Shown here: positions 1-64,000 of the stretch, one piece after another | Layout of the letters: each line of letters opens with the position of its first letter | How positions within the stretch are numbered: the stretch's first letter is position 1 | Origin: Deltaproteobacteria bacterium 13_1_40CM_4_68_19 | Lineage (GTDB): Bacteria; Myxococcota; Myxococcia; Myxococcales; 40CM-4-68-19 | Direction: 5' to 3' | DNA length: 64,000 bases | Assembly: GCA_001918155.1 (NCBI GenBank) | Contig: MNFJ01000105.1 | Location: forward strand, 7,299 to 71,298 | The notes under the pieces: model-generated | The model's input: only the letters and a program-made list of their open reading frames with translations | The model's database searches: none | What the model was told of the DNA's origin: nothing | Translations under genes and position numbers: made by a program

Positions 1-87
1 CGTGGTACGATAGCCGTCGCCGGACGAAGTGCAGCTTGCGGCTACTTCTTGGGACTGACAGATGATGAGACGCGCTCTAGGACGCTG

Positions 88-921
88 ATGGACGGGGCAG
101 ACAACTCACGCAGGCTCTTGAGGCGGTTCATCGCGCAGGAGCCGATCGACCTCGCGCGGGCCGCACTGGCGGTGGCGCGGGAGGAGTATCCCGACCTCGA
201 CGAGGGCCGCTATCTGGGCATGCTCGACCGCCTCGCCGAGGGCATCCAGGCGGGTCTGCCAGCCGGGGCGATCCCGGAACGCCGGGTCGGCCGCATGAAC
301 GCGTACCTGTTCCACGAGCTCGGGTTCTGCGGCAATCAAGCGGACTACTACGACCCGCGCAACAGCTTCCTGAACGAAGTGCTCGAGCGACGCCTGGGAA
401 TCCCGCTCACCTTATGCATCGTCTACATGGAGGTCGGGCGCCGCTGCGGGCTCGCGGTCGAGGGCGTCGGATTTCCCGGCCATTTTCTCTGCAAGGTGCG
501 GCTGGCGGAAGGCGAGCTGGTGATCGACCCGTTCCATCGCGGACAGCTTCTCGGGACCGAGGAGCTGAAACGGCGCCTGGCGTCCGCCGTCGGAGATCAA
601 GTCCGTTTCGACCCCCGGCTGCTGCGGGCTGCGAAGCCGCGCGAGATCCTGGTGCGGATGCTGCAGAACCTGCGCTCCGTCTACGAGGGCCGCAACGACG
701 TCCCGCGCGCGCTGTCCGCGGTGGATCGGCTGCTGCTGCTGGCGCCGGACAACGTGCGCGGACTGCGCGAGCGGGCGCAGCTCTACGAGCAACTCGGCGG
801 GTCGGCGGCGGCGGCCGCGGATCTGGAGAGAGTGCTCAACCTGGAGCCGAACGCAGCGGACGTGACGGCACTGCGCGCGCGCCTCCGCCGGCTGCGCGAG
901 GGGTCGCGGTTCATCAACTAG
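88..921 (+). CDS. SirB1/UPF0162-family protein (transglutaminase-like core + TPR-like C-terminus)
   Basis: Frame of track ORF 49..921. The region ..GFCGNQADYYDPRNSFLNEVLERRLGIPLTLCIVY..GFPGHFL.. resembles the transglutaminase-like core and is followed by TPR-like helices. Start is ambiguous (TTG 49 or ATG 88). Confidence 0.6.
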   Translation: MDGADNSRRLLRRFIAQEPIDLARAALAVAREEYPDLDEGRYLGMLDRLAEGIQAGLPAGAIPERRVGRMNAYLFHELGFCGNQADYYDPRNSFLNEVLERRLGIPLTLCIVYMEVGRRCGLAVEGVGFPGHFLCKVRLAEGELVIDPFHRGQLLGTEELKRRLASAVGDQVRFDPRLLRAAKPREILVRMLQNLRSVYEGRNDVPRALSAVDRLLLLAPDNVRGLRERAQLYEQLGGSAAAAADLERVLNLEPNAADVTALRARLRRLREGSRFIN

Positions 922-962
922 CCGCGCCGGCCAAAGGCCGGTTAGCGGCTACTCTTGAGCGC
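919..962. repeat. REP-like intergenic hairpin repeat, family TAGCCGC-[hairpin]-(T/C)AGCGGCTACTCTTGAGCGC
   Basis: tagccgc-gccggcc-aaa-ggccggt-tagcggctactcttgagcgc. A 19-mer agcggctactcttgagcgc (944..962) is identical to 35677..35695. Lies between convergent genes. Confidence 0.65.
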
Positions 963-1006
963 CTACGCTTTGAATCTGCATGTCCGTGAAAACGGAGACG
1001 CGCTTG

Positions 1007-1327
1007 CTAGGGCTTGTACAGCCTCAGCCGCTCCACCGGCTCGCCTCGAACCAGATGCTTCTCGACGATCTCCTCCACGTCCGCCTCGGTGACGTGGCCG
1101 TACCAGACGGCGTCCGGGTAGACGACCACCGAGCAGCCGTTCTCGCAGTTGTCGAGGCAACCCGCCTTGTTCGCGCGGATCTCCTCATCGAGCCCGCGGG
1201 CTCGCAGCGCCGCCTTGAACTTCTTCAGCAGCTCCGGCGAGCCCTTGCGCGTGCAGTCACCCTTCTCGGACTCCGGCGGCCGCTCGTTGAGGCAGATGAA
1301 GACGTGTTTGCGAAACGGAGGCGGCAT
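1007..1327 (-). CDS. Thioredoxin-like (2Fe-2S) ferredoxin
   Basis: C-terminal 106 aa of track ORF 1007..1552: MPPPFRKHVFICLNERPPESEKGDCTRKG..AGCLDNCENGCSVVVYPDAVWY, with the typical Cys pattern. ATG at 1327 overlaps the upstream stop (ATGA). Confidence 0.75.
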   Translation of the reverse strand: MPPPFRKHVFICLNERPPESEKGDCTRKGSPELLKKFKAALRARGLDEEIRANKAGCLDNCENGCSVVVYPDAVWYGHVTEADVEEIVEKHLVRGEPVERLRLYKP

Positions 1328-1923
1328 CAGCTGTCCTCTTCGCCGAGCGCACGGCGGAACGAGGTCGCGTCCGCCAGGCTCGGGTCCAGCGCCGCATCCG
1401 CGCGGCCGCGAACGGCGGGTGCGAATGACAGCGCCAGCACCAGGATGCGCGGCGGTACGGCGAGATGCAACAGCGAGGGTTCGAGCGCGACCACGGGCGC
1501 GCGGCCGGCAGCGGCCCGCGAGATCTCGTCCGGGCTGGCGCAGGCAACGCATGCCGCCATGTGCGTCGAGGTGGCAGCCTGGATCAGGCGCGCGAGCAGC
1601 TCAGGAGGCACCGCCCCCGCCCGCAGCAGGACGGCATCGGCGCCCGCGGTGCGCGACTCGTAGATGCGGAATTCCTCGGCGAGGAGGTCGGCCCGCATCA
1701 CCGGGATCGAGACGGCGCGAGCGGCCACGCCGAAGCGCGCGAGATCGTCGCCGGCCGCGATCGCGATCGCGGCCGCCTCCGCTTCGTCGAGCGCCCGGGC
1801 CGCCTCCGCGATGTCCGCACGCCCGGCATCGAGCAGCGGAATCCGCTCCAGCGCCTGCCGCTGGCGGTCGATGGCATGCGCGAAGTTCCGGATCGACGGC
1901 GTGACGCCCGCGCGCGGGTCCAT
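1327..1923 (-). CDS. Indole-3-glycerol-phosphate synthase (TrpC)-like TIM-barrel protein, short and divergent
   Basis: 198 aa. The pattern ..SIPVMRADLLAEEFRIYESRTAGADAVLLRA..ELLARLIQAATSTHMAACVACAS..E.. parallels IGPS (lPvLrKDFi..yQi.eAr..GADavLLI). The Lys of KDF is replaced and the N-terminus is short. Confidence 0.45.
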   Translation of the reverse strand: MDPRAGVTPSIRNFAHAIDRQRQALERIPLLDAGRADIAEAARALDEAEAAAIAIAAGDDLARFGVAARAVSIPVMRADLLAEEFRIYESRTAGADAVLLRAGAVPPELLARLIQAATSTHMAACVACASPDEISRAAAGRAPVVALEPSLLHLAVPPRILVLALSFAPAVRGRADAALDPSLADATSFRRALGEEDS

Positions 1924-1926
1924 GGG

Positions 1927-3342
1927 TCAAAGCAGCCGCAGCAGCCGCTGTCGCATGGCGTCGCGCGTCTGCGGGTCCGGGGCGGCATGGACCGCTCGCT
2001 CGAGCGCCTCCGCCGCCTTGCGGCGGAACCCTTTCTGTTCGTAGAGGCCCGCGAGCGCGCGCAGCGCCTGGAACAGGTTTGGACGCAGCTCGACCGCCCG
2101 CTCGTAGGCGGTGATGGCGTGGAACAGATCGCCCTGATCGTGCATCGCGCGCGCCAGGGCGAAATGCGTGCGGGGCGCGAACGGGTCTTCCTTCAAGGCC
2201 TTCTCCAGCACGACGCGCGCCTCGGCCGGCTTCTTCTCTTCGAGCAGATCGATCCCCTCCTGGTAGAGCTTGTCCGCCTTCTCGGACGCCTCGGCCGACT
2301 GGGATCCGCCGGACAGGCGCTCCTCGACCCGGCGCAGCAGGTCGGGAAGATGGAACGGTTTCTCCAGGTAGTCGTCGGCTCCGAACGTCTCGCGCGCGTC
2401 GTGGGCGTAGCGCCAGCCGCGATAGACCGCGCTGACCAGGATCACCGGCGTCGTGCGCGTCCGCGCGCTGGCCTTCAGCCGCGCGCAGATCTCGAATCCG
2501 TGCACGTGCGGGAGCATGGCGTCGAGCACGACCAGATCGTAGCGCTCGGAGCTCAGCTTCTGCTCCGCCTCGCGCCCGTCGCGAGCGAGGTCGACCACGT
2601 ATCCCGCGGACTTCAAGGTGCGGTCGAGCATCCGGAGGATGTCGAAATCGTCATCGACCGCAAGGATGCGGGCAGGCCCGGAACGCACCGCGACCGCGCC
2701 GAGCACTTCCCCCTCGTCGTCCCCGCCCACCTCCAACTCGAGCTCGGGTTCGCGCAGCTCTTCGAGCTCCTCCAGCTCCTCCTCCGACTCGAGGACTGCA
2801 TCGGTCGCCGGAGCCTCGCCGGGAGCGCGGCGGATCTCCGGCAGGATCACCGCGAACGTCGCCGGCGCGCCGGGCCGCACGCTCTCGCCGCGCCAGAACG
2901 ACTCGCCGCGTTTCTTCGCGTCATAGGAGCCGGCGATCGCCTCGATCAGCGATCCCGGCATGGCGGCGTACGGCGAGACTTCCTGGCCGGTGATGAAGCG
3001 CAGCTCCTCCAGCACGTCGAAATTGTCGGACCCGGCGCTGACCGCGACGTGCAGGCGGCCGCCCTCGACCGACAGCGGCAGGACGATGTCGGATTCGGCC
3101 ACCTGCAGGGGAATGGTATCGAGCACCGAGAGATCGATGGCGGTCCGCGCGAGATCGACGCCGGGGATCCCGAGCTGTTCCGACATCATCGAGACCAGAT
3201 CGTTCTCCGCCACTCCGAGCTCCAGGACCTTGTTGAGGAACGCGGACCGGGTCGGCGACTCGGTCTGCGCCCGACGCAGCAGCGGTTCGGGCAGCGCCTG
3301 ACGCTCGGCGATCAGGCGAGCGATGGGCTCCAGCGATGCCAC
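1927..3342 (-). CDS. Response regulator with N-terminal T2SS-E/MshE N-terminal-like domain, acidic linker, receiver domain and C-terminal TPR repeats
   Basis: Frame of track ORF 1927..3462. Receiver domain: ARILAVDDDFDILRML..DLVVLDAMLP..PVILVSA..DDYLEKPF. N-terminal GspE_N-like region: ..LGIPGVDLARTAIDLSVLDTIPLQVAE... TPR-like tail present. Probable GTG start at 3342, downstream of the GT2 stop. Confidence 0.7.
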   Translation of the reverse strand: MASLEPIARLIAERQALPEPLLRRAQTESPTRSAFLNKVLELGVAENDLVSMMSEQLGIPGVDLARTAIDLSVLDTIPLQVAESDIVLPLSVEGGRLHVAVSAGSDNFDVLEELRFITGQEVSPYAAMPGSLIEAIAGSYDAKKRGESFWRGESVRPGAPATFAVILPEIRRAPGEAPATDAVLESEEELEELEELREPELELEVGGDDEGEVLGAVAVRSGPARILAVDDDFDILRMLDRTLKSAGYVVDLARDGREAEQKLSSERYDLVVLDAMLPHVHGFEICARLKASARTRTTPVILVSAVYRGWRYAHDARETFGADDYLEKPFHLPDLLRRVEERLSGGSQSAEASEKADKLYQEGIDLLEEKKPAEARVVLEKALKEDPFAPRTHFALARAMHDQGDLFHAITAYERAVELRPNLFQALRALAGLYEQKGFRRKAAEALERAVHAAPDPQTRDAMRQRLLRLL

Positions 3343-3376
3343 GAGACCTCGATTATCACAGGGGAGCCAGACGTGG

Positions 3377-4297
3377 TCAGGCGGTGAACAGGAAGTGCTC
3401 TCCTTCCCGGTAATTGCCTGCCTCGAGGACGCCGCGAATCTCCTCGCGCGCGCCTTCGGCACCCACCGCGCACAACATCAGCGCCTCACCGGGCCGCGGA
3501 AGATCGCCTGCGACGCGCACGGGCCTGCCGCGTGCGAGCCGCTTCTTGCCGTCGACGTCGTAGAACGCGCGGGGCCTCAAGCCGTGCGCCTCCAACTCGC
3601 GCGCCAGGCGCTTTCCGGTCGGACCGGCGCCCCAGATATCGAACGATCTGTCGCGGAGGGGTCCGCGTGCGAGGTAGTGTGCGCGCAGACGGAACATCGC
3701 CGCGTCCGAATACGCCGGCCCGGTGCGCGTCAGGCGGCCGGGCGAATCCCGCCACTGCAGCAGCACCTGCGGCACCTTCGCCAGCGACCAGCCGCGTTCC
3801 ACCATGCGCAGCAGCAGGTCCCAGTCCTCGGCCCAGCCGTGGTCTTCCCAGCCTCCCTGCAGCGCATCGCGGCGGAACGTGGCGCTCGGGTGGACGAGCG
3901 GCGCCTCGACGAATCTGGCATTGCGGCATTGCTCCGCGGTGACTGTCTCGTTGAGCCACCGCTCGAGGCGAGCCAATCCCGGCGAGAGTGGCCGCGGGAT
4001 GCAATGGATCAGGCTGCCGGCGGCGCCGAGCGCCGCATCCTTCGCCAGCAACTCGGCCTGCAGGCGCAGGCGGTCCGGGTGCACGAGATCGTCCGCGTCC
4101 ATGCGCGCGATCAGCTCGCCGCGGCAGTGCGCCAGACCGAGGTTCAGCGCGGCGACGAGACCATGGCCAGGTCCGCGCACCACGCGGACGCGGCCGTCGG
4201 TCCGGCATGCGCTCGCGAGGATCGCCGAAGTCGAGTCGGAAGACGCGTCGTCGACGCACACCACCTCGTACGGTGGGGCGGCGCGCTGGGCGAGCAC
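3377..4297 (-). CDS. Family 2 glycosyltransferase
   Basis: YEVVCVDDASSDST..ARMDADDLVHPDRL (DxD) is typical of GT2. The first canonical start is GTG 4297, but the GT2 beta1 strand (PLISVLLPAKDASSTIADALRG) is encoded in frame upstream (4298..4366) without an ATG/GTG/TTG. Confidence 0.75.
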   Translation of the reverse strand: MLAQRAAPPYEVVCVDDASSDSTSAILASACRTDGRVRVVRGPGHGLVAALNLGLAHCRGELIARMDADDLVHPDRLRLQAELLAKDAALGAAGSLIHCIPRPLSPGLARLERWLNETVTAEQCRNARFVEAPLVHPSATFRRDALQGGWEDHGWAEDWDLLLRMVERGWSLAKVPQVLLQWRDSPGRLTRTGPAYSDAAMFRLRAHYLARGPLRDRSFDIWGAGPTGKRLARELEAHGLRPRAFYDVDGKKRLARGRPVRVAGDLPRPGEALMLCAVGAEGAREEIRGVLEAGNYREGEHFLFTA

Positions 4298-4368
4298 GCC
4301 GCGGAGCGCATCGGCGATCGTCGAGGAGGCATCCTTCGCTGGGAGCAGGACGCTGATCAGCGGGCTGG

Positions 4369-5994
4369 TCAGTGTCCGTGCTCCCCGAACACGTCGCGCA
4401 TCGCGTTGGCGATCTCGCCGAGCGTCGCGCGCGCCTTCACCGCCGCGACGATGTTCGGGACGAGGTTACCGGTGGCCTGCGCAGTCCGCTTCAGCTCGGA
4501 GAGCGCGCGCGTGGAGGCCGGATTGTCGCGTTGCCTGCGGAACGCCTTGACGCGCGCGATCTGCTGCTCCTCGAGCGCGGGATCGATCCGCAGCGTCTCG
4601 ATCGGCGCCTCGTCCGCGGCCGCGAACTCGTTCACTCCCACCACGATCTGCTTCTTCTCCTCGACTTCCTTCTGCGCCTTGTATGCCGCATCCTCGATCT
4701 CGCGCTGCGGGAACTGCCGCGAGATCGCCTCCACCATCCCGCCCATCTCGTCGATCTTGCGCAGGTACTCCACCGCCTTCGCCTCGAGCTCATCGGTCAG
4801 CGACTCCAGCGCCCACGAGCCCCCGACCGGGTCGATGAAATCGCACACGCCGCTCTCGTAAGCGATGATCTGCTGAGTCCGCAGCGCGATGCGCGCGCTC
4901 GCCTCCGTGGGCAGGCTCAGGGCCTCGTCCCGCCCATTGGTGTGCAGGGACTGGCACCCGCCGAGCACGGCCGCCAGCGCCTGCAGCGCCACGCGGATGA
5001 CGTTGTTGTCCGGCTGCTGCGCGGTCAGCGTCGACCCGGCCGTCTGCGCGTGGAAGCGCAGAGTGCAGGAGCGCGGATCCTTCGCCTTGAACCGCTCCTT
5101 CATCGTCCGCGCCCAGAGACGGCGCGCGGCGCGGAACTTGGCCACTTCCTCGATGAAGTTGTTGTGGACGTTGAAGAAGAAACTCAGCCGCCCGGCGAAG
5201 GAGTCCACGTCGAGGCCGCGCTTCACGGCGGCTTGGACGTATGCGATGCCGTCGCCCAGCGTGAAGGCGATCTCCTGCGCGGCGGTCGAACCTGCTTCCC
5301 GGATGTGGTAGCCGGAGATCGAGATGGGGTTCCACTTCGGCACCGTCTTCGAACAGTATTCGAAAGTGTCGGTGATCAGCCGCATCGAGGGTCCGGGCGG
5401 ATAGATGTACGTGCCGCGGGCCATGTACTCCTTCAGCACGTCGTTCTGGATCGTCCCCGACAGCGCGGCGGGCTCGGTGCCGTGGGCCTCGCCGACCGCC
5501 TGGTAGAGCGCGAGCAGCGTCGCGGCGGTGGCGTTGATGGTCATCGACGTGGACACCTTGCCAAGGTCGATGTCCTTGAAGAGGCGCTCCATGTCGTCGA
5601 CGGAATCGATGGCCACTCCGACCCGGCCTACCTCGCCCCGCGCGCGCGGGCTGTCGGAGTCGTGGCCCATCTGCGTCGGCAGGTCGAACGCGGTCGAGAG
5701 GCCGGTCTGGCCTGACGCCAGCAGGTAATGGAACCGCGAGTTGGTCTGCTCCGCGGTGCCGAATCCCGCATACTGCCGCATCGTCCAGAAGCGCCCGCGG
5801 TACATCGTCGGTTGCACGCCGCGGGTGAACGGGAACTGGCCGGGAAAGCCGATGGACGGCGACGGCTCGTCGGGAGAGTAGAGCGGTTTCACCTCGATGC
5901 CGCTGGAGGTCTCGAAGAGCGCCTTGCGCAGGGCCCCGGGCTTCGCCGCCGTCTTGCCGTAGACCTCCCGCGCCCACTTCTCCAGCGCCGTCAT
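4369..5994 (-). CDS. Methylmalonyl-CoA mutase, catalytic (N-terminal) subunit, no B12-binding domain
   Basis: 541 aa from ATG 5994 ([13 protein letters not shown]..). Motifs [26 protein letters not shown] and [14 protein letters not shown]. Ends ..[16 protein letters not shown] without a cobalamin-binding domain. ATGA overlap with the upstream methyltransferase. Confidence 0.9.
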
Positions 5995-6788
5995 CTTCGC
6001 GCTCCTTCCGCCCAGCAGATCGAGTACCAGATGGCTGCCTCCGGCCGGTGCGCCCACTCGCGGAATGCGACGAGGGCCGCATCGATCTCCGCCGAGCCGA
6101 GGAGGCCCCCTTCGATCATCGCTTCCCGGGCGCCGGCGAGCTGGCTGTGGATGTTCTCGACGAAGCCGGGCCACTTCGGTTCCGCGGCGCAGGAACCGAA
6201 GTAGATCCAGGTCGAGCGCACCGGCGCCGCGCCGGCGTCGTGCAGCAGCGAGACCAGCCGCCGCCCGATGTACGGGTCGCACCCGAGGCGGTCGTAGCTG
6301 CGCTGGAAGGCCTTCCACAGCGGCGTGAACCCCGCGGGCTCGGGCCAGCAGCGGAAGACGTCGTGGTCATCGTCCTGCAGGACGATGCGCCCGCCGGGCC
6401 GTACCGCGCGGACCATGTGCCGCACGACCTCCAGGGGCTCGCGGACGTGCTCGAGAACGAAGCGCGCGTGCGCGAGATCGAACGAGCCCCATTCGTGGTC
6501 CCGGAGCGGAGGATCGCTGACGTCGCCCAGGCGCAGATCGAGAAGCGCATGGCGCTCCGCCCGCGCCAGTTGCTCCTCGCTGCGCTCGATGCCGACCAGG
6601 CGCGTGCCGGCCGCGCGCGCCATGTCGAGCGAGAGCTGCCCGAGACCGCAGCCGAAGTCGATGATGAGATCGCCCTTCGAGATGGCGAGCTCCCGCATCG
6701 CGGCTTCGTTCATCAGCCGATTGAGCAGCGACAGGCGTCCCTGCTCGGCAGGAGAGGTCCCGTGCAGGTAGGCCGATTCCGCGCCCAT
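5991..6788 (-). CDS. Class I SAM-dependent methyltransferase
   Basis: Motif [14 protein letters not shown] and [13 protein letters not shown] 6788 preferred over TTG 6830. Confidence 0.7.
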
Positions 6789-6867
6789 CGGGCCCGCTTG
6801 TAGCGCAATTCCGCCGGACACGCTGCGCAAGGACCCGGCGCTTGTGTTTCACGCGAGCTTCCTCGAA

Positions 6868-7371
6868 TCAGGCGACGACCACGAGCTTCGCTCCCGACTC
6901 CACCGCCGCGCCTTCCACTGCGTGCAGCTCGGTGACCCTGCCCGCTTTGGGGCTCTGCAGCTCGTTCTCCATCTTCATCGCCTCGACGACCACGAGCCCC
7001 TGGCCTTCCCGCACTTCGTCGCCGACCTTCACCAGCACGCGCGTCACCTTCCCGGGCATGGGGGCATCGACGCGCTGCGGCCCTTCCAGCGTGAACTTGC
7101 CGGAGGCGCGCCGCATCCGCAGCTTGCGCTCGTCCAGGATCTCCAGCGGATACACGGTCTCGCCGACCAGGACGGCGCTCCGCCCGTCCTTGCCCGGCTC
7201 GATGTCGCACCGGTAGCTGCGGGTCCCCGCGATCAGGCTCAGGGCGAATCCCTGGAGGTGGACCGCATCCACCTCCAGCACCTTCTTGTCGATGACGACG
7301 TGGTACCCGTTCTCGCGGGGCGTGATCTCGATCAGGCGCTCCTCGCCGCCCAGGATGGCGGTGTACCTCAC
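6868..7371 (-). CDS. Biotin carboxyl carrier (biotin/lipoyl attachment) protein of acyl-CoA carboxylase
   Basis: Last 167 aa of the 976-aa track ORF. Biotinylation motif VVVEAMKMENEL. GTG 7371 overlaps the TGA of the biotin carboxylase gene (GTGA). Confidence 0.8.
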   Translation of the reverse strand: MRYTAILGGEERLIEITPRENGYHVVIDKKVLEVDAVHLQGFALSLIAGTRSYRCDIEPGKDGRSAVLVGETVYPLEILDERKLRMRRASGKFTLEGPQRVDAPMPGKVTRVLVKVGDEVREGQGLVVVEAMKMENELQSPKAGRVTELHAVEGAAVESGAKLVVVA

Positions 7372-8897
7372 CGGGACCTCCGCAACGATCCGAGCCGTCC
7401 GGCGCGTCCCCACGCCGACTCGCCGGTCGCGTTCGCCGCTGCCTGGCGCAGCGCCGCGCGCTGGTCCTGCTCGCATTGCCAGATCGCGGCGGCCGCGAGC
7501 GCGATCTCCTCGTCGCCGGTCTTCTCCGTCCGCAGCAGCCGATCCTGCGCCCGCGCCAGTAGACCGGTGTCGTAGTCGCCCTTGCGGAACTCTTCCAGCT
7601 CCAGCACGCGCGCGAGGTACGAGGCATTGGTGGTGATTCCCTTCACCACCGTCTCGCCCAGCGCCCGCCGCAGCCGGGCGATGGCTTCCTCCCGCGTCCG
7701 CGCCCAGACCGCGAGCTTGCCGATCATCGGATCGTAGTAGCGCGGCACTTCGCTCCCGCTCTCGACGCCGCAGTCGTTGCGCACGCCGGGCCCCTCCGCG
7801 AGCCTCAGCTCGAGGATGGTGCCGGGGCTGGGGAGGAAGTTCCTCGCCGGGTCCTCGGCGTACAGACGCGCCTCGATGGCATGGCCGCGCAGGTTCTCGA
7901 GCACGTCTTGCTGCGTCCAGGGCAGGTGGCCGCCGGCGGCGACCTCGATCTGCCAGCGCACCAGATCGAGCCCGGTGCACCATTCGGTGACGGGGTGCTC
8001 GACCTGCAGGCGGGTGTTCATCTCCAGGAAATAGAAGGTGCGGGTGTTGCCGTCGACGAGGAACTCGACGGTTCCCGCGCCGACGTATCTCACCGCCTTC
8101 GCCGCGCTGACCGCCACCCGGCCCATCTCGGCGCGCAGTTCGGGCGTGACGATGGCGCTGGGCGTCTCCTCGATCACCTTCTGGTGGCGCCGCTGCACGC
8201 TGCATTCGCGCTCGCCGAGCCAGATGCAGTTGCCGTGGGTGTCCGCGAAGACCTGGATCTCCACATGCCGCGGGCGCGCCACTGCTTTCTCGATGTACAC
8301 CCGCGCATCGCCGAAGGCGTTCAGGGCTTCCCGCTGCGCGGTGGCCAGCGCGGAGTCGAAGTCTTTCGGAACGGCCACCAGGCGCATCCCCTTGCCTCCG
8401 CCGCCGGCCGCCGCCTTGAGCATGATCGGATACCCGATGGAGAGCGCGTAGTCCTTGGCCGCGGCCTCGCCGCCCTCCGGAATGGGCTCCTTCAGCCCGG
8501 GCACGACAGGGACCCCGGCGTCGATCACCCTGCGGCGGGCCCGCGTCTTCTCGCCCATCTCCTCGATCGCCTCGGGCGGCGGACCGATGAATGCGATTCC
8601 GGCGCTCGCGCAGGCGCGCGCGAAGGCGGCGTTCTCGGAGAGGAAGCCGTACCCCGGGTGGACGGCGTCCGCGCGAGTCGCCTTGCAGGCTGCGATCACG
8701 TTGTCGATCGCCAGGTAGCTTTCGCGCGACGCCGCGGGGCCCACCCGCACCGCTTCGTCGCAGGACCGGACGTGCAGCGCGGCGCGGTCCGCGTCGCTGT
8801 ACACGGCGACCGTGCGGATGCCCATCTCCCCGCAGGTGCGCGCGACCCGCACCGCGATCTCGCCGCGATTCGCGATCAGGACTTTGGCGATGGTCAC
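7368..8897 (-). CDS. Acetyl/propionyl-CoA carboxylase biotin carboxylase subunit
   Basis: KVLIANRGEIAVRVARTC, GYPIMLKAAAGGGGKGMR and EMNTRLQVEHPVTE are ATP-grasp biotin carboxylase hallmarks. Probable GTG start at 8897 (VTIAKVLIANRG). Confidence 0.9.
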   Translation of the reverse strand: MTIAKVLIANRGEIAVRVARTCGEMGIRTVAVYSDADRAALHVRSCDEAVRVGPAASRESYLAIDNVIAACKATRADAVHPGYGFLSENAAFARACASAGIAFIGPPPEAIEEMGEKTRARRRVIDAGVPVVPGLKEPIPEGGEAAAKDYALSIGYPIMLKAAAGGGGKGMRLVAVPKDFDSALATAQREALNAFGDARVYIEKAVARPRHVEIQVFADTHGNCIWLGERECSVQRRHQKVIEETPSAIVTPELRAEMGRVAVSAAKAVRYVGAGTVEFLVDGNTRTFYFLEMNTRLQVEHPVTEWCTGLDLVRWQIEVAAGGHLPWTQQDVLENLRGHAIEARLYAEDPARNFLPSPGTILELRLAEGPGVRNDCGVESGSEVPRYYDPMIGKLAVWARTREEAIARLRRALGETVVKGITTNASYLARVLELEEFRKGDYDTGLLARAQDRLLRTEKTGDEEIALAAAAIWQCEQDQRAALRQAAANATGESAWGRAGRLGSLRRSR

Positions 8898-8963
8898 GGC
8901 GGCGCACCCTAGCAGAACTCTCCTGCCATCCACACCGCGCGGGCGAGACGACAACGTCGGTGT

Positions 8964-9857
8964 TCAGTCGGTCGCGCCCAGCGCCGTCTTCGGGTGCTGG
9001 GCGCGGAAGCGCAGAGGATCGACCGGCTCTCCCGCCAGGTCGATCTGGTAATGCAAGTGCGGTCCGGTGGTGAGCCCCGTGCTGCCGGAGCGCGCGATCG
9101 TCTGGCCCTTGTCGACGTGCTGCCCGTCGCGCACCATCAGCGCGTCGTTGTGGCAATAGGTGGTGACGACGCCGTGGCCGTGATCGAGCACGACGATCCG
9201 CCCGTTGATGCCGTCGCTGCTGGCTCGGCGCACCACGCCGGCGGCGACGGCATGCACCGGGGTGCCGATCGACGTTCCCAGGTCGACTCCGGCGTGCAGC
9301 CGGCGGCCGCCGAGGATCGGGTGGTCGCGGACGCCGAACAGCGAGGTGATCCGCACCGACTCGGGCAGGGGCCATCCGAGCGCGTACGCGCCGCCCAGCA
9401 TCGCCGCCTGCGCTGCCCGGGCGACACAGGCTTCCGACCGGGGAGGGAGCGCGCGCGCCAGATCGTCCAGAGCGGACGACCGGGCCTCCGCGACGGCGAA
9501 GCGCGCCGCGTCCTCGCCGCAGAAGAGCGCCAGCAGCGCCGCATCGTCGGATCCGAGCCGCTGCGCGAGCGCGCGGATCCGGGGCGCAAGCTCGGCGGGA
9601 GATCCGTCGAGGACCGCGGCCGCTCCGTACGCGAGCGCCTGCGCCGGTGGCACCGGACCCGCGAGAGGCGGAGGCGGACGGGGCGGCACGAGCGTGCCCG
9701 CCGCGAAGTAAGCCAGGAGCGGACGCGCGGTGCTGCGGGTCCCGAAGATCCACGCCCCTGCCGTCCGCACCAGCGCGCCGGCGGGCGTGTGGTACCACCC
9801 GGCCCAGAGGCAGAGGGCGGAAAGCAGCAGCTCGAGCAGCGGGAGGCGTTCTCTCAT
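8964..9857 (-). CDS. M23 family metallopeptidase
   Basis: C-terminal LHAGVDLGTSIGTPVHA..LDHGHGVVTTYCH..GSTGLTTGPHLHY (HxxxD / HxH). N-terminal hydrophobic helix. ATG 9857 overlaps the upstream stop (ATGA). Confidence 0.8.
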   Translation of the reverse strand: MRERLPLLELLLSALCLWAGWYHTPAGALVRTAGAWIFGTRSTARPLLAYFAAGTLVPPRPPPPLAGPVPPAQALAYGAAAVLDGSPAELAPRIRALAQRLGSDDAALLALFCGEDAARFAVAEARSSALDDLARALPPRSEACVARAAQAAMLGGAYALGWPLPESVRITSLFGVRDHPILGGRRLHAGVDLGTSIGTPVHAVAAGVVRRASSDGINGRIVVLDHGHGVVTTYCHNDALMVRDGQHVDKGQTIARSGSTGLTTGPHLHYQIDLAGEPVDPLRFRAQHPKTALGATD

Positions 9858-10489
9858 CGCCAGGAGAGCACCGCCGCGATGAGCAAGGGCAACAAGACGA
9901 CCGCCGCCGCCATGCGGTACGGTGCCGTGCGCTCGTGCTCGACCGATCGGAACACCGCCCGAGGCACCAGCACGACGAGCACCGCGACGAGGATCAGCGC
10001 GCGGAGGAAATGGGCGAGCCAGGAGAGATGGACGGCGAGCTGCACGGAGCCTTGCACCATCCTCGCCAGCGAGAATGCTCCCGCGATGCCGACCAGCAGC
10101 GTCGCCGCCGGGCGGACCAGCAGAAGGGGCGAGCGGATCCGCCGCAACATGTCGCGCCCGAGCTGCCATTCCCGCGCGGCGTCGCGCTCTTCGTAGCCGA
10201 GCAGCGGAACCGCGATCAGCGCGTCGGCCGCCAGCTCCCAACAGAGCGCCACGGCGCGCGCGAACCAGGTGCGCTGCGTGAGCCCGATCACCTCCACCAG
10301 CGGCGCGGTGAACGACCAGCTCGACCAGATGGCGTCGAAGAACGCGTCCACGCGGTCGACCAGCCAGAGCACCCGGTCGCCGACCACGTCCGCGGCCGCA
10401 TGCGCGCCGACCGCGACCAGCGCGGCGAGACCCAGCGGCAGGAAAACCCAGCGGATCCGGCCCACGCGTTCGGAGACGTTCCAGTGCAC
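9854..10489 (-). CDS. Hypothetical multi-pass membrane protein
   Basis: 211-aa ORF with several long hydrophobic segments. Translationally coupled to the downstream M23 gene. No recognisable motif. Confidence 0.55.
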   Translation of the reverse strand: MHWNVSERVGRIRWVFLPLGLAALVAVGAHAAADVVGDRVLWLVDRVDAFFDAIWSSWSFTAPLVEVIGLTQRTWFARAVALCWELAADALIAVPLLGYEERDAAREWQLGRDMLRRIRSPLLLVRPAATLLVGIAGAFSLARMVQGSVQLAVHLSWLAHFLRALILVAVLVVLVPRAVFRSVEHERTAPYRMAAAVVLLPLLIAAVLSWR

Positions 10490-10499
10490 GGGCCGATCT

Positions 10500-10566
10500 T
10501 AGCCGCTCCCGCGCCGAAGGCGCGGGTATGCGGCTATTGTTTTGAGGTTGTACAGATCATGAAATG
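10500..10566. repeat. REP-like intergenic hairpin repeat (same family) with TCATGAAATG tail
   Basis: A 21-mer tagccgctcccgcgccgaagg (10500..10520) is identical to 35650..35670. Contains nested hairpin cccgcgcc-gaag-gcgcggg. Lies between the pccB stop and the next gene start. Confidence 0.65.
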
Positions 10567-10569
10567 CGC

Positions 10570-12192
<1,623 letters not shown>

Positions 12193-12204
12193 GCCGCGAC
12201 GAAC

Positions 12205-12300
12205 GTAGAACACATCTCGCAGCCGGTACAGTCCAAGACACAGTCGCTAAGCCGCCTTCGGCGGCCGCGACTGAGCCGCTTCGGCGGCCGCGACTGAAAG
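12205..12300. repeat. Intergenic cassette copy 1: two tandem GC hairpins + conserved spacer ending at the pccB start
   Basis: A 44-nt core (12236..12279) is identical to 16556..16599. Flanks are about 80% similar by eye. Hairpins are of gccgcc-ttcg-gcggc type. Confidence 0.7.
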
Positions 12301-12323
12301 CCGCGCTTGCCGGGTAGTGGAGG

Positions 12324-12761
12324 TCAGCGCCGTTCGTGGGCCAGGAGCCAGCGCTTCCGCTCCTCTCCCCAGGCGTAACCGCACAGCTTGCCGTCGGACG
12401 CGATCACCCGGTGGCAGGGGATGGCGAGGCACACGGGATTGCTGCCGTTTGCCGAGCCGACGGCGCGCGGGTGCGTGCCGAGCTGCCGCGCCAGCTCGCC
12501 GTACGTGCGGGTCTCGCCCGGCGGAATCGCGCGCAAGGCGGCCCAGACACGCCGCTGGAATGGCGTGCCGTCCGGATCGACCGCAACCCCATCCAACGCG
12601 CGCACGTTGCCGGCGAAGTACGCCCGCACCTGGTCGCTGATCGGCGTCGGCGCCCGCGTTCCTTCGAACGGCTCATCGAAGCGCAGGGCGTGGAGGGCAT
12701 CGCCGCGAAGCGCGAGGTGGATCGGGCCGATCGGGGTCTCGACTGTATCAACGCGAAGCAT
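12324..12761 (-). CDS. ogt: Methylated-DNA--protein-cysteine methyltransferase
   Basis: 145 aa from ATG 12761. Active-site PCHRV (AIPCHRVIASDG) and TYGELA helix. Confidence 0.9.
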   Translation of the reverse strand: MLRVDTVETPIGPIHLALRGDALHALRFDEPFEGTRAPTPISDQVRAYFAGNVRALDGVAVDPDGTPFQRRVWAALRAIPPGETRTYGELARQLGTHPRAVGSANGSNPVCLAIPCHRVIASDGKLCGYAWGEERKRWLLAHERR

Positions 12762-12771
12762 GTTCACTCCT

Positions 12772-14109
12772 TCAGGAAAGCCAGATGGCGGCTGCGGCAT
12801 ACGCCCGCCACGGCCGCCAGGTCTCCGCGCGCTCGAGCAGAGCGCTCGGTGTCCGTCCGAGGGCACGGCAAAGGCCCAGGTCGGAAGCGGGGAATGCGTC
12901 GGGTTCACCGAGCCCGCGGAGCGCCACGAGCTGCGCGGTCCAGTCGCCGATGCCGGGGACTTTGCAGAGCGCCGCCGAGACCGCGTCGAGGTCCCGTGAT
13001 CCATCCAGCCGCACGTGTCCGTCGCGGGCGCTCCGGGCGAGCTGGACGATGGCGTTTGCCCGCACCGCCGGCATGCCCCGCAGCTCCGCCCCGGCGAGCC
13101 GGGCCGGAGTCGGGAAACCTCCGAACTGCTCGATCAGCTCGATCGCCATCGCTCGCGCGCGCTGCACCGAGATCTGCTGGCCGAGGATCGCGCGCACGGC
13201 CATCTCGAACGGATCCCACGCGCCTGGGATTCGCAGTCCCGGCCTGAGGAACGGCTTCAGGACGGCGTCGCGTCCGAGGTGCTCGAGAATCGGTCCGGGG
13301 TCGGCGCGCAGATCGAACACGCGCTGGATGCGGGCGGCGATCTCGAGTGCCCGCGGCGCCAAGGCCGCCGGCATGCTCGCCTCCAGATGCGAAGGTCCAC
13401 CGCGACGCACTTCCAGCCAGCCTTCCGGCAACCGGCGCCGCCAGGTGCCGTCGCGGACCTCCTCGATGGACGGCAGCGCGCGCGCCGCGAAGAACGCGAG
13501 CAGCGCCTCGAAATCGAGCGGCGGGCGAAACGGCAACCGCAACGAGAGTTCCGCCCCCGCGTCCGCGGCAGGCTTCGCCCGAAGCTGCGAGGGAGTGCGC
13601 CCGAACCCGCGGCGCACCGCCTCGTTGAAGCGGCGAAGGCTGTGGAAGCCGGCGGCGTGGGCGACGTCGATGATCCGGAGCGACGAATTCTCCAGGAGCT
13701 GCCGGGCGAGATGCAACCGGCGCGTGCGCAGGACTTCGGCAGGAGAAGCGCCGAGATGTCGCGCGAACAGGCGGCGCAAGTGGCGATCGGTGACGCCCAG
13801 CCGCTCCGCGAGGCCCGACGGATCGCCGGACTCCTCGAGCAGGCGGAGAGCGCGCGAGAGCGTGGCCGCGGTGCCGGCCTGGGCGGGAGAGCCGGGAGCC
13901 GCGTCGGGGCGGCAGCGGAGGCAGGCGCGGTAGCCGGCGGCCTGCGCGGCAGCCGCGGAAGGAAAGAAGACCACGTTTTCGCGGCGCGGCAAACGCGCCG
14001 GGCAGCCTGGACGGCAATAGATGTTCGTCGTCCGCACGCCGAGGAAGAAGCGGCCGGCGAAGCGTCCATCGCGGCCCTGGACCGCGCGGTAGCAGGCTTC
14101 GGCATCCAT
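12772..14109 (-). CDS. Ada-type regulator (Zn methyl-acceptor + AraC HTH) fused to AlkA-type DNA-3-methyladenine glycosylase II
   Basis: 445 aa from ATG 14109. CRPGCPAR..CLRCRP Zn cluster, AraC HTH (IIDVAHAAGFHSLRRFNEAVRR), then an HhH-GPD region (..VPGIGDWTAQ..). Confidence 0.85.
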   Translation of the reverse strand: MDAEACYRAVQGRDGRFAGRFFLGVRTTNIYCRPGCPARLPRRENVVFFPSAAAAQAAGYRACLRCRPDAAPGSPAQAGTAATLSRALRLLEESGDPSGLAERLGVTDRHLRRLFARHLGASPAEVLRTRRLHLARQLLENSSLRIIDVAHAAGFHSLRRFNEAVRRGFGRTPSQLRAKPAADAGAELSLRLPFRPPLDFEALLAFFAARALPSIEEVRDGTWRRRLPEGWLEVRRGGPSHLEASMPAALAPRALEIAARIQRVFDLRADPGPILEHLGRDAVLKPFLRPGLRIPGAWDPFEMAVRAILGQQISVQRARAMAIELIEQFGGFPTPARLAGAELRGMPAVRANAIVQLARSARDGHVRLDGSRDLDAVSAALCKVPGIGDWTAQLVALRGLGEPDAFPASDLGLCRALGRTPSALLERAETWRPWRAYAAAAIWLS

Positions 14110-14253
14110 GGCGGGAATGAATAGCAGGGGCGCACCCCGATGTCTGGACGTGGACGGACCTCGATGTTTCACACGGCCAAGTCCAAAAGGCTTCACCGTA
14201 GAGCGCGCAGATACGTCCTTTTTGTGCACTGCCGGGTGCGAATTCTACCTCCC

Positions 14254-14273
14254 GTGAGAACCAGGTTTCTCAC
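14254..14273. promoter_or_regulatory. Inverted repeat GTGAGAA-N6-TTCTCAC, candidate regulator (EBP/repressor) site
   Basis: Perfect 7-bp arms seen in the ada-divergent intergenic region, about 30 nt upstream of the sigma54-like element. A similar GTGAAAG-N6-CTTTCAC lies at 31150..31169. Confidence 0.3.
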
Positions 14274-14301
14274 GCGCCTTCATCTGCCGCCGCGCGCTCG
14301 C

Positions 14302-14317
14302 TGGCACGCCCCCTGCT
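14302..14317 (+). promoter_or_regulatory. Sigma54-like -24/-12 promoter element (TGGCACG-N4-CTGC), copy 1
   Basis: TGGCACGCCCCCTGCT has the GG-N10-GC geometry, with one mismatch to TGGCACG-N4-TTGC. It lies inside a 27-bp repeat and about 25 nt upstream of GTG 14343. Confidence 0.4.
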
Positions 14318-14342
14318 CGTCTGGCAGCGCGGGACGAACTAT

Positions 14343-15154
14343 GTGTGGTTCGGAGCCAACCACGGCTTCGCCCTCGGTTTCGCCGATTACGAAGGCAATC
14401 CCGGCTGCAATGGCCACCGCGGTTGCTCCGGCAACTACGAGCACTCCCATCCGGCGATCAACGACTCGCACGGCTGGTTCATCACGGGCGGGTATTACGG
14501 CATCGCGATCGACACCTGGCCGCATGTCGACGGCCAAGGAAACACGTTCTTCGACGTCTGGTTCGGCGGCCGCACGCGCACTACGTGGTTCCGCATGGGA
14601 GAAGAACTGGGCGACTTCTGGCGCGCGCAACTCCGGACCGAGCTGTACGTCAGCAAGGATCACAATCCCGCCAACATCGCCGACGATCCGGCCGCGCAGG
14701 CGGCCTTCTGGAACCGCATGGACATCTGGCCCGATCCGGTGAGCGAGCGCAGGGACGCCGCCCACGGCAACTGGCTCTCGCAGGAACCGGACTACAAGAA
14801 CCCGAGCGACTGGGTCTTTGACGAAGTGACCGGCGTCGCCGTACTGGCAAACGGCGACGCCTGGATTGGCTCGTGGACGAACGGCCTTCGGCTGATCGAT
14901 CACGACGGCCACTTCGTCGCGGATGCGACGGACGTGCTGCCCACGAAGTCGGTCGGCGCGCTGGGCGCGCTCGCTGGCACGCCCCCTGCTCCGGAGCGGC
15001 CGCGAGGGGAACCGTGCTGCACTACCGTTCTCTGGGCGCGCAGACGAACAGCGCGGTCTGGGACATCCAGGTGCAGCCCGCGACCGCTACGTCCAAACGG
15101 CGAATCCTCGTTGCGTTCCGCCGCGGCTCGGTCGGCGTGTACAACGGCGACTAG
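14343..15154 (+). pseudogene. Beta-propeller-like protein fragment, N-terminally truncated and frame-broken near 14965-15010
   Basis: Frame 14343 has high GC3 and propeller-blade-like repeats (YVWFGANHGFAL, DAWIGSWTNGLRLIDHDG). It has no signal peptide and stays open upstream to 14202. After about 14965 the plausible protein continues in the +2 frame (GTVLHYRSLGAQTNSAVWDIQVQP..VGVYNGD, stop 15154). Confidence 0.5.
14975..14990 (+). promoter_or_regulatory. Sigma54-like -24/-12 element, copy 2 (inside the second 27-bp repeat)
   Basis: Identical TGGCACGCCCCCTGCT. About 23 nt upstream of GAGGGG-aacc-GTG (15004..15016). Confidence 0.3.
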
Positions 15155-15155
15155 A

Positions 15156-16181
15156 TCACCGGAGCGGCAATCGCAACTCGATCTCTGCCCCTTCCGCGCG
15201 TGGGTTGCCGGTGAGCGTGAGTGGTCCCGCGTTGCGGAGCAGCGATCCGTAGAGCAGGTGGAAGGCATACGCTCCCGTGGCGAGCGGCCCGCGCAGCGCA
15301 TCGAGCGGGGTCAGTCGAGCGAGCACCACGTCGAGATCCACGAGCGCGACGCTCGCGTCGAGCGAGGGCCCGCCGGCCGGCGCCGCATCGAAGACGGGGG
15401 CGACGCGGAACGCCCGCCCGAGCGACGGCCCGTCGGAGAGCATGTGCACGTCGACGCCGTCGAGGCGTTCCTCCACGCGCGAGGCGCGGTGCAGCTCCGC
15501 TTGCGCCGGCACGCCGAGCTGGGCGAGCGCGACTTCGATCGCGCGGCGGCCGGCTGGCGCGACGCCCGCGCGCAGGCAGGCGATGCCGGCTGCGCATCCA
15601 GCCGGCGCGCTCCCGGAGAGGACCGGAGCGCCTGCAACGACGAGCCCGCGCGCGACGATTCCGGTGCTGCCCGCGTCGATGGCGAGGACGGCTGCCCGCA
15701 GCGGCTCCAGTAGACGCAGCCAGAGCCACGTCGGGCCACTCGCTCTTGCCGCCAGGGCGGCAGGGAGCGGCGCGGGCCGCGACATCGCCGCCAGCAGCGC
15801 AGCCGGATTGCGGCCGGACGCCGTCAAAAGCCGCAGGCCCGCCACGCGTCCCGCACGGCGCTGCGGATCCTCGGCGATCCAGGACGCGACCATCTTCTTC
15901 GCCCTGCCCGCATTGCGCACCGGGGCGATCAGTCCGGCGCCATCGTGCGAGAAGACCAGCATCCTCGCCCCGCGCGGCGCGAGGCCCCATTGGGAGGTCC
16001 TGGCGAGCAGATCGACACCGACGCGGTCGCGCAGCGTCGTGCCTACCGGCTCCGGCGCCAGCGACGGCGCGTACGCCCCGGCCTTCTCCAGCAGTGCTCG
16101 CAGCCCGGACGCGTCCTCGACGGAGAGCACCACGTCCGCGGACGCTGGCACCAGCACCGCGGCGAGGAGAAGCGGCAGCAA
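15156..16181 (-). CDS. Hypothetical secreted protein (signal peptide)
   Basis: 341 aa. N-terminus MLPLLLAAVLVPASA is signal-peptide-like. Ala/Leu-rich with no recognised domain. TTG start one nt after the upstream stop. Confidence 0.55.
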   Translation of the reverse strand: MLPLLLAAVLVPASADVVLSVEDASGLRALLEKAGAYAPSLAPEPVGTTLRDRVGVDLLARTSQWGLAPRGARMLVFSHDGAGLIAPVRNAGRAKKMVASWIAEDPQRRAGRVAGLRLLTASGRNPAALLAAMSRPAPLPAALAARASGPTWLWLRLLEPLRAAVLAIDAGSTGIVARGLVVAGAPVLSGSAPAGCAAGIACLRAGVAPAGRRAIEVALAQLGVPAQAELHRASRVEERLDGVDVHMLSDGPSLGRAFRVAPVFDAAPAGGPSLDASVALVDLDVVLARLTPLDALRGPLATGAYAFHLLYGSLLRNAGPLTLTGNPRAEGAEIELRLPLR

Positions 16182-16182
16182 G

Positions 16183-16512
16183 CTATTGCGGGAGCTGCGT
16201 GCCGGCGCGGCGCGCGGCGAGAGCGAGCGCCTCTGCCTTCTCGCGCGCCCGCCGGGCCATCGCGCGGCGCATGTAGCCGTAACCGAGTACCAGCGCTGCG
16301 AACAGGGGAGACAGCGCCGCTCCGACCGTCCACCCCGAATGCGCAGCGAGGAAACCCCAGATGGCGCGCGCCGCCGGCGTGAAGAAGTCTCCGTACCAGA
16401 ACAGCGCCCAGATGCAGGCGCAGAGCGCGAACGCGAAGACGTTCGCGAGCAGGAAGAAGATCACCCCGCGGCGCCTCGGCATGGGGAGGACGTACTGCTT
16501 GGCTTCAGCCAC
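16183..16512 (-). CDS. Small hypothetical membrane protein
   Basis: 109 aa with two to three hydrophobic helices (VIFFLLANVFAFALCACIWALFWY; LSPLFAALVLGYGY) and a basic C-tail. Preceded by a conserved intergenic cassette. Confidence 0.55.
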   Translation of the reverse strand: MAEAKQYVLPMPRRRGVIFFLLANVFAFALCACIWALFWYGDFFTPAARAIWGFLAAHSGWTVGAALSPLFAALVLGYGYMRRAMARRAREKAEALALAARRAGTQLPQ

Positions 16513-16523
16513 GGCGGTCGAGG

Positions 16524-16620
16524 GTAGAATGCATCGCGTAGAGAGTACAGTCTAAAGACACAGTCGCTAAGCCGCCTTCGGCGGCCGCGACTGAGCCGCG
16601 CCTTCGGCGGCTGCGACTGG
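16524..16620. repeat. Intergenic cassette copy 2 (same orientation) between the RDD gene and the small membrane-protein gene
   Basis: gtagaatgcatcgcgtagagagtacagtctaaagacacagtcgctaagccgccttcggcggccgcgactgagccgc.. aligns with 12205 onward. Confidence 0.7.
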
Positions 16621-16629
16621 TCTAGCGGC

Positions 16630-17184
16630 TCAGTCAACGATCGCAACGCAGCCGCAGAGCTTGTCGTGGAGCGTCTGCCCGCGGAGATCGAACAGCGCCA
16701 GGACGAAACCGAACATGCCGAGCGCGCCGGACAGCACCGCGAGCAGCGCGCGCGCAAATGCCGCGACCGGTCCGAGCGGCCGGCCATCGAGCGTGCACAG
16801 CCGCTGCCCCGTGAATGCCATACCCGGCGTCCGGCTCCAGAGCGCCGTGAAGACCCACGACCAGGCGAGCGCAAGGACGGCGCCCACCGAGATCCAGAGC
16901 GCGGGCGCGACCAGCACCAGGTCGGGCGCCGAGCGAAGCATGCCGCAGAGCCGCGCAGCCACGAAGACGTGCGCCGCCAGGGCGACGACGAGAAACGCCA
17001 GGTCGATGGCCCAACCCGCGACCCGCCGCGCTCCCGAGGCCCGCCCTGGTGCCCGGCGCGGCGCCGGTCCCGGGATATCCGCGGGAGGTTCCGAAACGAA
17101 CGACACCGCGACCGGCGCCACGGGCACGTCGGAGATTGCGACGTCCACTGGCCCTGCGGGACCCGAATCGAACGGCCGCTGCAT
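16630..17184 (-). CDS. RDD family membrane protein
   Basis: 184 aa. Layout ..RRVAGWAIDLAFLVVAL.. two TM.. GMAFTGQRL..GR.. HDKLCGCVAIV resembles the RDD domain. Confidence 0.65.
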   Translation of the reverse strand: MQRPFDSGPAGPVDVAISDVPVAPVAVSFVSEPPADIPGPAPRRAPGRASGARRVAGWAIDLAFLVVALAAHVFVAARLCGMLRSAPDLVLVAPALWISVGAVLALAWSWVFTALWSRTPGMAFTGQRLCTLDGRPLGPVAAFARALLAVLSGALGMFGFVLALFDLRGQTLHDKLCGCVAIVD

Positions 17185-17290
17185 CGCGCGAAGGTACGTC
17201 GGCTGCCGGCCCGGTCAACAAATTGCCGGTCAGCTTGTCTGCAAGCAGCAACGGCGCTATGCAGCGCGCGCCTGCTGACAGGAGCCGCGC

Positions 17291-18688
17291 ATGGCCAGCC
17301 GCATCGAGAAGGACACTTTCGGCCCGATCGAGGTTCCCGCCGAGAGGCTCTGGGGCGCGCAGACGCAGCGCTCGCTGCAAAACTTCCGGATCGGCAGCGA
17401 AAAGATGCCTCCGGCGCTGATCAAAGCGCTCGCGCAGGTGAAGCGCGCCGCGGCGCAGGTCAACATGGATCTGCGCGTTCTCGACTCGAAGAAGGGCAGG
17501 GCGATCATCGAGGCCGCCGACGAGGTGATCGCGGGCAAGCACGACGGCGAGTTTCCGCTGGCGGTGTGGCAGACCGGCTCGGGCACGCAGACCAACATGA
17601 ACATGAACGAGGTGCTGGCGAATCGCGCCAGCGAGATCCTCGGCGGGCGGCGCGGCGAGGACCGGCTCGTCCACCCGAACGACGACGTGAACAAAGGGCA
17701 ATCGTCGAACGACGTTTTTCCCACGGCCATGCACGTGGCGGCGGTGCCCGCGATCGTCGATCACCTCATCGCCTCGATCCGCGTCCTGCGCGACACGCTC
17801 GCGCGGAAGTCGGAGGAGTTCCGCGACATCGTCAAGATCGGCCGCACCCACCTGCAGGATGCGACCCCGCTCACCCTGGGGCAGGAGATCGGCGGCTGGG
17901 TCGCTCAACTCGACCACGGGATCCGCCACGTGGAGAGCTCGCTGCAGCACCTGCGCGAGCTGGCGATCGGCGGCACTGCCGTGGGCACGGGGCTGAACGC
18001 GCACCCCGAGTTCGGCGACCGCGTCGCCGCGGAGATCTCCAGACTGACCGGGCATCCCTTCACCTCGGCCCCGAACAAGTTCGAGGCCCTGGCGGCGCAC
18101 GACGCACTCGTCTTCGCCCACGGCGCGCTGAAGACGCTCGCCGCCTCGCTGACGAAGATCGCGAACGACGTGCGCTGGCTCGCGTCCGGTCCCCGGTGTG
18201 GGCTCGGCGAACTGAAGATCCCGGAGAACGAGCCCGGCAGCTCCATCATGCCCGGCAAGGTGAACCCGACGCAGAGCGAGGCGATGACGATGCTCTGCGC
18301 CCAGGTGCTGGGCAACGACGTCGCCGTCAATCTGGGCGGCGCCATGGGGAACTTCGAGCTGAACGTCTTCAAGCCGCTCATCATCCACGACTTCCTGCAG
18401 TCGGTGCGGCTGCTCGCCGACGGATGCAGGAGCTTCAACGACAACTGCGCGCTGGGCATCGAGCCCGACCGCGAGCGCATCGCCAAGCTGATGCGTGAGT
18501 CGCTGATGCTGGTCACCGCGCTCAACCCGCACATCGGCTACGACAAAGCGGCGAAGATCGCGAAGACGGCGCACAAGGAAGGCATCACGCTGAAGGAAGC
18601 GGCGCTGAAGCTCGGCTTCGTCACCTCGGAGCAGTTCGATCAGTGGGTGCGCCCGGAGGAGATGGTCGGACCGAAGGCGCAGAAGTGA
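17291..18688 (+). CDS. fumC: Class II fumarate hydratase
   Basis: 465 aa. Signature [16 protein letters not shown], plus [14 protein letters not shown] and THLQDATP. Confidence 0.95.
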
Positions 18689-18694
18689 CGCGGA

Positions 18695-18756
18695 CACCAT
18701 CTTGATGGTGTTCCCCTGTCGTCACCACCATCTTGATGGCGTCCCGCTGTCGTCAC
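18695..18756. repeat. Two tandem 31-nt units, each with a CACCAT-cttg-ATGG(T/C)G hairpin; probable bidirectional terminator region
   Basis: caccatcttgatggtgttcccctgtcgtcac / caccatcttgatggcgtcccgctgtcgtcac (3 mismatches). Lies between convergent fumC (stop 18688) and pdxH (stop 18753). Confidence 0.6.
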
Positions 18757-19334
18757 GGGTTCAGCAGCGTCCTCGTCCAGGCCCCCTGCGCGGAGGCACG
18801 GGTGTACAGCTCGCGCTCGTGCAGCCGCCCGGGGCGGTTCCACCAGAACTCCACGGAAAGGGGCACCACGCGATAGCCGGACCAGTGCGGCGGCCGCGGG
18901 ACCGTCTTTGCCTGGTAGCGGCGCTCGAGCTCTGCGAACCTCCCCTCCAGCTCTTCCCGTGAGCGCAGCGGGGCGCTTTGATCGGATGCCCAGGCGCCCA
19001 GCTGCGAGAGCCGCGGCCTGGTCGCGAAGTATGCGTCCGCTTCCGCCTCGCTCACCAGCACCGCCTTCCCTTCGAAGCGGACCTGCGACTCGAGATGCGG
19101 CCACCAGAACGTGAGCGATACGTCCGGGCGCGCGGCGATGTCTCGCCCCTTGCGCGAGCGGGTGTTCGTGTAGAAGACCAGGCCCTGCGCGTCGACCCCC
19201 TTCAGCAGCACGACCCTGCCCGACGGGCGGCCGTCCGCGCCTACGGTCGAGAGCGTCATCCCGGTCGGGTCGGCGATCGAGGGAGTCTGCTTGGCCCGCT
19301 CCAGGAGCTCGACGAATCGCGCGATCGGATCCAT
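18753..19334 (-). CDS. pdxH: Pyridoxamine 5'-phosphate oxidase
   Basis: 193 aa. RVVLLKGVD..GLVFYTN..SRKG, VEFWWNRPGRLHER and a C-terminal ..W.R..L.P pattern. Confidence 0.9.
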   Translation of the reverse strand: MDPIARFVELLERAKQTPSIADPTGMTLSTVGADGRPSGRVVLLKGVDAQGLVFYTNTRSRKGRDIAARPDVSLTFWWPHLESQVRFEGKAVLVSEAEADAYFATRPRLSQLGAWASDQSAPLRSREELEGRFAELERRYQAKTVPRPPHWSGYRVVPLSVEFWWNRPGRLHERELYTRASAQGAWTRTLLNP

Positions 19335-19430
19335 ATCGGCTCGCTCTTGTAACAGGCTCGAGCCGGTAACGTAGCAGCGTTCGCTGAAATTCTCCGTTTT
19401 TCCCTGCCCTGCTGATGTTAATCAGGCGCA

Positions 19431-20219
19431 GTGGAGTCGCTTCTCGCCCGCCTCGAGCGCCGCTTCGGCCGGCACGCGCCGGAGGGCATCATCCTCTGGA
19501 TCGTCGGAATCTCGGGTGCGCTGCACCTTCTCGTCTTCGCCCGCCCTGACGTGGCGCACCTGCTCTGGCTCTACCCCGATGCCGTCTTGCGCGGCGAGGT
19601 CTGGCGCGTCGTCACGTTCCTGTTCGCGCCGACGGGACCGGTCACCGGTTACGGCCTGCTCTGGACCGCGATCGGGCTCTGGTTCCTGCACACGATGGGC
19701 AGCGCCCTGGAGGCGCAATGGGGCAGCTTTCGCTTCGATCTCTTCTTCTTTCTCGGCGCGCTCGGGACACTCGCCGTCGGCTTCGCCCTCGGCCCGGTGA
19801 GCGGGCGATACGTCGCCGAAGCCCTGCTGCTCGCTTTCGCGGCGGAGTTCCCGGATTTCGAAGTGCTGCTGCTGATCCTGCCGGTGAAGGTGAAGTATCT
19901 GGGCCTGTTCAGCGGCGGCCTGATGGTCTACGCGCTGATCAGCGGAGATTTCGCCACCCGAGCCGCTGTCGCGGTAGCGCTCGGCGACTTTCTCATCTTC
20001 TGCGGCGGCACGCTGCGCTCACGAATGCGCGGCGCGAGGGTGATGCGGCCAAAGGTCGCGCCCGCGTTTGCTCCGCCGCCGCGAAAGGCGCGCGTGTGCG
20101 CGAAGTGCGGCAAGAGCGATGCGGACGACCCAAATCTCGAATTCCGCGTCTGCGACTGCCAGGAGCGGTGCCACGGCAAGCTGACCGAATACTGCCTGGA
20201 GCACGCGCGCTCGCACTGA
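19431..20219 (+). CDS. Rhomboid-like multi-pass membrane protein with C-terminal Cys-rich zinc-ribbon tail
   Basis: EVWRVVTFLFAP..GSALEAQWGSFRF resembles rhomboid TM2/L1 motifs. No clear catalytic His, so possibly inactive. C-terminus: CAKCGK..CDCQERCHGKLTEYC. Confidence 0.5.
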   Translation: MESLLARLERRFGRHAPEGIILWIVGISGALHLLVFARPDVAHLLWLYPDAVLRGEVWRVVTFLFAPTGPVTGYGLLWTAIGLWFLHTMGSALEAQWGSFRFDLFFFLGALGTLAVGFALGPVSGRYVAEALLLAFAAEFPDFEVLLLILPVKVKYLGLFSGGLMVYALISGDFATRAAVAVALGDFLIFCGGTLRSRMRGARVMRPKVAPAFAPPPRKARVCAKCGKSDADDPNLEFRVCDCQERCHGKLTEYCLEHARSH

Positions 20220-20243
20220 CCGGTCGCCTTCGGACCGTTTCAC
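20220..20243 (+). terminator. Weak hairpin + T-run after the rhomboid-like gene
   Basis: ccggtc-gccttc-ggaccg followed by ttt. Short stem, so low confidence. Confidence 0.3.
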
Positions 20244-20255
20244 GACCGGCTACAA

Positions 20256-20294
20256 CCCAAAAACGCAGGCGCAAACCCGCACCTCCGGTGCGGG
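20256..20294 (-). terminator. Rho-independent terminator candidate for gene 20300..20659
   Basis: On the minus strand: cccgcacc-gga-ggtgcggg (8-bp stem) followed by tttgcgcctgcgttttt. Confidence 0.5.
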
Positions 20295-20299
20295 AGCGC

Positions 20300-20659
20300 C
20301 TAGCAGAAGGGCCAGCGGGGTCGCCACCCCAAGCGGGTGAATTGGACCTGCGTCTGCAGCGGGGTCCCGATCAGGACGATGCGCAGCGTTCCTGCGACGT
20401 AGTGGATGGAGGCGAGCGGCACGAGGACGCCCGAAGACAGCTCGGTCTCGTCCATCCGCGCCGTCGGACTGGTCACGAAGAACAGGGGATCGGAAGCGTC
20501 GCGCCAGGGCTGCGGCGCGAATACGCCCGAGCAGACGCGCTCTTCAGGAGTGATCGAGAGGGAGAGCTGTGCGCGAGCGGACACGCTGGTCACTTCAGCC
20601 CGCGCGACGGATGAGGCGAACAGCATCGAAATGGTCAAAAACCCCGCGAGACGCCGCAT
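20300..20659 (-). CDS. Small hypothetical secreted protein
   Basis: 119 aa. Signal peptide MRRLAGFLTISMLFASSVARA. No known motif. Confidence 0.5.
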   Translation of the reverse strand: MRRLAGFLTISMLFASSVARAEVTSVSARAQLSLSITPEERVCSGVFAPQPWRDASDPLFFVTSPTARMDETELSSGVLVPLASIHYVAGTLRIVLIGTPLQTQVQFTRLGWRPRWPFC

Positions 20660-20742
20660 GGCGGCCTCCTGACATCAAACCCATACTTGTGATGCCGCGG
20701 TGTCAACGCGGGTTCAGCCCAAGTGTGCGCGGGCAGGCGCTC

Positions 20743-21465
20743 TCATCCGAGCTCGCCGTTCACGTGCAGGACCACGGCGAGCGCTGCGAGTCCCGCCGTT
20801 TCCGTGCGCAATACGAGCGGACCCATCGCGACGCTCAGGAAGCCGTTCTCCTGCGCGCGCCGCCGTTCTTCCGGCGAGAAGCCGCCCTCGGGACCGACCG
20901 CGATCAGGACCCTGGACAGGCCGCGCGCAGCGTCGCCGAGGCGCACCGCGCCTTCGCCGGGATCGAGCAGGAGCGCGCGTCGGTCGGGTTCCGAGCGGAG
21001 CAGCGACACGACGCCGTCCCAGCCGAGAGGCTCGTCGACGCGCGGGACATCTGCCCGACCGCACTGCCGGGCCGCTTCCTGCGCGATCCGGCGCCACCGC
21101 TCCGCTCGCGCCTCGCCGCGGCCCCGCTCGAGGCGGACGATCGCGCGCTCCGACGCGAGCGGCACGACGCGCGTCGCTCCGAGCTCGGTGGCCTTCTTGA
21201 CCACGAGATCCATCTTCTCGCCTTTCGCCAGCGCCTGGACGAGAACGGCATCGACGCGGCGGCGCTCGGAGGGCAGCGCCTCCCGGATCTCCAGCTCGTC
21301 CCCGGCGAGCACGGCGCGGAACCGCCCGCCGCGCCCGTCGAACACCTCGAGCTCCGCTCCGCTCTGCAAGCGAAGGACGGCGACGAGATGGCGCGACTGC
21401 TCCGCAGCCAGCTTCACGCGCGCCGAAGCAGCCAGCTGGTCCGGCGGCACGAACAGGCGGTGCAT
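20743..21465 (-). CDS. rsmE: 16S rRNA (uracil1498-N3)-methyltransferase
   Basis: 240 aa from ATG 21465 (MHRLFVP..). KGEKMDLVVKKATELGA and IAVGPEGGFSPEE are RsmE hallmarks. Confidence 0.85.
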   Translation of the reverse strand: MHRLFVPPDQLAASARVKLAAEQSRHLVAVLRLQSGAELEVFDGRGGRFRAVLAGDELEIREALPSERRRVDAVLVQALAKGEKMDLVVKKATELGATRVVPLASERAIVRLERGRGEARAERWRRIAQEAARQCGRADVPRVDEPLGWDGVVSLLRSEPDRRALLLDPGEGAVRLGDAARGLSRVLIAVGPEGGFSPEERRRAQENGFLSVAMGPLVLRTETAGLAALAVVLHVNGELG

Positions 21466-21467
21466 CG

Positions 21468-22316
21468 TCACGGCCGGGAAAGCTCGACGCGCACCCAGCC
21501 TTCGCGTTCCTTGCGGGCGGAGGGGCGCAGGCCCTGCGCGACGTAAGCGCGCTCGGCCGCATCGCCCTGGGCGGCGAGGAGGCCGCAGAGGACGAGCCGC
21601 CCGCCATCGGCGACCTTGCTGGCCATCGCGGGCGCCAGGTCCTCGAGGGTATTGAGCAGGATGTTCGCGATCACGATCTCGAACCGGCCCGGCACTGCCG
21701 CTGGGTCGTCGGCGAGCATCCATTCGATGCCTTCGATCCCGTTCAGCGCAGCGCCTTGCCGGGCAGCCTCCAGCGCCACTGCATCGTTTTCCGTTCCCAC
21801 CACCCGTCCGGCGCCCAGCATCTTCGCGAGCAGCGCGATGACGCCGCTGCCGGTGCCGACGTCGAGCACGTCGGCTCCGGGGAACCGGTAGAGGAGCTCG
21901 TCGCAGCGCTCGAGACAGAGAGCAGTCGTCGGATGGCTTCCGGTGCCGAATGCCATCCCGGGATCGATGGCCACGGCCACGCCCGAGAGCGGCGGTTTCT
22001 CCCATGGGGGACGGACCCAGGAGCGGGGGCCGACTTGCATCGATCGGTGGTGCGTGCGCCAGGCGACGCTCCAGTCCTGCTCGGGAACCTCGACGGGGGG
22101 CTCCGCGCCGAAGAACAGCGCCGATTCCGAGGCTGCCTCCGCGTCGGCGAAGTGGGCGATGGCGCGCCCGCAGCCGTCCGGCAAGGGCGGCGTCCCAGGC
22201 ATCAGCGGCATCCCCGGCTCCTGCAACTCGACTCCCAATGCGCCGTGGTCGAACAGCTGGACGGCACGGATCTCGAGGTCCTCGGGGGGCGCGAGCAGGA
22301 CCAGCGCCCAGCTCAC
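21468..22316 (-). CDS. prmA: Ribosomal protein L11 methyltransferase
   Basis: IDPGMAFGTGSHPTTALCLE and VLDVGTGSGVIA. GTG 22316 overlaps the stop of the M16 gene (GTGA). Confidence 0.85.
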   Translation of the reverse strand: MSWALVLLAPPEDLEIRAVQLFDHGALGVELQEPGMPLMPGTPPLPDGCGRAIAHFADAEAASESALFFGAEPPVEVPEQDWSVAWRTHHRSMQVGPRSWVRPPWEKPPLSGVAVAIDPGMAFGTGSHPTTALCLERCDELLYRFPGADVLDVGTGSGVIALLAKMLGAGRVVGTENDAVALEAARQGAALNGIEGIEWMLADDPAAVPGRFEIVIANILLNTLEDLAPAMASKVADGGRLVLCGLLAAQGDAAERAYVAQGLRPSARKEREGWVRVELSRP

Positions 22317-24922
22317 CGGCGAAGCTCCGCGGGAACCGCTCCCTCCGGGGCGACCAGCGCGATCACCTCGCGCGATGGCATGAGCACCCGCTGCGCCGTG
22401 GCCAGGACGTCCGCCGTGCTCACCGCGGATACGTTCGCCGCATATCTCGTGGAGGCCTCCGCCCCGAGGCCGTAGCACTCGTCGAACCCGTAGACAGCCG
22501 CGCGCGCCGAATTGCGCTGCAGCGAGATGGCGTGGGTGCCGATCAGGTGCGTGCGCGCCCGCTCCAGCTCCGCGGCCGCAATCGGTTCCTCGCGCAGTCG
22601 GCGCAGCTCGTTTCGGATCCCCTCCAGGGCCTCGGCCACCTTGCCGGGTCCGCAGCCGATGTAGACGGCGAAATACCCGGGATCGAGACCTTCCATGGAG
22701 AAGCTGGTCACGCTGTAGGCGAGGCTCCGCTTGTCGCGAAGCTCGACGAAGAGCCGCCCGCCCTGGCCGGAGAGGACTGCCGAAAGCACTTCCAGCGGCC
22801 AGCGAGATTCGTCCGAAAGGCGCGCGCCGGGGAACCCGACGACGAGATGCGCCTGCGCCTTGTCCAGCGTCTTCACGGCGAAGCGCGGAGCCTGCGGCGG
22901 CTCTTCCCCGGCCGGCGCGATCGCGCCGCGCGCCGCTGGCGCCGCGGTCAGCGTTCGCCGGACCCGCTCGCGCACTTCCTCCGGATCCACATCGCCGACG
23001 ATCGAGAGCGTGACCGCTGCCGCGGGGTACTGCCTTGCGCGGTATTGCGCGAGCAGTCCCGGCTCGAGGCGGGCCACGCTGCTCTCGGTGCCGAGCGTGT
23101 CGAAGCGGTACGGATGGCTGCGGTAGAGCGTTTCACCGAAGAGCAGGAAGGCGACTCCGGCCGGATTGTCCTCGCGCGATCGGAGCTCGTCGATCTGCAG
23201 CATGCGCTCGCGTTGGACCTCCTCGGGATGGAAGGCAGGGGCAGAGATGGCGTCGGCGAAGACGTCGAATCCCTCTGCCAGATGCCGCGAGAGGAACTCT
23301 GCGCGCAGCCCGAAGCTGTTGCGGCCGGCATTCCCGCCGATGGAGCCGCCCATGGCCTCCATCTCCCGCACCAGGCGCTCCGGTCCCCGTGTCTGCGTTC
23401 CTTTGGAGACGAGGCGCGCGAGCAGCATGTTGATGCCCGCATTCGAAGCATCCTCGGCGCGCAGCCCGCCCCGCCACGCGGCGCGCAGCGCGACCAGCGG
23501 GACGGCACGCTCCTCCTTGATCAAGAGCACGCCGCCTCCGGGCAGCTCCTCGCGCAGCAGGGGTCCGGTCTTCGGGTGCTCCGCAAACCTCACCGGCGCG
23601 CGCTTTTCCGGCGCGGCCGACGACGAGGGCGCTCGCGGCCGGCGCTGTCGCGCCGCTTCCTCCAGCAGCTCGAGCAGCTCGCCTTCAGAAGGCGCGTTCA
23701 GCTCGGGAAGGAGGGCCGCGAGCACCGCGGCCGACGGATCGATCCAACGTTCCGCCGCGTCGCGCAGCCGCACCGGCGTGAGCCGTGAGACCTGCTCCAG
23801 GTAGCGCTGCTCGAACTCCACGCCGGAAGCGCTCGACTGGTAGAAGCCGAGTTTGCGCGCTTGGCCCTGCACCGTTTCGCGCTGGTACACCGCGTCGCCT
23901 TCCAGCAGACGGCAGGCGATGGAGAGCTCCTCGGCCGTCACCTCCTCGCTGCGGAGGCGGTAGGTCTGGGTCAGCGCCTCGCGCACCGCCTCGCGGGCGT
24001 TCGCGGGCTGCAGGGTCAGCCCGACGATGGTGAGGCCGGGATCGACCGGGGTGTAGCAGCTCGCCTGGACCTCGGTGCAGAGGAGCCGATCGCGCTTCAT
24101 CGCCCGATGCAACCGCGAAGCCTCGCCGTGGCCGAGCACGATGGCGAGCGCGTCCAGGGCAGCCACGTCCTCGTGCACCAGCGGCGGCGAAGGCCAGGCG
24201 ATGGAAAGGTATCCTTCCTTGAGCGGCTCCTTCCGCAGCCGAGCCAGCGGCACTTCCCGGTGCGGCTCCGCAGGGCGCGCCGGCGCGGCCTCGAACGGCC
24301 CGGGCGGCCAGGCGAAGAGCTTCTGCGCCAGCCGGACCGCCTCCGCTTCGCGCACGTCGCCGACGACGATCACGACGATGTTCTCCGGCTTGTACCACCG
24401 CCGGTAGAACCGGAGGATGCCCTCGCGCCTGAAGCTGCGCACGCTCTCTTCCGTCCCGATCACCGGCTTGCCATAGGGATGGCGGGAAAACGCCGAGGCG
24501 AACAGCTCGCGCGAGAGCTTTCGCGTCGGGGAGTCCATGCTGCGCTTGATCTCCTCGCACACGACCTCGATCTCGCGCTGCAGCTCGCCCGGATCGAAGG
24601 CGGCGCTCGTCACCGCGTCGGCGAGCACGTCCATGCCTTCGGCGAAGAACTGCGACGCCAGCACGAGGTGGTAGACGGTCTGGTCGAAGCTCGTCCACGC
24701 GTTGATCTCGCCGCCGCACGCCTCGATGGTGCGGGCGATCTCCCCAGGCCCGCGTCGCGCAGTGCCCTTGAAGAGCATGTGCTCGTGCAGATGCGCCAGG
24801 CCCGCCTCGTCGGCGCGCTCGTCCGCGCTTCCGACGCGCACCCAGACCTGGATGGCGACCACCGGCGCCGCGTGGTTCTCCTCGACCAGCAGCGTCAGCC
24901 CATTGGGCAGCATGTGTCTCAC
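22313..24922 (-). CDS. M16 (pitrilysin) family zinc peptidase, double-length (two M16 units)
   Basis: 869 aa. Inverted zinc motif HLHEHMLFKG near the N-terminus, and a second inactive-type M16 half. Start is GTG 24922 or ATG 24913. Confidence 0.85.
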   Translation of the reverse strand: MRHMLPNGLTLLVEENHAAPVVAIQVWVRVGSADERADEAGLAHLHEHMLFKGTARRGPGEIARTIEACGGEINAWTSFDQTVYHLVLASQFFAEGMDVLADAVTSAAFDPGELQREIEVVCEEIKRSMDSPTRKLSRELFASAFSRHPYGKPVIGTEESVRSFRREGILRFYRRWYKPENIVVIVVGDVREAEAVRLAQKLFAWPPGPFEAAPARPAEPHREVPLARLRKEPLKEGYLSIAWPSPPLVHEDVAALDALAIVLGHGEASRLHRAMKRDRLLCTEVQASCYTPVDPGLTIVGLTLQPANAREAVREALTQTYRLRSEEVTAEELSIACRLLEGDAVYQRETVQGQARKLGFYQSSASGVEFEQRYLEQVSRLTPVRLRDAAERWIDPSAAVLAALLPELNAPSEGELLELLEEAARQRRPRAPSSSAAPEKRAPVRFAEHPKTGPLLREELPGGGVLLIKEERAVPLVALRAAWRGGLRAEDASNAGINMLLARLVSKGTQTRGPERLVREMEAMGGSIGGNAGRNSFGLRAEFLSRHLAEGFDVFADAISAPAFHPEEVQRERMLQIDELRSREDNPAGVAFLLFGETLYRSHPYRFDTLGTESSVARLEPGLLAQYRARQYPAAAVTLSIVGDVDPEEVRERVRRTLTAAPAARGAIAPAGEEPPQAPRFAVKTLDKAQAHLVVGFPGARLSDESRWPLEVLSAVLSGQGGRLFVELRDKRSLAYSVTSFSMEGLDPGYFAVYIGCGPGKVAEALEGIRNELRRLREEPIAAAELERARTHLIGTHAISLQRNSARAAVYGFDECYGLGAEASTRYAANVSAVSTADVLATAQRVLMPSREVIALVAPEGAVPAELRR

Positions 24923-24979
24923 GCAACAGAGGGTAGCAGCGGCGTGGCCGCCGCGCCGCGACTTTCGCCTGGAGGTCGC

Positions 24980-25183
24980 CTACAGATCGGCGGGGCGCAG
25001 CGTGCTGCGCCCGTTCTCCTTGGCCCGCGACACGGCCTTCTCCACCGCGGCCCGGACGTGTTCCGACAGTGCCGAGATGAACTCGTCCGAGGTGCGCATC
25101 TCCTTCTCCCGGATCAGATCGCGAACCTTGCTCTGCACGATCAGAAGGCCAACGTCCTTTTTCGCCTCGATGTTCTCGCCCAT
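24980..25183 (-). CDS. Histone-fold singlet protein (DUF1931/HBb-like candidate bacterial histone)
   Basis: 67 aa: MGENIEAKKDVGLLIVQSKVRDLIREKEMRTSDEFISALSEHVRAAVEKAVSRAKENGRSTLRPADL. Helix-loop-helix-loop-helix layout with a GR.T loop motif. From memory, closely resembles Bdellovibrio Bd0055. Confidence 0.65.
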   Translation of the reverse strand: MGENIEAKKDVGLLIVQSKVRDLIREKEMRTSDEFISALSEHVRAAVEKAVSRAKENGRSTLRPADL

Positions 25184-25192
25184 GGCGCGCTG

Positions 25193-25220
25193 CTCTAACA
25201 GACGCCCCGCCCGCTTTCAA
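25193..25220 (-). promoter_or_regulatory. Sigma70-like promoter candidate for the histone-fold gene (TTGAAA-16-TTAGAG)
   Basis: On the minus strand: TTGAAAgcgggcggggcgtctgTTAGAGcagcgcgccATG. The -10 element ends 9 nt before the ATG and there is no SD, which implies a leaderless or near-leaderless mRNA. Confidence 0.35.
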
Positions 25221-26107
25221 CGCGCAGCGCCGAGGAACGCGCGCGCCGCCTCGAAGTCCGGGGGCAGGGGCGCCTCGACGTTCATCTCGAAGCCCGCGGG
25301 ATGACGCAGCCCTATCGAGAGCGCGTGGAGCATCGGACGGCTGACGTCGTGCCGCGCGCCAGAGGGGCGTGTGAGAATGACCTCGCCGCCGTTCGCTTTG
25401 TCGCCGAGCAGCGGACATCCCAGATCGCGCAGGTGCAGGCGGATCTGGTGCGTCCGCCCGGTCTCCGGGAGCGCCGCGATCATGGCGGCGCTGACGTAGC
25501 GCTCGACCACGCGCCATTTCGTCAGCGCCGGCCGCGACCCGACGGAACTGTCGTTGACGCCTTCATCGCCGGAGGGCGGAGGCGAGACCAGCGCGCGATA
25601 CTCCTTGCGCACCCGGTGGGCGCGGAATTCCAGCAGGAGCGCCGCCTGCGCGCGCCGGGTACGCGCGAGGACGGTGACTCCGGTCGTGCCGCGGTCGAGG
25701 CGGTGAACGAGCAGCGCCTGCGACTGCCCTTCGCCGAGCTCCCGCAAGAGCGCGCTGCAGAGTTCGGGCAGCGCGGGACCGCCGGCGAGATCCTGTTGCG
25801 CCGCCACTCCCGCGGGCTTGTCGACGGCGAGCACCTGCTCGTCCAGATGGAGGACGCGGTCACGACCCAGCGGGGAGACATCCGGCGCCTGCAGCGCCAG
25901 CTCGACCCGATCTCCGACGTGGAGCGCGATCGTCGGGTCCGGTACGCGTTTGCCGCGGACGAACGCGCCGCCTCTCGCGATCGCCGCACGCGCCAGCTCC
26001 TCGCCGACTCCGCCGCGGCGAACCAGGAAGCCGAGAAGCGGTTCGTCGCGATCGGCGACCAGCCGCAGGCGGGCCGGGAGCCGCTTCAGGTCTCGGCCTT
26101 TCGGCAC
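25217..26107 (-). CDS. RluA-family pseudouridine synthase
   Basis: 296 aa. S4-like N-terminus and catalytic motif LVHRLDRGTTGV, then HQIRLHL. Confidence 0.85.
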   Translation of the reverse strand: MPKGRDLKRLPARLRLVADRDEPLLGFLVRRGGVGEELARAAIARGGAFVRGKRVPDPTIALHVGDRVELALQAPDVSPLGRDRVLHLDEQVLAVDKPAGVAAQQDLAGGPALPELCSALLRELGEGQSQALLVHRLDRGTTGVTVLARTRRAQAALLLEFRAHRVRKEYRALVSPPPSGDEGVNDSSVGSRPALTKWRVVERYVSAAMIAALPETGRTHQIRLHLRDLGCPLLGDKANGGEVILTRPSGARHDVSRPMLHALSIGLRHPAGFEMNVEAPLPPDFEAARAFLGAAR

Positions 26108-26151
26108 AACTCATCTCTTCGGACCAACCGCCAAGCACGCCAAGTTTGAGT

Positions 26152-26502
26152 CTAGCCTTTCTCGACGACCCGGACGGGAAACTTGCTGAGCGCCGAGCAG
26201 ACCATGCCGCCGGGGCCGGCGATCAGATCGAAGAATACCCCTCGCGGGGCGAGGGCGACGGCGCCGGGCCCGAGCGGAATGCGCAATTCGTTGCCGGCGG
26301 CGATGGTCTCCAGGATCAGCTCACCGGCGCCCTGCACGCAGACGAATGCGCGGTCCGCGTCCGGATGCTTCTTCCAGCCCAGCGTCTGGCCGCCCTTGAG
26401 ATAGACGCCGTCCACCAGGAGCTGGTCCGTCTTCACGGCGTGCAGGACGTTGGGCTTGTCCTCCGAGTACCGCGCATCGGTGATCAGGTTCACGCTCTGC
26501 AC
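26152..26502 (-). CDS. Cupin domain protein
   Basis: 116 aa. ..GWKKHPDADRAFVCVQGAGELILE.. is compatible with the cupin beta-barrel motif. Confidence 0.55.
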   Translation of the reverse strand: MQSVNLITDARYSEDKPNVLHAVKTDQLLVDGVYLKGGQTLGWKKHPDADRAFVCVQGAGELILETIAAGNELRIPLGPGAVALAPRGVFFDLIAGPGGMVCSALSKFPVRVVEKG

Positions 26503-26529
26503 GTTTCTCTCCCGAGAACGTCGTCGGGC

Positions 26530-27303
26530 CTAGAACTTCGCCGGGGCGGGCGTGGCCGACTTGTTGAACAGGAACTTGGTGATTCCCCAGCCGACGATCA
26601 CGAAGACGATGGCCACCACCCACGCCGCATCGGCGCCGTACACGGTCGGGAAATGGTTCGACACCATGAAGAAGATCAGGGGGAAGGACATGTACGTGTT
26701 GTGCTTGCTGCGCAGGGAAGCGATCGCCGGGATCGAGGGATCAGCCGCTGGCCCGGTCCCTTTCACGCCCGCGATGATCTTCCGCTGGTTCGGCCAGATC
26801 CGCATCCAGACGTTGGCCGCCATGATGGTGCCGAACAGGCTTCCGGCATAGATGAAGACTGCGCGGCCGCCCATGAACAGGTGGAAGATGAAGACCACCA
26901 GCGCGAAGAGGACCAGCGAAACGATCATGCCGGTGGTCTCGTTCTTCATGTTCTTCCAGAGGAGGTCGTAGACGACGAACCCGATGAGCACGATCAAGAG
27001 GCCGATCCCTCCGGACCCGTAGCTGGACATGCGGTCGTTGCCCATCGCGTTCCCCGCCCAGTAGACCACCCAGAGCAAGAGGATGCCGCTCACCCAGGTG
27101 TACGCGGCGCCCCAGCGGAACCAGTAGAGGGCGCGCGGCATGAGCTCGGGCACCACTTTCTTGCGCGAGTCCGCGTCGTAGGTCTTCGCGAGCTGGGCAT
27201 TGACGAAGTTGAAGAACCAGAGATGGCCAATCCACATCACGCCCGCGAGGACGTGGATCCAGCGGAAGACGAGGTTCAGCCACTCGTTCAGATTGGAGTC
27301 CAT
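26530..27303 (-). CDS. Multi-pass membrane protein resembling the membrane domain of urate hydroxylase PuuD
   Basis: 257 aa. N-terminus WLNLVFRWIHVLAGVMWIGHLWFFNFVN and later MRIWPNQRKII. Functional call is from memory of the family only. Locally lower GC than the neighbours. Confidence 0.45.
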   Translation of the reverse strand: MDSNLNEWLNLVFRWIHVLAGVMWIGHLWFFNFVNAQLAKTYDADSRKKVVPELMPRALYWFRWGAAYTWVSGILLLWVVYWAGNAMGNDRMSSYGSGGIGLLIVLIGFVVYDLLWKNMKNETTGMIVSLVLFALVVFIFHLFMGGRAVFIYAGSLFGTIMAANVWMRIWPNQRKIIAGVKGTGPAADPSIPAIASLRSKHNTYMSFPLIFFMVSNHFPTVYGADAAWVVAIVFVIVGWGITKFLFNKSATPAPAKF

Positions 27304-27434
27304 CGACCCTCCCCCGGGAGAACGCCGGTTTCGGCGCGCACACTACCGTCCCGGGATCGCTCCGTCGAGAGAGATCCGACGAAGAGAGCGAGCGCCCGCC
27401 GCACGCGCGCCGCGCCGTGCGCATCTTCCGGCGC

Positions 27435-27821
27435 ATGAAACGGTACGAACCGAAGCGCTTTCCGAGGCTGAAGGGACTGTCTGGAATCTCCGACGGACTG
27501 CTGCAGGACCACTTCAAGCTGTACGAGGGCTACGTCAAGAACGTGAACGAGCTCACCGTCCATCTCGAGGCCCTGGCGAAGGAAGGCAAGGCCAAAGGCA
27601 CGAATCCGGCCTTCGCGGGAATCACCCGGCAGCTCGGATTCGAATACGGCGGCATGGTGCTGCACGAGCTGTACTTCGGGAACCTGGCGCCGGAGCCGGA
27701 CCCGCTGAGCAAGGCGGGCCCCCTGGCGCAGGCGCTTGCCCAAGGCTTTGGCAGCGTGGAGGCCTGGCTCGACGACTTCAAGGCGATCGCAGCGATGCGC
27801 GGGGTGGGTTGGGCGGGCTTG
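27435..27821 (+). pseudogene. Fe/Mn superoxide dismutase-like gene, 3'-truncated (C-terminal metal-ligand region absent)
   Basis: MKRYEPKRFPRLKGLSGISDGLLQDHFKLYEGYVKNVNEL..YGGMVLHELYFGNL..FGSVEAWLDDFKAIAAMRGVGWAGL, after which the similarity stops. The expected ..D..EHAY.. segment is missing. The in-frame continuation (RGAADQVNSSSCCASC..) runs into the next gene. Confidence 0.5.
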
Positions 27822-27853
27822 CGAGGCGCGGCTGATCAAGTAAACAGCAGCTC

Positions 27854-29326
27854 GTGCTGCGCGAGCTGCCCGACCTGCGAGAAGACGTGGCCGGGCTCGC
27901 CTCGGCGTTGGCCCGTGAGCGATATCGTCGCGCCGCGGGCCTGCCGGCGCAGGAGACGCTGCGGGACATCCTGCGCGCCCACAAGCTGGCGGTGAGCGCG
28001 GAAGGCCTTGCGCAAGCTCGCGAAGCGCTGGGCAATGCGGAAGGGGAGGACCCGCGCCGCCCCGGGCGGATCGCGCGCCTCGCTTCGCTGCGCGATTTTC
28101 TCGCTCGAGCCCGGGCGCTCGAGCTCGAGCCCGGAGCGGCGCAGGAGCTGTTCGAATTCGACAGGCGCCCGCTCGTGAAGCCGCCGGGCGATGCGGGGCT
28201 TCACGGCGCGATTCCCGCCGTCACCGTGGAGCGCGAGTTGCCCATCGTGCGCTCGCGCGAAAAGCGCGGCGAAATGGAAGAGGCGCTCGCCACCGCGGTC
28301 CGCGCCGTGGACGGGTTGCGCAGCGCGACGTGGGACGCTGCTCGAGCGGCGCAATCCGAGGCTGGCCTGCGTGCTCCGGAAGGCATCGCGCAATGGCCGG
28401 AAGAGATCCTGGATGGCACGGAGGAAATTTTCGACGATCTCGGGGCCTGGCTCCTGGAACGGCACACCGGCGTGAAGGCCGGCGCCGCCGCGCGCCACGA
28501 CGTCCTCCACCTGCTGCACGCGCCGAGATCTGCCAGCGCATTTCCCGCCGGCGAGATGCAGCGCACCGTGCGCCGCTGGGCGGAGATGCTTCGGCTGGTT
28601 CTGTCCGAAATGAAGATCGACGATGAGGATCGGCCTCTGAAACGGCCAGGCGCTCGAGCGGAACCGGTCGATCCGCCTTGGGAGGTGGCGCTCACGTTCC
28701 TTCCCGCCGAGGGTCCGCGCGCGCTCGGCGCGCTGCTCGGCGCGATCGGGACGGCGCTCCTTCGTCTCGGGCCGCCCCCGGACGCGCCGCCCGAGGACCT
28801 CTGGCTCGGCGATCCGGCCGTGCGGCACGCGTGCTGGGAGGTCCTCGAGGGCCTCGTTCGCGACCGCGAATGGCTTCGCCGCTGCGCGAAGACGGAGCTC
28901 TCGCGCGATGACGAGCGGGCGATCGCGATCGCAGCGGTGATCGATTGCCGGGTCGCGGCCGCCCGCACGCTCGCGTCGTTGCAGGCGCGCGAGTCGGGCC
29001 TCGGCTCGCGCGCTGCCGCCGCTCACCGCGATCTCTACGCGCGCGCCACGGGAGCCGAGCTTCCCGCGGGTCTGGCGCTGCGCGATCTCGATCCCTGGTT
29101 CGGGCCGCTGGCCCATCTGCAAGGGCGCGCGCTGGCCGCACGCATCCGCGAGTTCCTCCGCGATCGGCATGACGAGGACTGGTGGCGCAATCCCCGCAGC
29201 ACGACCACGCTGCAAGCCCTCTGGGGACGCGGAGGCCGCCCTACCTGTGCGGAATTGTGGACGGAGCTCGGCGGGGAACCCGCTGTAAATCCGTTGCTCT
29301 TTGAACTCTCCCAGGCGTGCGGGTGA
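27854..29326 (+). CDS. Hypothetical protein (large, Ala/Arg/Leu-rich, helical)
   Basis: 490-aa ORF with consistent high GC3. No catalytic motif recognised. GTG start is uncertain. Confidence 0.5.
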   Translation: MLRELPDLREDVAGLASALARERYRRAAGLPAQETLRDILRAHKLAVSAEGLAQAREALGNAEGEDPRRPGRIARLASLRDFLARARALELEPGAAQELFEFDRRPLVKPPGDAGLHGAIPAVTVERELPIVRSREKRGEMEEALATAVRAVDGLRSATWDAARAAQSEAGLRAPEGIAQWPEEILDGTEEIFDDLGAWLLERHTGVKAGAAARHDVLHLLHAPRSASAFPAGEMQRTVRRWAEMLRLVLSEMKIDDEDRPLKRPGARAEPVDPPWEVALTFLPAEGPRALGALLGAIGTALLRLGPPPDAPPEDLWLGDPAVRHACWEVLEGLVRDREWLRRCAKTELSRDDERAIAIAAVIDCRVAAARTLASLQARESGLGSRAAAAHRDLYARATGAELPAGLALRDLDPWFGPLAHLQGRALAARIREFLRDRHDEDWWRNPRSTTTLQALWGRGGRPTCAELWTELGGEPAVNPLLFELSQACG

Positions 29327-29371
29327 CGCCTCTCGCCCTTACCCTTTGAAGTAGGCGAGAATCGCCGTGCA

Positions 29372-30115
29372 ATGTTGCAGGCGCGCCGGATCCGGCCTCG
29401 GCTGACCGGCGGGCGTCCTGTAGCGTTGGGAGGATCGTTGATCCGCTGGCAGCCCATCTTCCCGGTGCTCGACGAGAGCTGGCCGGTGCGCTACCGGTTC
29501 GAGTCGCTCGGCGCTCTGCAACGCCACCTGCGGCTCGGGGCAGGTTTCTTCCTGCCCGACGAGGCGTTGCCGGGCGGACCTGGAGCGCGCGTGATCGTCG
29601 AGGTCGCGGTGCCGGAGACTTCCGACCGGCCTCTTCTGCACGGCCGGGTGCGCGAGCGCTTGCAGGGCGGCATCTGGCTGGATCTGCCCTCGGCCCGCCC
29701 CGCGGCGCGCTGGGAGCCCGACCCGAACGGACCACGGCGCCAGCACCGGCGCCTCGCCTGCGAGCTGTTCGTCGAAGTGCATCCGCGCGGCGGAGAGCCC
29801 TGGCTCTGCCGCGCCCTGGATCTGAGCGACCGCGGCCTGCGAATCGCCACCGGATTGGAGACCGGCATCCGCGGCGACGAGGTGGCGGCCACGCTGATCT
29901 CCTCCAACGACCACCTGGCACCGGCTGGCCTTCGCGGCCGCGTGGTCTGGTCGGCCTCGCACGAGACTGGCATCGAGGTTCTGAACCCGTCACCGCAGTT
30001 CCAGGAGATGCTGGGGGCGGCTGCCGGGCGGTGGGCGCTCGTCGAGGAGATCGAGCACTCCCGGGATTGCACGTGCCTTCAGGGCGATTCCGCCACCGGC
30101 CAGCGCCATCCATAG
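29372..30115 (+). CDS. PilZ domain-containing protein
   Basis: 247 aa. RRQHRRLACELFVEV...CRALDLSDRGLRI fits the PilZ RxxxR / D.S.GG-like c-di-GMP motifs. An upstream degenerate PilZ-like half is also present. Confidence 0.6.
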   Translation: MLQARRIRPRLTGGRPVALGGSLIRWQPIFPVLDESWPVRYRFESLGALQRHLRLGAGFFLPDEALPGGPGARVIVEVAVPETSDRPLLHGRVRERLQGGIWLDLPSARPAARWEPDPNGPRRQHRRLACELFVEVHPRGGEPWLCRALDLSDRGLRIATGLETGIRGDEVAATLISSNDHLAPAGLRGRVVWSASHETGIEVLNPSPQFQEMLGAAAGRWALVEEIEHSRDCTCLQGDSATGQRHP

Positions 30116-30684
30116 AGCCGGCTGTAGTGCCACCACTCGCTCGGGTTCACGCGGAACCCCGCCGCATTCATAGCGGTCTTCAGCGCCTCGCGATGTTCCT
30201 TCGCGGGTCCATCCGGCAGCGGCGCATCGGCCGCTGCATCCGGACCGAACGCGTCGAACTTCGTCGGCAACTCGACCGGGGCACCGGCCAGATCGGCGAG
30301 TTCGAGATCGACTGCGACGCCGCGTGCGTGCAGGCTACCGCGCGATGGATCGGCCACTGCGCCCGCATGAGGATGCGCTTTCCACAAGACTCGCTGGGAG
30401 TCGGCCGGGCGCGTGCAGTCGCGCGCTACCAGGCGGAGCCCGCGCTTGCGTAGGGCGTCGGCGGCGATGGCGAGCCGCTGCGCGACGCTGCGCCGCAGGA
30501 GGCATTTCGCATCCGGCGGATATAGCGCGCGGCCGGCGATGTTGTCCGCCGTCGCGTATGCGAGATCGACGATCAATCCCGGCACCAGGCTGGTTGCGTC
30601 GACCAGCGGATCCTCGGCATCGATGACTGGTGGGAGGTGCTGCGGCCCGTACGTCTGCGCCGCGATCAGCAGCGCCAAGAACAT
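30079..30684 (-). CDS. ddpX: D-alanyl-D-alanine dipeptidase (VanX/DdpX, M15D)
   Basis: 201 aa. DLAYATADNIAGRALY, SLHARGVAVDL and NPSEWWHY motifs. 3' end overlaps the convergent PilZ gene by about 37 nt. Confidence 0.8.
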   Translation of the reverse strand: MFLALLIAAQTYGPQHLPPVIDAEDPLVDATSLVPGLIVDLAYATADNIAGRALYPPDAKCLLRRSVAQRLAIAADALRKRGLRLVARDCTRPADSQRVLWKAHPHAGAVADPSRGSLHARGVAVDLELADLAGAPVELPTKFDAFGPDAAADAPLPDGPAKEHREALKTAMNAAGFRVNPSEWWHYSRLYGWRWPVAESP

Positions 30685-30687
30685 GCG

Positions 30688-30990
30688 CTATTTCAGCCGG
30701 CGCAAGGCGCGGATGATCTTGTCCTTTTCCTTCGTGCGCACGGCCGCCGGGCCTTTTCCCGAGCGCGCCGCGAGCTTCTGCTTGAGCTCGAGTTCGATCG
30801 CCAGGAGCTCTGCCTTCGCCTCCGGGTGATTCTGGCCGCGGCGCGGCAAAAGCTCGCCCCGCTCGAGCGAAACGCCCGACCGCATCCGCACCGTCTTCTC
30901 CTCGCGCGCGCTGAGCCGGCGAGCGGCGATGCGCAGCAGCTCGCGGACTTCAGCGCTGGTAATCGTGTTCGAGGAGGCCTTGTCGGTCAT
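30688..30990 (-). CDS. Small hypothetical protein with sigma-region-4-like helix-turn-helix
   Basis: 100 aa from ATG 30990, preceded by GGAGAGG. ..LSAREEKTVRMRSGV.. resembles sigma70 region 4. Basic C-terminus. Confidence 0.45.
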   Translation of the reverse strand: MTDKASSNTITSAEVRELLRIAARRLSAREEKTVRMRSGVSLERGELLPRRGQNHPEAKAELLAIELELKQKLAARSGKGPAAVRTKEKDKIIRALRRLK

Positions 30991-31033
30991 TTCGCGGTTA
31001 CCTCTCCGGGTCGTCGTCGCGGCGTCCATTTGC

Positions 31034-31061
31034 ACCCTACCCCCCCATCTTGGGAGATCAA
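31034..31061 (-). promoter_or_regulatory. Sigma70-like promoter candidate TTGATC-16-TAGGGT upstream of gene 30688..30990
   Basis: On the minus strand: TTGATCtcccaagatgggggggTAGGGT, about 40 nt upstream of ATG 30990. Pattern match only. Confidence 0.25.
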
Positions 31062-31149
31062 TTTTTCTCCGGAATCACGCCTCTAGGCGCGCAGAGGAAC
31101 ACGGGATTCGCGACAGATCAACCTTTTGGCGCAAATGTGCGCACCTATA

Positions 31150-31169
31150 GTGAAAGATCGTGCTTTCAC
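31150..31169. promoter_or_regulatory. Inverted repeat GTGAAAG-N6-CTTTCAC in a 295-bp non-coding region
   Basis: Perfect 7-bp arms. Same GTGA-N12-TCAC architecture as 14254..14273. Confidence 0.3.
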
Positions 31170-31330
31170 ACAGCATTCGCGAGGCTCGCCGATGCGTCTT
31201 TTTTCCAATGCCGGCCGATCCGGATCGCGCCCCAAATAAGCCGGTGTGGAAACGTGGGCGCCCGTTCACGTCCGCATGAATGCGGTGGGGACCTCGGTCC
31301 GCGCAACCCGATTGGAGCGCAGGCCACTCT

Positions 31331-32353
31331 CTAGCGCGGAGCGGGTTCCTCTTCCTCGCTCTCCTCCGGCTCCTCGCCCGCGGGGACTTGCGGACCGGCG
31401 CCCGGACCCTTGCCGAGGAAGCGCAGCGGGTCCTTCACGGCATGCGGCACGCTCGTCTCCGGCTCGAACTGCGGAGCCTTCAGGCCCGGGTCCTTGCCGA
31501 CGTTCGTGGTGACGAGCACGGAATGCAGATGCAGCTCGGCCGCCGGTCCTTGGGCATTCCCGGGAACCTTGAAGTGACCCTGCAGGTCACAAGCGAGCGG
31601 CGCGCCGGTTTCCGCATCGACGACCAGCGTCCCGCGCACCGAGACCGGCTCTTCCTTTTCCCACACCTCGAGCCGGCGCGCGGTATCCGGATCGGTCCGG
31701 TTCTCCGGATACTGCACCGTCGGCAGATCGCTCGTCTCCTTCTCCCCGGCGCGCGCGCCGAAGCCGGTGACGGCGTAGCGCACGACGCGGCGGCCTTCGG
31801 ACTTCGTCTCGCCGGCGTTCCGGAGCTTGAGACCTCGCGCCAGGCGATCGAAGGTCGCGAGCCCCGACATGGCCTGCTCGCGGATGCGCAGCGGATCGGT
31901 GCGGTCGGTGCGGCGCTTGTGGAACGCGCCGTACAGGCTCTTCACGAACGCCTCGCCCTTCACCCAGACCAGCTCGAATCCCTGGTTGTGATCGTTCACC
32001 AGGCGAACCGAGAAGTCATCGCCGGGCGCCTCCAGCAGCGTCGTCTCCTCGGCCAACGAGACCTCGGAGCCGCCGTCCGGCAGCCCGGGTCCGCGGAACC
32101 AGGCGAACTGCACCCGCTGCTGTGCCCGGTGCGGTCCGATGCGCTGGTCGATCTCGCGCCGCGGCATGTGCAGGACGCGCCGCGCCAGCGCGGGATCGTC
32201 GGCGAGTTGACCCGCCTGCAGCGTCTCCTTCGCCTCCGGCAGCTCGCCGACGGGCTGCTCCGGGGAGAAGATGCGCGCGCGCGCGGCCTCGTCCTCGGTG
32301 CGTTTGCAGGAGGCGACGCAGAGCAGGGCGGCGACGAGCACGAGGCGGTACAT
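31331..32353 (-). CDS. Hypothetical lipoprotein
   Basis: 340 aa from ATG 32353. MYRLVLVAALLCVASCKR (lipobox VASC). Acidic C-terminal tail EEPEESEEEEP. Confidence 0.6.
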   Translation of the reverse strand: MYRLVLVAALLCVASCKRTEDEAARARIFSPEQPVGELPEAKETLQAGQLADDPALARRVLHMPRREIDQRIGPHRAQQRVQFAWFRGPGLPDGGSEVSLAEETTLLEAPGDDFSVRLVNDHNQGFELVWVKGEAFVKSLYGAFHKRRTDRTDPLRIREQAMSGLATFDRLARGLKLRNAGETKSEGRRVVRYAVTGFGARAGEKETSDLPTVQYPENRTDPDTARRLEVWEKEEPVSVRGTLVVDAETGAPLACDLQGHFKVPGNAQGPAAELHLHSVLVTTNVGKDPGLKAPQFEPETSVPHAVKDPLRFLGKGPGAGPQVPAGEEPEESEEEEPAPR

Positions 32354-32406
32354 GGGTCGCGGAACCTTAACGGAACACCCTCCGGGCGTCGAAGAACAAA
32401 ACGGGC

Positions 32407-32946
32407 TCATGCCCAGAGCATCCTGGCGATGGTCACGGATGCCGTGAGCCCCGTGAAATCCGCGAGCAGTCCGGCGGCGAGGGCGTGCCGGTAGCGGACG
32501 ATGCCCACGGATCCGCAGTAGACCGAGAGGACGTAGAAGGTCGTCTCCGTAGAGCCCTGCAGCACCGAGCCGAGTCGTCCGGCGTACGAGTCAGGCCCGA
32601 GGCCCGGAGTCGCGAAGATGTTGCCCAGGAGCCCCAAGGCGCCGGAGCCCGACAGGGGCCGTACGAGCGCCATGGGAAGGACTTCCGCCGGCAGCCCGAG
32701 CGGACCGGTGATCGGCGCGAGCACCTTCGCCAGGGCGTCCATCGCGCCGGCGCCGCGGAAGGCGCCCACGGACGCGAGGATCGCCACCAGGAAAGGGATG
32801 ATGCGAACGGCCACGTTGAAGCCTTCCTTCGCGCCCTCTACGAACGCCTCGTAGACCTTGACGCCCTTCACCCAGCCGTAGAGTGGGATGCCGACCAGCA
32901 AGACGATCAGGATCCAGCTCGAGGCGATCTCGAACGCGTGCCTCAC
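32407..32946 (-). CDS. spmB: Spore maturation protein B-like nucleoside-recognition (Gate) membrane protein
   Basis: ..SSWILIVLLVGIPLYG..VRPLSGSGALGLL..STETTFYVLSVY... GTG 32946 overlaps the spmA stop (GTGA); GTG 32952 is an alternative start. Confidence 0.75.
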   Translation of the reverse strand: MRHAFEIASSWILIVLLVGIPLYGWVKGVKVYEAFVEGAKEGFNVAVRIIPFLVAILASVGAFRGAGAMDALAKVLAPITGPLGLPAEVLPMALVRPLSGSGALGLLGNIFATPGLGPDSYAGRLGSVLQGSTETTFYVLSVYCGSVGIVRYRHALAAGLLADFTGLTASVTIARMLWA

Positions 32947-33527
32947 TTCCACACCCGCTCGAGCAGCTTGGCGGCGAGGATCGCCACCGTCAACGCGCAC
33001 ACGGTGGCGATCAGCGTGGGCAGCAGGATCCCGGCTGGGTCGCTCGATTGCGCGGAGGCGCGCAGCGCGATCACGGTGGTCGGGACGAGCTGCAGCGAAG
33101 CGGTGTTGATGGCGAGGAACAATACCTGCGCGTTGGTGGCGGTGCCCGGCGTCGGATTGAGCTTCTCCAGCTCTTCCATCGCCTTGATCCCGAACGGAGT
33201 GGCGGCATTTCCCAGCCCCATCATGTTTGCCGCGATGTTCAGCAGCATCGCCGAGATCGCCGGATGTCCGTCGGGGATCGCGGGAAAGAGCGGCCGGAAC
33301 ACGGGGCGGGCGGCGCGCGCGAGCTTCTCCACCAGGCCGGCCTTCTCCGCGATGCGCATCAGGCCCAGCCACAGCGCCATCACGCCGATCAGGCCGATCG
33401 CCAGCGTCACGCCTTGCGATGCGCCTTCGAACGCGCCCTGGCCGACGGCCTTCACGTCGCCGCGGACCGCGCCCACGATTGCGGCGCCGACCAGCAGCAG
33501 CACGAAGACGAGGTTCATGCCCCGCAT
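32943..33527 (-). CDS. spmA: Spore maturation protein A-like nucleoside-recognition membrane protein
   Basis: 194 aa. ..LWLGLMRIAEKAGL..MLLNIAANMMGLGNAATPFGIKAM... Adjacent to and coupled with spmB. Confidence 0.75.
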   Translation of the reverse strand: MRGMNLVFVLLLVGAAIVGAVRGDVKAVGQGAFEGASQGVTLAIGLIGVMALWLGLMRIAEKAGLVEKLARAARPVFRPLFPAIPDGHPAISAMLLNIAANMMGLGNAATPFGIKAMEELEKLNPTPGTATNAQVLFLAINTASLQLVPTTVIALRASAQSSDPAGILLPTLIATVCALTVAILAAKLLERVWK

Positions 33528-33630
33528 TCAACGCGCGCAGGCGCCGTTTGCAAGGTTTCCTCTCCTTGACCCCACTGCGCAGCGCGTGCTACTCGCGCGC
33601 GTCGCTTTGCGCTTTCCGGGAGTGGATCGG

Positions 33631-35652
33631 ATGCTTCGCTCGCTCTGTCTCGCCGCCGCTCTCAGCCTCTCCGCGACCGACGCTCTCGCCCAGACTGCCC
33701 CCGCCCGCAAGACTCCGGCGAAACCGAAGCGCCCGCCGCAGGCTCCGTCCGGACAGGCACAGGAGCCGTCCACCTCCACGAAGACCGGCGAGCAGGGCAC
33801 CACGGCGGCTCCCGCGCAATCCGATTCCGCGGCCGCCGGCGCGGGCACGACCTCCGCTCCGGCGCCGGCCGCCGCGGGAGCGAGCACCGGGCAGGCTCCG
33901 CGCGCATTCGATCAAGAGGAGTTCCGCCGCCAGGTGATGGAGGAAGTCCGCCGCGAGCTGCAGAAGACGAAGGACGAGGTGAAGCAGGAGACCGCCTGGG
34001 TCGAGCAGGACTCACAGGCGCGGGTGCAGGACAGCGAGGCGGTGGAATCGCTCAAGCAGCGCGTCAACTTGTTCCAGCCGCACGGGTACCTGCGCATGCG
34101 CGGTGAGTTCTTCAACAACATGCGGCTGGGGCGCGGCGCCGATCCCGCGGGCAACTTTCTCTTTCCGGGTCCGTTCATCGGCACCGGCGGCAACAACAGC
34201 CAGTCGGACGCGAACTTCCGGTTTCGCTTCGAGCCCACTCTGGCGGTGAGCGAGGACCTCTCGATCTACTTCCAGGCGGACATCCTCGACAACGTCCTGC
34301 TCGGCAGCAGTCCGGCGACGGATGCCTATCTCGACCCGTTCACGCCGCTCTCCGTGCTGGCGGCGCGGCGCGGCTCCGGCACCGTCAACGTGAAGCGCGT
34401 CTGGGGCCGGGTGAACACCCAGCTCGGCGAGCTGGTCTTCGGGCGTATGGGCTACCACTGGGGCCTGGGCATCCTGCACAACGACGGCAACTGCCTCGAT
34501 TGCGACTATGGCGACACGTACGATCGGATCGCCTTTGCGCCGCGTGAGTTCAAGGGGCACCACCTCTCGGTGATGTTCGACATCCTGGACAAAGGCGCCA
34601 GCACCACCGGAGAGAAAGGGGAGCTCGGGCGCAGCGTAGACCTCGACACCCTGGACGACGGCTACCGGCTGGCGTTGGAGGTCACCCGCGTCGACACGGC
34701 CGAGGAGATCAAGCGCAAGCTGGAAGCGAACCAGTGGGTGTTCAACTACGGCGTCGTGGTCGACTACCGCACGCAGCCCTGGGACACGCCGGTGAGCGCC
34801 ACCGACTCGACCGGGACGTTGCGATCGCACGTCGTCCGGCGGGGCGCCAAGATCTACCAGCCGGACGCGTTCCTCTCGCTCAAGCGCAGCAAGTGGCGGC
34901 TCGACACGGAGATCGCCTTCAACCTCGGCAGCGTCGGTACGCACCAGCAGACCGACTTCGACATCGGCAGCGTCACGCCGGACGTCGCTGCGGAGCTGAC
35001 CCGCGGGGTCACCTTCTTCCAGGTGGGCGGCGCCCTGCAGACGGACATCGCGCTGCTCTCCGCCGACGCGCTGCTCTTCGGCCTCGAGTTCGGGGCCGCG
35101 TCCGGCGACAAGGGCGCGTACGGGTTTGGCGCCCGGCCTTGGCGCAACGGGTCTGGCGCTGCCCAGCCGGCGGCCTCCGGGAAGCCGACGCAGGCGGCCG
35201 GCATCGGCGACATCGACGGCAGCCATCTCGACTTCTCCACGGCGACCGGCGGCCATGCGCGCATCAACAACTTCATCTTCAACCGGGCGTTCAACGTCGA
35301 CATGATCCTGTTCCGGAACCTGGTCACGTCGGTGACCAGCGCCTGGTACCTGAAGCCGTCGATGCGCTACCGCCCGACCGGCCGCAAGACGGGCGGCGGG
35401 GACGACACGGGCTTCGAGCTGATCCTCTCGGGGATGTATTCGCAGGCCTGGTATCCGGAGAACACGCCCGGGCTGGCGCGGCCGCTCGGGCTCGAGTTCA
35501 ACGTCGGCATCACGTACGACACCTCCGACAAGTTCCACGCCGGACTGGCCTACGGCCTGCTCGTGCCCTTCGACGGCCTCCGGAACGTAGCCACGGGCCA
35601 GGGCACATCCATCGCGCACGCGGTGCGCTTGCTCCTGGCGATCCCGTTCTAG
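33631..35652 (+). CDS. Large outer-membrane beta-barrel protein (myxobacterial TIGR04551-like family, from memory)
   Basis: 673 aa from ATG 33631. Signal peptide MLRSLCLAAALSLSATDALAQ, a Pro/Ala/Thr-rich linker, a coiled segment, alternating beta-strand pattern, and a terminal ..LLLAIPF (C-terminal Phe). Confidence 0.7.
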   Translation: MLRSLCLAAALSLSATDALAQTAPARKTPAKPKRPPQAPSGQAQEPSTSTKTGEQGTTAAPAQSDSAAAGAGTTSAPAPAAAGASTGQAPRAFDQEEFRRQVMEEVRRELQKTKDEVKQETAWVEQDSQARVQDSEAVESLKQRVNLFQPHGYLRMRGEFFNNMRLGRGADPAGNFLFPGPFIGTGGNNSQSDANFRFRFEPTLAVSEDLSIYFQADILDNVLLGSSPATDAYLDPFTPLSVLAARRGSGTVNVKRVWGRVNTQLGELVFGRMGYHWGLGILHNDGNCLDCDYGDTYDRIAFAPREFKGHHLSVMFDILDKGASTTGEKGELGRSVDLDTLDDGYRLALEVTRVDTAEEIKRKLEANQWVFNYGVVVDYRTQPWDTPVSATDSTGTLRSHVVRRGAKIYQPDAFLSLKRSKWRLDTEIAFNLGSVGTHQQTDFDIGSVTPDVAAELTRGVTFFQVGGALQTDIALLSADALLFGLEFGAASGDKGAYGFGARPWRNGSGAAQPAASGKPTQAAGIGDIDGSHLDFSTATGGHARINNFIFNRAFNVDMILFRNLVTSVTSAWYLKPSMRYRPTGRKTGGGDDTGFELILSGMYSQAWYPENTPGLARPLGLEFNVGITYDTSDKFHAGLAYGLLVPFDGLRNVATGQGTSIAHAVRLLLAIPF

Positions 35653-35731
35653 CCGCTCCCGCGCCGAAGGCCGGTCAGCGGCTACTCTTGAGCGCAAACA
35701 CTCGCAGGCAGGTCATGAAAATGTGTTCTAG
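35650..35731. repeat. REP-like hairpin repeat (most complete copy) + AT-rich motif TCATGAAAATGTGTTCTAG
   Basis: Shares the 21-mer with 10500 and the 19-mer with 944. The motif at 35713..35731 recurs inverted at 52366..52383. Lies between the OMP stop and the lipoprotein-lysA operon. Confidence 0.7.
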
Positions 35732-35735
35732 TCCG

Positions 35736-35870
35736 ATGAGGCGCCTGGTTCGCGCGCTCATCGTCCTCGCCACTTCCACGCTGGTCGTCTGCGGGGTCAG
35801 AGGACCGCCCCGACCACCCACGCCCGAAATCGCGCCGGACGCTGGAACGGAGGATGGGGGCGCCCGGTGA
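35736..35870 (+). CDS. Small lipoprotein translationally coupled to lysA (LppL/LptM-position analogue)
   Basis: MRRLVRALIVLATSTLVVCGVRGPPRPPTPEIAPDAGTEDGGAR, with lipobox LVVC. TGA overlaps the lysA GTG (GTGA). Alternative ATGs at 35715 and 35721. Confidence 0.5.
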   Translation: MRRLVRALIVLATSTLVVCGVRGPPRPPTPEIAPDAGTEDGGAR

Positions 35871-37114
35871 ACCACTTCCAGCGCCGCAAGGGCGAGCTGT
35901 GCTGCGAGGACGTGCCGCTGTCCCGGCTGGCGGAAGAAGTGGGAACGCCGGCGTACGTCTACTCGAAAGCGACCCTGCTCCGGCACGCGCGGGTCTTCCG
36001 CTCCGCGCTGCGAGGACTCGACGTCCTCGCCTGCTTTGCGGTGAAGTCCGCGCCGAATCTCGCTTTGCTCGCGCTGCTCGCGCGTGAGGGTCTCGGCTTC
36101 GACATCGTCTCCGGCGGAGAGCTCTTCCGCGTGCTGCAGGCAGGTGGGGACGCACGCAAGGTCGTCTTCTCCGGCGTCGGCAAGCGGCAGGAAGAGCTCG
36201 CGGCGGCGCTGGACGCGGGCATCTTCCAGTTCAACTGCGAGAGCGAGGAAGAGCTGCAGCAGCTCTCTCGCATCGCGGCACGCAAGAAGAGGGTGGCGCC
36301 GGTCGCGCTGCGCGTGAATCCCGAGGTGGACGCGCGCACGCACCCGCACATCGCCACTGCCCTCTCCACGAGCAAGTTCGGCATCCCCGCCGAACGGGTG
36401 CTCGCGACGTACCGGCTCGCGGCTTCGCTCCCCGGCATCCGGGCGGTGGGCGTCGCCTGCCACATCGGCTCCCAGATCGCCTCGGTGAAGCCCTTCGCGG
36501 AGGCCGCGGAGAAGATGCGGGCCCTGGTATTGCGGTTGCGCGAGGATGGCCACGACATCCGCCGCCTGGACATGGGCGGCGGCCTCGGCGTGCCCTACGG
36601 CGACGGGCCGGAGCCTCCCTCGCCGCGGCAGTATGGCGAAGCGCTGGTGCGCGTACTCGAGGGGTTGGACGTGAAGGTGCTGGTCGAACCCGGGCGGCTC
36701 CTGGTGGCGAACGCGGGCGTGCTCCTCACGCGGGTCTTGCTGCGCAAGCAGGGGCGCGGATCGCGCAGGTTCGTGGTGGTCGACGCCGGCATGAACGACC
36801 TGTTGCGACCAGCGCTGTACCAGGCGCACCATGAGCTTGAGCCGGTCGCCCGGCCCCGCCGGGGCGCGGAGGTGGTCGACGTGGTCGGCCCGGTCTGCGA
36901 GAGCGCCGACGTGCTGGCGAAACGGCGCCGGGTCCATCCATTGGCAACCGGCGACCTCATCGTCATGCGCACCGCGGGCGCCTACGGGATGGCGATGGCC
37001 TCACAGTACAATGCCCGCCCCAGGCCGGTGGAAGTGCTGGTGGACGGGCGCTCGTGGCGCGTGATTCGCGCGCGTGAGAGTTATAAAGACCTGATCCGCG
37101 GCGAGTCGCCGTAG
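35867..37114 (+). CDS. lysA: Diaminopimelate decarboxylase
   Basis: 415 aa. FAVKSAPNLALL (PLP Lys), HIGSQI, GGGLGVPY, CESAD and RTAGAYG motifs. Confidence 0.95.
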   Translation: MNHFQRRKGELCCEDVPLSRLAEEVGTPAYVYSKATLLRHARVFRSALRGLDVLACFAVKSAPNLALLALLAREGLGFDIVSGGELFRVLQAGGDARKVVFSGVGKRQEELAAALDAGIFQFNCESEEELQQLSRIAARKKRVAPVALRVNPEVDARTHPHIATALSTSKFGIPAERVLATYRLAASLPGIRAVGVACHIGSQIASVKPFAEAAEKMRALVLRLREDGHDIRRLDMGGGLGVPYGDGPEPPSPRQYGEALVRVLEGLDVKVLVEPGRLLVANAGVLLTRVLLRKQGRGSRRFVVVDAGMNDLLRPALYQAHHELEPVARPRRGAEVVDVVGPVCESADVLAKRRRVHPLATGDLIVMRTAGAYGMAMASQYNARPRPVEVLVDGRSWRVIRARESYKDLIRGESP

Positions 37115-37124
37115 GGAGCGAGCG

Positions 37125-38009
37125 ATGAGCAGGCTGCGCGGTTCCATGGTCGCACTGGTCACCCCCTTCCGGGACGGTGCCCTCGACGAGGCTGCGTTGC
37201 GCGCCCTCGCGCGGTGGCAGATCGAAAAGGGCACTTCCGGACTGGTTCCCTGCGGCACCACCGGGGAGGGCGCGACGGTCACCGCCGACGAGCACTTCCG
37301 GATCGTGCGGGCCTGTGCAGAGGAGGCCCGCGGGCGGGTGCCGGTGATCGCCGGCTGCGGCAGCAACGATACGCGCAAGACGATCGAGAACGTCCAGCGG
37401 GCAAAGGAAGCCGGCGCCGATGCGGCGCTGGTGGTGACGCCCTACTACAACAAGCCCACTCCGGAAGGGCTCTTCCGCCACTTCGAGGCGGTTGCGAAGC
37501 AGGGCGGGCTGCCGGTGGTGCTCTACAACGTCCCCTCGCGAACGGCCGTCGACATGCTCGCGGACACGGTCGCCCGCTGCGCGAAGCTTCCCGGGATCAT
37601 CGGCGTGAAAGAGGCGAGCGGCAACGTCGTGCGGATCGCGGAGATCCAGGCGGCGGGCGTACCGCCGGACTTCGCGCTCCTCGCCGGCGACGACATGTTC
37701 ACGCTCCCGACGCTGGCTTCCGGCGGCCTCGGCGTGATCAGCGTGGTGGCGAACATCGCTCCGGCGGACCTGGCGGGGCTCTGCGACGCGTACTTCGCCG
37801 GCGATCTGGCGAAGGCCCAGCGCGCGCAGACGAGGTTCGCCAGCCTGGTCAAGGCGATGTTCTGCGAAACCAACCCGATGCCGGTGAAGCACGCGCTGTA
37901 CCGGATGGGAAGGATCTCTCCCGAGCTGCGCCTGCCGCTGGTTCCGATCTCGCAGTCGGGCGCAATCCGCGTCGAGGCGGCGATGCGCGAGTACGGCGGC
38001 CTGCTGTGA
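37125..38009 (+). CDS. dapA: 4-hydroxy-tetrahydrodipicolinate synthase
   Basis: 294 aa. [15 protein letters not shown] and the VGVKEASGN (Schiff-base Lys) pattern. Confidence 0.95.
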
Positions 38010-38791
38010 TCCGGGCGGTGGTGGCCGGCGCGGGCGGCAGGATGGGCTCTCGCGTCCTCGCCGCGCTGCGCGAGGAGAAGGACTTCGCGGTGACCGGCGC
38101 GTTCGAGCGCGCCGGCAGCGAGCACGTGGGCCGCGATGCGGACGGCATCGCAATCGTGGCGGGGATCGACGATGCCCTGGGCAAAGGCGCGGACGTGGTG
38201 ATCGACTTCACCGCCCCTTCCGCGTCGCTGCAGCACGCGTCCGTCTGCGCCGCGCGAGGCGTGGCGCTGGTGATCGGCACCACCGGTTTCGCCGCCGAGC
38301 AGAAGAACGACCTGCGCACCGCGGCGCGTCGCATCCCCCTGGTCCTCGCCCCCAACATGAGCGTCGGCGTGAACGTGCTGTTCCGGCTGGTGGCGGAGGC
38401 GGCGCGCGCGCTGGGATCGGCGTACGAGGTGGAGATCGTCGAGATGCACCACCGCATGAAGCGCGACGCGCCGAGCGGCACCGCATTGCGGCTCGCCGAG
38501 ATCGCTGCGGAGGCGCTCGGTCCCGGTCCCGAGCAGTCCTTCGTGTACGCCCGCCATGGCGATACCGGTCCCCGGAAGAAGGGCAGCATCGGCCTGCAGT
38601 CGCTGCGCGGCGGCGACGTCGTCGGTGAGCACACGGTCCATTTCCTCGCGGACGGGGAGCGCCTGGAGTTGACGCACGAGGCGACGAGCCGCGACAACTT
38701 CGCCCGCGGCGCGGTCCGGGCTGCGCGCTGGCTTGCGGGCAGAAAGCCCGGCTTCTACGACATGCAGGACGTTCTCGGGCTGCGGACATGA
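38006..38791 (+). CDS. dapB: 4-hydroxy-tetrahydrodipicolinate reductase
   Basis: GTG 38006 overlaps the dapA stop (GTGA). [14 protein letters not shown] and [15 protein letters not shown] motifs. Confidence 0.9.
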
Positions 38792-39564
38792 TTCAGATCG
38801 CGCGTTATCTGGGAAGCGACGGCGAAATCCTCGAAGGCGTCGTCGTGGGCGACGAGATCGAGGAGATCTCGGGACTGGACCCCATGCTGCGCGGCGGACG
38901 CCGCGTCGGAGGGAAGCGCAAGCTCGCCGGCGTCCAGCTCCTTCCCTGGGGCCTCGGCCGCAAGATCGTCGGGATCGGGAAGAACTACGTCGATCACGCG
39001 AAGGAGTTCGCCAGCGAGGTGCCGAAGGAGCCGCTGCTCTTGATGAAGCCGACCAGCGCGCTGATCGGCCACGGGCAGGCGATCGTCCTGCCGCCGCAGT
39101 CCATCTCGAAGGAAGTCCATCACGAGTCGGAGCTTGCCGTGATCGTGGGCAAGCGCCTGAGGCGCGCATCCGAGTCCGAATGCGCGAAGGCAATCGCGGG
39201 CCTCACCTGCCTCAACGACGTGACCGCCCGCGACATCCAGCGCGCGGAAGGGCAGTGGACCCGGGCCAAGGGGTTCGACACGTTCTGTCCGGTGGGGCCC
39301 TGGGTGACGGTCGGGATCGACTGGTCGAACCTGCGCGTGCAGTGCCGCGTCAACGGCGTGGTGAAGCAGGACGGACGCACGAAGGACCAGGTGTTTCCCG
39401 TCCCGCGGCTGCTCGCGTTCATCTCCGCGGGGATGACCCTGGAGCCCGGCGACGTGGTCACGACGGGGACCCCGGCCGGCGTCGGTCCCATCCGGGGCGG
39501 CGATGTGGTCGAGGTCGAAGTCGAAGGCGTCGGGGTGCTCCGCAACGAGGTGCGGGCCGAGTGA
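38788..39564 (+). CDS. Fumarylacetoacetate hydrolase (FAH) family protein
   Basis: 258 aa. [32 protein letters not shown] and [12 protein letters not shown] overlap with dapB. Confidence 0.85.
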
Positions 39565-40685
39565 ACCCTCTGCTCTCCCGGCTAGCCGGGTACATGCAGG
39601 AGACCGCGAATGCGCAGCGCGAGGTGGCCTTGCGGTCGGGCAGGCCCGTGTACGATTTCGGGATCGGGGATCCGCGCGAGCCGACTCCCGGATTCATCCG
39701 CAAGGCGCTGCGGGACGGCGTTCCCGAGGTTTCGCAGTATCCCTCGATCGCGGGGGCGCCCGCGCTGCGCACGGCGATCGCGGGCTACCTGCAGCGCCGC
39801 TTCGCGCTCTCGCTCGATCCGGACACGGAGATCCTGCCCTGCGCGGGAGCGAAAGAGGCGTTGTTCCATCTTCCGCTCTGCGCGGTCAGCCCCGATCGGC
39901 CGCTCTGCTGGTACCCCGACCCGGCATACCCGGTCTACGAGCGCGCGATCCTCTTCGCGGGCGCGACCCCGCGCACCTATCCCCTGCGCGCCGCGCGGCA
40001 GTTCCTGCCGGATCTCGACGCGATCCCGGCCGCGGATCTTCGCCGGACCAGCCTCTGGTTCGACTGCTATCCGCACAATCCGACCGGAGCGGGGGCGCCG
40101 CGGGAGCACCACGAGAAGCTCGCGCGGCTGGCGAAGGAGCACGGCTTTCTCGTGGCCTGCGACGAGCCTTACGTCGATCTCTACGTGCACGAGCCGCCCC
40201 ACTCGGCCCTGCAGATCTCGCGCCGGCGCTTGATCGCCATCCACAGCTTGTCGAAGCGCAGCGGCATGACCGGCTACCGGAGCGGGTTCATCGCCGGCGA
40301 TCCCGAGGTGATGCGCTGGCTGCGGGAGGCGCGCGCGAACTTCGGAGTCGCCTCCCAGGCGTTCGTCCAGCAGGCAGCGATCGCGGCTTGGAGCGACGAC
40401 ACGCACGTCGAGCAGCGCCGCAGGGTCTTCGCGGAGAAGCGGGAGGTGCTGCTCGCGCACCTGCGCAAGCTCGGGCTGGAGGTGGGCGGGGAAGGCGCGT
40501 TCTATCTCTGGGTGCGCGTCCCGCGCGGGGAGACCAGCGAGGGATACGCGGCCCGGCTCGCGGCCCGGAACATCCTGGTGGTGCCCGGAACGCAGTTCGG
40601 CGCCGAGGGCGAGGGGTTCATCCGGCTGGCGATGGTTCCCACCGTCGCCGACTGCCGGGCCGCCGTGGAGGCCTGGCCGGCCTGA
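39561..40685 (+). CDS. dapC: Class I aminotransferase, succinyldiaminopimelate transaminase (DapC)-type
   Basis: GTG 39561 overlaps the FAH stop (GTGA). NPTG, DEPYVDL and SLSKRSGMTGYRSGF (PLP Lys). Function assigned from motif plus dap-cluster context. Confidence 0.7.
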   Translation: MNPLLSRLAGYMQETANAQREVALRSGRPVYDFGIGDPREPTPGFIRKALRDGVPEVSQYPSIAGAPALRTAIAGYLQRRFALSLDPDTEILPCAGAKEALFHLPLCAVSPDRPLCWYPDPAYPVYERAILFAGATPRTYPLRAARQFLPDLDAIPAADLRRTSLWFDCYPHNPTGAGAPREHHEKLARLAKEHGFLVACDEPYVDLYVHEPPHSALQISRRRLIAIHSLSKRSGMTGYRSGFIAGDPEVMRWLREARANFGVASQAFVQQAAIAAWSDDTHVEQRRRVFAEKREVLLAHLRKLGLEVGGEGAFYLWVRVPRGETSEGYAARLAARNILVVPGTQFGAEGEGFIRLAMVPTVADCRAAVEAWPA

Positions 40686-40718
40686 TGCACGGAAGCAGTC
40701 GGCGCTTCGCCGAGCCGC

Positions 40719-41728
40719 TTGCGGCGAGAACGGGAGGCTGCGCACGATCTCATCGTGCGCATCGCCGCCGCATTCGCAGCCGCCCTGCTGGCCATCGGGG
40801 CCGTCACCGCCGCGTCGCTCCGTCGCTTTCCGCGCGGCGCGACTGGTCGCGCTGGATCGTGCACACGCAGGACGTGCGGCTCTCCATCGCGCGCGTCTTG
40901 ACGCTCGCGACGGAGGCCGAGTCGGCACGACGCAGCTACCTGCTTGAGGGACGCGAGGAGTCCGTCCAGTCGTTCCGCAAGGCTGAAGAGGACCTCGCGA
41001 GGGAGGTCGACAAGCTGGCCTCGCTCAACAGCGACAATTCCCGGCAACAAGAGGGCAGATGCTGCAGAGGAGGGAAGAGCTGACGCCGGCGCAGGCGAAC
41101 GCGGTCAACCGCATCCTGCGCAGTGCCGCCCGCATCGATGCGCTCGCCGGCCTGTTGATCGACTTCACCTACGCGCGCCTGGGCAAGGGCATTCCGGCGC
41201 GCGCGAGCGCCATGGATGCCCGCGCGATCGTCGAGCGCGCGATCGACGAGCTGCGCGAGACGAATCCAGGGCGTGAGATTCGCCTCGAGAGCAACGCGGC
41301 CGCGCTGTCCGGCTCCTGGGACCCGGATCGCGTCTCGCAGCTCCTGTCGAACCTCGTGTCCAATGCGCTCCAGTATGGCGCGCGCGATGCGCCGGTCACC
41401 GTATCCTTGTCTCGTGATGCGGCAGGCGCGCTGGAGGTCCGGGTCCACAACCAGGGGCCGGCCATCGCGGCCGGGTTGCGGCAGCACCTGTTCGAGCCAC
41501 ACCGGCGGAGCGAAGGCGCGGAGAGCGCGCACCCGCGCGGCCTCGGGCTGGGGCGGGCTATTCATCGTCCGCGAGATCGCTCGCGCGCATGGCGGCTCGG
41601 TCGAGGTGCGCTCCGATGCTCAGGGCACCACGTTTGCCGTCAGCCTTCCGGACGCACGGCCGCCGCCGGTGTCCGGCGATGTCGACCGGCAACGGGAGAC
41701 GGTGGCGACCGGCCTTCCTGCCGTATAG
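40719..41728 (+). pseudogene. CHASE3-type sensor histidine kinase, decayed (two frameshifts plus a large internal deletion)
   Basis: TM1 in frame 0 (IVRIAAAFAAALLAIGAVTAASLRRF). CHASE3 start in frame 2 (WIVHTQDVRLSIARVLTLATEAESARRSYLLEG..). Distal HisKA + HATPase in frame 1 (..NLVSNALQYG..VRVHNQGPAI..GLGLG). Final G2-box end in frame 2 (LFIVREIARAHGGSVEVRSDAQGTTFAVSLP). The H-box is absent. Confidence 0.6.
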
Positions 41729-41751
41729 AGCTGTGTTAGCGTTCACCGCCC

Positions 41752-42600
41752 ATGCAGGACCCCGCTGCGACAGAGCTGAGGCTCCCCCAGGCGTCCGCAG
41801 ACGCCTTGCGCGCGGCCGTGGAGGAGGCGCAGCGGGACCGCGCCTCCCTCGATCGCCACGCCAACGCCGTGCGCGAGGTGGTCTACCGCCTCGACCAAGG
41901 CACGCTGCGCGTCGCGGAGAAGGGGGCGACGGGCTGGGCGATCCACGGCTGGATCCAGCAAGCGATCAACCTGTTCTTCGGCCTGGCGCAGGGCCAGGTC
42001 TACGCGGCAGGCGATCTGCGGTTCTTCGACAAGATCCCGCCCAAGCGGCCGGGAGGTGACTTCCGCGTGGTCCCGCCGGGAGTCGTGCGCTACGGGGCGC
42101 ACGTCGAGAAGGGCGCCATCGTGATGCCGGGCTACGTGAACATCGGGGCGCGCGTCGGCGCGGGCAGCATGGTCGACACCTGGGCGACGGTCGGCTCCTG
42201 CGCCCAGGTCGGGCGCGGCGTGCACCTCTCCGGCGGGGTGGGGCTCGGAGGTGTCCTCGAGCCGCCCGGGGCGCGACCGGTGATCATCGAGGACGGCGCG
42301 TTCATCGGCAGCCGGTGCATCGTGGTCGAAGGCGTCCTGGTGGAGGAGGAGGCGGTGCTCGGCGCGGGAGTAGTGCTCACCTCCAGCACGCCGATCCATG
42401 ACGTGACGGGCGCGAAGGAAAAGGTGATCAAGGGAATGATCCCGGCGCGCAGCGTGGTGATCCCCGGCATGCGCCCGCGGAGCTTTCCGGCCGGCGAGTA
42501 CCTGACGCCGTGCGCGCTGATCATCGGCACCCGCACGCAGAGCACCGACCGCAAGACTTCGCTCAACTCGGCGCTCCGGGACTTCGGGGTTCCGGTCTGA
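41752..42600 (+). CDS. dapD: 2,3,4,5-tetrahydropyridine-2,6-dicarboxylate N-succinyltransferase
   Basis: 282 aa. Hexapeptide repeats (GAIVMPGYVNIGARVGAGSMVDTWATVGSCAQVG..) and DapD-type N- and C-termini. Confidence 0.9.
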   Translation: MQDPAATELRLPQASADALRAAVEEAQRDRASLDRHANAVREVVYRLDQGTLRVAEKGATGWAIHGWIQQAINLFFGLAQGQVYAAGDLRFFDKIPPKRPGGDFRVVPPGVVRYGAHVEKGAIVMPGYVNIGARVGAGSMVDTWATVGSCAQVGRGVHLSGGVGLGGVLEPPGARPVIIEDGAFIGSRCIVVEGVLVEEEAVLGAGVVLTSSTPIHDVTGAKEKVIKGMIPARSVVIPGMRPRSFPAGEYLTPCALIIGTRTQSTDRKTSLNSALRDFGVPV

Positions 42601-43646
42601 TGGACCTCGCGGCGCGCACCCTCCAGCTCTGCGAGATCCGCAGTCCCGTCGGGGAAGAAGCGGAGATCGCCGCTTACGTCGCGCGTGAGACCGGTGGCGA
42701 GCGCATCGGCAACGCGGTCGTCTGCGGCGCGGTTTCCGGCCGGTGTCCCGCCGTCCTCCTCGCCGGGCACCTGGACACGGTCCCGCTCCAGGATGGCGAC
42801 TTCCCCGCCCGCCGCGAGAACGGGCGCGTGTACGGGCGGGGAGCGAGCGACATGAAGGGCGCCCTGGCGGTGATGATCGAGCTCTGGAAGCGTCTCGATC
42901 GCGACGCGCTCGCGCTCGAGCTCGTGCTGCTGTTCTATGACCGCGAAGAGGGACCGATCGCGCAGAACGGCCTTCGCGCGGCGCTCGAGAAGCGCCCCGA
43001 CCTGCGCCGCGCATCGTTCGCGCTCTGCCTGGAGCCCACGGACCTGTCGCTCCAGGTCGGCTGCTGCGGTTCCATGCACGCGACGGTGACGTTTCACGGC
43101 CGCAGCGCGCATTCGGCCAGACCCTGGCAGGGCGAGAACGCGATCCACAAGGCGGGGGCGCTGCTCTCGCACCTGGCGGCGCAGCCGCCGCGGGATGTGC
43201 GGATCGGCGAGCTGCTCTACCGCGAGGTGATGACCGTGACCCGCATCGAGGGTTTCACCGGCCGCAACGTGGTGCCCGCGCGGTGCGATCTCAATCTGAA
43301 CTTCCGCTTCGCTCCCGGCCGGAGCGTCGAAGAGGCGGAGGCCGAGGTGCAGGCGCTGGCGCGGCGATTCGGCGCCACTGCGACGGTGACCGACCGCGCC
43401 CCGAGCGGACCCGTGGTCCTCGACAACGCGCTGCTCCAGGAATTGCGCGCGCTGACGGCGGCCCCCTTGGAAGCCAAGCAGGCCTGGACCGACGTCGCGC
43501 AGCTGGCGCAGGCGGGCATCCCAGCCGCGAACTTCGGCCCCGGCGAGCAGGCGCAGGCGCACCAGCGCGGGGAGAGCTGCCCGGAGGAAGCGCTGCACCG
43601 CGCGTACACGATGCTCGAGCGGTTCCTGCGAGAGGCGGTGCCATGA
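42600..43646 (+). CDS. dapE: Succinyl-diaminopimelate desuccinylase (M20 family)
   Basis: 348 aa. AGHLDTVP and GRGASDMKGALAV. ATG shares one nt with the dapD TGA. Sits in the dap cluster. Confidence 0.8.
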   Translation: MDLAARTLQLCEIRSPVGEEAEIAAYVARETGGERIGNAVVCGAVSGRCPAVLLAGHLDTVPLQDGDFPARRENGRVYGRGASDMKGALAVMIELWKRLDRDALALELVLLFYDREEGPIAQNGLRAALEKRPDLRRASFALCLEPTDLSLQVGCCGSMHATVTFHGRSAHSARPWQGENAIHKAGALLSHLAAQPPRDVRIGELLYREVMTVTRIEGFTGRNVVPARCDLNLNFRFAPGRSVEEAEAEVQALARRFGATATVTDRAPSGPVVLDNALLQELRALTAAPLEAKQAWTDVAQLAQAGIPAANFGPGEQAQAHQRGESCPEEALHRAYTMLERFLREAVP

Positions 43647-44188
43647 TCGAGGCATTCGTGGGCCTCGGATCGAATCTGGGCGATCGCCTCGCGAACCTGG
43701 CGACCGCGGTGGCCCTGCTCTCCCGCGAACCGGGGTTCTCGCTCCGGCGCGTCTCCCTCGCGTACGAGAGCGAGCCCGTCGGCCCGCCGCAGCCGCGCTA
43801 TCTCAACGCGGTCGCGCAGATCGGGACGCTGCTTTCACCGCGCGCCACCTTGCAGCGTCTGCAGGCGATGGAAGAGCGGATGGGCCGCGTCCGCCGCGAG
43901 AGGTGGGGATCGAGGGAGATCGACCTCGATCTGCTCCTCTACGGCGAGCGGCTGGTGGAAGAGACCGGTCTGCGCATTCCGCACCCGCTTCTCCAGGATC
44001 GGGCATTCGCGCTGGTGCCGCTGGCGGAGATCGCTCCGGCCGCCGTGCATCCCGTCTCCGGGCTGACCATGCGCGACCTGCGGGATCGGCTGCAGGCGGA
44101 GCAGCGCGGAAGCGTGCTGCCCTACCGTCCCATCCGTAGCCCGCTCCCGGAACCGGAGGACAACGGAGAGACGCCGCCGGCTCGGTGA
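43643..44188 (+). CDS. folK: 2-amino-4-hydroxy-6-hydroxymethyldihydropteridine diphosphokinase
   Basis: 181 aa. AFVGLGSNLGDR, YESEPVG, WGSREIDLDLLLYG and PHPLLQDRAFAL. ATGA overlap with dapE. Confidence 0.9.
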   Translation: MIEAFVGLGSNLGDRLANLATAVALLSREPGFSLRRVSLAYESEPVGPPQPRYLNAVAQIGTLLSPRATLQRLQAMEERMGRVRRERWGSREIDLDLLLYGERLVEETGLRIPHPLLQDRAFALVPLAEIAPAAVHPVSGLTMRDLRDRLQAEQRGSVLPYRPIRSPLPEPEDNGETPPAR

Positions 44189-44279
44189 GCGGTCCGCGCT
44201 CCGGGCGATGCGTTCCAGCCGGGCGGGCGAGCGCGTCGGACTCCTGATGCACAGTCTGCAACCAGGAGGTTCCCCCCCA

Positions 44280-44652
44280 ATGGACGCCATAGCCCTGTTG
44301 CTGCACGACCATCGCGAAGTCGAGCAGCTGTTCCGCCAGTTCGAAAAGCTCACGGAGCGCGCGCACAAATCGAAGCAGAAGATCGTGATGAAGGTGATCC
44401 GCGAGCTCGCGATCCACTCCGCGATCGAGGAGATGCCTCGGCGAAGACATGCTCGAGGAGCTGGGGGAGCGGATGGAGAAGGCGAAGAAGCTCGCCCCGA
44501 CCCGCCCGCATCCGCGTGCACCCGATCAGCCGCCCGGCAACCTCGTGGCCGGCACGGTGGCCGCGGTGATGGATCGAGCGAAGGACATGGTTCGAGACAG
44601 CGTCGATCGTCTCTCGCGCCGCGGCGGGCAAGACCGCGACGCCGGCGCTTAG
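44280..44652 (+). pseudogene. Hemerythrin-domain protein with internal deletion/frameshift
   Basis: Strong AGGAGG-9 nt-ATG. N-terminal part MDAIALLLHDHREVEQLFRQFE..IRELAIHSAIEE. The C-terminal part (..EDMLEELGERMEKAKKLAPTRPHPRAPDQPP..) is in a different frame. The central roughly 80 aa expected for the family are missing. Total length is 373 nt, not a multiple of 3. Confidence 0.55.
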
Positions 44653-45134
44653 TCGCCGCGTTTCCTGAAGCTCCACTCGACGGCGAACTCTGCCACCTGC
44701 GCGCCGTCCTTCTGGGTCCCGATCGATCTGGCCGTGAAGACGACTGCCTCCCCGGTCTTCACCGCCTCGTCGATGGCGGCGCGCATCGCCGCGCCGTCGG
44801 AGAACACGAACCTCGCCTGCGAGGTGGCCTTTTTCGTGAACCTTGCCGAGATGGCGGTCACGAGCGACGAGACCGGCGCGCCGCTCTGCTCGATGAACCA
44901 GAGCGCGGGCGCGCCAGTGGACAGCTCGGCGGCCATCGCCTGCGCCGCGAAGTAGGTCGATCCGAACGGGTTCTGCGTCTTCCAGCCCGCCGGAAGGGTC
45001 ACCTCGGCGCCGCTCTCGTCGAGACGTGCCACCCGCAGTCCCGCGAATGCCGCCAGCGGGAGCTTGCTCCAGAGAAGCGCGCGGATCCCGAAGGGATTGG
45101 TGAAGACGGCCTTGTAGAACCCGCCGCGGTTCAC
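44649..45134 (-). CDS. Hotdog-fold protein (DUF4442/thioesterase-like)
   Basis: 161 aa. ..GLRVARLDESGAEVTLPAGWKTQNPFGSTYFAAQAMAAELSTG.. fits the DUF4442 pattern (from memory). GTGA overlap with the upstream hydrolase. Confidence 0.55.
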   Translation of the reverse strand: MNRGGFYKAVFTNPFGIRALLWSKLPLAAFAGLRVARLDESGAEVTLPAGWKTQNPFGSTYFAAQAMAAELSTGAPALWFIEQSGAPVSSLVTAISARFTKKATSQARFVFSDGAAMRAAIDEAVKTGEAVVFTARSIGTQKDGAQVAEFAVEWSFRKRGD

Positions 45135-45847
45135 TGGAGGGCCTCGTCGAGCGCTGCATTGAAGGCCGGCGGATCGTCCAGCATCAACCAGTGGGACACG
45201 CCGGAGATCTTGCGCTGCCTCACGCCGGGCAGGAGCGAAGCCATCCGGAGGTTGTCGTCGTTCCCTTCGGCGTCGATGGCGAACTTCGGGCCGGCGAAGG
45301 GGCGCGCGGGCGCCACCTCCAGCATCGACGCCCGCAAGCTGGCGAAGGCGGGCAGATCCATCCGCGCCACGGACTGCAGCACCAGCCGCCGCGTCTGCGG
45401 CCGCGCCAACGGCCCGAGCATCTCGCGATATGCCTCCTGCAATCGCTCCGGCGTCATCCCGGCGTCGTGCGCACGGAAATACTCGCGGATCTCCGGCGCC
45501 GGGTTGCTCGAATCGCCCAGCGCGTCGACGTAGACGAGCCCGTGCAGGCGCTCCTGGCGCCGTCCGGCGAACTCTGTCAGGACCACGCCGGCGAGGCTGT
45601 GCCCGACGAGCCAGAACCTGGGCAGGCCGGCGATCACCTCCTCGAGATCGGTGACTAGCGCCGCCACGCTGTACTCGGAAGCGCGCGGCGACCGGCCATG
45701 GCCGCGCATGTCGAACGCCAGCACGCGCCGCGAACGCCTCAGATGCCCGATCTGCTCCCGCCAGACCTCCAGATCAGCGCCAAGCCCATGGTGCAACACG
45801 ACGGGCACTCCCCCCTCGCCGCCATCGTCGACATGCAGCCCCTTCAT
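45131..45847 (-). CDS. Alpha/beta hydrolase
   Basis: 238 aa. HHGLGAD, nucleophile elbow GHSLAG, and a distal ..SHW... motif. Confidence 0.8.
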   Translation of the reverse strand: MKGLHVDDGGEGGVPVVLHHGLGADLEVWREQIGHLRRSRRVLAFDMRGHGRSPRASEYSVAALVTDLEEVIAGLPRFWLVGHSLAGVVLTEFAGRRQERLHGLVYVDALGDSSNPAPEIREYFRAHDAGMTPERLQEAYREMLGPLARPQTRRLVLQSVARMDLPAFASLRASMLEVAPARPFAGPKFAIDAEGNDDNLRMASLLPGVRQRKISGVSHWLMLDDPPAFNAALDEALQ

Positions 45848-45890
45848 GGAGGGTCAGTACACCAATGTCGAGAGGCGTCAAGGCGAAGAG

Positions 45891-46934
45891 TCACCCGAGC
45901 AGGCGGGCGGCGAGCAGATCCTGGATGTCGAGCAGCCCGACGGGGCGGCCGTCGGCGTCGACCACCGGAAGCTGGTCCACCTGGATGTCCCGCAGCATCG
46001 CCGCCGCCGCGATCGCCAGATCGTCGGGACCCACGACCCGCGGGCTCTTGCCCATCACCGCGGAGACCGGCCGCGTGAAGTCGACCTCGCCGCTCTGGAC
46101 GAGGCGGCGGAGATCGCCGTCCGTGAAGATCCCGATCAGCTTTCCCTGCCCGTCGACCACGCTCGCCGCCCCCGGCCGGCCCTCGGTTCGCGTCATCACC
46201 GCCGCCGTCTCTCGCAGCGACGCGTCCGAACGCACCGTCGGATTGCGCGGTCCGGTGCGCATCACGTCGCGCACGCGGAGCAGCTGGCGCCCGAGCGCGC
46301 CGCCCGGGTGCAGGGAGGCGAACTGCTCGGGCGAAAATCCGCGGCGGTGCTGGACGGCCATTGCCAGGGCGTCGCCCATCGCCAGCAGGGCCACCGTCGA
46401 CGCCGTGGGCGCGAGCCCGAGCGGGCACGCCTCCGGAACCGGTCCGATCTCGAGGACGACGTCGGCGCGATCGGCGAGCGAATTGCGCGCCCCGGACGTC
46501 AGCGCCACGATCGGCGCCCCGAGCCGGCGGACGGCCGGGAGCAGGCGGAGCAGCTCGTCCGTTTCGCCGCTGTTCGAGAGCGCCAGCACGAGGTCGCCGG
46601 GGACCAGGCGGCCGAGGTCGCCGTGCAGCGCCTCGGCGGGATGCAAATAGAGCGAGGGCGTGCCCGTCGATGCGAAGGTCGCCGAGATCTTCTGTGCGAT
46701 GAAGCCGGGCTTCCCCATGCCGGTGACCACCACGCGTCCGGGACAGGCGAGCACCATCTCCACGGCGCGTGCGAACCCGCCATTGAGGCGTGCCGGGAGC
46801 TGCGCGACCGCCTCGGCTTCCGCGCGGATCACCTCGCGCGCATAGTCCACGATGTCCTGCTTCGGTGCCGCTTTGGGCACGCTGCTCAGTCGTCTGCGGG
46901 TCGCCATTCTCGTTCGGGCGCTGCTCAGTACCAC
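45891..46934 (-). CDS. kdsD: Arabinose-5-phosphate isomerase (KpsF/GutQ/KdsD family; SIS + tandem CBS)
   Basis: VVVTGMGKPGFIAQKISATFASTG, SNSGET, HPGGALG and two CBS-like repeats. Start may be ATG 46907. Confidence 0.85.
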   Translation of the reverse strand: MVLSSARTRMATRRRLSSVPKAAPKQDIVDYAREVIRAEAEAVAQLPARLNGGFARAVEMVLACPGRVVVTGMGKPGFIAQKISATFASTGTPSLYLHPAEALHGDLGRLVPGDLVLALSNSGETDELLRLLPAVRRLGAPIVALTSGARNSLADRADVVLEIGPVPEACPLGLAPTASTVALLAMGDALAMAVQHRRGFSPEQFASLHPGGALGRQLLRVRDVMRTGPRNPTVRSDASLRETAAVMTRTEGRPGAASVVDGQGKLIGIFTDGDLRRLVQSGEVDFTRPVSAVMGKSPRVVGPDDLAIAAAAMLRDIQVDQLPVVDADGRPVGLLDIQDLLAARLLG

Positions 46935-46981
46935 GTCTGCTGCCGCCCCGTCACCCCGCCGCGTCGGAGACGAAAGAGGCC

Positions 46982-47010
46982 TTGACGCGGCGCAGCCGAG
47001 GCCCTATCTG
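46982..47010 (+). promoter_or_regulatory. Sigma70-like promoter TTGACG-17-TATCTG of the TetR-etfBA operon
   Basis: cTTGACGcggcgcagccgaggcccTATCTG, 30 nt upstream of ATG 47041. The -10 element overlaps the operator palindrome. Confidence 0.5.
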
Positions 47011-47026
47011 AATGAGCCCTCATTCA
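47009..47026. promoter_or_regulatory. Operator palindrome TGAATGAG-cc-CTCATTCA (FadR/YsiA-type TetR box)
   Basis: Perfect 8-bp inverted repeat overlapping the -10 element. From memory it resembles the Bacillus FadR (YsiA) box TGAATGA..TCATTCA that controls fatty-acid degradation and etf genes. Confidence 0.6.
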
Positions 47027-47040
47027 GCCGGGCTCGCTGG

Positions 47041-47685
47041 ATGGCAGACCTTTTCGACGCGGAGATCGGCCACGTGCAGGCGCGCGAAAGCAGATCGAAC
47101 GACAAGCGCTCGCGCATCCTCGACGCGGCGATCAGGGTGTTCGCCGAGCGGGGCTTCCACAGCGCCACGGTGGCGGAGATCGCCCGCGCGGCCGGCGTGG
47201 CGGACGGCACGATCTATCTGTATTTCAAAGGGAAAGACGATCTATTGCTGAGGCTCTTCGACGAGAAGATGACCGGGCTCGTCGCCGAAATGAAGGCGGC
47301 CGTCGCCCAGGAACGCAGCGCGGCGGAGAAGCTGAAGCGCTTCATCCAGCTCCACCTCGCGCTCGTCGAGCGCAATCCCGAGCTGGCCTCGGTGCTGATC
47401 GTGGAGCTGCGACAAAGCGCGCAATTCCTCAAAGCGGCCGATCGGCAGAAGCTCGCGGCGTACGTCGATATGATCGCGGAGGTGGTCAGGGCGGGGCAGG
47501 AGAGCGGCGAGTTGGACCGCAACATCTCGCCCGCCACGGTCAAGCGCGCGATGTTCGGCGCGCTGGACGAGCTGGCGCTGGGGTGGCTCCTGGGCGGCCG
47601 CCGCGCGGCGCTGAAGAAGACCGCGGCCGAGGTCGCGGAATGGCTGGTGCGCGGGCTTCTGCCCGCAGATGGAGGAACGTCTTGA
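47041..47685 (+). CDS. TetR/AcrR family transcriptional regulator (FadR-like)
   Basis: 214 aa. HTH RILDAAIRVFAERGFHSATVAEIARAAGVADGTIYLYF. Heads the etfBA operon. Confidence 0.85.
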   Translation: MADLFDAEIGHVQARESRSNDKRSRILDAAIRVFAERGFHSATVAEIARAAGVADGTIYLYFKGKDDLLLRLFDEKMTGLVAEMKAAVAQERSAAEKLKRFIQLHLALVERNPELASVLIVELRQSAQFLKAADRQKLAAYVDMIAEVVRAGQESGELDRNISPATVKRAMFGALDELALGWLLGGRRAALKKTAAEVAEWLVRGLLPADGGTS

Positions 47686-48482
47686 AGATTCTCGTCACGG
47701 TCAAACGAGTCGAGGACTACGAGTCCAAGATCAAGGTGAAGCCCGACAACTCCTGGATCGTCACCGAGGGCGTCAACTATCGCGCGAACCCGTTCGACGA
47801 GATCGCCGTCGAGGAAGCGCTGCGGGTGCGGGACGCGAATGCTCCTTCCGAAGTGGTGGCGGTGAGCATCGGGAGCGGCGCCGCCCAGGCCGAGATCCGG
47901 TCGGCGCTGGCGATGGGCGCCGACCGCGGCATCCTCGTGAAGCATGACGGTTTCCTCGACAGCGACGCGGTGGCGCGCCTGCTCCAGAAGGTGGTCGCGA
48001 AAGAGGCGCCCGACCTCGTGCTCATGGGCAAGCAAGCGGTGGACGTCGACGACAACGTGACCGGGCAGCTGCTCGCCGAGTATCTCGGCTGGGGGCAGGC
48101 GACGTTCGCTTCCAAGAAGGAGTCGCTCGAGTCGCCGGAGGAGAAAGCGAAGAAGCCGGGCCTGCGCTTCGGGGCGGACAAGAAGACCGTCCAGGTCGCC
48201 CGCGAGGTCGACGGCGGCCTCGAAGTGCTGGAGGTCCAGCTTCCCGCCCTGATCACCGTCGACCTGCGCTTGAACGTGCCGCGCTACGCCAGCCTGCCGA
48301 ACATCATGAAGGCGAAGAAAAAGCCCATCGAAGAGCTCGCGCCCGCCGCGCTCGGCGTCGATGTCTCGCCGAAGGTCAAAGTGGTGCGGGTAGAGGCGCC
48401 GCCCGCGCGGACGGCCGGTATCAAGGTCCCGGACGTGGCGACGCTGGTGAAGAAGCTCCACGAAGACGCGAAGGTGGTCTGA
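47682..48482 (+). CDS. etfB: Electron transfer flavoprotein beta subunit
   Basis: TTG 47682 (GGAGGA 5 nt upstream) overlaps the TetR stop (TTGA). MKILVTVKRV..NPFDEIAVEEALR..LVLMGKQAVD.D..QLLAE.LGW. Confidence 0.9.
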   Translation: MKILVTVKRVEDYESKIKVKPDNSWIVTEGVNYRANPFDEIAVEEALRVRDANAPSEVVAVSIGSGAAQAEIRSALAMGADRGILVKHDGFLDSDAVARLLQKVVAKEAPDLVLMGKQAVDVDDNVTGQLLAEYLGWGQATFASKKESLESPEEKAKKPGLRFGADKKTVQVAREVDGGLEVLEVQLPALITVDLRLNVPRYASLPNIMKAKKKPIEELAPAALGVDVSPKVKVVRVEAPPARTAGIKVPDVATLVKKLHEDAKVV

Positions 48483-48484
48483 AC

Positions 48485-49435
48485 ATGGCGACGATTCTCC
48501 TCATCGCGGAGCAGGCCCACGGGCACCTCAAGAAGGCGACGCTCTCGGCGCTGACGGCTGCGCAGCAGCTGGCGCAAAAGGGCGGCGGCCAGATCCAGGC
48601 GGTGGTCATCGGCGCCGGTGCCGCGCAGTCGGCGCAGGAACTCGCCGCCTACCTTCCCACCGTGCATGCCGTGGAGGGAGGTGGCTTCGAGCACGCGCTC
48701 GCGGAGACGCACGCCGCCGCCGCCGTGGAAGCGGCGAAGAAGGTCGGCGCCACCGACGTGGTGCTCGCCGCGACCGCGTATGGCAAGGACATCGCGCCGC
48801 GCATCGCGGCAAAGCTCGCCGCGGGAGTGGCATCGGACATCCTCGCCGTGGTGAGCGCGAATCAGTTCAAGCGCGCGATGTGGGCGGGCAACGCCATCGC
48901 GACCGTCGAGGTGACCACGCCGGTGAAGGTGGTGAGCGTCCGCGCCACCGAGTTCCCTGCTGCGCAGAAGAGCGGTTCGCCCGGCGCCGTGCAGCAGCTC
49001 GGCGTCACGGCCCCCGCGCCGAAGACGAAATTCATCGAATTCAACGAGGTGAAGAGCGCGCGCCCCGAGCTGACCGAGGCGTCGGTCGTCGTCTCCGGCG
49101 GCCGCGGGACGAAGGGCGACTTCAAGCCCATCGAGGCGCTCGCCGACGTCCTGAACGCCGCGGTGGGCGCTTCCCGGGCGGTGGTCGACGCCGGCTGGCA
49201 GCCCAACGACCTGCAAGTCGGACAGACCGGCAAGGTCGTCGCTCCCAAGCTGTACATCGCCGCCGGCATCTCGGGCGCGATCCAGCACCTCGCGGGCATG
49301 AAGGGGAGCAAGACCATCGTCGCCATCAACAAGGATGCCGAGGCGCCGATCTTCCAGGTCGCCGACTACGGCCTGGTCGCCGATCTCTTCAAGGCGCTGC
49401 CCGAGCTCACCGAAGAGGTGAAGAAGCTGAAGTGA
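48485..49435 (+). CDS. etfA: Electron transfer flavoprotein alpha subunit
   Basis: 316 aa. [27 protein letters not shown]...[24 protein letters not shown] (FAD-binding signature). Confidence 0.95.
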
Positions 49436-50379
49436 CGGGCGCCCTCACCCGCCTCGGGGTTCACCGGATCCCGGTGCCCGTCCCGTTCCCCGAAGCGGGC
49501 GGTCCGGCGAACGTGTACGTGATCGAGGAGAAGGACGGCGGCGTGGCGCTGTTCGACGCCGGCATCGGCACGAAGGAAGGCCGCGACGCCCTCCACGCCG
49601 GACTCGACGAGCTGGGCATCTCCACCGGGGAGCTGCGGCGTATCTTCGTCAGCCACGGGCACATCGACCACTACGGCTGCGCCCGCGCCGCGCAGGAAGC
49701 GTCGGGGGCTCCGGTCTACGCGCACCTGCGCGATCACGACAAGCTCACCGGGCGGGACCGCACGGCGCGCCGGCTGGAGCTCTACGCCGCGTACCTCTCG
49801 CGGCTCGGCGCCCCGCCGCGCCTGCTCGAGCACGTGAGGATCCATTGGCAGGACGCGCTGCGGATGGCGCGGCCCCTCGAGCACGTCGAGCCCCTGCCGG
49901 CCGGGACCATCCTCCGCTTCAAGCGGTTCTCGGCGGAGGTCCTGCACCTGCCCGGGCACACTCCGGGCCTGATCTGCCTGTGGGCTCCGGAGGCGCGCGT
50001 CCTCTTCTCCGATGACCACCTGCTCGAGCGCGTTTCGCCGAATCCGCTGCTCGATCTCGAGGGACAGGGATCGAGGAGAAGGACGGCGGCGTGGCGCTGT
50101 TCGACGCCGGCATCGGCACGAAGGAAGGGCCGCGACGCCCTCCACGCCGGACTCGACGAGCTGGGCATCTCCACCGGGGAGCTGCGGCGTATCTTCGAGC
50201 TGCTCCTCGCCGGTCCGCTCACTCCCGCCGAGCTGGCGCCCAAGGTCTTTCCGCAGGCGAGGGAGCACCAACTCTACCTCACGCTCTCGGAGGTGCTGGG
50301 CAACCTGGAAGTGCTGGAGGCGCAGCGGCGGGTTGCGCGCAGCGAACGCCAAGGCCGCATCTACTTCGAAGCCGTGTAA
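49432..50379 (+). CDS. MBL-fold metallo-hydrolase with C-terminal winged-helix region, internally rearranged (probable pseudogene despite the open frame)
   Basis: GTGA overlap with etfA. HGHIDHYG, LPGHTPG and FSDDH are present. 50069..50197 is a copy of 49521..49648 and replaces the segment that should carry the last His ligand. Confidence 0.6.
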   Translation: MTGALTRLGVHRIPVPVPFPEAGGPANVYVIEEKDGGVALFDAGIGTKEGRDALHAGLDELGISTGELRRIFVSHGHIDHYGCARAAQEASGAPVYAHLRDHDKLTGRDRTARRLELYAAYLSRLGAPPRLLEHVRIHWQDALRMARPLEHVEPLPAGTILRFKRFSAEVLHLPGHTPGLICLWAPEARVLFSDDHLLERVSPNPLLDLEGQGSRRRTAAWRCSTPASARRKGRDALHAGLDELGISTGELRRIFELLLAGPLTPAELAPKVFPQAREHQLYLTLSEVLGNLEVLEAQRRVARSERQGRIYFEAV

Positions 50380-50388
50380 TGTGCCGGG

Positions 50389-51480
50389 GTGATCTCGCGA
50401 TGGCTCTGGCGCGCTGGCTGGTTGCTCCTGCCCGCCGCGTGGCTGCTGCACAGGTTCGTCCACAACGAAGCCCTGGTCTTCTTCGTCGCTTGCGCCTCCT
50501 TGGTTCCACTGGCGAAAACGATGGGCGACGCGACCGAAGAGCTCGCCGAGCGCATGGGACCCGCGGCGGGCAGCCTCCTCAACGCGACCTTCGGCAACGC
50601 GGCCGAGCTGATCCTCGGCATCGCGGCGTTGCGGCACGGCCACGTGGAGCTGGTGAAAGGCAGCGTCACCGGATCGATTCTCGCCAACCTGCTCCTCGTC
50701 GGAGGCGGCAGCATCGTGACCGGCGGGATCCGCTTCAGCCGGCTGCGCTTCAACCGCCTGGCGGCATCGTCCAACGTCGCTACGCTCTTCCTCGCGGTCG
50801 TCGCCATGGTCGTCCCTACCCTGCTCTCCCTCGGACCCAATCCGCGCTTCGACCCGGCGTTGCTCTCCGAGGAGATCTGCGCGGTCCTGATCGTGATGTA
50901 CGCGCTCTCGCTCTGGTTCTCGCTGCGCACGCACCGCGAGCATGTATCGTCGACGCGGGAGGACCTGGCGGCGACGCCCGCGGAGAAGGCAGCGGCTCGC
51001 CCGCGCGCGGCCGCGCATCGACGGTCCGTGGCGGTCGACCTCGGCCGGCTCCTGGTGGCGGCGGCGGCGACCGCCATCGCCAGCGAGGTCCTGGTCGGCG
51101 CGCTCGGGGGCACGGTCACGGCGCTCGGGCTTCCGGAGACGTTCGTCGGCGTGGTGATCGTCGCCATCGTGGGAAACGCGGCCGAGCACTCGACCGCGCT
51201 GCTCTTCGCCAATCGGGGGGACATGGACGTTGCGCTGGGGATCGCCTGGGAGTCGTCGAAGCAGATCGCGCTGCTGGTGGCTCCGCTGCTGGTGATCGCA
51301 GGGGCGATGCTGGGAGCGCCCATGGACCTCGCGTTCACCCGATTCGAGGTGGTGTCGTTGGGAATCTCGGTGATCGCCCTCGCCCTGATCGCGCTCGATG
51401 GCGAGACGCACTGGCTGGAAGGAGCCTTCCTGCTCGCGGTCTACGCCGTTCTCGGCCTGGGGTTCTTCTTCGTTGGCTGA
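50389..51480 (+). CDS. cax: Calcium/proton exchanger (CaCA family)
   Basis: 363 aa, about 11 TM. Paired alpha-repeat motifs LNATFGNAAELI and IVGNAAEHSTA. Confidence 0.85.
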   Translation: MISRWLWRAGWLLLPAAWLLHRFVHNEALVFFVACASLVPLAKTMGDATEELAERMGPAAGSLLNATFGNAAELILGIAALRHGHVELVKGSVTGSILANLLLVGGGSIVTGGIRFSRLRFNRLAASSNVATLFLAVVAMVVPTLLSLGPNPRFDPALLSEEICAVLIVMYALSLWFSLRTHREHVSSTREDLAATPAEKAAARPRAAAHRRSVAVDLGRLLVAAAATAIASEVLVGALGGTVTALGLPETFVGVVIVAIVGNAAEHSTALLFANRGDMDVALGIAWESSKQIALLVAPLLVIAGAMLGAPMDLAFTRFEVVSLGISVIALALIALDGETHWLEGAFLLAVYAVLGLGFFFVG

Positions 51481-52369
51481 CCTCGCGCTCACGCTGATCA
51501 TGGCGGTATGGGGGAGCAGCTTCGCCATCGTCCGGTCGCTGCTTGGAGCCGCGGAGGCCTCTGCTCTCCTGCTGGTCGCCGTCCGCATGATGGCAGCCTC
51601 CGCGCTGCTCGCCGGATTCATGGCGGTGGGTCCGGGCCGCCGTGCACAGCTGCGCGCCGTCCGCGGCGAGCTGCTTCGCGACGGCATGTTCGCGGGCGGT
51701 CTGCTCGGCATCGGCTTTCTGCTGCAGACGGAAGGGCTGCAGCGGACCACGGCGTCCCGGAGCGGCTTTCTCACCGGCACCCTCGTGGTCATGGTGCCGC
51801 TGATCGAGTTCGGCCTGTTCCGGAAGCGCCCGACGTTGCCGGCGCTGCTCGGGGTGCTTCTTGCCTTCACCGGGATGACCGCTCTTTCCGCCCCCTGGTC
51901 CGACGCCTCGCAGGCGACCGCGTTGGGCGATGGGCTCACGCTCGCCTGCGCGGTGGTCTTCGCCGGCCAGATCGTGGCGCTCGGCCGGGTCGCGCCCAAG
52001 CACCCGGTCCTGCCGCTGGTGCTCGTGCAGCTCGCCACCACGGGCGCTCTCGCGGCGCTCGTCGGCCCCTTCGTCGAGGTGCAGCACTTCTCGGCGGCGC
52101 CGCGGCTCTGGGCGGCCGTGCTCTATCTGGCGGTGTTCGCGACGCTCCTGGCGTTCGGGATCCAGACCTGGGCGCAAAAGATCCTCCCCCCGGTCCGCGT
52201 CGCGCTGATCTCAGCACTGGAGCCGGTGTTCGCCGCGCTCTGGGCGGCCCTGCTCATCGGCGAGCGTCTCACGCTCCACGAGATGGCGGGCGGGGCCTTG
52301 ATCGTGGTGGGCGTCGCGGTGGGCGAGGCCGGAGCGATGCTGCGGGCCCGGGCGCGTGCGCCGGGCTAG
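51473..52369 (+). CDS. EamA/DMT family transporter
   Basis: About 10 TM. ..IMAVWGSSFAIV.. and two EamA halves. Probable TTG 51473 start (8-nt overlap with cax) or ATG 51500. Confidence 0.8.
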   Translation: MADLALTLIMAVWGSSFAIVRSLLGAAEASALLLVAVRMMAASALLAGFMAVGPGRRAQLRAVRGELLRDGMFAGGLLGIGFLLQTEGLQRTTASRSGFLTGTLVVMVPLIEFGLFRKRPTLPALLGVLLAFTGMTALSAPWSDASQATALGDGLTLACAVVFAGQIVALGRVAPKHPVLPLVLVQLATTGALAALVGPFVEVQHFSAAPRLWAAVLYLAVFATLLAFGIQTWAQKILPPVRVALISALEPVFAALWAALLIGERLTLHEMAGGALIVVGVAVGEAGAMLRARARAPG

Positions 52370-52383
52370 AACACATTTCATGA
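52366..52383. repeat. AT-rich motif CTAGAACACATTTCATGA (reverse complement of the motif at 35713..35731)
   Basis: Hand alignment: the reverse complement equals TCATGAAATGTGTTCTAG versus TCATGAAAATGTGTTCTAG at 35713. Lies in the 33-nt gap between the EamA gene and the next gene. Confidence 0.6.
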
Positions 52384-52402
52384 GCCGTGCTGGCAGGGGC
52401 GC

Positions 52403-53389
52403 GTGAGGCACGGGGTCGACCCACCCGAAGTGGAGCGCGCCGCCAACGGGCTCCGCGTTCGGGGGCACGGCCTGTACCTCGAGCCGAGAGGACGGCCGCC
52501 GCTCGGGTTTCTCGCCCACGCGCGGGGCGCGCCTCCGGTCCTGCCGGAACGGATGGTGGTCACCGGTCCAACCAGCAAGCTGCTCGAGGCAGCTTTGCCG
52601 CGTGCGCTTCGCAGGACGGCCACGCTTCCGGCAGTGTACGGCCAGACGTTCGCGCTCGGCTCGCTGCGCCTCACCCTCCATCCCGCCGGGCACGTGCTCG
52701 GCAGCGCGCAGGTCCGTTGCGAGGCCCAAGGCCTCGACCTGGTGTACGCCGGAGACATCGGCGGCGCGGGAGCGCGCGCCTCGCTCACGGCGGAAACGCT
52801 GGAGCAGCTCACCTGCACGACGCTGGCCATCCGCGCCGTGTACGGGCACCCTCGTTACGTCTTTCCACCCAGGGCGCTGCTGCTCGAGCGCCTGCAGGAC
52901 TTCGTCGAGCGCGCGCTGCGCGACGGGAAGACGCCGGTGATCGTCGGAGCCGCGCTCGGGGAGGCGCAGGAGGTCGTGCGGCACCTCGGAGGCCGCCGGA
53001 CGCTGCGGCTGCACCCTACCGCCTTTCGCGCCTGCGAGGTCTACACCGCGCAGGGGTGTGAGCTGAAGGGATTCGTGCGCCTCGATGACGAGGGAGACGT
53101 GGTGGTCGTTCCGCCCACCGTCCGCCTGGCGCGGTTGAAGCTGCGCGCCTACCGGATCTGCGTGCTCTCCGGCCGGGCCGTCGACGGAATCGCCGGGGCG
53201 GACGAGGCGCTGCCGCTCGCCGATCACGCCGGATACGACGAGCTCCTCGGCTACATCAGGGCGACAGGAGCAAGGCGTGTGCTCACCATCGGCGGGCACG
53301 CGGAGGATCTGGCGCAAGCGGTTCGAGCGCCCGGGATCGAGGCGTTGGCGATCCGCGAGCAGCACCAGCTTGCCCTGCCGGGCCTGTGA
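52403..53389 (+). CDS. MBL-fold beta-CASP-like protein (ligase-associated exonuclease-like) lacking the HxHxDH motif
   Basis: 328 aa. LHPAGHVLGSAQV, LVYAGDIG and PLADHAGYDELLGYI..VLTIGGH match beta-CASP landmarks. The position of HxHxDH reads LAHARGA. Confidence 0.5.
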   Translation: MRHGVDPPEVERAANGLRVRGHGLYLEPRGRPPLGFLAHARGAPPVLPERMVVTGPTSKLLEAALPRALRRTATLPAVYGQTFALGSLRLTLHPAGHVLGSAQVRCEAQGLDLVYAGDIGGAGARASLTAETLEQLTCTTLAIRAVYGHPRYVFPPRALLLERLQDFVERALRDGKTPVIVGAALGEAQEVVRHLGGRRTLRLHPTAFRACEVYTAQGCELKGFVRLDDEGDVVVVPPTVRLARLKLRAYRICVLSGRAVDGIAGADEALPLADHAGYDELLGYIRATGARRVLTIGGHAEDLAQAVRAPGIEALAIREQHQLALPGL

Positions 53390-53396
53390 CTCCGTT

Positions 53397-54905
53397 CTAA
53401 CGGATGCTGTAGCGTCCCCCGTTCTCGGACGCGCGCTTTTCGCGCACCAGCTTTTCCAGATGAGCGAGCAGACTTCGTTCCGCGAGCGGATACAGGTCCG
53501 GCTTCACGTCGGGGTATGCCGCGGGAACCAGCTCGGCGGGCGTCGCCGGAGCTGCGGCCTTCTTCAACGAACCGACCACCAGCTCTTCGCGCTTCAGCCG
53601 GTGCTCGCGATACTCCTCGAGCTTCGCGACGCCGCCGGGCACGACCGGGCCGTGGGCCGGATAGATGCAGCCCGGCTTCGTCTCCAGCAGGCGATCGAGG
53701 GAGGCGAGATAGTCCTTCATGTCCCCTTCGGGCGGGTCGATGACGACCGTCCCCACTCCCGCGACCAGGTCGCCGGCCACGATCGCGCCGCTGCCCTCCT
53801 CGCGCAGGCAGAGATGGCCGCGGGTGTGCCCGGGCAGGTGCAGCGCGCGCCATCCGCGCGGCCCGACGTCGAACCGCGCGCCGTCCTCCGCGATGCGATC
53901 GACGCCGAAGTCGAGCATCGCGGCCGTCTCGCGGGTGGCCGCGATCGGCAGCCCGAGAACGCGGGCGCCGCCGGTATGGTCGTGGTGGTGGTGCGTGAGC
54001 AGCACGCCGACTGCCCTGCGCCCTTCTTCCGCGAGCTTGTCGAGCGTCTGGCGCAGGATCGCCTGCTCCTCCGGCCAGGGCGATCCAGGGTCCACCACCC
54101 ACAGCTCGTCGTCGCCGAGGAGCAGGCAATTGGTGTGCGTCGCCGGCGGCAGCGTGGGCGTCCGGAGCGGCACCATGATCAGCCCGCGCTGGAACTCGAT
54201 CCGCTCCACGACGTGCTCGCGGATCGGCAGCTTCCAGGGCGCCTTCTCGGGAGCGGTCAAGAGGGGGAGCGCGTCGCGCGGATGCCCCGTTGCCCACGCG
54301 AGCGCCTTGAGCGTGTGCCACGCCGGCGGATGCAGGAGCGCGGAGCCCGCCTCCCAGCGGCGCAGCGCCGCGGCGGGATCGATCCACTCGCCGTCGGCAA
54401 GCTCGCCCGGCCAGATCTCGGCCACTTCGCCCGGTGGCAAGTCGACCATGTAGAACCGCGCGTCGAAGCGGATCGGCATCGCCGGCGGCGTCACCCAGCG
54501 GCCGGCGGGCGCGTACCAGCGCGCATCGACGCGCAGGCGATGGCCGGCCAGGAAGTCGCCGAACGAGGCTGCCTTCTCGCCCGGCTCGGGCCGACGCAGC
54601 AGCGCCGTGCGCATCCGCTTGCGCTCCGCGGCGGGAACGGCGGCGGCGCCCGGCACCGCGAGCACCCCGGTCTCCTCGAACAGCTCGCGGGCCGCGGCGA
54701 CGACGCACGGCGCTTCCGCGGCGCCGAGCGCCTCGCCGCCGTCCAGCGGCACCCCGGAGTCTTGCACGTCTACGCGGCCGCCCGGAAACGCGTAGAAACC
54801 CCCCGCGAACCTGAGCTCGTCGCCGCGACGCACCCAGAGCACGCGGCCGTCTTCGCGGACCAGGATCACGGAGGCGGCGGGCTTGACGATGACGGCTCGG
54901 TTCAC
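53397..54905 (-). CDS. NUDIX hydrolase - MBL-fold metallo-hydrolase fusion protein
   Basis: 502 aa. NUDIX box GGRVD..AAARELFEETGV. MBL motifs THHHHDHTGG, LPGHTRGH and PAHGP. C-terminal helical/wHTH region. Confidence 0.8.
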   Translation of the reverse strand: MNRAVIVKPAASVILVREDGRVLWVRRGDELRFAGGFYAFPGGRVDVQDSGVPLDGGEALGAAEAPCVVAAARELFEETGVLAVPGAAAVPAAERKRMRTALLRRPEPGEKAASFGDFLAGHRLRVDARWYAPAGRWVTPPAMPIRFDARFYMVDLPPGEVAEIWPGELADGEWIDPAAALRRWEAGSALLHPPAWHTLKALAWATGHPRDALPLLTAPEKAPWKLPIREHVVERIEFQRGLIMVPLRTPTLPPATHTNCLLLGDDELWVVDPGSPWPEEQAILRQTLDKLAEEGRRAVGVLLTHHHHDHTGGARVLGLPIAATRETAAMLDFGVDRIAEDGARFDVGPRGWRALHLPGHTRGHLCLREEGSGAIVAGDLVAGVGTVVIDPPEGDMKDYLASLDRLLETKPGCIYPAHGPVVPGGVAKLEEYREHRLKREELVVGSLKKAAAPATPAELVPAAYPDVKPDLYPLAERSLLAHLEKLVREKRASENGGRYSIR

Positions 54906-54955
54906 TCGCAGCTCTCCCTTGCGCGAATCGGGATGATCCCTTAGACCGGGGACCG

Positions 54956-56578
54956 ATGTTCTATCTCGCGCCGCACCCGAAGCTCGACCGGCCCCGCCGC
55001 GGCAGTCCGCTGATGTTCACCGTCCCCTGGGTGGAGAAGTATCTCTCTCGCGTGCGTCCCTGGCACGTGATTGCGATCTGGGTGCCGATCTCGCTGTACA
55101 TGCTCTACCGAGGTTCGTACCAGATGGGCCCCCTGGCAGTCGCCGGCCTGGCGGCCGCGGGCGTGTTCTCCTGGACGTTGCTCGAATATCTGCTGCACCG
55201 CTGGGTCTTCCACTTCCAGCCGGACGCGCGCTCCGAGCTGCAGCGGGACGCATCCTTCCTGATCCACGGCATCCACCACGACTATCCCTGGGATCGCGAT
55301 CGGTTGGTGATGCCTCCCACGGTCACCGCGGTGCTCGCCATCGCCGTCTGGGTGGCGTTCCGCTGGATGGACGGGCTCGAGTACGCCTGGTTCGCCGGGA
55401 TGGTCGCCGGATACGTCTGGTACGATCTCACGCACTACTATCTGCACCACGCCGCACCGACGACGGCCGCGGGGAAATGGCTCCGCAGGTACCATCTGGT
55501 CCACCACTTCCAGACTCCCGACCGCCGCTACGGGATCACCACCCCGCTCTGGGACCTGGTGTTCGGAACGTATCCGCGCGACCGCTACCAGGGTCTGCCG
55601 GACGACGAGGCCCGAAAGGGTTTGCACCTCTGGTTTTGGCTGTACAGTCTCGCCTGCGCACCGGTCATGCAAGAGGCGCGTCTGGAGCGCGATTCGCGGC
55701 CGACGGAGCGCGAGCTGGAGTCGAGCGAGCGCGCGGCATCGTGCCCGGCCCGCGCCGGGCTCCTGCTGCTGCCCGGCCTCATGCAGATGTGCCGCGGGCG
55801 TACGTCCGAGGGAGTGGCCCTCGCATCGCTCGCGGTTGCGGAGCTCGGCGCCGCGGCGACCGGAGGAGTGACGAACGGTCTCGAGACGTCTGCTGCCGGC
55901 GTGCCGTTGATCGCGCTCGGCGACCTCCTCACGCTGTCGGTGATGGACGTCGCCCTGGAAAACCAGCGCTCCTCACGCCTGCGGTACGTTCCGCAGGAAT
56001 CGCTCGGCGAGCTCGCGCTGGCGCCCTTCTCCGGCCAGGTGCTGTCCCGGCCGACCGTCTGGGCGGGAGTCGCCGGCTCGCTCGCCGCCGGCATCCTGGT
56101 GTCCGCCGTGGTCGATCGCGGCATCGACACGCACAACGCAGGCAAGCGGCCGGTCATCTTCGGTCGGGAGATGAACACGGCGCCGGGGTATCTGCTGGCC
56201 GGCGCCATCGGAGCGGGCTTGTTCGAGCACGTTGCCCTCGCCGAAGAGATGGCATTCCGGGGAGTGCTGCAGTCGAGCTGGGCGCGCTCGCTGGACGAGA
56301 CCCGCGGCTGGGCGTACGCCTCGCTGCTCTTCGGTGCGGTCCACGGTTCGAACATCCTCTTCATCGACCGCAGCCAGCGCCTCGCCTATCTCGCAGCCGG
56401 CGTTCCCTTCATCACGCTGCTCGGCGCCTACCTGGGGCTCGCCTACCGCTGGAACCGGTATAGCCTCGCGCCTTCCGTCGCGATCCACTTCTGGTACGAT
56501 CTCCTCATCGAGGCGGCCGGGTTCGTGGCCGACCCGAAGAACTCGCCGCTCGCAGTCTCCTGGGGAATGCCCTTCTGA
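54956..56578 (+). CDS. Fusion ORF: fatty acid hydroxylase/sterol desaturase-family domain + CPBP (CAAX/Abi) intramembrane protease domain
   Basis: N-terminal His boxes HRWVFH, HGIHHDYPWD and HYYLHH..HHF. C-terminal CPBP motifs EEMAFRG, FGAVH and HFWYD. There is no stop between the halves. An in-frame ATG at 55667 could also initiate the CPBP part alone. Confidence 0.65.
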   Translation: MFYLAPHPKLDRPRRGSPLMFTVPWVEKYLSRVRPWHVIAIWVPISLYMLYRGSYQMGPLAVAGLAAAGVFSWTLLEYLLHRWVFHFQPDARSELQRDASFLIHGIHHDYPWDRDRLVMPPTVTAVLAIAVWVAFRWMDGLEYAWFAGMVAGYVWYDLTHYYLHHAAPTTAAGKWLRRYHLVHHFQTPDRRYGITTPLWDLVFGTYPRDRYQGLPDDEARKGLHLWFWLYSLACAPVMQEARLERDSRPTERELESSERAASCPARAGLLLLPGLMQMCRGRTSEGVALASLAVAELGAAATGGVTNGLETSAAGVPLIALGDLLTLSVMDVALENQRSSRLRYVPQESLGELALAPFSGQVLSRPTVWAGVAGSLAAGILVSAVVDRGIDTHNAGKRPVIFGREMNTAPGYLLAGAIGAGLFEHVALAEEMAFRGVLQSSWARSLDETRGWAYASLLFGAVHGSNILFIDRSQRLAYLAAGVPFITLLGAYLGLAYRWNRYSLAPSVAIHFWYDLLIEAAGFVADPKNSPLAVSWGMPF

Positions 56579-57823
56579 ATGCACATCCGCGATCCCATCC
56601 ACGGCGCCATCGAGCTCACCGCTGACGAGCGCGCGCTGGTCGACAGCCCCCAGTACCAGCGGCTGCGCAACGTGAAGCAGCTCGGCTTCGCGGACCTCGC
56701 GTTCCCGGGAGCGACGCACACCCGCTATGCGCACGGGCTCGGAGCGATGGCGATGGCCACCAAGGTCTTCGACGCATTCGCGCCGCAGCTCGAGCTGGAG
56801 CTGGACGATCGCGCGCGCCTGCGCCAGACCCTGCGCCTGGCGGTGCTGTTCCACGATCTCGGCCACGCGCCGCTCTCGCACGCCACGGAGGCGATCATGC
56901 CGCACATCGCCGAGCTGCGGGTGCCGGACTGGGCGCGGGAGCCCGGCGAACGCCGGGCCGGGCACGAGGACTACACGTTGAAGCTCCTGCTCGACTCGGC
57001 CCTCTCCGCCGAGATCCGCCGCCGCTTCTCCTCTCGCGGGATCGAGCCCGAGCACATCGCCGGGCTGATCTGCGGCCGGCCCTCTCCCGGCCCCTACCCG
57101 TATCGCAGCCGCGGGCGCGATCTGCTGCCCATCCTGCGCCAGGTGGTGTCCGGCGAGCTCGACGCGGACCGGATGGATTACTTGCAGCGCGATTCCTTCT
57201 TCACTGGCGTGAACTACGGGAAGTTCGACGCCGACTGGATCGTGCAGAACCTCGCGGCCGTCGAGCGCGACGGGCGGGTCTACCTCGCGCTCCTGCACCG
57301 CGCCGTGTTCGCGTTCGAGGATTTCCTGCTCTCCCGCTATCACATGTTCCTCTCCGTCTACTTCCACTCCACCTCCGTCGGCTACGAAGTGCTCCTGCAG
57401 CGCTGGTGCGAGAGCGGTGAGTACTCGCTGCCGGCGGATCCGGACGAGTACCTGCTCCACGACGACATCGCGCTCCTCTCGGCCCTGCGCGCATCGCAGA
57501 ACCCCTGGGCGAGACGGATCGTGCGCCGCCAGGGATACCGGGTGCTGATGGAAAACGCGCCAGGCGAGGACGCGCGAGCGCTGAGGCGCATGGAGGACGA
57601 GCTGGAGGCGGCGGGAGTCGACGGCTTCGTCACCGTCAGCCGCGGCGTGCTCTCGCACTACGGGAAGGAAGCGACGCTCTGGGTGAAGTCGCCGCGCGGC
57701 GAGCTGCCCATCGGCGAGTACACGCCGCTCTACGAGAGGTACGCGGAAGCGGCGACCCTGGCGCGGCTCTACGTGGAACCGGAGAGGTGGGACGAGGCCC
57801 GCCGGCTCCTCACCATCGACTGA
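56579..57823 (+). CDS. HD-domain phosphohydrolase (SAMHD1/COG1078-like)
   Basis: 414 aa. DPIHGAIELT..QRLR.VKQLG..THTRY.H.LG and FHDLGHAPLSH..GELDADRMDYLQRD. ATG immediately follows the preceding TGA. Confidence 0.8.
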   Translation: MHIRDPIHGAIELTADERALVDSPQYQRLRNVKQLGFADLAFPGATHTRYAHGLGAMAMATKVFDAFAPQLELELDDRARLRQTLRLAVLFHDLGHAPLSHATEAIMPHIAELRVPDWAREPGERRAGHEDYTLKLLLDSALSAEIRRRFSSRGIEPEHIAGLICGRPSPGPYPYRSRGRDLLPILRQVVSGELDADRMDYLQRDSFFTGVNYGKFDADWIVQNLAAVERDGRVYLALLHRAVFAFEDFLLSRYHMFLSVYFHSTSVGYEVLLQRWCESGEYSLPADPDEYLLHDDIALLSALRASQNPWARRIVRRQGYRVLMENAPGEDARALRRMEDELEAAGVDGFVTVSRGVLSHYGKEATLWVKSPRGELPIGEYTPLYERYAEAATLARLYVEPERWDEARRLLTID

Positions 57824-57867
57824 TCGAAGCATTCCCCCGCCAGGCGAGCGGATGCTATGCTCGCACG

Positions 57868-59364
57868 GTGAACCGGCTTCAGCAGCGCGTCGAGAAGCTC
57901 GGAGGCATCCTCGACGTCGCGAAAGCGCTCGTCGCCGAGCGCGATCTCGATCGGCTGCTGACGCTGATCGTCCACGCCGCGGCGCGGGTGGTCGAAGCCG
58001 ACCGCTGCTCGCTGTTCCTGGTCGATCGCGACCGCGGCGAGCTGTGGACCAAGGTGGCGCAGGGCATCGGTACGAAGGAGATCCGCATCCCGATGAATCG
58101 CGGGATCGCGGGCGCGGTGGCGACCACCAATGCGGCGATCAACATTCCCGACGCGTACAAGGACCCCCGCTTCAACCAGAACGTCGACAAGCAGACGGGA
58201 TACAAGACGCGGACCATCCTCTGCGTGCCGATGCGCTCGGTGGAGGGCGAGGTCGTCGGCGTCCTGCAGGCGCTGAACAAGCTCGACGGCAGGGCCTTCA
58301 CCGACGAGGACGAGGAGCTGCTCTCCGCGCTCGGCGGGCAGGCGGCGGCGGCGGTCAACAACGCGCTGCTGCACCACGAGATCGAGCAGCTGTTCGAAGG
58401 GTTCGTGCGCGCCAGCGTGGTGGCGATCGAGGCGCGGGATCCGACCACCGCGGGTCACTCGGGTCGAGTGGCGCGGCTCTCGGTCGGTCTCGGCGACATG
58501 CTGCCGCGCGCCGGAAAGACCGCGGGTCGCTGGAAAGGCTCGTCGCTCACCTCGCAGGAGCGTCAGGAGCTGCGCTATGCGGCGATGCTGCACGATTTCG
58601 GCAAGGTCGGTGTCCGCGAAAACGTCCTGGTGAAGGCGAACAAGCTCGAGCCGCTCGAGCTCGAGAACCTGCGGGGCCGGTTCGAGACCATCTACGTGCA
58701 GGAGGAGCTGCAGGCGGAGCGCGAGAAGGTCCAGATCCTCCTCCGGACGCCCGCCGACGAGGCGCGCCATCGGTTGGCGCAGGTCGACGCCCGGCTGGCG
58801 GAGCGGAGGCGGGAGCTGTCCGGGATGTTCGAGTTCGTCGTCTCCTGCAACCGGCCCACCGTGCTGCCCGAGGGCACCTTCGATCGGCTGCACGACATCG
58901 CCCGCGCTACCTTCCTCGGGCCGTTCTCCGGGGAGAAGCGCCCGTTCCTCTCGGAGAACGAGGTGGTCAAACTGTCGATCCGCAAGGGCTCGCTCACCGA
59001 GGGCGAGCGCCGCGAGATCGAATCGCACGTCACGCACACCTACCGCTTCCTCACGCAGATCCCCTGGACGCGCACGCTGAAGCGGGTGCCGGACATCGCC
59101 TACGGCCATCACGAGAAGCTCACGGGCAAGGGCTACCCGCGCTCGCTGAAGGAATCGGAGATCGCGCTGCCCACGCGCATGATGACCATCAGCGACATCT
59201 ACGACGCGCTGACCGCGAGCGACCGCCCCTACAAGCGCGCGGTGCCGAAGGAGAAGGCGTACGACATCCTCCTCGACGAAGCGAAGCGAGGAGAGCTCGA
59301 TCAGGACCTGCTGCGCGTCTTCATCGAAGCCGACGTACCGGGGAACGCGCCTCAAGAGCCTTGA
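57868..59364 (+). CDS. GAF + HD-GYP domain protein (putative c-di-GMP phosphodiesterase)
   Basis: GAF: ADRCSLFLVDRDRGELW..GIAG..ILCVPM. HD-GYP: AIEARDPTTAGHSGRVA..AAMLHDFGKVGV..HHEKLTGKGYP..ISDIYDALTASDRPYK. GTG 57868 start is tentative. Confidence 0.8.
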   Translation: MNRLQQRVEKLGGILDVAKALVAERDLDRLLTLIVHAAARVVEADRCSLFLVDRDRGELWTKVAQGIGTKEIRIPMNRGIAGAVATTNAAINIPDAYKDPRFNQNVDKQTGYKTRTILCVPMRSVEGEVVGVLQALNKLDGRAFTDEDEELLSALGGQAAAAVNNALLHHEIEQLFEGFVRASVVAIEARDPTTAGHSGRVARLSVGLGDMLPRAGKTAGRWKGSSLTSQERQELRYAAMLHDFGKVGVRENVLVKANKLEPLELENLRGRFETIYVQEELQAEREKVQILLRTPADEARHRLAQVDARLAERRRELSGMFEFVVSCNRPTVLPEGTFDRLHDIARATFLGPFSGEKRPFLSENEVVKLSIRKGSLTEGERREIESHVTHTYRFLTQIPWTRTLKRVPDIAYGHHEKLTGKGYPRSLKESEIALPTRMMTISDIYDALTASDRPYKRAVPKEKAYDILLDEAKRGELDQDLLRVFIEADVPGNAPQEP

Positions 59365-59374
59365 AGCAGCTCGG

Positions 59375-60991
59375 TCAACGGCGCGACGCAGACTTGCGCG
59401 CCGCCTCGAACTCGTCGCCGGGCGTCCAGGTGGGCAGGGCAGGCGCGTTGGCGAGGCGCAAACCCACCAGCAGCTGCAGCTGCGCGTCCTGCACGGCGCC
59501 CGAGAAGTCCCAATCCCCGTGGTACTCGTCGGAGGGCTGGTGATAATGGTGCTGCTCGTAATCGAGCCCCTGCTCCTCGCCCCAACCTTTCGGCCGGCCG
59601 ACGTAGTCCGGGCCACCCTTGACGGCCACCGGAGGGACACCGACGTGGGCCATGGAGAACATGTCCGATCTGTAGAACGACCCGCGGTCGGGTTGCGGAT
59701 CGCCATGCACCGTCCGTCCTTGCTCCGCGGCCACTTTGCGGACGACGTCGTCGGCGGTCGATTTGCCCAGCCCCATCACGCCGAGGTCCGTGGTGCGGCC
59801 CCAGCGGTTGACGGTGTCGAGGTTGATGTCAGCGGCGATCCGGTTGGCGGGAATGGGAGGGTGCTGCGCGAGCCATTTCGACCCGAGAAGGCCCTGCTCC
59901 TCCGCGGTGACGAACGCGACGATGATCGATCGTTTCGGCGGCGCGAACGTCGCCGCCTGCGCGATGGCGAGCACGGTGGCGCAGCCCGACGCGTTGTCGA
60001 GCGCGCCGTTGTAGATGCCGTCAGTGGCGGGCGGGATCGGCTGCACGCGACCGAGGTGATCGTGGTGGGCGGTGTAGAGCACCGCCTCCCGGCGCAGTGC
60101 CGGGTCGGTCCCGGGCAGCATCCCGATCACGTTGGCGCTGCGGATGGTCTGGAGATGGACCGGCAGGTCCAGCGAGGTTGTGGAGCCGAGCGGCACGGCG
60201 CGGAAGTCCTTGCTCCCGGCCGACCTGCGGAGCTCGTCGAGATCCTTTCCGGTCAGCTGCATCAGCCGGATCGCCGCTGATTCGGTGATCCAGCCGCGGA
60301 ACTCCATGAACTTGTCGTCGGGCGCGGGAGGCAGGTCCTGGTGCGGCGTGCTCCAGGAAGTGACCACCACCTGCCAGGGGTACCCCGCGCTCTCCGTGGT
60401 GTGGATGATCAGCGCGCCCGCCGCTCCGTGTCTTGCGGCGTTCTCGTACTTGTAGTCCCATCGGCCATACCAGAGCCGGACCCCGGGTCCCTGGAAAGGC
60501 GGGTTGAAGTTCATCAGCACGACCACCTTGCCGCGGACGTCGGCGTCCTTGTAGTCGTCCCAGCCGTACTCGGGGGCCGTGATGCCGTAGCCTGCGAATA
60601 CGAGCCCGGCATCCTTCACCGATTCACGGTCCTTGTGCGCCGACGGACCGAGCACCAGGTCCGCCTCCATTCCGTTTCCGGCGTGCAGCACCAGCTGGTT
60701 GCCTTGCGACGTGAACGCGACGCCCCGCGGAACGTCCGCGCCCAGCTCGATCAGCGGCACCGGTTGTAAGAAAGTGCCGTTGTCGCCGGCGGGCTGGTAC
60801 CCCATCGCCTCGAGCTGCGAGGCGAGATACTTGATGGCCATCTCGTCGCCGGGTTGTCCGGGTTTTCTGCCCTCGAGCTGGTCATCGCTGAGGAAGCGGA
60901 GGTGGCCCGAGATCCCGGCGCCCGTGATCCGGGTCGCGGCGGCGCGCTCCGCGGGAGATGCGGCCAGCAGCAGGGCGATGGCGAGAATCAT
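59375..60991 (-). CDS. M28 family aminopeptidase with PA domain
   Basis: 538 aa. Signal peptide MILAIALLLAASPA. HHDHLG, GALDNASG and FVTAEEQGLLGS metal-ligand motifs. Confidence 0.85.
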   Translation of the reverse strand: MILAIALLLAASPAERAAATRITGAGISGHLRFLSDDQLEGRKPGQPGDEMAIKYLASQLEAMGYQPAGDNGTFLQPVPLIELGADVPRGVAFTSQGNQLVLHAGNGMEADLVLGPSAHKDRESVKDAGLVFAGYGITAPEYGWDDYKDADVRGKVVVLMNFNPPFQGPGVRLWYGRWDYKYENAARHGAAGALIIHTTESAGYPWQVVVTSWSTPHQDLPPAPDDKFMEFRGWITESAAIRLMQLTGKDLDELRRSAGSKDFRAVPLGSTTSLDLPVHLQTIRSANVIGMLPGTDPALRREAVLYTAHHDHLGRVQPIPPATDGIYNGALDNASGCATVLAIAQAATFAPPKRSIIVAFVTAEEQGLLGSKWLAQHPPIPANRIAADINLDTVNRWGRTTDLGVMGLGKSTADDVVRKVAAEQGRTVHGDPQPDRGSFYRSDMFSMAHVGVPPVAVKGGPDYVGRPKGWGEEQGLDYEQHHYHQPSDEYHGDWDFSGAVQDAQLQLLVGLRLANAPALPTWTPGDEFEAARKSASRR

Positions 60992-61002
60992 GGCGCGCTC
61001 TG

Positions 61003-61821
61003 CTATCCCGGCTCGGGCCCGGTTGCAATGGGACGAGCGGGGTCCTCGATCCAGCCGCTGAACGATCCGACATACAGGCGGGCGGGGGGCAGTCCGGCGA
61101 GCTCGATCGCCAGCGCGTCGTGGCAGGCGGTGACGCCGCTGCCGCAGGAGACGATGACGTCGCCGCCGTACCGGGAGTAGAGCTGCCGCAGCTCTTCCGG
61201 CGGCCGGAATCGCTGCGCGGGAGTCAGGTTCGCGGAAAACGGGGCGTTCAGGGCGCCTGGAATGTGTCCGGCTTTCCGGTCGATCGGCTCCACTTCGCCG
61301 CGATAGCGCTCCGGAGCGCGCGCGTCGAGGACGGTCGATCTGCGCGCCTGCACGTCGGCGACGTCCGCCAGACGGGAGTGGTCCAACGTCAGCTTCCGCA
61401 GCGGAGCGGGCGCAATCCGCGGCTCTTCGCCCGTCAGCGGCAGCCCCGCCTCTGACCAGGCGCGGAGACCGCCGTCGAGCACCGAGACCTTCTCGTGGCC
61501 GAAGGCGCGGAGCATGAACCAGAGCCTCGCCGCGACCGACGAGCTTCCCTCGTCGTAGGCCACCACGTGCGTGTCAGCGGCGACCCCAAGCCGGGAGAGC
61601 ACCCGGGCGAGCTGCTCTTCCGAGGGGAATGGATGCCGGCCCGGGCCGCCGCTGCCCGAGAGGTCCCGGTCGAGGTCGACGAAGACGGCGCCGGGGATGT
61701 GGCCCTCCTCGTACTTCTGGCGGGAGGGAGGCCCTTTTGCGGTCCAGCGGAGGTCCACGATCCGGGCATCGGGGTGCACCTGGACCCATTTCGCGTCCAC
61801 CAGGAGGGGGATGTGTGACAT
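61003..61821 (-). CDS. sseA: Thiosulfate/3-mercaptopyruvate sulfurtransferase (tandem rhodanese)
   Basis: 272 aa from ATG 61821. GHIPGA in both halves and active-site loop CGSGVTAC. Confidence 0.85.
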   Translation of the reverse strand: MSHIPLLVDAKWVQVHPDARIVDLRWTAKGPPSRQKYEEGHIPGAVFVDLDRDLSGSGGPGRHPFPSEEQLARVLSRLGVAADTHVVAYDEGSSSVAARLWFMLRAFGHEKVSVLDGGLRAWSEAGLPLTGEEPRIAPAPLRKLTLDHSRLADVADVQARRSTVLDARAPERYRGEVEPIDRKAGHIPGALNAPFSANLTPAQRFRPPEELRQLYSRYGGDVIVSCGSGVTACHDALAIELAGLPPARLYVGSFSGWIEDPARPIATGPEPG

Positions 61822-61914
61822 GTGCGCATCTTGCACTGCCCCGCCGTCGCAGGCGATACGAGAATGACACCATCGGGGGCTGGTAGGCTGTCGCAGGGAC
61901 GTAGCGGGAGCGAG

Positions 61915-63102
61915 ATGCCAGAGATCGAACGCCTCCTCGTGGTCGACGACGAGGCGCCCATCCTGCACGCGTTGCAGCGCACCTTCGAGGCCGCGGGGTA
62001 CGAGGTCATCGCCTGCGCCGATCCGGCGGAAGCTCTCGACAGGCTACGCGAGAAGCCGTTCCAGGTGCTCTCGGCCGACTACATGATGCCGGGCATGACC
62101 GGCGCGGAGTTCCTCGCGCAGGCCAAGGCGCTGCAGCCCGAGACCATCCGGATCCTGCTCACCGCCGCGCACGACTTCAGCGCCGCCGTCGACGCGGTGA
62201 ACAACGGCGAGATCTTCCGCATCCTCGCCAAGCCCTGGAACCGCGTCGAGCTGCTCGGGACGGTGCGCCAGGCGTTCGATACCTATGCGCTGCGGGAGAA
62301 GAACCGGCAGCTGACCGCGATCGTGCAGTCGCAGAACGCGGAGCTGGCCGCGCTGAACAAGGGGCTCGAGCGCCTGGTGGATGAACGCACCACCAACCTG
62401 CTCGACGGAATGGTCGCGGTGCTCGACTACCGGGACACGGAGACGCAATGGCACTCGCGGCGCGTCTCCCGGTTCACTCGCCGGATCGCGGAGCAGATGG
62501 GCATCCGGGACGCGTATGAGCTGCGCACCATCGAGATGGGGGCCCTGCTGCACGACATCGGCAAGATCGGCGTGCGCGATGCGGTGCTGCTCAAGCCCGG
62601 CCCGCTGGATCAGGAAGAGTGGCACGAGATGCGCGAGCACCCGCGGCTGGGATGGGCGCTCCTGCAGCGCATCGAGTTCCTGCGCGACGCCAGCGTGATC
62701 GTCCTGCAGCATCAGGAGCGGTATGACGGCCGGGGTTACCCGTCGGGGCTGAAAGGCGATCAGATCGTCCTCGGCGCGCGGCTCTTCGCCGTAGCGGACA
62801 CGTACGACGCGATCACCAGCGATCGGCCGTATCGCAAGGCGCAGCCGCATGAAGCCGCGGTGATCGAGATGCAGCGGGTGGCCGGGACCCAGCTCGATCC
62901 GCAGGGGGTCTCGGCGTTCTGCGCCATCGAAGAGCAGGAGTGGATGCGCATCCGGTCCGAGGTGGAGAAGATCTCGCTGGTGGAGCAGGAGTGGGGCTGG
63001 ACCCCGCCCAAGCGGATCTTCGAGCAGATCCGCGAAGCGGCTACCAAGCAGAAGCAGCCGATTTCGCAGCCGCCGGACGGCGCGGACGCGAAAGTCGGTT
63101 AG
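61915..63102 (+). CDS. Response regulator with HD-GYP output domain (RpfG-like)
   Basis: 395 aa from ATG 61915 (GGGAG upstream). Receiver: LLVVDDE..LSADYMMPGMTG..KPW. HD-GYP: HSRRVS..ALLHDIGKIGV..HQERYDGRGYP..VADTYDAITSDRPYR. Confidence 0.85.
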   Translation: MPEIERLLVVDDEAPILHALQRTFEAAGYEVIACADPAEALDRLREKPFQVLSADYMMPGMTGAEFLAQAKALQPETIRILLTAAHDFSAAVDAVNNGEIFRILAKPWNRVELLGTVRQAFDTYALREKNRQLTAIVQSQNAELAALNKGLERLVDERTTNLLDGMVAVLDYRDTETQWHSRRVSRFTRRIAEQMGIRDAYELRTIEMGALLHDIGKIGVRDAVLLKPGPLDQEEWHEMREHPRLGWALLQRIEFLRDASVIVLQHQERYDGRGYPSGLKGDQIVLGARLFAVADTYDAITSDRPYRKAQPHEAAVIEMQRVAGTQLDPQGVSAFCAIEEQEWMRIRSEVEKISLVEQEWGWTPPKRIFEQIREAATKQKQPISQPPDGADAKVG

Positions 63103-63135
63103 CGCGGCCGTGGACGGGCCATGAAATCTGATTCA

Positions 63136-64000
63136 CTACGGCGCGAGCAGGAACCAAGCCTTGAGATATTCGGTCTCCGGGACACCGATCAGTGGCGGGT
63201 GATCCCGTGAAGCTCCACGGCGCTCCAGCAGCTGCAGCGGCCGCTTGGCCTCCTGCGACGCCCAGGCGACGACTTCGCCGAACAGCTCGTTCGTCACCCG
63301 ACCCGAGCAGGAACAGGTCACGAGCAGACCGCCGGGTTTGAGGTTGCGCAGTGCGCGATAGTTGATCTCGCGGTAGGCCCGGAGCGCTCCCTCGACGCCT
63401 TCCTTCCGCTTCGCGAACGCCGGCGGATCGAGAACGATGGTGTCGAACTTTCGCCCTTCGGCGTCGAACGCGCGCAGCGCCTCGATGGCGTTCTGCGCGC
63501 GCGTCACCACGTTTCCTAGCGCGTTGCGGGCGGCGTTCTCGCGCGTGCGTTGGACCGCCGTTGCGTCCTGATCGATGGCGAGCACCTGCTTCGCCTTGCG
63601 CGCGAGCTGCAGCGCGAAGCCGCCGTGATAGCAGAATGCGTCCAGGGCCTCGCCGCGCGCCAGCTCGCCGGCGCGCAGGTGGTTTTCCGCCTGGTCCAGG
63701 TAGCCGCCGGTCTTGTGATCGACGAGGAGATCGACCTCGAGAGCGACGTCTCCCTCGTGGTACCGGGCACGAAATTCGTTGCCGAAGAGGGGCTCCGCCC
63801 GCCGCGGGAGCTGCTCGAAGTCACGGGCGGAGCCGTCGTCGCGGGCCACGACGGCGCGCGCTCCCGTCAGCTCGACGAGGAGGCGCGCGAGCTGCTCGCG
63901 GCGCGCCTCGGCCCACTCGGCGAGATGCTGGACGGCAGCCACTCCGTCGTAGAGGTCCGCGAAGTACCCCGGGAGCAGGTCCGCCTCGCCGTGCACGAGG
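63136..64000 (-). CDS. Class I SAM-dependent rRNA methyltransferase (RlmI/RlmK-like), 5' end beyond window
   Basis: ALDAFCYHGGFALQLA, VLAIDQD, IVLDPPAFAK and LVTCSCS are typical of RlmI-type m5C methyltransferases. The ORF is open at the window edge. Confidence 0.75.
   Translation of the reverse strand, partial: LVHGEADLLPGYFADLYDGVAAVQHLAEWAEARREQLARLLVELTGARAVVARDDGSARDFEQLPRRAEPLFGNEFRARYHEGDVALEVDLLVDHKTGGYLDQAENHLRAGELARGEALDAFCYHGGFALQLARKAKQVLAIDQDATAVQRTRENAARNALGNVVTRAQNAIEALRAFDAEGRKFDTIVLDPPAFAKRKEGVEGALRAYREINYRALRNLKPGGLLVTCSCSGRVTNELFGEVVAWASQEAKRPLQLLERRGASRDHPPLIGVPETEYLKAWFLLAP

What the first reader, a model, noticed from the sequence alone, without database searches (positions are those of the whole stretch)
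14292..14991. Perfect 27-bp direct repeat carrying a sigma54-like -24/-12 element brackets a broken beta-propeller gene
gcgcgctcgctggcacgccccctgctc occurs at 14292..14318 and again at 14965..14991, an offset of 673 nt (hand-aligned). It contains TGGCACG-N4-CTGC, which has the GG-N10-GC geometry of sigma54 promoters with one mismatch to TTGC. Copy 1 sits in the ada-divergent intergenic region, about 24 nt before GTG 14343. That GTG opens a high-GC3 ORF encoding propeller-blade-like repeats (YVWFGANHGFAL.., DAWIGSWTNGLRLIDHDG..). The ORF has no N-terminal signal, and its frame stays open upstream through copy 1 to 14202. Copy 2 lies exactly where that frame stops looking like protein. The plausible C-terminus (GTVLHYRSLGAQTNSAVWDIQVQP..GSVGVYNGD, stop 15154) continues in the +2 frame, and GAGGGG-aacc-GTG (15004..15016) offers an independent start about 22 nt after copy 2. 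There are three readings. One propeller gene may have been split by duplication or insertion of a promoter-bearing segment. Alternatively, a duplicated sigma54 promoter may drive two short ORFs. Or the repeat may be a k-mer-sized assembly join. A 7-6-7 palindrome (14254..14273) lies upstream, where an enhancer-binding protein site would be expected.
Basis: partly seen in the sequence, partly recalled or inferred. Interest (0 to 1): 0.55.

Follow-up and report, generated by a model that had tools for sequence, protein, structure and literature searches.

The report
Duplicated promoter in decayed propeller locus
The 27-base repeat is the conserved sigma-54-type promoter of a neighbouring gene that has been deleted here, and it appears twice most likely because this contig stitches together two co-existing deletion versions of one decaying gene pair, so the underlying biology is ordinary.

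Summary
The perfect 27-bp direct repeat (14292-14318, 14965-14991) is real and not chance. It is the core of a promoter-like element, TGGCACG-N4-CTGCT. In related Myxococcota this element sits 35-45 nt before the ATG of the first of two tandem secreted beta-propeller genes (A, B) divergent from ada. The element is conserved from uncultured lineages to Myxococcus and Corallococcus.

The window lacks gene A and the first ~170 codons of B. Repeat copy 1 is fused directly to B codon "VWQRG". Copy 2 plus 16-18 nt of gene A's leader replaces 77 nt of B and shifts the frame. Both reading frames therefore belong to one gene.

Near-identical contigs (>99%) from many independent assemblies carry two simpler alleles:
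- promoter|B-fragment with the 77 nt intact: 10 contigs
- promoter+leader|last 48 codons of B: 7 contigs

The window combines one junction from each allele with a private blunt junction at 14964|14965, which no other assembly shows. Four contigs stop exactly at the two allele branch points.

Most likely (~0.55) the duplication is an assembly chimera of co-occurring alleles. A real recombinant (~0.3) is not excluded without reads. Interest is low.

The parts
12772..14109 (-). ada/alkA-type fusion gene (445 aa), divergent neighbour that anchors the locus
   Evidence: Pfam Ada_Zn_binding, HTH_18, AlkA_N and HhH-GPD. The same gene lies next to the propeller pair in L002-L005.
14110..14291 (.). Native ada / gene-A intergenic region (U)
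   Evidence: Identical in L001, L068, L174, L178 and L180. Aligns with the ada-gene A spacer of relatives.
14254..14273 (.). Conserved inverted repeat GTGAGAA-N6-TTCTCAC, a candidate regulator (activator) site about 40 nt upstream of the -24 element
   Evidence: Read directly. The consensus TG(A/G)GAA(C)-N5-7-TTTC(C/T)CA is kept in most lineages in the alignment. Function is inferred, not shown.
14292..14318 (+). Repeat copy 1 (R) at its native position. It contains the -24/-12 element TGGCACG-CCCC-CTGCT (14302-14317).
   Evidence: Orthologous element before the gene A ATG in L002, L003, L122 and many others.
14317..14320 (.). Junction 1 (R|M). A deletion of about 2.4 kb removes gene A's leader, all of gene A and about 170 codons of gene B. 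It has 2-nt TC microhomology.
   Evidence: Native contexts are ...CTGCTC|CGGAGC (L122) and ...CGGATC|GTCTGGCAG (L122, L011-L014). The same junction is in L001, L068, L164/L184, L174, L178, L187, L188 and L191.
14319..14964 (+). M, an internal fragment of propeller gene B (about residues 169-394 of a ~470-aa protein). A possible start is GTG 14343. No signal peptide.
   Evidence: tblastn with 35 homologues. 100% identical to L174 over 14137-14964. Carries W at a family-invariant R.
14964..14965 (.). Junction 2 (M|R). Blunt, with no microhomology, and private to this window.
   Evidence: 0 hits for the 27-nt junction string in genome contigs and metagenome contigs. Absent from all 25 near-identical contigs examined. 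No protein with this read-through is on record.
14965..14991 (+). Repeat copy 2 (R), the same promoter core, displaced into gene B
   Evidence: Together with the next 16-18 nt it is colinear with the native promoter and leader of gene A.
14992..15009 (+). x, the leader of gene A (CGGAGCGGCCGCGAGGGG) including its Shine-Dalgarno GAGGGG (15004-15009). The final GG is shared with gene B (junction 3 microhomology).
   Evidence: L122 reads cggagcgaccgcgaggggggacaggcATG and L002 reads cgaagcggccgcggggggagacaaggcATG. The x|C junction is also in L127, L170, L180, L182, L183 and L189.
15008..15154 (+). C, the last 48 codons of gene B plus stop, in a different frame from M. The in-frame GTG 15014 gives a 46-codon ORF behind the displaced leader.
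   Evidence: 100% identical to L001 932-1134. A 46-aa gene was called at this place in the variant-2 contig L189.

Best explanation
**What the repeat is (confidence above 0.9).** In related Myxococcota the locus reads ada <- | -> gene A -> gene B | <- 341-aa gene. A and B are paralogous secreted or lipoprotein beta-propellers of about 460-560 aa. Gene A is preceded by a conserved regulatory block with four parts:
- an inverted repeat
- a -24/-12 element, TGGCACG-N4-CTGCT
- a GGGGGAG ribosome-binding site
- the ATG

The 27-mer is the core of that sigma-54-type promoter.

**What has happened to the genes.** The locus is decaying in the population this window comes from. Two simple microhomology deletions circulate in otherwise >99% identical genomes.
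- Allele 1 fuses the promoter core directly to the middle of gene B (U-R|M-K-C).
- Allele 2 keeps the promoter and leader but deletes everything up to the last 48 codons of gene B (U-R-x|C).

Both alleles leave signal-less remnants that are most likely non-functional.

**Why the repeat appears twice (inferred, about 0.55).** The window reads U-R|M|R-x|C. It is allele 1 up to the end of M, followed by the allele-2 branch beginning 27 nt before the point where the alleles diverge. The most probable cause is that an assembler, scaffolder or gap-closer laid the two alternative branches of a population bubble in series. On this reading the second copy and the blunt join at 14964|14965 are not a structure of any real chromosome.
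For: **Identity of the repeat**
- R plus x is colinear with the sequence just before the gene A ATG in L002, L003 and L122.
- The strict motif TGGCAC-N5-[CT]TGC is found upstream of the first propeller gene in 21 of 40 genome loci, and a relaxed form in 36 of 40. In the roughly 13-kb loci scanned it occurs once per locus, just upstream of the first propeller gene, with a single stray hit (L029, - strand). These loci include Myxococcus, Corallococcus, Pyxidicoccus and Hyalangium.
- The block is the conserved island in an otherwise diverged spacer.
- TGGCACG-N4-CTGCT is listed as the putative sigma-54 site of M. xanthus MXAN5040 (PMC9765219).

**Gene remnants**
- Homologues are 430-560 aa with an N-terminal signal or lipobox.
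- The window pieces cover only 68 of 120 family-invariant columns: 44 lie in the deleted N-terminal part and 8 in the replaced 77 nt. One invariant R is W.
- Synteny is shown.

**Two alleles**
- Junction R|M and/or the intact M-K-C arrangement is in 10 contigs: L001, L068, L164/L184, L174, L176, L178, L181, L187, L188, L191.
- Junction x|C is in 7 contigs: L093, L127, L170, L180, L182, L183, L189.
- These come from JGI, ENA and NCBI and from different assemblers.

**Co-occurrence of the alleles in single samples**
- L185 and L186 end exactly at 14318. L177 and L179 end exactly at 15008.
- L188 (k141) ends exactly 141 nt after 15008. This is how a branch contig carries a k-length overlap.

**Chimera**
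- The M|R junction has 0 hits in two public collections and is in none of the near-identical contigs.
- The read-through protein is not on record.
- The junction is blunt.
- The window is 100% identical to the allele-1 MAG contig L174 on both sides of the 43-nt R+x patch.
Against: - No reads are available, so the join is not directly tested.
- There is no second 27-nt repeat in the 64 kb that would mark a systematic k=27 artefact.
- The end of M at 14964 is not at an obvious branch point, so the exact assembler step is unexplained.
- The 77 nt of allele 1 are missing rather than duplicated.
- The artefact reading requires two independent deletions whose left ends lie only 16-18 nt apart. One complex real event could explain that coincidence instead.
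- SNPs in the flanks do not separate the two alleles well enough to show a haplotype switch. Only 14231 does, and there the window has the allele-1 state.
Confidence: 0.55

Rival explanations
1. The window is a real chromosome. Two routes are possible.

(a) DNA of an allele-2 cell was integrated into an allele-1 cell by homology-facilitated illegitimate recombination. The anchor was in C-D and the illegitimate join was at M|R, replacing the 77 nt with R+x.

(b) One replication accident in the intact ancestor switched template three times (U-R -> M -> back to R-x -> C). Allele 2 then arose from it by slippage between the two 27-bp copies. Allele 1 arose by repair with an intact gene B.
For: - The structure needs exactly one extra junction relative to known alleles.
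- Deleting between the two repeats of the window gives allele 2 exactly.
- SNP clusters inside M in L001 (14472-14606) and L178 (14586-14660) show that recombination with diverged gene-B alleles happens here.
- Route (b) would explain why the left ends of the two deletions lie only 16-18 nt apart.
- Homology-facilitated illegitimate recombination is a documented process (PMC3240628).
Against: - The junction is seen in no other assembly, although 25 near-identical contigs from many samples cover the locus.
- The junction has no microhomology, which is unusual for illegitimate joins.
- Route (b) requires K to be restored in allele 1 without importing any flanking SNP. L174 is 100% identical to the window on both sides.
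- Most assemblies break inside this locus, which marks it as a mixed-allele bubble.
Confidence: 0.3
2. A functional design: a duplicated sigma-54 promoter that independently drives two short ORFs. These would be a 200-plus-aa signal-less propeller fragment from GTG 14343 and a 46-aa peptide from GTG 15014.
For: - Both copies keep the full -24/-12 core.
- Copy 2 is followed by gene A's own Shine-Dalgarno sequence and an in-frame GTG.
- Gene callers called the 281-aa and 46-aa ORFs in allele-1 and allele-2 contigs.
Against: - The ORFs are fragments of one secreted protein. They lack its signal peptide and 52 of its 120 invariant positions.
- The first ORF runs out of frame for 250 codons across the convergent 341-aa gene.
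- An invariant Arg is lost.
- Related lineages show many other independent lesions in gene B, which is the signature of decay.
- Copy 2 lacks the conserved upstream inverted repeat.
Confidence: 0.05
3. The 27-bp repeats are target-site duplications or att-like sites of a 646-bp mobile or site-specific element.
For: A perfect direct repeat flanks a discrete segment.
Against: - The segment between the repeats is simply colinear gene-B coding sequence, with no transposase, integrase or terminal inverted repeats.
- Copy 1 is the native promoter at its native site.
- 27 bp equals the distance between two unrelated breakpoints.
Confidence: 0.02

Closest known systems
Sigma-54 (RpoN) dependent -24/-12 promoters of Myxococcus xanthus. 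Consensus TGGCACG-N4-TTGC(T/A). Example: the putative MXAN5040 site TGGCACG-N4-CTGCT (PMC9765219).
   Same: GG and GC are 10 nt apart. 11 of 12 consensus positions match. The leader is short, with the SD and ATG 35-45 nt downstream in the native context. A conserved inverted repeat lies upstream. Canonical TTGC is present in the cultured Myxococcaceae orthologues.
   Different: No transcript start, RpoN dependence or activator has been shown for this gene family. The candidate activator site is centred only about 60-65 nt upstream of the inferred start, closer than is typical. In the window one copy is fused to an internal gene fragment and the other lacks the upstream site.
Reg_prop (Pfam PF07494) beta-propeller proteins, for example the periplasmic sensor domain of Bacteroides BT4663 (PDB 4A2L)
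   Same: Intact family members pass the Pfam threshold for the blade motif (29.5 bits against a cut-off of 20.4). The family profile hits 4A2L at E = 6e-10.
   Different: These are stand-alone ~470-aa secreted or lipoproteins without kinase or regulator domains. The window's fragment alone gives no Pfam hit.
Branch (bubble) contigs of de Bruijn-graph metagenome assemblies, which carry a k-length overlap with the shared node, and chimeric contigs that place both branches in series
   Same: Copy 2 plus x plus C looks like the allele-2 branch starting a fixed 27 nt before the divergence point. L188 shows the same behaviour with k=141 at the other end of the bubble. Four contigs stop exactly at the two branch points.
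   Different: The assembler of the window is unknown. There is no other 27-nt repeat in the window. The 77-nt tail of the allele-1 branch is missing.
Homology-facilitated illegitimate recombination in naturally transformable bacteria (PMC3240628)
   Same: One homologous anchor (C-D) plus one illegitimate join would replace a short recipient stretch (77 nt) with donor sequence (43 nt).
   Different: Such joins usually use a few bases of microhomology, and here there are none. There is no evidence for this process in this organism.

Membership tests
sigma-54 dependent promoter | GG at -24 and GC at -12 with 10-nt spacing, and a match to TGGCACG-N4-TTGC(T/A) | tested here: met
   TGGCACG-CCCC-CTGCT at 14302-14317 and 14975-14990, 11 of 12 positions. 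Consensus as quoted in PMC9765219.
sigma-54 dependent promoter | More frequent than chance in the sequence itself | tested here: not met
   3 hits with up to 1 mismatch in 64 kb against 3.2 expected. The motif alone is not evidence.
sigma-54 dependent promoter | Conserved at the orthologous position upstream of the gene in diverged genomes | tested here: met
   Strict motif in 21 of 40 and relaxed motif in 36 of 40 protein-retrieved loci. Always on the coding strand just upstream of the first propeller gene and essentially nowhere else in about 13 kb per locus. It is a conserved island in the alignment.
sigma-54 dependent promoter | Upstream activator (bEBP) binding site | tested here: inconclusive
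   A conserved inverted repeat TG(A/G)GAA-N-TTC(C/T)CA lies about 40 nt upstream of -24. No protein is assigned and the position is closer than usual.
sigma-54 dependent promoter | Transcription depends on RpoN and an ATPase activator; mapped start about 12 nt after the GC | not testable with these tools
   Needs 5'-RACE or RNA-seq and genetics in a cultured relative.
Reg_prop beta-propeller family (PF07494) | Blade motif above the Pfam gathering score | tested here: met
   Met for the intact homologues: P0005 29.5 bits, P0012 22.3 bits and L122 gene A 25 bits, against a cut-off of 20.4. The window fragment and P0001 give no hit.
Intact, functional member of the propeller lipoprotein family | Signal peptide or lipobox, a full set of blades, one open frame | tested here: not met
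   The N-terminal ~170 residues are absent, 77 nt are replaced with a frameshift, 52 of 120 invariant columns are missing and an invariant R is W.
Assembly chimera of two co-occurring alleles | Each outer junction exists on its own in independent assemblies; the joining junction is private | tested here: met
   R|M and/or M-K-C in 10 contigs, x|C in 7 contigs, M|R in none.
Assembly chimera of two co-occurring alleles | The alleles co-occur in single samples, so an assembly graph branches here | tested here: met
   L185 and L186 end at 14318. L177 and L179 end at 15008. L188 ends 141 nt after 15008. L164, L174 and L176 also break inside the locus.
Assembly chimera of two co-occurring alleles | No read of the source sample spans the joining junction | not testable with these tools
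   Reads and the source of the window are not available.
Mobile element with target-site duplication | Element-encoded recombinase or terminal inverted repeats between the direct repeats | tested here: not met
   The interior is colinear gene-B sequence. No inverted termini are present.

The most novel reading that the evidence does not exclude
The three-junction structure is real, and the sigma-54 promoter region is a fragile site. Three breakpoints (R|M, M|R, x|C) and the left ends of two population-level deletions all fall within 45 nt around the -12/+1 region of a promoter that holds a stable closed RNA-polymerase complex. This would point to replication-fork stalling and template switching at sigma-54 promoters as a source of recurrent gene loss in natural myxobacterial populations.
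Probability: 0.08. Interest if true: 0.6.

Novelty: new member of a known kind. Interest (0 to 1): 0.22.

Why it matters
There is one practical consequence and one modest biological one.

**Practical.** This stretch of the contig should not be annotated as two genes with two promoters. It is a gene remnant, and it is probably a mis-joined mixture of two strain alleles. It also illustrates how a population deletion polymorphism can surface as a "perfect direct repeat" inside a metagenome-derived contig.

**Biological.**
- The work defines a well-conserved sigma-54-type control region (inverted repeat, -24/-12 element, short leader). It sits in front of a Myxococcota-wide family of secreted Reg_prop propeller proteins of unknown function. 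This gives a testable handle in cultured Myxococcus and Corallococcus.
- The gene pair is being lost through several independent lesions in one soil lineage.

Tried and rejected
- **Chance repeat.** Rejected.
- **Motif statistics inside the window.** Uninformative.
- **Known RNA family or sigma-70 promoter in 13900-15400.** None found.
- **Unusual DNA hairpin at R-x as a breakage cause.** Predicted folds are no more stable than shuffles, with z from +0.4 to +2.5. The small palindrome GCTCCGGAGC at the R|x boundary is perfect only in some lineages.
- **Paralogous copy elsewhere in the window as donor.** None. Only 14316-14963 and 15005-15151 hit the family.
- **Source of x elsewhere in the window.** None.
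- **A systematic 27-mer signature of the assembler.** Not found.
- **Haplotype-switch test with flanking SNPs.** Inconclusive. Only position 14231 separates the alleles, and there the window has the allele-1 state. Right-flank SNPs are shared across alleles.
- **Exact look-up of the 456-aa read-through ORF, and of P0022.** Neither is on record.
- **Scans for the private junction in genome and metagenome collections.** 0 hits.
- **Mobile element or target-site duplication.** Rejected on the homology map.
- **Small inversion as the origin of the odd 80 nt after the scaffold gap in L002.** Checked by eye and by blastn. Not supported.

Full report
**1. Observation**

The 27-mer GCGCGCTCGCTGGCACGCCCCCTGCTC is present at 14292-14318 and 14965-14991. 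The two copies are identical, and similarity stops abruptly at both ends. With up to three mismatches there is no third copy in 64 kb, and no shuffle produced one. It is the only exact repeat of this size in the window.

- the start GTG 14343, 24 nt after copy 1
- the frame open back to 14202
- the change of frame near copy 2
- GAGGGG-aacc-GTG at 15004-15016
- the stop at 15152-15154
- the 7-6-7 palindrome at 14254-14273

The motif TGGCAC-N5-TTGC with one mismatch is as frequent in the window as chance predicts: 3 hits against 3.2 expected. The motif alone therefore proves nothing.

**2. What the coding pieces are**

A search with the two pieces found 35 homologues. Complete ones are 430-560 aa and begin with a signal peptide or lipobox. 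Intact members pass the Pfam threshold for the Reg_prop propeller blade, and the family profile hits the propeller sensor domain 4A2L.

Every homologue aligns to 14316-14963 and again to 15005/15008-15151. About 25 residues are missing in between, and about 170 residues are missing in front. There is no other copy in the window.

The two frames are therefore parts of one gene. What remains covers only 68 of the family's 120 invariant columns, and one invariant arginine is a tryptophan.

**3. The ancestral locus**

Syntenic contigs of related Myxococcota (L002-L005) show this order: ada <- | -> gene A -> gene B | <- 341 aa <- 109 aa <- RDD | -> fumarase. The window has the same neighbours, but it lacks gene A and the 5' third of gene B.

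In these relatives the sequence just before the gene A ATG reads, for example in L002: gcgcgcgcccGCTGGCACGgCCCCTGCTCcgaagcggccgcggggggagacaaggcATG. The close relative L122 has the same block.

This corresponds to the 27-mer followed by the 16-18 nt that follow copy 2 in the window (14992-15009, called x here). It places the two copies as follows:
- Copy 1 is the promoter region of gene A at its native site.
- Copy 2 plus x is the same region sitting inside gene B.

**4. Is it a promoter?**

I retrieved loci by protein similarity, which does not bias toward the DNA motif. The strict motif TGGCAC-N5-[CT]TGC is found upstream of the first propeller gene in 21 of 40 loci, and a relaxed form in 36 of 40. 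In the roughly 13-kb loci scanned it occurs once per locus, on the coding strand just upstream of that gene, with a single stray hit elsewhere (L029, - strand). Cultured Myxococcus, Corallococcus, Pyxidicoccus and Hyalangium carry canonical TGGCAC-N5-TTGC.

In an alignment of the otherwise diverged ada/gene-A spacers, four blocks are conserved:
- the block GCTGGCACG-N-CCCTGCTC
- a GGGGGAG ribosome-binding site
- the ATG

The published consensus is TGGCACG-N4-TTGC(T/A). The exact variant TGGCACG-N4-CTGCT is listed as the putative sigma-54 site of M. xanthus MXAN5040 (PMC9765219).

I conclude that the 27-mer is the core of a sigma-54-type promoter. This rests on conservation and is an inference; no transcript data exist.

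**5. The junctions**

Let U be the spacer, R the 27-mer, x the leader, M = 14319-14964 and C = 15008-15154. Let K be the 77 nt of gene B that lie between M and C in relatives.
- The ancestor is U-R-x-A-N-M-K-C, where A is gene A and N is the 5' part of gene B that precedes M.
- The window is U-R|M|R-x|C.

The three junctions differ in character:

| Junction | Position | Microhomology |
|---|---|---|
| R\|M | 14318\|14319 | 2 nt (TC) |
| x\|C | 15007\|15008 | 2 nt (GG) |
| M\|R | 14964\|14965 | none (blunt) |

**6. Population context**

I scanned public metagenomes for the promoter core, and looked up the window's exact ada and 341-aa proteins. Together these gave 25 contigs that are 99-100% identical to the window around the locus. 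They carry two simpler alleles.

- **Allele 1 (U-R|M-K-C).** Found in L001, L068, L164/L184, L174, L176, L178, L181, L187, L188 and L191. The MAG contig L174 is 100% identical to the window over 14137-14964 and again after 15008.
- **Allele 2 (U-R-x|C).** Found in L093, L127, L170, L180, L182, L183 and L189.

These contigs come from JGI, ENA, NCBI and Logan and from several assemblers. Neither junction lies in repeated sequence. Both deletions are therefore real.

None of the contigs has the M|R junction. A scan for that junction in the genome and metagenome collections found nothing, and the read-through protein is not on record.

Contigs also stop at the allele branch points:
- L185 and L186 stop exactly at 14318.
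- L177 and L179 stop exactly at 15008.
- The k141 contig L188 stops exactly 141 nt after 15008.

This is the behaviour of an assembly graph that contains both alleles in one sample. Most other contigs also break somewhere inside the locus.

**7. Explanation of the duplication**

The window equals allele 1 up to the end of M, followed by the allele-2 branch starting 27 nt before the point where the alleles diverge.

*Chimeric join (about 0.55).* The simplest account is an in-silico join of the two branches of this bubble, through a k-mer-length overlap, scaffolding or gap closing. On this reading the second copy is not a feature of a real chromosome.

Four points weigh against this account:
- I have no reads.
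- There is no other 27-nt repeat in the window.
- I cannot explain why M ends at 14964.
- It needs two independent deletions whose left ends lie 16-18 nt apart.

*Real chromosome (about 0.3).* The alternative has two possible routes:
- homology-facilitated illegitimate recombination between co-existing alleles (PMC3240628)
- one multi-switch replication event in the intact ancestor, from which allele 2 would follow by slippage between the repeats

SNP clusters within M in L001 and L178 show that recombination with diverged gene-B alleles does occur here. Against this reading, the junction is private and blunt. Also, allele 1 (L174) shows no imported SNPs next to K.

*Designed pair of promoters driving two ORFs (about 0.05).* This is unlikely for three reasons:
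- The products are signal-less fragments.
- The first ORF runs 250 codons out of frame across the convergent gene.
- Gene B carries other independent lesions in related lineages.

*Mobile element.* This is excluded by the homology map.

**8. Comparison with what is known, and verdict**

The element works like, and by conservation is best filed as, a sigma-54 -24/-12 promoter with a candidate upstream activator site. RpoN dependence is untested. The genes are Reg_prop-type propellers of unknown function.

The rearrangement is either an assembly chimera or an ordinary illegitimate-recombination product in a decaying locus. Nothing here lies outside known kinds, and interest is low.

The most novel reading that my evidence does not exclude is that the promoter region is a real breakage hot spot. 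I give this about 0.08.

Noticed in passing
window 12235-12279 and 16555-16599 (also 12256-12297, 16573-16619): A 45-nt exact direct repeat, AAGACACAGTCGCTAAGCCGCCTTCGGCGGCCGCGACTGAGCCGC, contains GC-rich hairpin units in tandem (23- and 26-nt spacing). It looks like a REP-like intergenic element, and the two copies bracket the ogt-ada-propeller-341aa-109aa block. The 26-nt unit at 16594-16619 is absent from several near-identical contigs, so the copy number is polymorphic.
   Followed up: partly
window 49521-49648 versus 50069-50197: Two long exact direct repeats (60 and 70 nt) lie 548-549 nt apart. They could be a recent internal duplication or tandem paralogues.
   Followed up: no
window 14986-14993 (and 14313-14318, truncated); orthologous sites in L003, L011, L013, L022, L023, L056, L071, L099, L122: The 8-mer CTCCG(G/C)AG abuts and overlaps the -12 element. 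It is conserved in many lineages and matches the published Nla28 half-site consensus CT(C/G)CG(C/G)AG (PMC9765219). The R|M deletion junction cuts through it. There is only a single half-site, and it lies downstream of the promoter, so its significance is unclear.
   Followed up: partly
L122 1959-3365; proteins P0022, P0026, P0009, P0010: Gene B carries other independent lesions in close relatives. L122 has a frameshift plus a deletion of about 307 nt. P0022, P0026 and P0009 have in-frame deletions between short repeated motifs. P0010 has a frameshifted stretch. The gene appears to be decaying repeatedly in this clade, although some of these may be assembly errors.
   Followed up: partly
L002 3856-3935: After a scaffold gap of Ns, about 80 nt do not resemble gene B. 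Homology resumes at the same codon (VWQRG) as the R|M junction of the window, in a lineage only 74% identical. Coincidence, local divergence or a scaffolding artefact was not resolved.
   Followed up: partly
window 11084-11151 versus L068; window about 15994-16066 versus L170: The near-identical contig L068 lacks 68 nt inside a coding region, with CACG microhomology. L170 carries an extra 72-nt tandem duplication. These are further small structural differences between assemblies of the same population.
   Followed up: no
window 14472-14660: SNPs between near-identical contigs are clustered. L001 has 7 SNPs in 14472-14606 and L178 has 14 in 14586-14660, with none in the surrounding kilobases. 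This suggests short recombination tracts from diverged gene-B alleles. Window base 14586 (T) turns a family-invariant Arg into Trp.
   Followed up: partly
window 1752-1775 and 6368-6387: Perfect palindromes of 24 nt and 20 nt.
   Followed up: no
window 14000-14900: G+C falls to 0.62-0.65 across the spacer and the gene-B fragment, against 0.70-0.79 in the flanking genes.
   Followed up: no

Follow-up and report, generated by a model that had tools for sequence, protein, structure and literature searches.

A bacterial histone gene of predicted face-to-face type, probably transcribed from its own conserved promoter as a leaderless mRNA, in an uncultured soil Myxococcota

The locus described here raises the question of whether a 67-residue open reading frame (ORF) from an uncultured soil member of the Myxococcota encodes a histone and, if so, which type of histone this would be and how it is expressed. 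A preliminary description of the 64-kb stretch of DNA that was analysed (hereafter the window) had proposed a stand-alone histone-fold gene with a leaderless-type promoter. We found that the 67-residue product is a bacterial histone-fold protein. The explanation that best accounts for the evidence as a whole is a tetrameric, DNA-wrapping core-gene histone belonging to the face-to-face (FtF) type, transcribed from its own promoter as a leaderless mRNA, and we hold this joint account to be likely.

The sequence and the ORF list place the histone ORF at positions 24980..25183 of the minus strand, where it begins with ATG, ends with TAG, and encodes the peptide quoted in the preliminary description. 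Both of the flanking spacers ascribed to it are present. Upstream, 33 nt separate the ORF from the stop codon of an RluA-type gene (25217..26107), and downstream there are 57 nt between its own stop codon and the GTG, at position 24922, of a downstream gene encoding an M16 peptidase. An ORF in high-GC DNA could be spurious, and in favour of this several long shadow ORFs overlap the region on both strands and the product is without a Pfam or NCBIfam match. Against it stand a median dN/dS of 0.073 at a pS of 0.38 (36 orthologue pairs), start and stop codons that are conserved in 18 species, an exact protein sequence that recurs on at least 22 contigs, and significant homology to crystallised proteins. 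A spurious ORF, to which we attach a negligible probability, is refuted by this pattern of conservation, and strong purifying selection acts on what is a genuine gene. The gene order RluA, histone, M16 peptidase, PrmA is kept in 18 species-level relatives, and we propose that, in a clade of soil Myxococcota ('Deltaproteobacteria'), the histone gene belongs to the core and has been passed on vertically. No histone paralogue was detected by tBLASTn in the 64-kb window, a result that covers the window and says little about the whole genome. A tBLASTn search of the same 64 kb for an HU-like gene, using an approximate E. coli HU probe, was likewise negative, and Rfam and tRNA scans gave no matches across the whole window.

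Among solved structures, one of the proteins that the product resembles most is HBb (Bd0055), a histone from Bdellovibrio bacteriovorus of the 'bacterial dimer' kind (PDB 8FVX, 8CMP and 9EZZ). The others are HLp, the FtF histone of Leptospira perolatii (PDB 9QT0, 9QT1 and 9QT2; Hu et al. 2025, PMC12701072), and HTkC (TK1040), an archaeal FtF histone from Thermococcus kodakarensis (PDB 9F2C; Schwab et al. 2024, PMC11390915). The significant match to solved histone structures on which the preliminary description depended was obtained with the single sequence, which matched HTkC (9F2C) at an E-value of 2.3e-8, HLp (9QT0) at 3.4e-7 and HBb (8FVX/8CMP) at 8.4e-6. A profile of close orthologues returned the same three in the same order (4e-12, 5e-11 and 2e-10), and a profile built from 76 diverse relatives placed HLp first (2.4e-22, 82 bits), ahead of HTkC (8e-17, 64 bits) and HBb (1e-15, 61 bits). 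Archaeal nucleosomal histones came next in the latter search at 5e-4 to 0.1, among them HmvA (5.5e-4), HHoB (8e-4) and HMfA (9e-3). BLASTP against an approximate HMfB sequence produced no alignment. The link to nucleosomal histones is visible only at the level of profile and structure. The alignment to Bd0055 put forward in the preliminary description proved to be real, with 44% identity over 55 columns, and the Bd0055 sequence given there agrees with PDB chain 8FVX_A as aligned.

The histone-fold and DUF1931 families had been named together as the ones with which the protein should be compared; histone structures do match, whereas the Pfam families DUF1931 and CBFD_NFYB_HMF do not. When the protein was scanned against Pfam and NCBIfam, nothing beyond sub-threshold noise emerged (GlutR_dimer, DUF5805, Arc and ArgR), and no family reached threshold in a Pfam scan of all 33 family members. 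DUF1931 (PF09123), a family of histone-fold proteins that are pseudodimeric, Aquifex AQ328 among them, gave no match at E ≤ 10 to this protein or to any of the 33 members; DUF1931 proteins have a doublet (two-fold) architecture, and the present protein is a single fold of 67 residues. Where PDB 9QT0 carries the label 'DUF1931', this is what its depositors called HLp. CBFD_NFYB_HMF (PF00808; archaeal histone / NF-Y) matched 2 of the 33 members, at a best E-value of 0.024, which falls short of the gathering threshold. The most consistent sub-threshold Pfam match was DUF5805, which appeared in 31 of the 33 (best E-value 4e-4; 14.8 bits, where the cut-off is 28.5), and a search of the literature for 'DUF5805' found nothing relevant.

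Structure modelling recovered the three-helix histone fold that had been proposed. The AF2 model, based on an alignment of 76 sequences, has a pLDDT of 79.5 and DSSP helices at residues 17-26, 33-56 and 64-66; it supersedes a first run on 33 near-identical sequences, which reached a pLDDT of 69 and gave non-significant Foldseek E-values. The best nine Foldseek matches of the model were chains of HLp, HTkC and HBb, followed by canonical histones or histone-fold proteins. Superposition on these three histones fell within 0.7-1.1 Å, with TM-scores of 0.90 for HLp (1.1 Å), 0.88 for HTkC and 0.83-0.88 for HBb (0.7-0.8 Å), and TM-scores against canonical histones were about 0.4-0.6.

The elements of this fold can be followed along the gene, all on the minus strand. 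Residues 1-16 (25136..25183), delimited by pLDDT and orthologue alignment, comprise the N-terminal tail and the start of helix α1. The first ten residues are predicted by the model to be disordered (pLDDT <50), and in orthologues the N-terminus follows the pattern M-[GS]-E-N-x-E-x-K-K-[DE], in which E3, E6, K8 and K9 are nearly invariant. Helix α1 (residues 17-26, 25106..25135; DSSP on the model) carries a 'paired ends of helices' motif, S18-K19, together with the basic residues R21 and R25, and in the alignment these four residues map onto the HLp DNA contacts S14, K15, K17 and K21 (PMC12701072). Loop L1 (residues 27-32, 25088..25105) contains R30-T31-S32, invariant in close orthologues. On the evidence of HMM alignment boundaries, which bring profile position 28 to HMfB residue 19, R30 would align with the archaeal 'sprocket' arginine, HMfB R19. 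Helix α2 (residues 33-56, 25016..25087; DSSP and profile alignment) is 24 residues long, one turn shorter than in nucleosomal histones, with 38 residues (30-67) aligned here to 42 in HMfB/HMfA (19-60); its residue R53 is, by alignment, the equivalent of the tetramer signature residue R49 of HLp. Loop L2 (residues 57-63, 24995..25015) combines the signature residue N57 with the RxT DNA-binding element, and the GR.T sequence noticed earlier is indeed part of it (N57-G-R59-S-T61-L-R63). None of the seven residues N57, G58, R59, S60, T61, L62 and R63 varies among close orthologues, and R59 and T61, along with D66, are invariant across the 76 diverse relatives. D66 lies in the truncated helix α3, a single turn (residues 64-67, 24983..24994; DSSP helix 64-66), where it is the RD-clamp partner of R59, and the protein ends one residue beyond it.

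Histones of the α3-truncated kind are recognised by a histone fold, an α3 of 3-4 residues, an α2 with 4-5 residues fewer than that of nucleosomal histones, and an RxTxxxxD motif (Schwab et al. 2024, PMC11390915). The present protein has all four, that is the fold, the one-turn α3, the shortened α2, and the motif, as R59-S-T61-L-R-P-A-D66. It had been described as basic, which is accurate only in a weak sense, as its pI is 8.1, with 13 K+R against 12 D+E, compared with about 9.1-9.3 for the aligned parts of HLp, HBb and HTkC.

The FtF class is defined by a torus-shaped homotetramer, predicted or observed, and the dimer class (HBb/Bd0055) by CLANS clustering (PMC11390915). In the FtF logo, the conserved dimer-dimer interface is represented by R48 and N52 (PMC11390915), which correspond to R49 and N53 of HLp, with HLp R55 in addition (PMC12701072), and the dimer class is described as being without R48 and N52 (Schwab et al., PMC11390915). 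In the alignment HLp R49, N53, R55 and D62 correspond to R53, N57, R59 and D66 here; none of the four varies among close orthologues, and each is at least 90% conserved across the 76 diverse relatives, so that the protein does not show the loss that marks the dimer class. The extended signature R-x3-N-x-R-x-T-x4-D/E is carried by 127 of the 148 nearest cluster representatives, a neighbourhood that was chosen with this protein's own profile. Units with the R/N signature score 49.5 bits to this protein and units without it 36.2 bits, the latter sitting closer to HBb. Pairwise scores are similar for HTkC (48 bits), HLp (45 bits) and HBb (42 bits), and because the similarity to HBb is nearly equal, the FtF assignment depends on the signature residues and the sequence-space neighbourhood. 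At two of the six HLp tetramer-contact positions the protein differs (S52 to E56 and T61 to A65). From these sequence comparisons we infer that it groups with the FtF class (HLp/HTkC type) rather than with the Bd0055 dimer class, and that it would form a tetramer.

HLp shares with the protein its α3-truncated fold, is its best profile match, and has R49/N53/R55 and an RD clamp (R55-D62) that are all present here. The likeness extends to most of the DNA contacts, with S-K at the N-terminus of α1, two basic α1 residues, a threonine in L1 and S/T-T in L2, and to a short disordered N-terminus. The two nevertheless have an identity of only about 38%; R30, which matches the archaeal sprocket position, stands in place of M26 in HLp, E56 and A65 replace S52 and T61 at the interface, D33 replaces the DNA-contacting G29, and the pI is lower (8.1 against about 9.1). 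They also differ in genomic context, which is SMC, MAP and DUF350 in Leptospira and RluA and M16 peptidase here, and in that the start of HLp was assigned via a Shine-Dalgarno sequence, of which the gene here has none. HTkC, the best single-sequence match (42-43% identity), resembles the protein in its L1 sequence M-R-[VT]-S, the arginine at the R53 position and GR.TL, but it is an archaeal protein, with a glutamate at the N57 position and an L1 into which 2 residues are inserted; nucleosomal histones, which are much more abundant, occur beside it in T. kodakarensis. HBb has the same fold, the S-K-V-[KR] start of α1 and the GR.T...D of L2 and the RD clamp, but it is without the tetramer signature because S and D replace R53 and N57. 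It also has N at the R30 position, and as a dimer it either bends DNA or assembles into filaments. Nucleosomal histones of the HMfB/HMfA type have in common with the protein RxTxxxxD, the RD clamp and the L1 sequence R-[VT]-S-D (HMfB R19-V-S-D), and their profile matches are weak but consistent, with TM-scores of about 0.55-0.6. Given an α2 that is one turn shorter and an α3 of one turn, the four-helix-bundle tetramer/hypernucleosome geometry of these histones is not expected here.

By homology, head-to-tail dimers would form via α2, and two such dimers could close into a torus-shaped tetramer via R53, N57, R59 and the C-terminal turn. The positively charged rim of this tetramer would bind DNA without sequence specificity, with contacts predicted for S18-K19, R21 and R25 in α1, R30-T31 in L1 and R59-S60-T61 in L2, and the histone would act as a nucleoid-associated protein that wraps DNA or bends it, in the manner shown for Leptospira HLp. 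Tetramer formation, DNA wrapping and abundance are put forward here as predictions, those of non-specific DNA binding and of the wrapping of some 60 bp being suggested solely by residue conservation at the HLp DNA contacts.

The region upstream of the gene had been read, on the minus strand, as TTGAAA (25220..25215), 16 nt, TTAGAG (25198..25193), and a further 9 nt to the ATG at 25183. The letters and the spacing are as described, but the orthologues favour a -10 register 1 nt downstream, which gives TTGAAA, 17 nt, and TAGAGC (25197..25192), with a TG at 25200..25199 and the motif ending 8 nt before the ATG. Across 19 loci, comprising the window and 18 relatives, the -35 hexamer (25215..25220) is identical in 17 and reads TTGCGG in 2; in the window it overlaps the TGA stop codon (25217..25219) of the upstream RluA-type gene. 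The -35 to -10 spacer is 17 nt long in all 19 while its sequence varies, the extended -10 TGT (TGn; 25198..25200) has its TG in 19/19 with T or C as the third base, and in the -10 hexamer TAGAGC (25192..25197) T-12 and A-11 are invariant in 19/19, the other positions being less conserved. This architecture is kept in every one of the 19 sequences though the DNA 5' of the motif differs. Across the 64 kb of the window, TTGAAA-N14-TGNTA has a single occurrence, also when one mismatch is allowed (0.1 expected). A stock sigma-70 and terminator scan returned no promoter and no meaningful terminator, and it misses this -10 element because the usually important T at -7 is absent. An ECF-sigma reading (GAAA...CGTC/TCTG) was rejected, as its elements are about 12 nt apart, which is too short, and the geometry instead fits -35, 17 nt and extended -10 exactly. 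We propose that the histone is driven by its own sigma-70-type promoter, composed of TTGAAA, a 17-nt spacer and the extended -10 TGn-TAGAGC.

The inferred 5' end of the transcript lies in the segment formed by the 8-nt discriminator agCGCGCC and the ATG (25181..25191), with a predicted leader of 0-3 nt and no Shine-Dalgarno sequence. The absence of the latter, already remarked upon, holds for GGAG and GAGG between the motif and the ATG. The -10 element is 8 nt from the ATG in 11 sequences (the window and 10 relatives), none of which has an independent Shine-Dalgarno sequence; in L010 and L011 a GAGG/AGGA match overlaps the -10 hexamer. In 8 relatives the distance is 21-48 nt, and all 8 have GGAGG, AGGAGG or GAGG 5-9 nt before the ATG. 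A Shine-Dalgarno sequence is thus found only where the distance can hold one, which would otherwise be hard to explain and suggests that transcription starts just after the motif. The proposal of a leaderless transcript thereby gains strong comparative support, and with a promoter that ends 8 nt before the ATG we propose that the mRNA, probably with almost no leader (0-3 nt), is translated without a Shine-Dalgarno sequence from its own conserved promoter. The switch between leaderless and Shine-Dalgarno-led genes looks like a single event in one clade and not like repeated independent ones.

A TA-like -10 element about 12 bp before the start codon is the signature of leaderless genes (Zheng et al. 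2011, PMC3160421), and here TAGAGC begins 14 nt before an AUG start, inside the range of about 10-14 nt taken from that work, in high-GC DNA and without a Shine-Dalgarno sequence. The published genes differ in that their TANNNT is centred about 12 nt upstream, whereas the last base here is C, and in that the promoter here relies on a good -35 together with an extended -10 TG. The survey (PMC3160421) does not deal with Myxococcota, and a search for literature on leaderless translation in Myxococcus found nothing relevant. Beyond the stop codon, a GC-rich hairpin of 8 bp (24936..24954, minus strand) lies in the 57-nt gap and overlaps a promoter-like element of the next gene. In the window it folds no better than shuffled sequences do (z = -0.04), and it may be a weak terminator; its counterparts in L005 (z = -2.2) and L015 (z = -4.3) are stronger.

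Other readings of the transcript and of the protein have to be weighed against this account. The mRNA might be a longer one that comes from upstream, co-transcribed with rluA or begun at another start, and TTGAAA...TGnTA might then have another identity, for instance that of an RNA element or of an operator. The gap to rluA of only 33 nt, the overlap of the motif with the rluA stop codon, the missing T at -7, and the failure of any site to pass a standard sigma-70 scan would all suit such a reading, which we regard as unlikely though deserving of attention. It has difficulty, however, with the textbook geometry, namely a 5/6 match at -35, the 17-nt spacer in 19/19 and TG at -15/-14; with the invariance of T-12 and A-11 while the spacer sequence varies; and with a motif that moves with the histone gene as the interval between motif and ATG varies. 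Without a Shine-Dalgarno sequence, moreover, translation would start inefficiently at an internal site of a polycistronic mRNA. As for the protein, it could be a dimer like HBb/Bd0055 that bends DNA sharply, as HU/IHF do, and forms no wrapping tetramer. Such a dimer would agree with the 44% identity to HBb, on which the monomer also superposes best, and with the near-equal pairwise scores of the three histones, and dimer-type histones have been reported in 'Myxococcota_A' (Schwab et al., PMC11390915). We consider it unlikely all the same, given that the dimer class is without R48/N52, whose counterparts R53 and N57 occur in this protein and in all orthologues, that the broader family profile puts HLp 21 bits above HBb, and that units without R/N are nearer to HBb than to this protein.

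It is very unlikely, in our assessment, that the main role of the protein is something other than global DNA packaging, for example that of a specific regulator or of a protein-protein adaptor linked to its RNA-modification and ribosome neighbours RluA, PrmA and RsmE. Prokaryotic histone-fold proteins need not all organise genomes (Schwab et al., PMC11390915), and a net charge near neutral (pI 8.1), the acidic D33 where HLp contacts DNA (G29), and the constant position of the gene among translation-related housekeeping genes would be in keeping with such a role. On the other hand, 7 of the 9 HLp DNA-contact positions are identical or conservative (S18, K19, R21, R25, T31, S60 and T61), the RxT/RD-clamp element and the sprocket-type R30 are invariant, the structured core has by sequence count a net charge of about +2, near the +3 of the HLp core, and the neighbours serve their own functions while the histone has its own promoter. 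A more ambitious version of the FtF histone account, which we think doubtful, would make the protein the dominant chromatin protein of its clade, with its leaderless mRNA and the best promoter of the region, and would place its origin near the ancestor of the bacterial FtF and dimer histones or in a recent transfer from DPANN-type archaea. Such an origin would be marked by the unusual combination of the archaeal-type R30, the bacterial S-K motif, the FtF residues, the conserved acidic/lysine N-terminal tail and distances from HLp, HTkC and HBb that are about the same.

Publications of 2024-2025 (PMC11390915 and PMC12701072) had listed FtF histones for the Myxococcota before. The preliminary description's additional lineage copy is therefore a new histone gene, but not one from a phylum new to FtF histones; it is a further member of a histone type already catalogued in the Myxococcota, a solid and unsurprising result. 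The finding extends current knowledge and does not change it, because the family, the fold, the presence in the phylum and the likely DNA-binding mode are in the literature already, and the source is a soil MAG without a cultured organism. To our knowledge, experimentally characterised bacterial histones come from two genera only, Bdellovibrio and Leptospira. A representative from the Myxococcota would test the generality of tetrameric DNA wrapping, and the histone described here has all tetramer-signature residues together with an archaeal-type L1 arginine. Its compact, defined promoter and the pairing of leaderless and Shine-Dalgarno-led orthologues could, in addition, serve the study of histone dosage.

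The candidate histone gene is a 67-codon ORF on the minus strand (ATG at 25183, TAG ending at 24980), lying between the genes for an RluA-type pseudouridine synthase upstream (25217..26107, minus strand) and a two-domain M16 peptidase downstream (22313..24922, minus strand), beyond which lie PrmA and an RsmE-type methyltransferase. The preliminary description had called it a basic 67-aa ORF with its own spacers; the ORF and the spacers (33 nt upstream, 57 nt downstream) stand, while the product is only mildly basic (pI 8.1; 13 K+R vs 12 D+E). A scan of GTDB species representatives identified orthologues in 18 Myxococcales/'Deltaproteobacteria' MAG species at 71-97% identity, all 18 of which keep the M-[GSA]-E start. 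Across nine orthologues of the same length, mean pS was 0.38 and mean pN 0.04, with a median dN/dS of 0.073. Gene order (urate-oxidase-N-like membrane protein, cupin, RluA, histone, M16 peptidase, PrmA) is the same in 18/18 relatives, apart from extra DNA between the histone and M16 genes. The surrounding region is ~70% GC and housekeeping in content, and the conserved order marks the histone gene as one passed down vertically within it, neither a shadow ORF nor a mobile insert.

The extra DNA occurs in 11 of the 18 relatives (loci L002, L004, L006, L009, L010, L012-L014 and L016-L018) and measures 845 nt or more wherever the M16 start could be placed. That in L004 codes for an α/β-hydrolase (HGLGDS...GHSLGG), and the DNA immediately 3' of the histone stop in this locus resembles that in the other ten. 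The two genes directly adjoin in the window and seven relatives, and the indel alters whether co-transcription of the histone with the downstream gene is possible. An identical protein, found on at least 22 contigs, is deposited as 'hypothetical protein' from soil Deltaproteobacteria MAGs (e.g. OLC18145.1). Within its 90% cluster, many JGI/IMG labels read 'predicted lactoylglutathione lyase' and others 'histone H3/H4', with 'hypothetical protein' at NCBI; the glyoxalase name was unsupported by family, sequence or structure searches.

No Pfam or NCBIfam model matched the histone protein at threshold, nor did any in Pfam match the 33 family members. Single-sequence comparison against the PDB returned the face-to-face (FtF) histones HTkC of Thermococcus kodakarensis (9F2C, 2.3e-8) and HLp of Leptospira perolatii (9QT0, 3.4e-7), together with HBb (Bd0055), the 'bacterial dimer' histone of Bdellovibrio bacteriovorus (8FVX and 8CMP, 8.4e-6), to which the preliminary description had correctly aligned the protein. 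A close-orthologue profile gave 4e-12, 5e-11 and 2e-10 for HTkC, HLp and HBb, and a profile of 76 diverse relatives gave 2.4e-22 for HLp, 8e-17 for HTkC and 1e-15 for HBb, with archaeal nucleosomal histones, NF-YB and H4 at weaker E-values. When 1.84 billion cluster representatives were searched exhaustively with a profile, 1157 related clusters came up at E <= 1e-3. The AlphaFold2 model, built on a deeper alignment, has a pLDDT of 79.5 (core about 85-90) and helices at residues 17-26 and 33-56 with a single turn at 64-66; its top Foldseek matches were HLp (TM 0.90, 1.1 Å), HTkC (0.88) and HBb (0.83-0.88, 0.7-0.8 Å), followed by canonical histones at about 0.4-0.6. 'α3-truncated' histones are defined by a short α2, a one-turn α3 and an R-x-T-x4-D motif (Schwab et al. 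2024, PMC11390915), all of which are present here (R59-x-T61-x4-D66). These hallmarks, with the significant PDB matches and the predicted three-helix fold, therefore uphold the histone fold first proposed, and we consider the product almost certainly a histone-fold protein. The most consistent sub-threshold Pfam match was DUF5805, a model with 67 positions and no assigned function, matched by 31 of the 33 members (best E 4e-4). DUF5805 may be an overlooked histone family, possibly of haloarchaeal FtF histones; a literature search for it found no mention.

FtF histones such as HLp and HTkC are tetramers (Schwab et al. 2024, PMC11390915; Hu et al. 2025, PMC12701072). The HLp dimer-dimer contacts involve R49, S52, N53, R55, T61 and F63, R49, N53 and R55 being the ones conserved across the class (PMC12701072). 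R48 and N52 of the FtF logo are missing from 'bacterial dimer' histones, HBb among them (PMC11390915). In HMMER alignments, HLp R49, N53, R55, D62 and F63 correspond to R53, N57, R59, D66 and L67 of our protein, whereas HBb has S and D in place of R53 and N57. The first four are invariant among close orthologues; the 76 diverse relatives keep R59 and D66 without exception and conserve R53 and N57 to at least 90%. R-x3-N-x-R-x-T-x4-D/E is found in 127 of the 148 nearest cluster representatives. Fold units bearing this signature average 49.5 bits to the histone protein and 29 to HBb, as against 36 and 44 bits for units without it. Because the signature residues are conserved and the units carrying them score nearer to it, the protein is probably FtF-type, with a predicted tetrameric assembly. 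A caveat to this assignment is that its pairwise scores lie near one another, at 45 bits to HLp, 48 to HTkC and 42 to HBb; all three exceed the 32-36 bits among the references themselves, and it is therefore central in this sequence space. Two FtF-like folds stand in tandem in 35 of the 148 closest representatives, each about 120 aa long (P0078, P0081, P0082, P0084, P0086, P0091 and others); most of those read have R-x3-N-x-R-x-T in both halves. They amount to covalent 'dimers' within this family.

The residues implicated by crystal structures of HLp with DNA are A13, S14, K15, K17, K21, T27, G29, T56 and T57 (PMC12701072), whose counterparts are, in order, Q17, S18, K19, R21, R25, T31, D33, S60 and T61. 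At seven of these nine positions the residue is unchanged or conservatively replaced, D33 being the clear exception. Conservation of these contacts suggests that the predicted tetramer would bind the DNA backbone non-specifically around its rim, like HLp. The L1 motif R30-T31-S32-D33 is invariant and matches R19-V-S-D of the archaeal nucleosomal histone HMfB, and the family-profile alignment to HMfB/HMfA begins exactly at this arginine. The 'sprocket arginine' is generally unconserved in bacterial histones, for which an S-K motif is typical (Hocher et al. 2023); the present protein combines both. The N-terminal tail (residues 1-12; 25136..25183, minus strand), predicted to be disordered and outside the fold, is still conserved as M-[GS]-E-N-x-E-x-K-K-[DE]. 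What is constrained could be the RNA (ribosome-loading codons, if leaderless), the protein (with its two neighbouring lysines) or the two together.

Alignments of the upstream regions from the window and 18 orthologous loci were anchored first at the conserved ATG and afterwards at the -10 element. The minus-strand layout read in the preliminary description (TTGAAA at 25220..25215, 16 nt, TTAGAG at 25198..25193, 9 nt, ATG at 25183) is as found in the sequence; across the 19 loci the -35 assignment held and the -10 register did not, the conserved element lying one base later. The -35 hexamer is TTGAAA in 17 loci and TTGCGG in two, the spacer is variable in sequence and exactly 17 nt in all 19, TG occupies -15/-14 in 19/19, and the -10 opens with invariant T and A, most commonly as TAGAGC; DNA 5' of the -35 is unconserved. 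TTGAAA-N14-TGNTA, with one mismatch allowed, occurs once in the 64-kb window (0.1 expected); no other site in the region looks as much like a promoter. A stock sigma-70 scan made no call there because -7 is C where T is wanted. The TGA stop of the RluA-type gene falls within TTGAAA, and the histone gene may be co-transcribed with rluA; the alignment argues that it likely has its own promoter, with a non-canonical -10.

The window and ten close relatives have 8 nt, (a/c)(g/c)CGCGCC, between the -10 and the ATG and lack an independent Shine-Dalgarno; the GAGG/AGGA matches of L010 and L011 overlap the -10 hexamer. Eight more distant orthologues have the promoter 21-48 nt upstream and GGAGG, AGGAGG or GAGG 5-9 nt before the ATG. 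If transcription starts just past the motif, a Shine-Dalgarno confined to loci with a leader is to be expected, and the close arrangement matches the leaderless-gene signature, in which a TA-like -10 lies about 12 nt ahead of the start codon (PMC3160421). This comparison lends support to the leaderless transcript first suggested: with a leader of 0-3 nt predicted from promoter position, the mRNA is reasonably likely to be leaderless or nearly so. A limit to this support is that the switch looks like a single event within one clade.

On the 3' side, an 8-bp GC hairpin follows the histone stop (24936..24954, minus strand), in the window no better than shuffled sequence, and adjoins a second conserved element, TGc-TACCCT (24935..24930, minus strand), with 7 nt left between its end and a conserved M16 GTG. 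This upstream region (24923..24967, minus strand) carries gcTGcTA[CG][CG]CT before the GTG at 24922 (GTGAGACA), preceded by a conserved ...GAAAG... box and a GC hairpin, with no Shine-Dalgarno ahead of the GTG. The element can be made out in the window and in most of the 16 related loci for which the M16 start was placed. Gene callers start M16 at an ATG 9 nt downstream (866 aa) that is unconserved among relatives. The element could be another leaderless-type promoter, with a GUG start, in which case the histone would be monocistronic, or may partly be a terminator for the upstream gene.

FtF histones are reported to occur mainly in Spirochaetota, Planctomycetota, Bdellovibrionota and Myxococcota, and fold, tetramer and DNA wrapping have already been shown for HLp and HTkC (PMC11390915, PMC12701072). 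Relatives at 43-52% identity are present in Nitriliruptorales and other Actinomycetota (L023-L025, L027, L030, L033, L035, L037-L039, L041 and L044), including cultured Salsipaludibacter albus AS10 (L037, 46%); Actinomycetota are not among the histone-bearing bacteria in lists quoted from the 2024-2025 papers. The other nearest non-myxobacterial relatives are from DPANN and other archaea (47-54%). The gene is probably a new member of the known FtF class, in a phylum where the class has already been noted, and what is added is modest: a class assignment for this lineage, a sprocket arginine together with the FtF signature, a family captured by no Pfam model (DUF5805 being closest below threshold), and a well-defined conserved promoter whose leaderless and Shine-Dalgarno-led orthologues provide a natural comparison. 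A specialist is unlikely to be surprised, and the gene is a useful candidate for experimental groups.

Follow-up and report, generated by a model that had tools for sequence, protein, structure and literature searches.

An intragenic repeat in an etfA-linked MBL-fold hydrolase gene is probably a local mis-assembly that joins a full-length and a deletion allele

Structures of TTHA1429-like MBL-fold hydrolases are available as PDB 2zo4 and, for the 'paraoxonase' of Bacillus sp. S3wahi, as 8zxg. The intact allele of the gene considered here aligns end to end with these proteins (E = 1e-26 to 1e-27), and the alignment includes both the GH motif and the C-terminal helices. In contrast, the version of the protein encoded in the window, i.e., the whole 64-kb stretch of DNA that was analyzed, lacks positions 160-196 of the Lactamase_B profile together with the GH motif. 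Rearrangements with which this version may be compared have been described as template switching of the FoSTeS/MMBIR type, as microhomology-mediated deletion by slipped-strand or illegitimate recombination, and as an error class of IDBA-UD metagenomes that comprises local errors and duplicated sequence at scaffold joins (Chen et al. 2020, Genome Res 30:315, PMC7111523). The window protein (OLC74957.1, locus AUH83_09010) is encoded on a 75-kb contig of the MAG 'Deltaproteobacteria bacterium 13_1_40CM_4_68_19'. This MAG is an idba_ud assembly (default settings) of 250-bp reads, for which neither curation nor error correction was reported (PMC5103831).

The MBL-fold gene (49432..50379, plus strand) comprises an open reading frame of 315 codons, and its GTG start overlaps the TGA stop of etfA as GTGA. 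TetR, etfB and etfA lie directly upstream (47040..49435, plus strand), a synteny that is kept in all related contigs. The gene had originally been described as the last, GTGA-coupled member of a TetR-etfB-etfA operon. The GTGA overlap is present as described, but because a Na/Ca-exchanger gene begins 10 nt downstream on the same strand, with an EamA gene next to it, the MBL-fold gene is not demonstrably the last member. Self-comparison of the window returned two stretches of 100 % identity within the gene, one of 60 nt (49521-49580 and 50069-50128) and one of 70 nt (49579-49648 and 50128-50197). The 128/129-nt repeat that had been predicted was thereby recovered: 128 nt at 49521..49648 (copy 1, plus strand) match 129 nt at 50069..50197 (copy 2, plus strand), and the sole difference between the copies is indeed an additional G in the GGG run at 50127..50129 (plus strand). 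This pair is the only long perfect repeat within the 64-kb window, therefore the copies are not a chance match. The copies are offset by 548 nt up to the extra G and by 549 nt, i.e., 183 codons, beyond it, and the description of the reading frame also held, copy 2 being entered out of frame and the frame of copy 1 being regained past the extra G.

Imperfect repeats were observed at other positions of the window. A hairpin-rich repeat of 57 nt with GCCGCCTTCGGCGGC motifs occurs at 12235-12291 and 16555-16611 (91 % identical), a 40-nt repeat occurs at 930-969 and 35663-35702, 34.7 kb apart (88 %), and a tandem 31-mer lies at 18695-18756 (90 %). A 39-nt inverted repeat (49942-49980 vs 53805-53843, 85 % complementary) is the conserved HLPGHTxG-coding stretch of two paralogous MBL genes on opposite strands. 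The gene at 53397..54905, which had served as the intact MBL domain for comparison in the original prediction, is an MBL gene but is located on the minus strand and represents a different, NUDIX-MBL-WH paralog.

Homologs of the MBL-fold gene number more than a thousand, and the close ones encode ~328 aa. Alignment with these orthologs revealed that the window has only 43 codons in place of 56 native ones (AEPTHKALVAYVESARRARALPAALVAPGHGEPFSGHQMVIDRLLAFYEKRQQRIL), whose residues are conserved among the orthologs. The breakpoints were mapped on a syntenic ENA contig that is 99.7 % identical (L001): the window is collinear with the native sequence up to 50068 and again from 50188, and the 129-nt copy takes the place of 168 native nt, so that the gene is shorter by 39 nt on balance. 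The 420 nt between the two copies (49649..50068, plus strand, hereafter X) encode MBL motifs 2-4. In the window protein, the match to Pfam Lactamase_B (PF00753) extends over profile positions 4-159 of 196, compared to 4-196 in the intact allele (P0002), and therefore the last metal-binding His is missing. This loss had been anticipated, and the GH of APGHGEPF (motif 5) is located within the lost segment, so that the window protein does not possess a complete MBL domain with its motif 5 His. In a structure prediction, the insert derived from copy 2 appeared disordered (pLDDT < 50 for residues 195-248) between flanks that were predicted with confidence. The possibility that orthologs carry the insertion as a conserved, folded repeat, which had been raised with the original prediction, was not borne out, as none has the insertion and the insert is predicted to be disordered. 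A DGR-like or otherwise programmed repeat was also considered and dismissed: the copies are identical except for one G, there are no adenine-specific substitutions, and no ortholog has the repeat.

The locus was compared with 27 independent contigs of the same soil population. An intact 328-aa gene, the full-length (F) allele, was present in 16 of these, which are locally 97.8-99.9 % identical to the window. The F set includes two sibling MAGs from the same study (L006, L007) and the Logan assembly of SRR2546425; L006-L008 are derived from MAGs of this study or from a run with an adjacent SRA accession. Neither of the two rearranged junctions of the window was present in any of the 16 F contigs. 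The other 11 contigs carry a deletion (D) allele. A search with the junction peptide identified a protein of 132 aa (P0135), in which residues 1-72 continue straight into the final 60 through the same junction as in the window, ELRRIF followed by ELLLAGPLT. The cluster of P0135 consists of seven sequence variants on ~15 contigs, eleven of which (L019-L029) were compared. They reach up to 29 kb, are fully syntenic, and originate from NCBI metagenome assemblies, from ENA (with 'k141_' MEGAHIT-style names and 'CRIT18-1 ... scaffold') and from three JGI metagenomes. For the JGI identifiers (3300026296, 3300026297, 3300002560) no literature match was found, and these assemblies may or may not derive from the physical samples of the MAGs. 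All 11 D contigs contain the right junction of the window, GTATCTTCG joined to AGCTGCTCC, with no X segment between.

In the D allele, 588 nt (196 codons) are missing in frame, and the deletion is bounded by the homeologous decamers CGTATCTTCG and CGCATCCTCG. The D-allele junction is the right junction of the window (50188..50197, plus strand), where CGTATCTTCG agrees with the native CGCATCCTCG at 8 of 10 positions (CGYATCYTCG) and where an exact microhomology of 3 nt, TCG, is found at 50195-50197. The two deletion end points have no k-mer of useful length in common; therefore, the D junction comes from reads and the D allele is real. The junction also recurs in independent assemblies and samples (11 contigs). 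Thus, the D allele is a real and widespread in-frame deletion allele of the MBL-fold gene. Copy 1, a native N-terminal coding segment, occurs once in both F and D alleles, X occurs in the full-length allele only, and the C-terminal helical, winged-helix-like part (50198..50379, plus strand) is common to both alleles and in frame in both. With its 588 nt and its exact microhomology of 3 nt, the D allele fits the microhomology-mediated deletions, and, as is the case for these, it segregates with the intact allele in one population. The model accounts for the 132-aa D allele but not for the duplicated arrangement in the window. The D allele was found on one haplotype group (T at 49641). In two D contigs, L021 and L023, identity amounts to only 95-97 % in the flanks but is nearly complete across the gene region, suggesting a spread of the D allele by homologous recombination.

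Compared with a D contig, the window has the order U-R-[X-R'+G]-D', where R is copy 1, X comprises the initial 420 nt of the sequence that D has lost, and R' repeats the 128 nt located ahead of the deletion junction. The closest F contigs (L001, L006, L007, L008, L013) do not differ from the window in X. Copy 2 is D-allele sequence into the deletion junction plus one extra G, and from 50069 to 55614 the window differs from the D contig L027 by one mismatch and the extra G in 5546 nt (99.96 % identical). The N-terminal 217 nt of the window gene are identical to five D contigs and differ from L006-L008 at 49459. As collapsing the repeats would give exactly the U-R-D' order of the D contigs, the window could in principle represent the true common structure and the 132-aa contigs collapsed copies of it, an explanation that we regard as scarcely credible. 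The eleven D contigs span at least three naming or assembly styles, including 'k141_', and if this name stands for MEGAHIT final-k contigs (k = 141, judging by the names), k exceeds the length of the repeat. In addition, the extra G and the left junction occur in 0 of the 11 D contigs, the native 168 nt that are absent from the window are present in 16 contigs, and assemblers break at such loops and do not skip 420 nt. A collapse of this kind is effectively refuted already by the 16 F and 11 D contigs.

The left junction (50068..50069, plus strand) is unique to the MAG and has no microhomology. Neither this junction nor the GGG run with the extra G was found in any of the 27 related contigs. 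Among ~15 billion proteins, no other protein of the window shape was identified, and the cluster of the window protein (P0001) has this single member. The junction-peptide search missed P0001 itself and is hence not a sensitive negative test for full-length proteins. A 25-mer ending at the left junction retrieved no window-type contig from 241 million JGI records, and all related retrievals were of the F type; two of four matches in this search (L002, L003) were rejected, as they represent an unrelated protease-like gene. Exact look-up of the window protein in a contig index gave no match. Also a scan of a genome-contig collection with the 25-mer flank gave no match, indicating that the MAG is absent from that collection. 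In the F alleles, the base that follows 50068 is a C/T SNP; L001, L007 and L008 have C there, whereas the 13 others have T. Only 11 sites within the 588 nt are polymorphic, of which 2, this one included, vary among the closest haplotypes, and the chance that a random breakpoint adjoins such a site is ~0.3-2 %.

The comparison of the sequences makes it probable that the duplication is a local mis-assembly and not a feature of any genome, and that the 'duplicate' is most likely the 5' part of a D allele placed after a truncated full-length allele. Among the explanations that the original prediction had left unranked, the evidence thus favors an assembly artifact, plus coincidence for the open frame. 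Allele type is not reflected in the flanking SNPs, as L006 (F) resembles L027 (D) and the window, and L007 (F) resembles L028 (D). Since F and D alleles accordingly occur on the same strain backgrounds, a mixed F/D bubble within one sample is plausible, and from the site and the matching haplotypes we infer that both alleles were present in sample 13_1_40CM_4. A search for SNPs that separate F from D haplotypes and could expose a haplotype switch inside the window yielded only 49459, with weak association.

In such a sample, the idba_ud graph may have branched at the F/D bubble. The contig of the F allele would have stopped at 50068, directly before the C/T SNP, which would act as a de Bruijn branch point, and a second contig or read from the D allele would have begun at the equivalent of 49521 and run through the deletion junction into the downstream genes. 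This D-allele piece would have carried the additional G as an error or minor variant, rendering its k-mers distinct from those of copy 1. Owing to the extra G, copy 1 and copy 2 have no k-mers in common at k >= 71, and therefore a separate graph path and with it a second copy would be possible. The two pieces may then have been concatenated, probably by paired-end distance and not by sequence overlap, so that ~129 nt of wrong sequence would occupy the place of 168 native nt. We infer that the join at 50068/50069 lacks read support. The start of copy 2 lies exactly 60 nt ahead of the position at which the copies first differ. As 60 is one of the default k values of idba_ud, this offset may point to the assembler, although the match is suggestive only.

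Further properties of the locus are in line with a mis-join. The arrangement is absent from independent assemblies of the same population, as judged by the 27 contigs, the single-member cluster and the JGI scan. Both breakpoints coincide with graph branch points, the C/T SNP on the left and the F/D indel junction on the right, and the contig, which has two further private indels, stems from an error-prone, uncurated pipeline (PMC5103831). Similar to the IDBA-UD join errors (PMC7111523), the window derives from an uncurated idba_ud MAG, its arrangement is unique to one assembly, its breakpoints are located at population micro-diversity, and the duplicate appears where two contigs would meet. 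Unlike in these scaffold-join errors, there are no Ns at the join, and the duplicated piece is derived from a second (deletion) allele and not from a simple overlap of the flanks.

Several observations speak against a mis-assembly. No pure de Bruijn path leads across the left junction, so that a scaffolding or local-assembly step is needed, and a step of this kind in idba_ud is presumed here. Also the start of copy 2 at 49521 does not coincide with any known SNP or other variant, and a frame-correcting +1 as the sole difference between the copies would equally be expected under selection on a real allele. A blunt left join without microhomology would in addition fit a ligation chimera formed in vitro, in which a library fragment joining F and D molecules by PCR or ligation was amplified and went into the assembly. 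The population does contain both parental molecules. However, a single fragment of this kind should not out-compete ~19x genuine coverage in the graph, and the SNP that adjoins the join would be left unexplained; we therefore regard such a chimera as very unlikely.

Alternatively, the arrangement may be real and may have been the precursor of the D allele. A double template switch would have copied 49521-49648 over the native 168 nt, with a +1 G slip during or after that synthesis keeping the frame open, and recombination between the 128-nt direct repeats would later have given the 132-aa D allele with the same right junction. The window and all D alleles do share the exact right junction, and its location in an 8/10 homeology patch with a 3-nt match suits a microhomology-primed switch. 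Deletion between direct repeats of 128 nt is also easier than deletion at a 3-nt microhomology, as is established for RecA-dependent repeat deletion. The open frame and the frame-correcting nature of the sole copy difference are likewise consistent with a real allele. As in template switching of the FoSTeS/MMBIR type, a nearby upstream segment appears in direct orientation over native sequence in the window; one junction shows homeology, and the copied tract contains a 1-nt slip. In contrast to such events, in which microhomology is expected at each switch and the junctions should be reproducible in independent data, the left junction at 50068/50069 has no microhomology, is unique to the MAG without independent support, and has its breakpoint at a SNP. 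This coincidence with a SNP branch point is not predicted by a precursor model. Moreover, the arrangement is known from one uncurated idba_ud MAG only, which has other private indels, the extra G has been retained by 0 of 11 D alleles, and the D allele can be explained by a single slippage event with no need for an intermediate. Taken together, we consider a real precursor unlikely.

In the original prediction the extra G was said to restore the frame, which implies compensation. Such compensation is not supported, as the G is absent from all 11 contigs that have the right junction. Even if the extra G were absent, the first stop codon in frame would be a TGA overlapping the GTG with which the next gene starts. 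For an arbitrary join, the spacing would be a multiple of 3 with a chance of 1/3, and out-of-frame stretches of 20 codons in the neighboring genes are free of stop codons in 65 % (+1 shift) and 89 % (+2 shift) of cases. The chance of an open, in-frame join is thus about 0.2-0.3. A compensatory restoration of the frame under selection was rejected as unnecessary, given this chance and a frame that is open even without the G. If the duplication is an assembly artifact, the open frame across the join is a coincidence.

Further indels were found on the same contig. Within the 21 kb that are covered by relatives, the window contains two more private, gene-breaking indels (+GGGC at 41551 and -35 nt at 55614), both at micro-diverse or hypervariable spots, against only ~20-30 SNPs in the same 21 kb. 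Disruptive indels in such a proportion to SNPs would not plausibly persist under purifying selection and are typical of local assembly errors. At 41551-41554, a GGGC GGGC tandem duplication shifts the frame in the C-terminal part of the HATPase_c domain of a histidine kinase, at its GLGL box. The duplication is absent in 9 of 9 covering relatives and is probably another local assembly or consensus error. At 55614, within the ORF 54956..56578, a private deletion of 35 nt (CCTCGAGGCGGGTGCGTAGGCGCTCCCAGCCACAG in the relatives) has its start within the palindrome CCCGCCTCGAGGCGGG. A fatty-acid-hydroxylase gene thereby loses its TAG stop and is fused in frame to the Rce1-like/CPBP gene, creating an ORF of 540 aa. 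All six covering relatives have two separate genes at this position, and the spot is hypervariable among them.

Other differences were not private to the window. Two segments of L009-L012 are missing from the window as well as from L006, L007, L020, L027 and L028. At 41057-41060, a CHASE3-HisKA-HATPase kinase gene, which encodes 460 aa in L009, lacks 414 nt, and at 44436-44437, 242 nt are missing where L009 has a 204-aa hemerythrin gene. Since both gaps are common to several independent assemblies, they look like real lineage-level deletions. A 1-nt T indel at 40823 is common to the window, L007, L027 and L028 and distinguishes them from L006, L010, L011 and L020; it reflects either polymorphism in the population or a homopolymer error that has occurred repeatedly.

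The public protein record OLC74957.1 is thus very probably chimeric, would have been made by no cell, and should be treated with caution. The contig contains no fewer than two other suspect gene-breaking indels, among them the one behind the false 540-aa fusion ORF. Should the arrangement prove to be real, it would represent a rare intermediate in repeat-mediated domain loss, and a two-step route to the in-frame excision of a domain. The underlying biology appears modest and ordinary: a 588-nt in-frame deletion allele of an etfA-linked MBL-fold hydrolase occurs alongside the intact gene, and this F/D polymorphism is found on the same strain backgrounds of a Myxococcota-like population in grassland soil.
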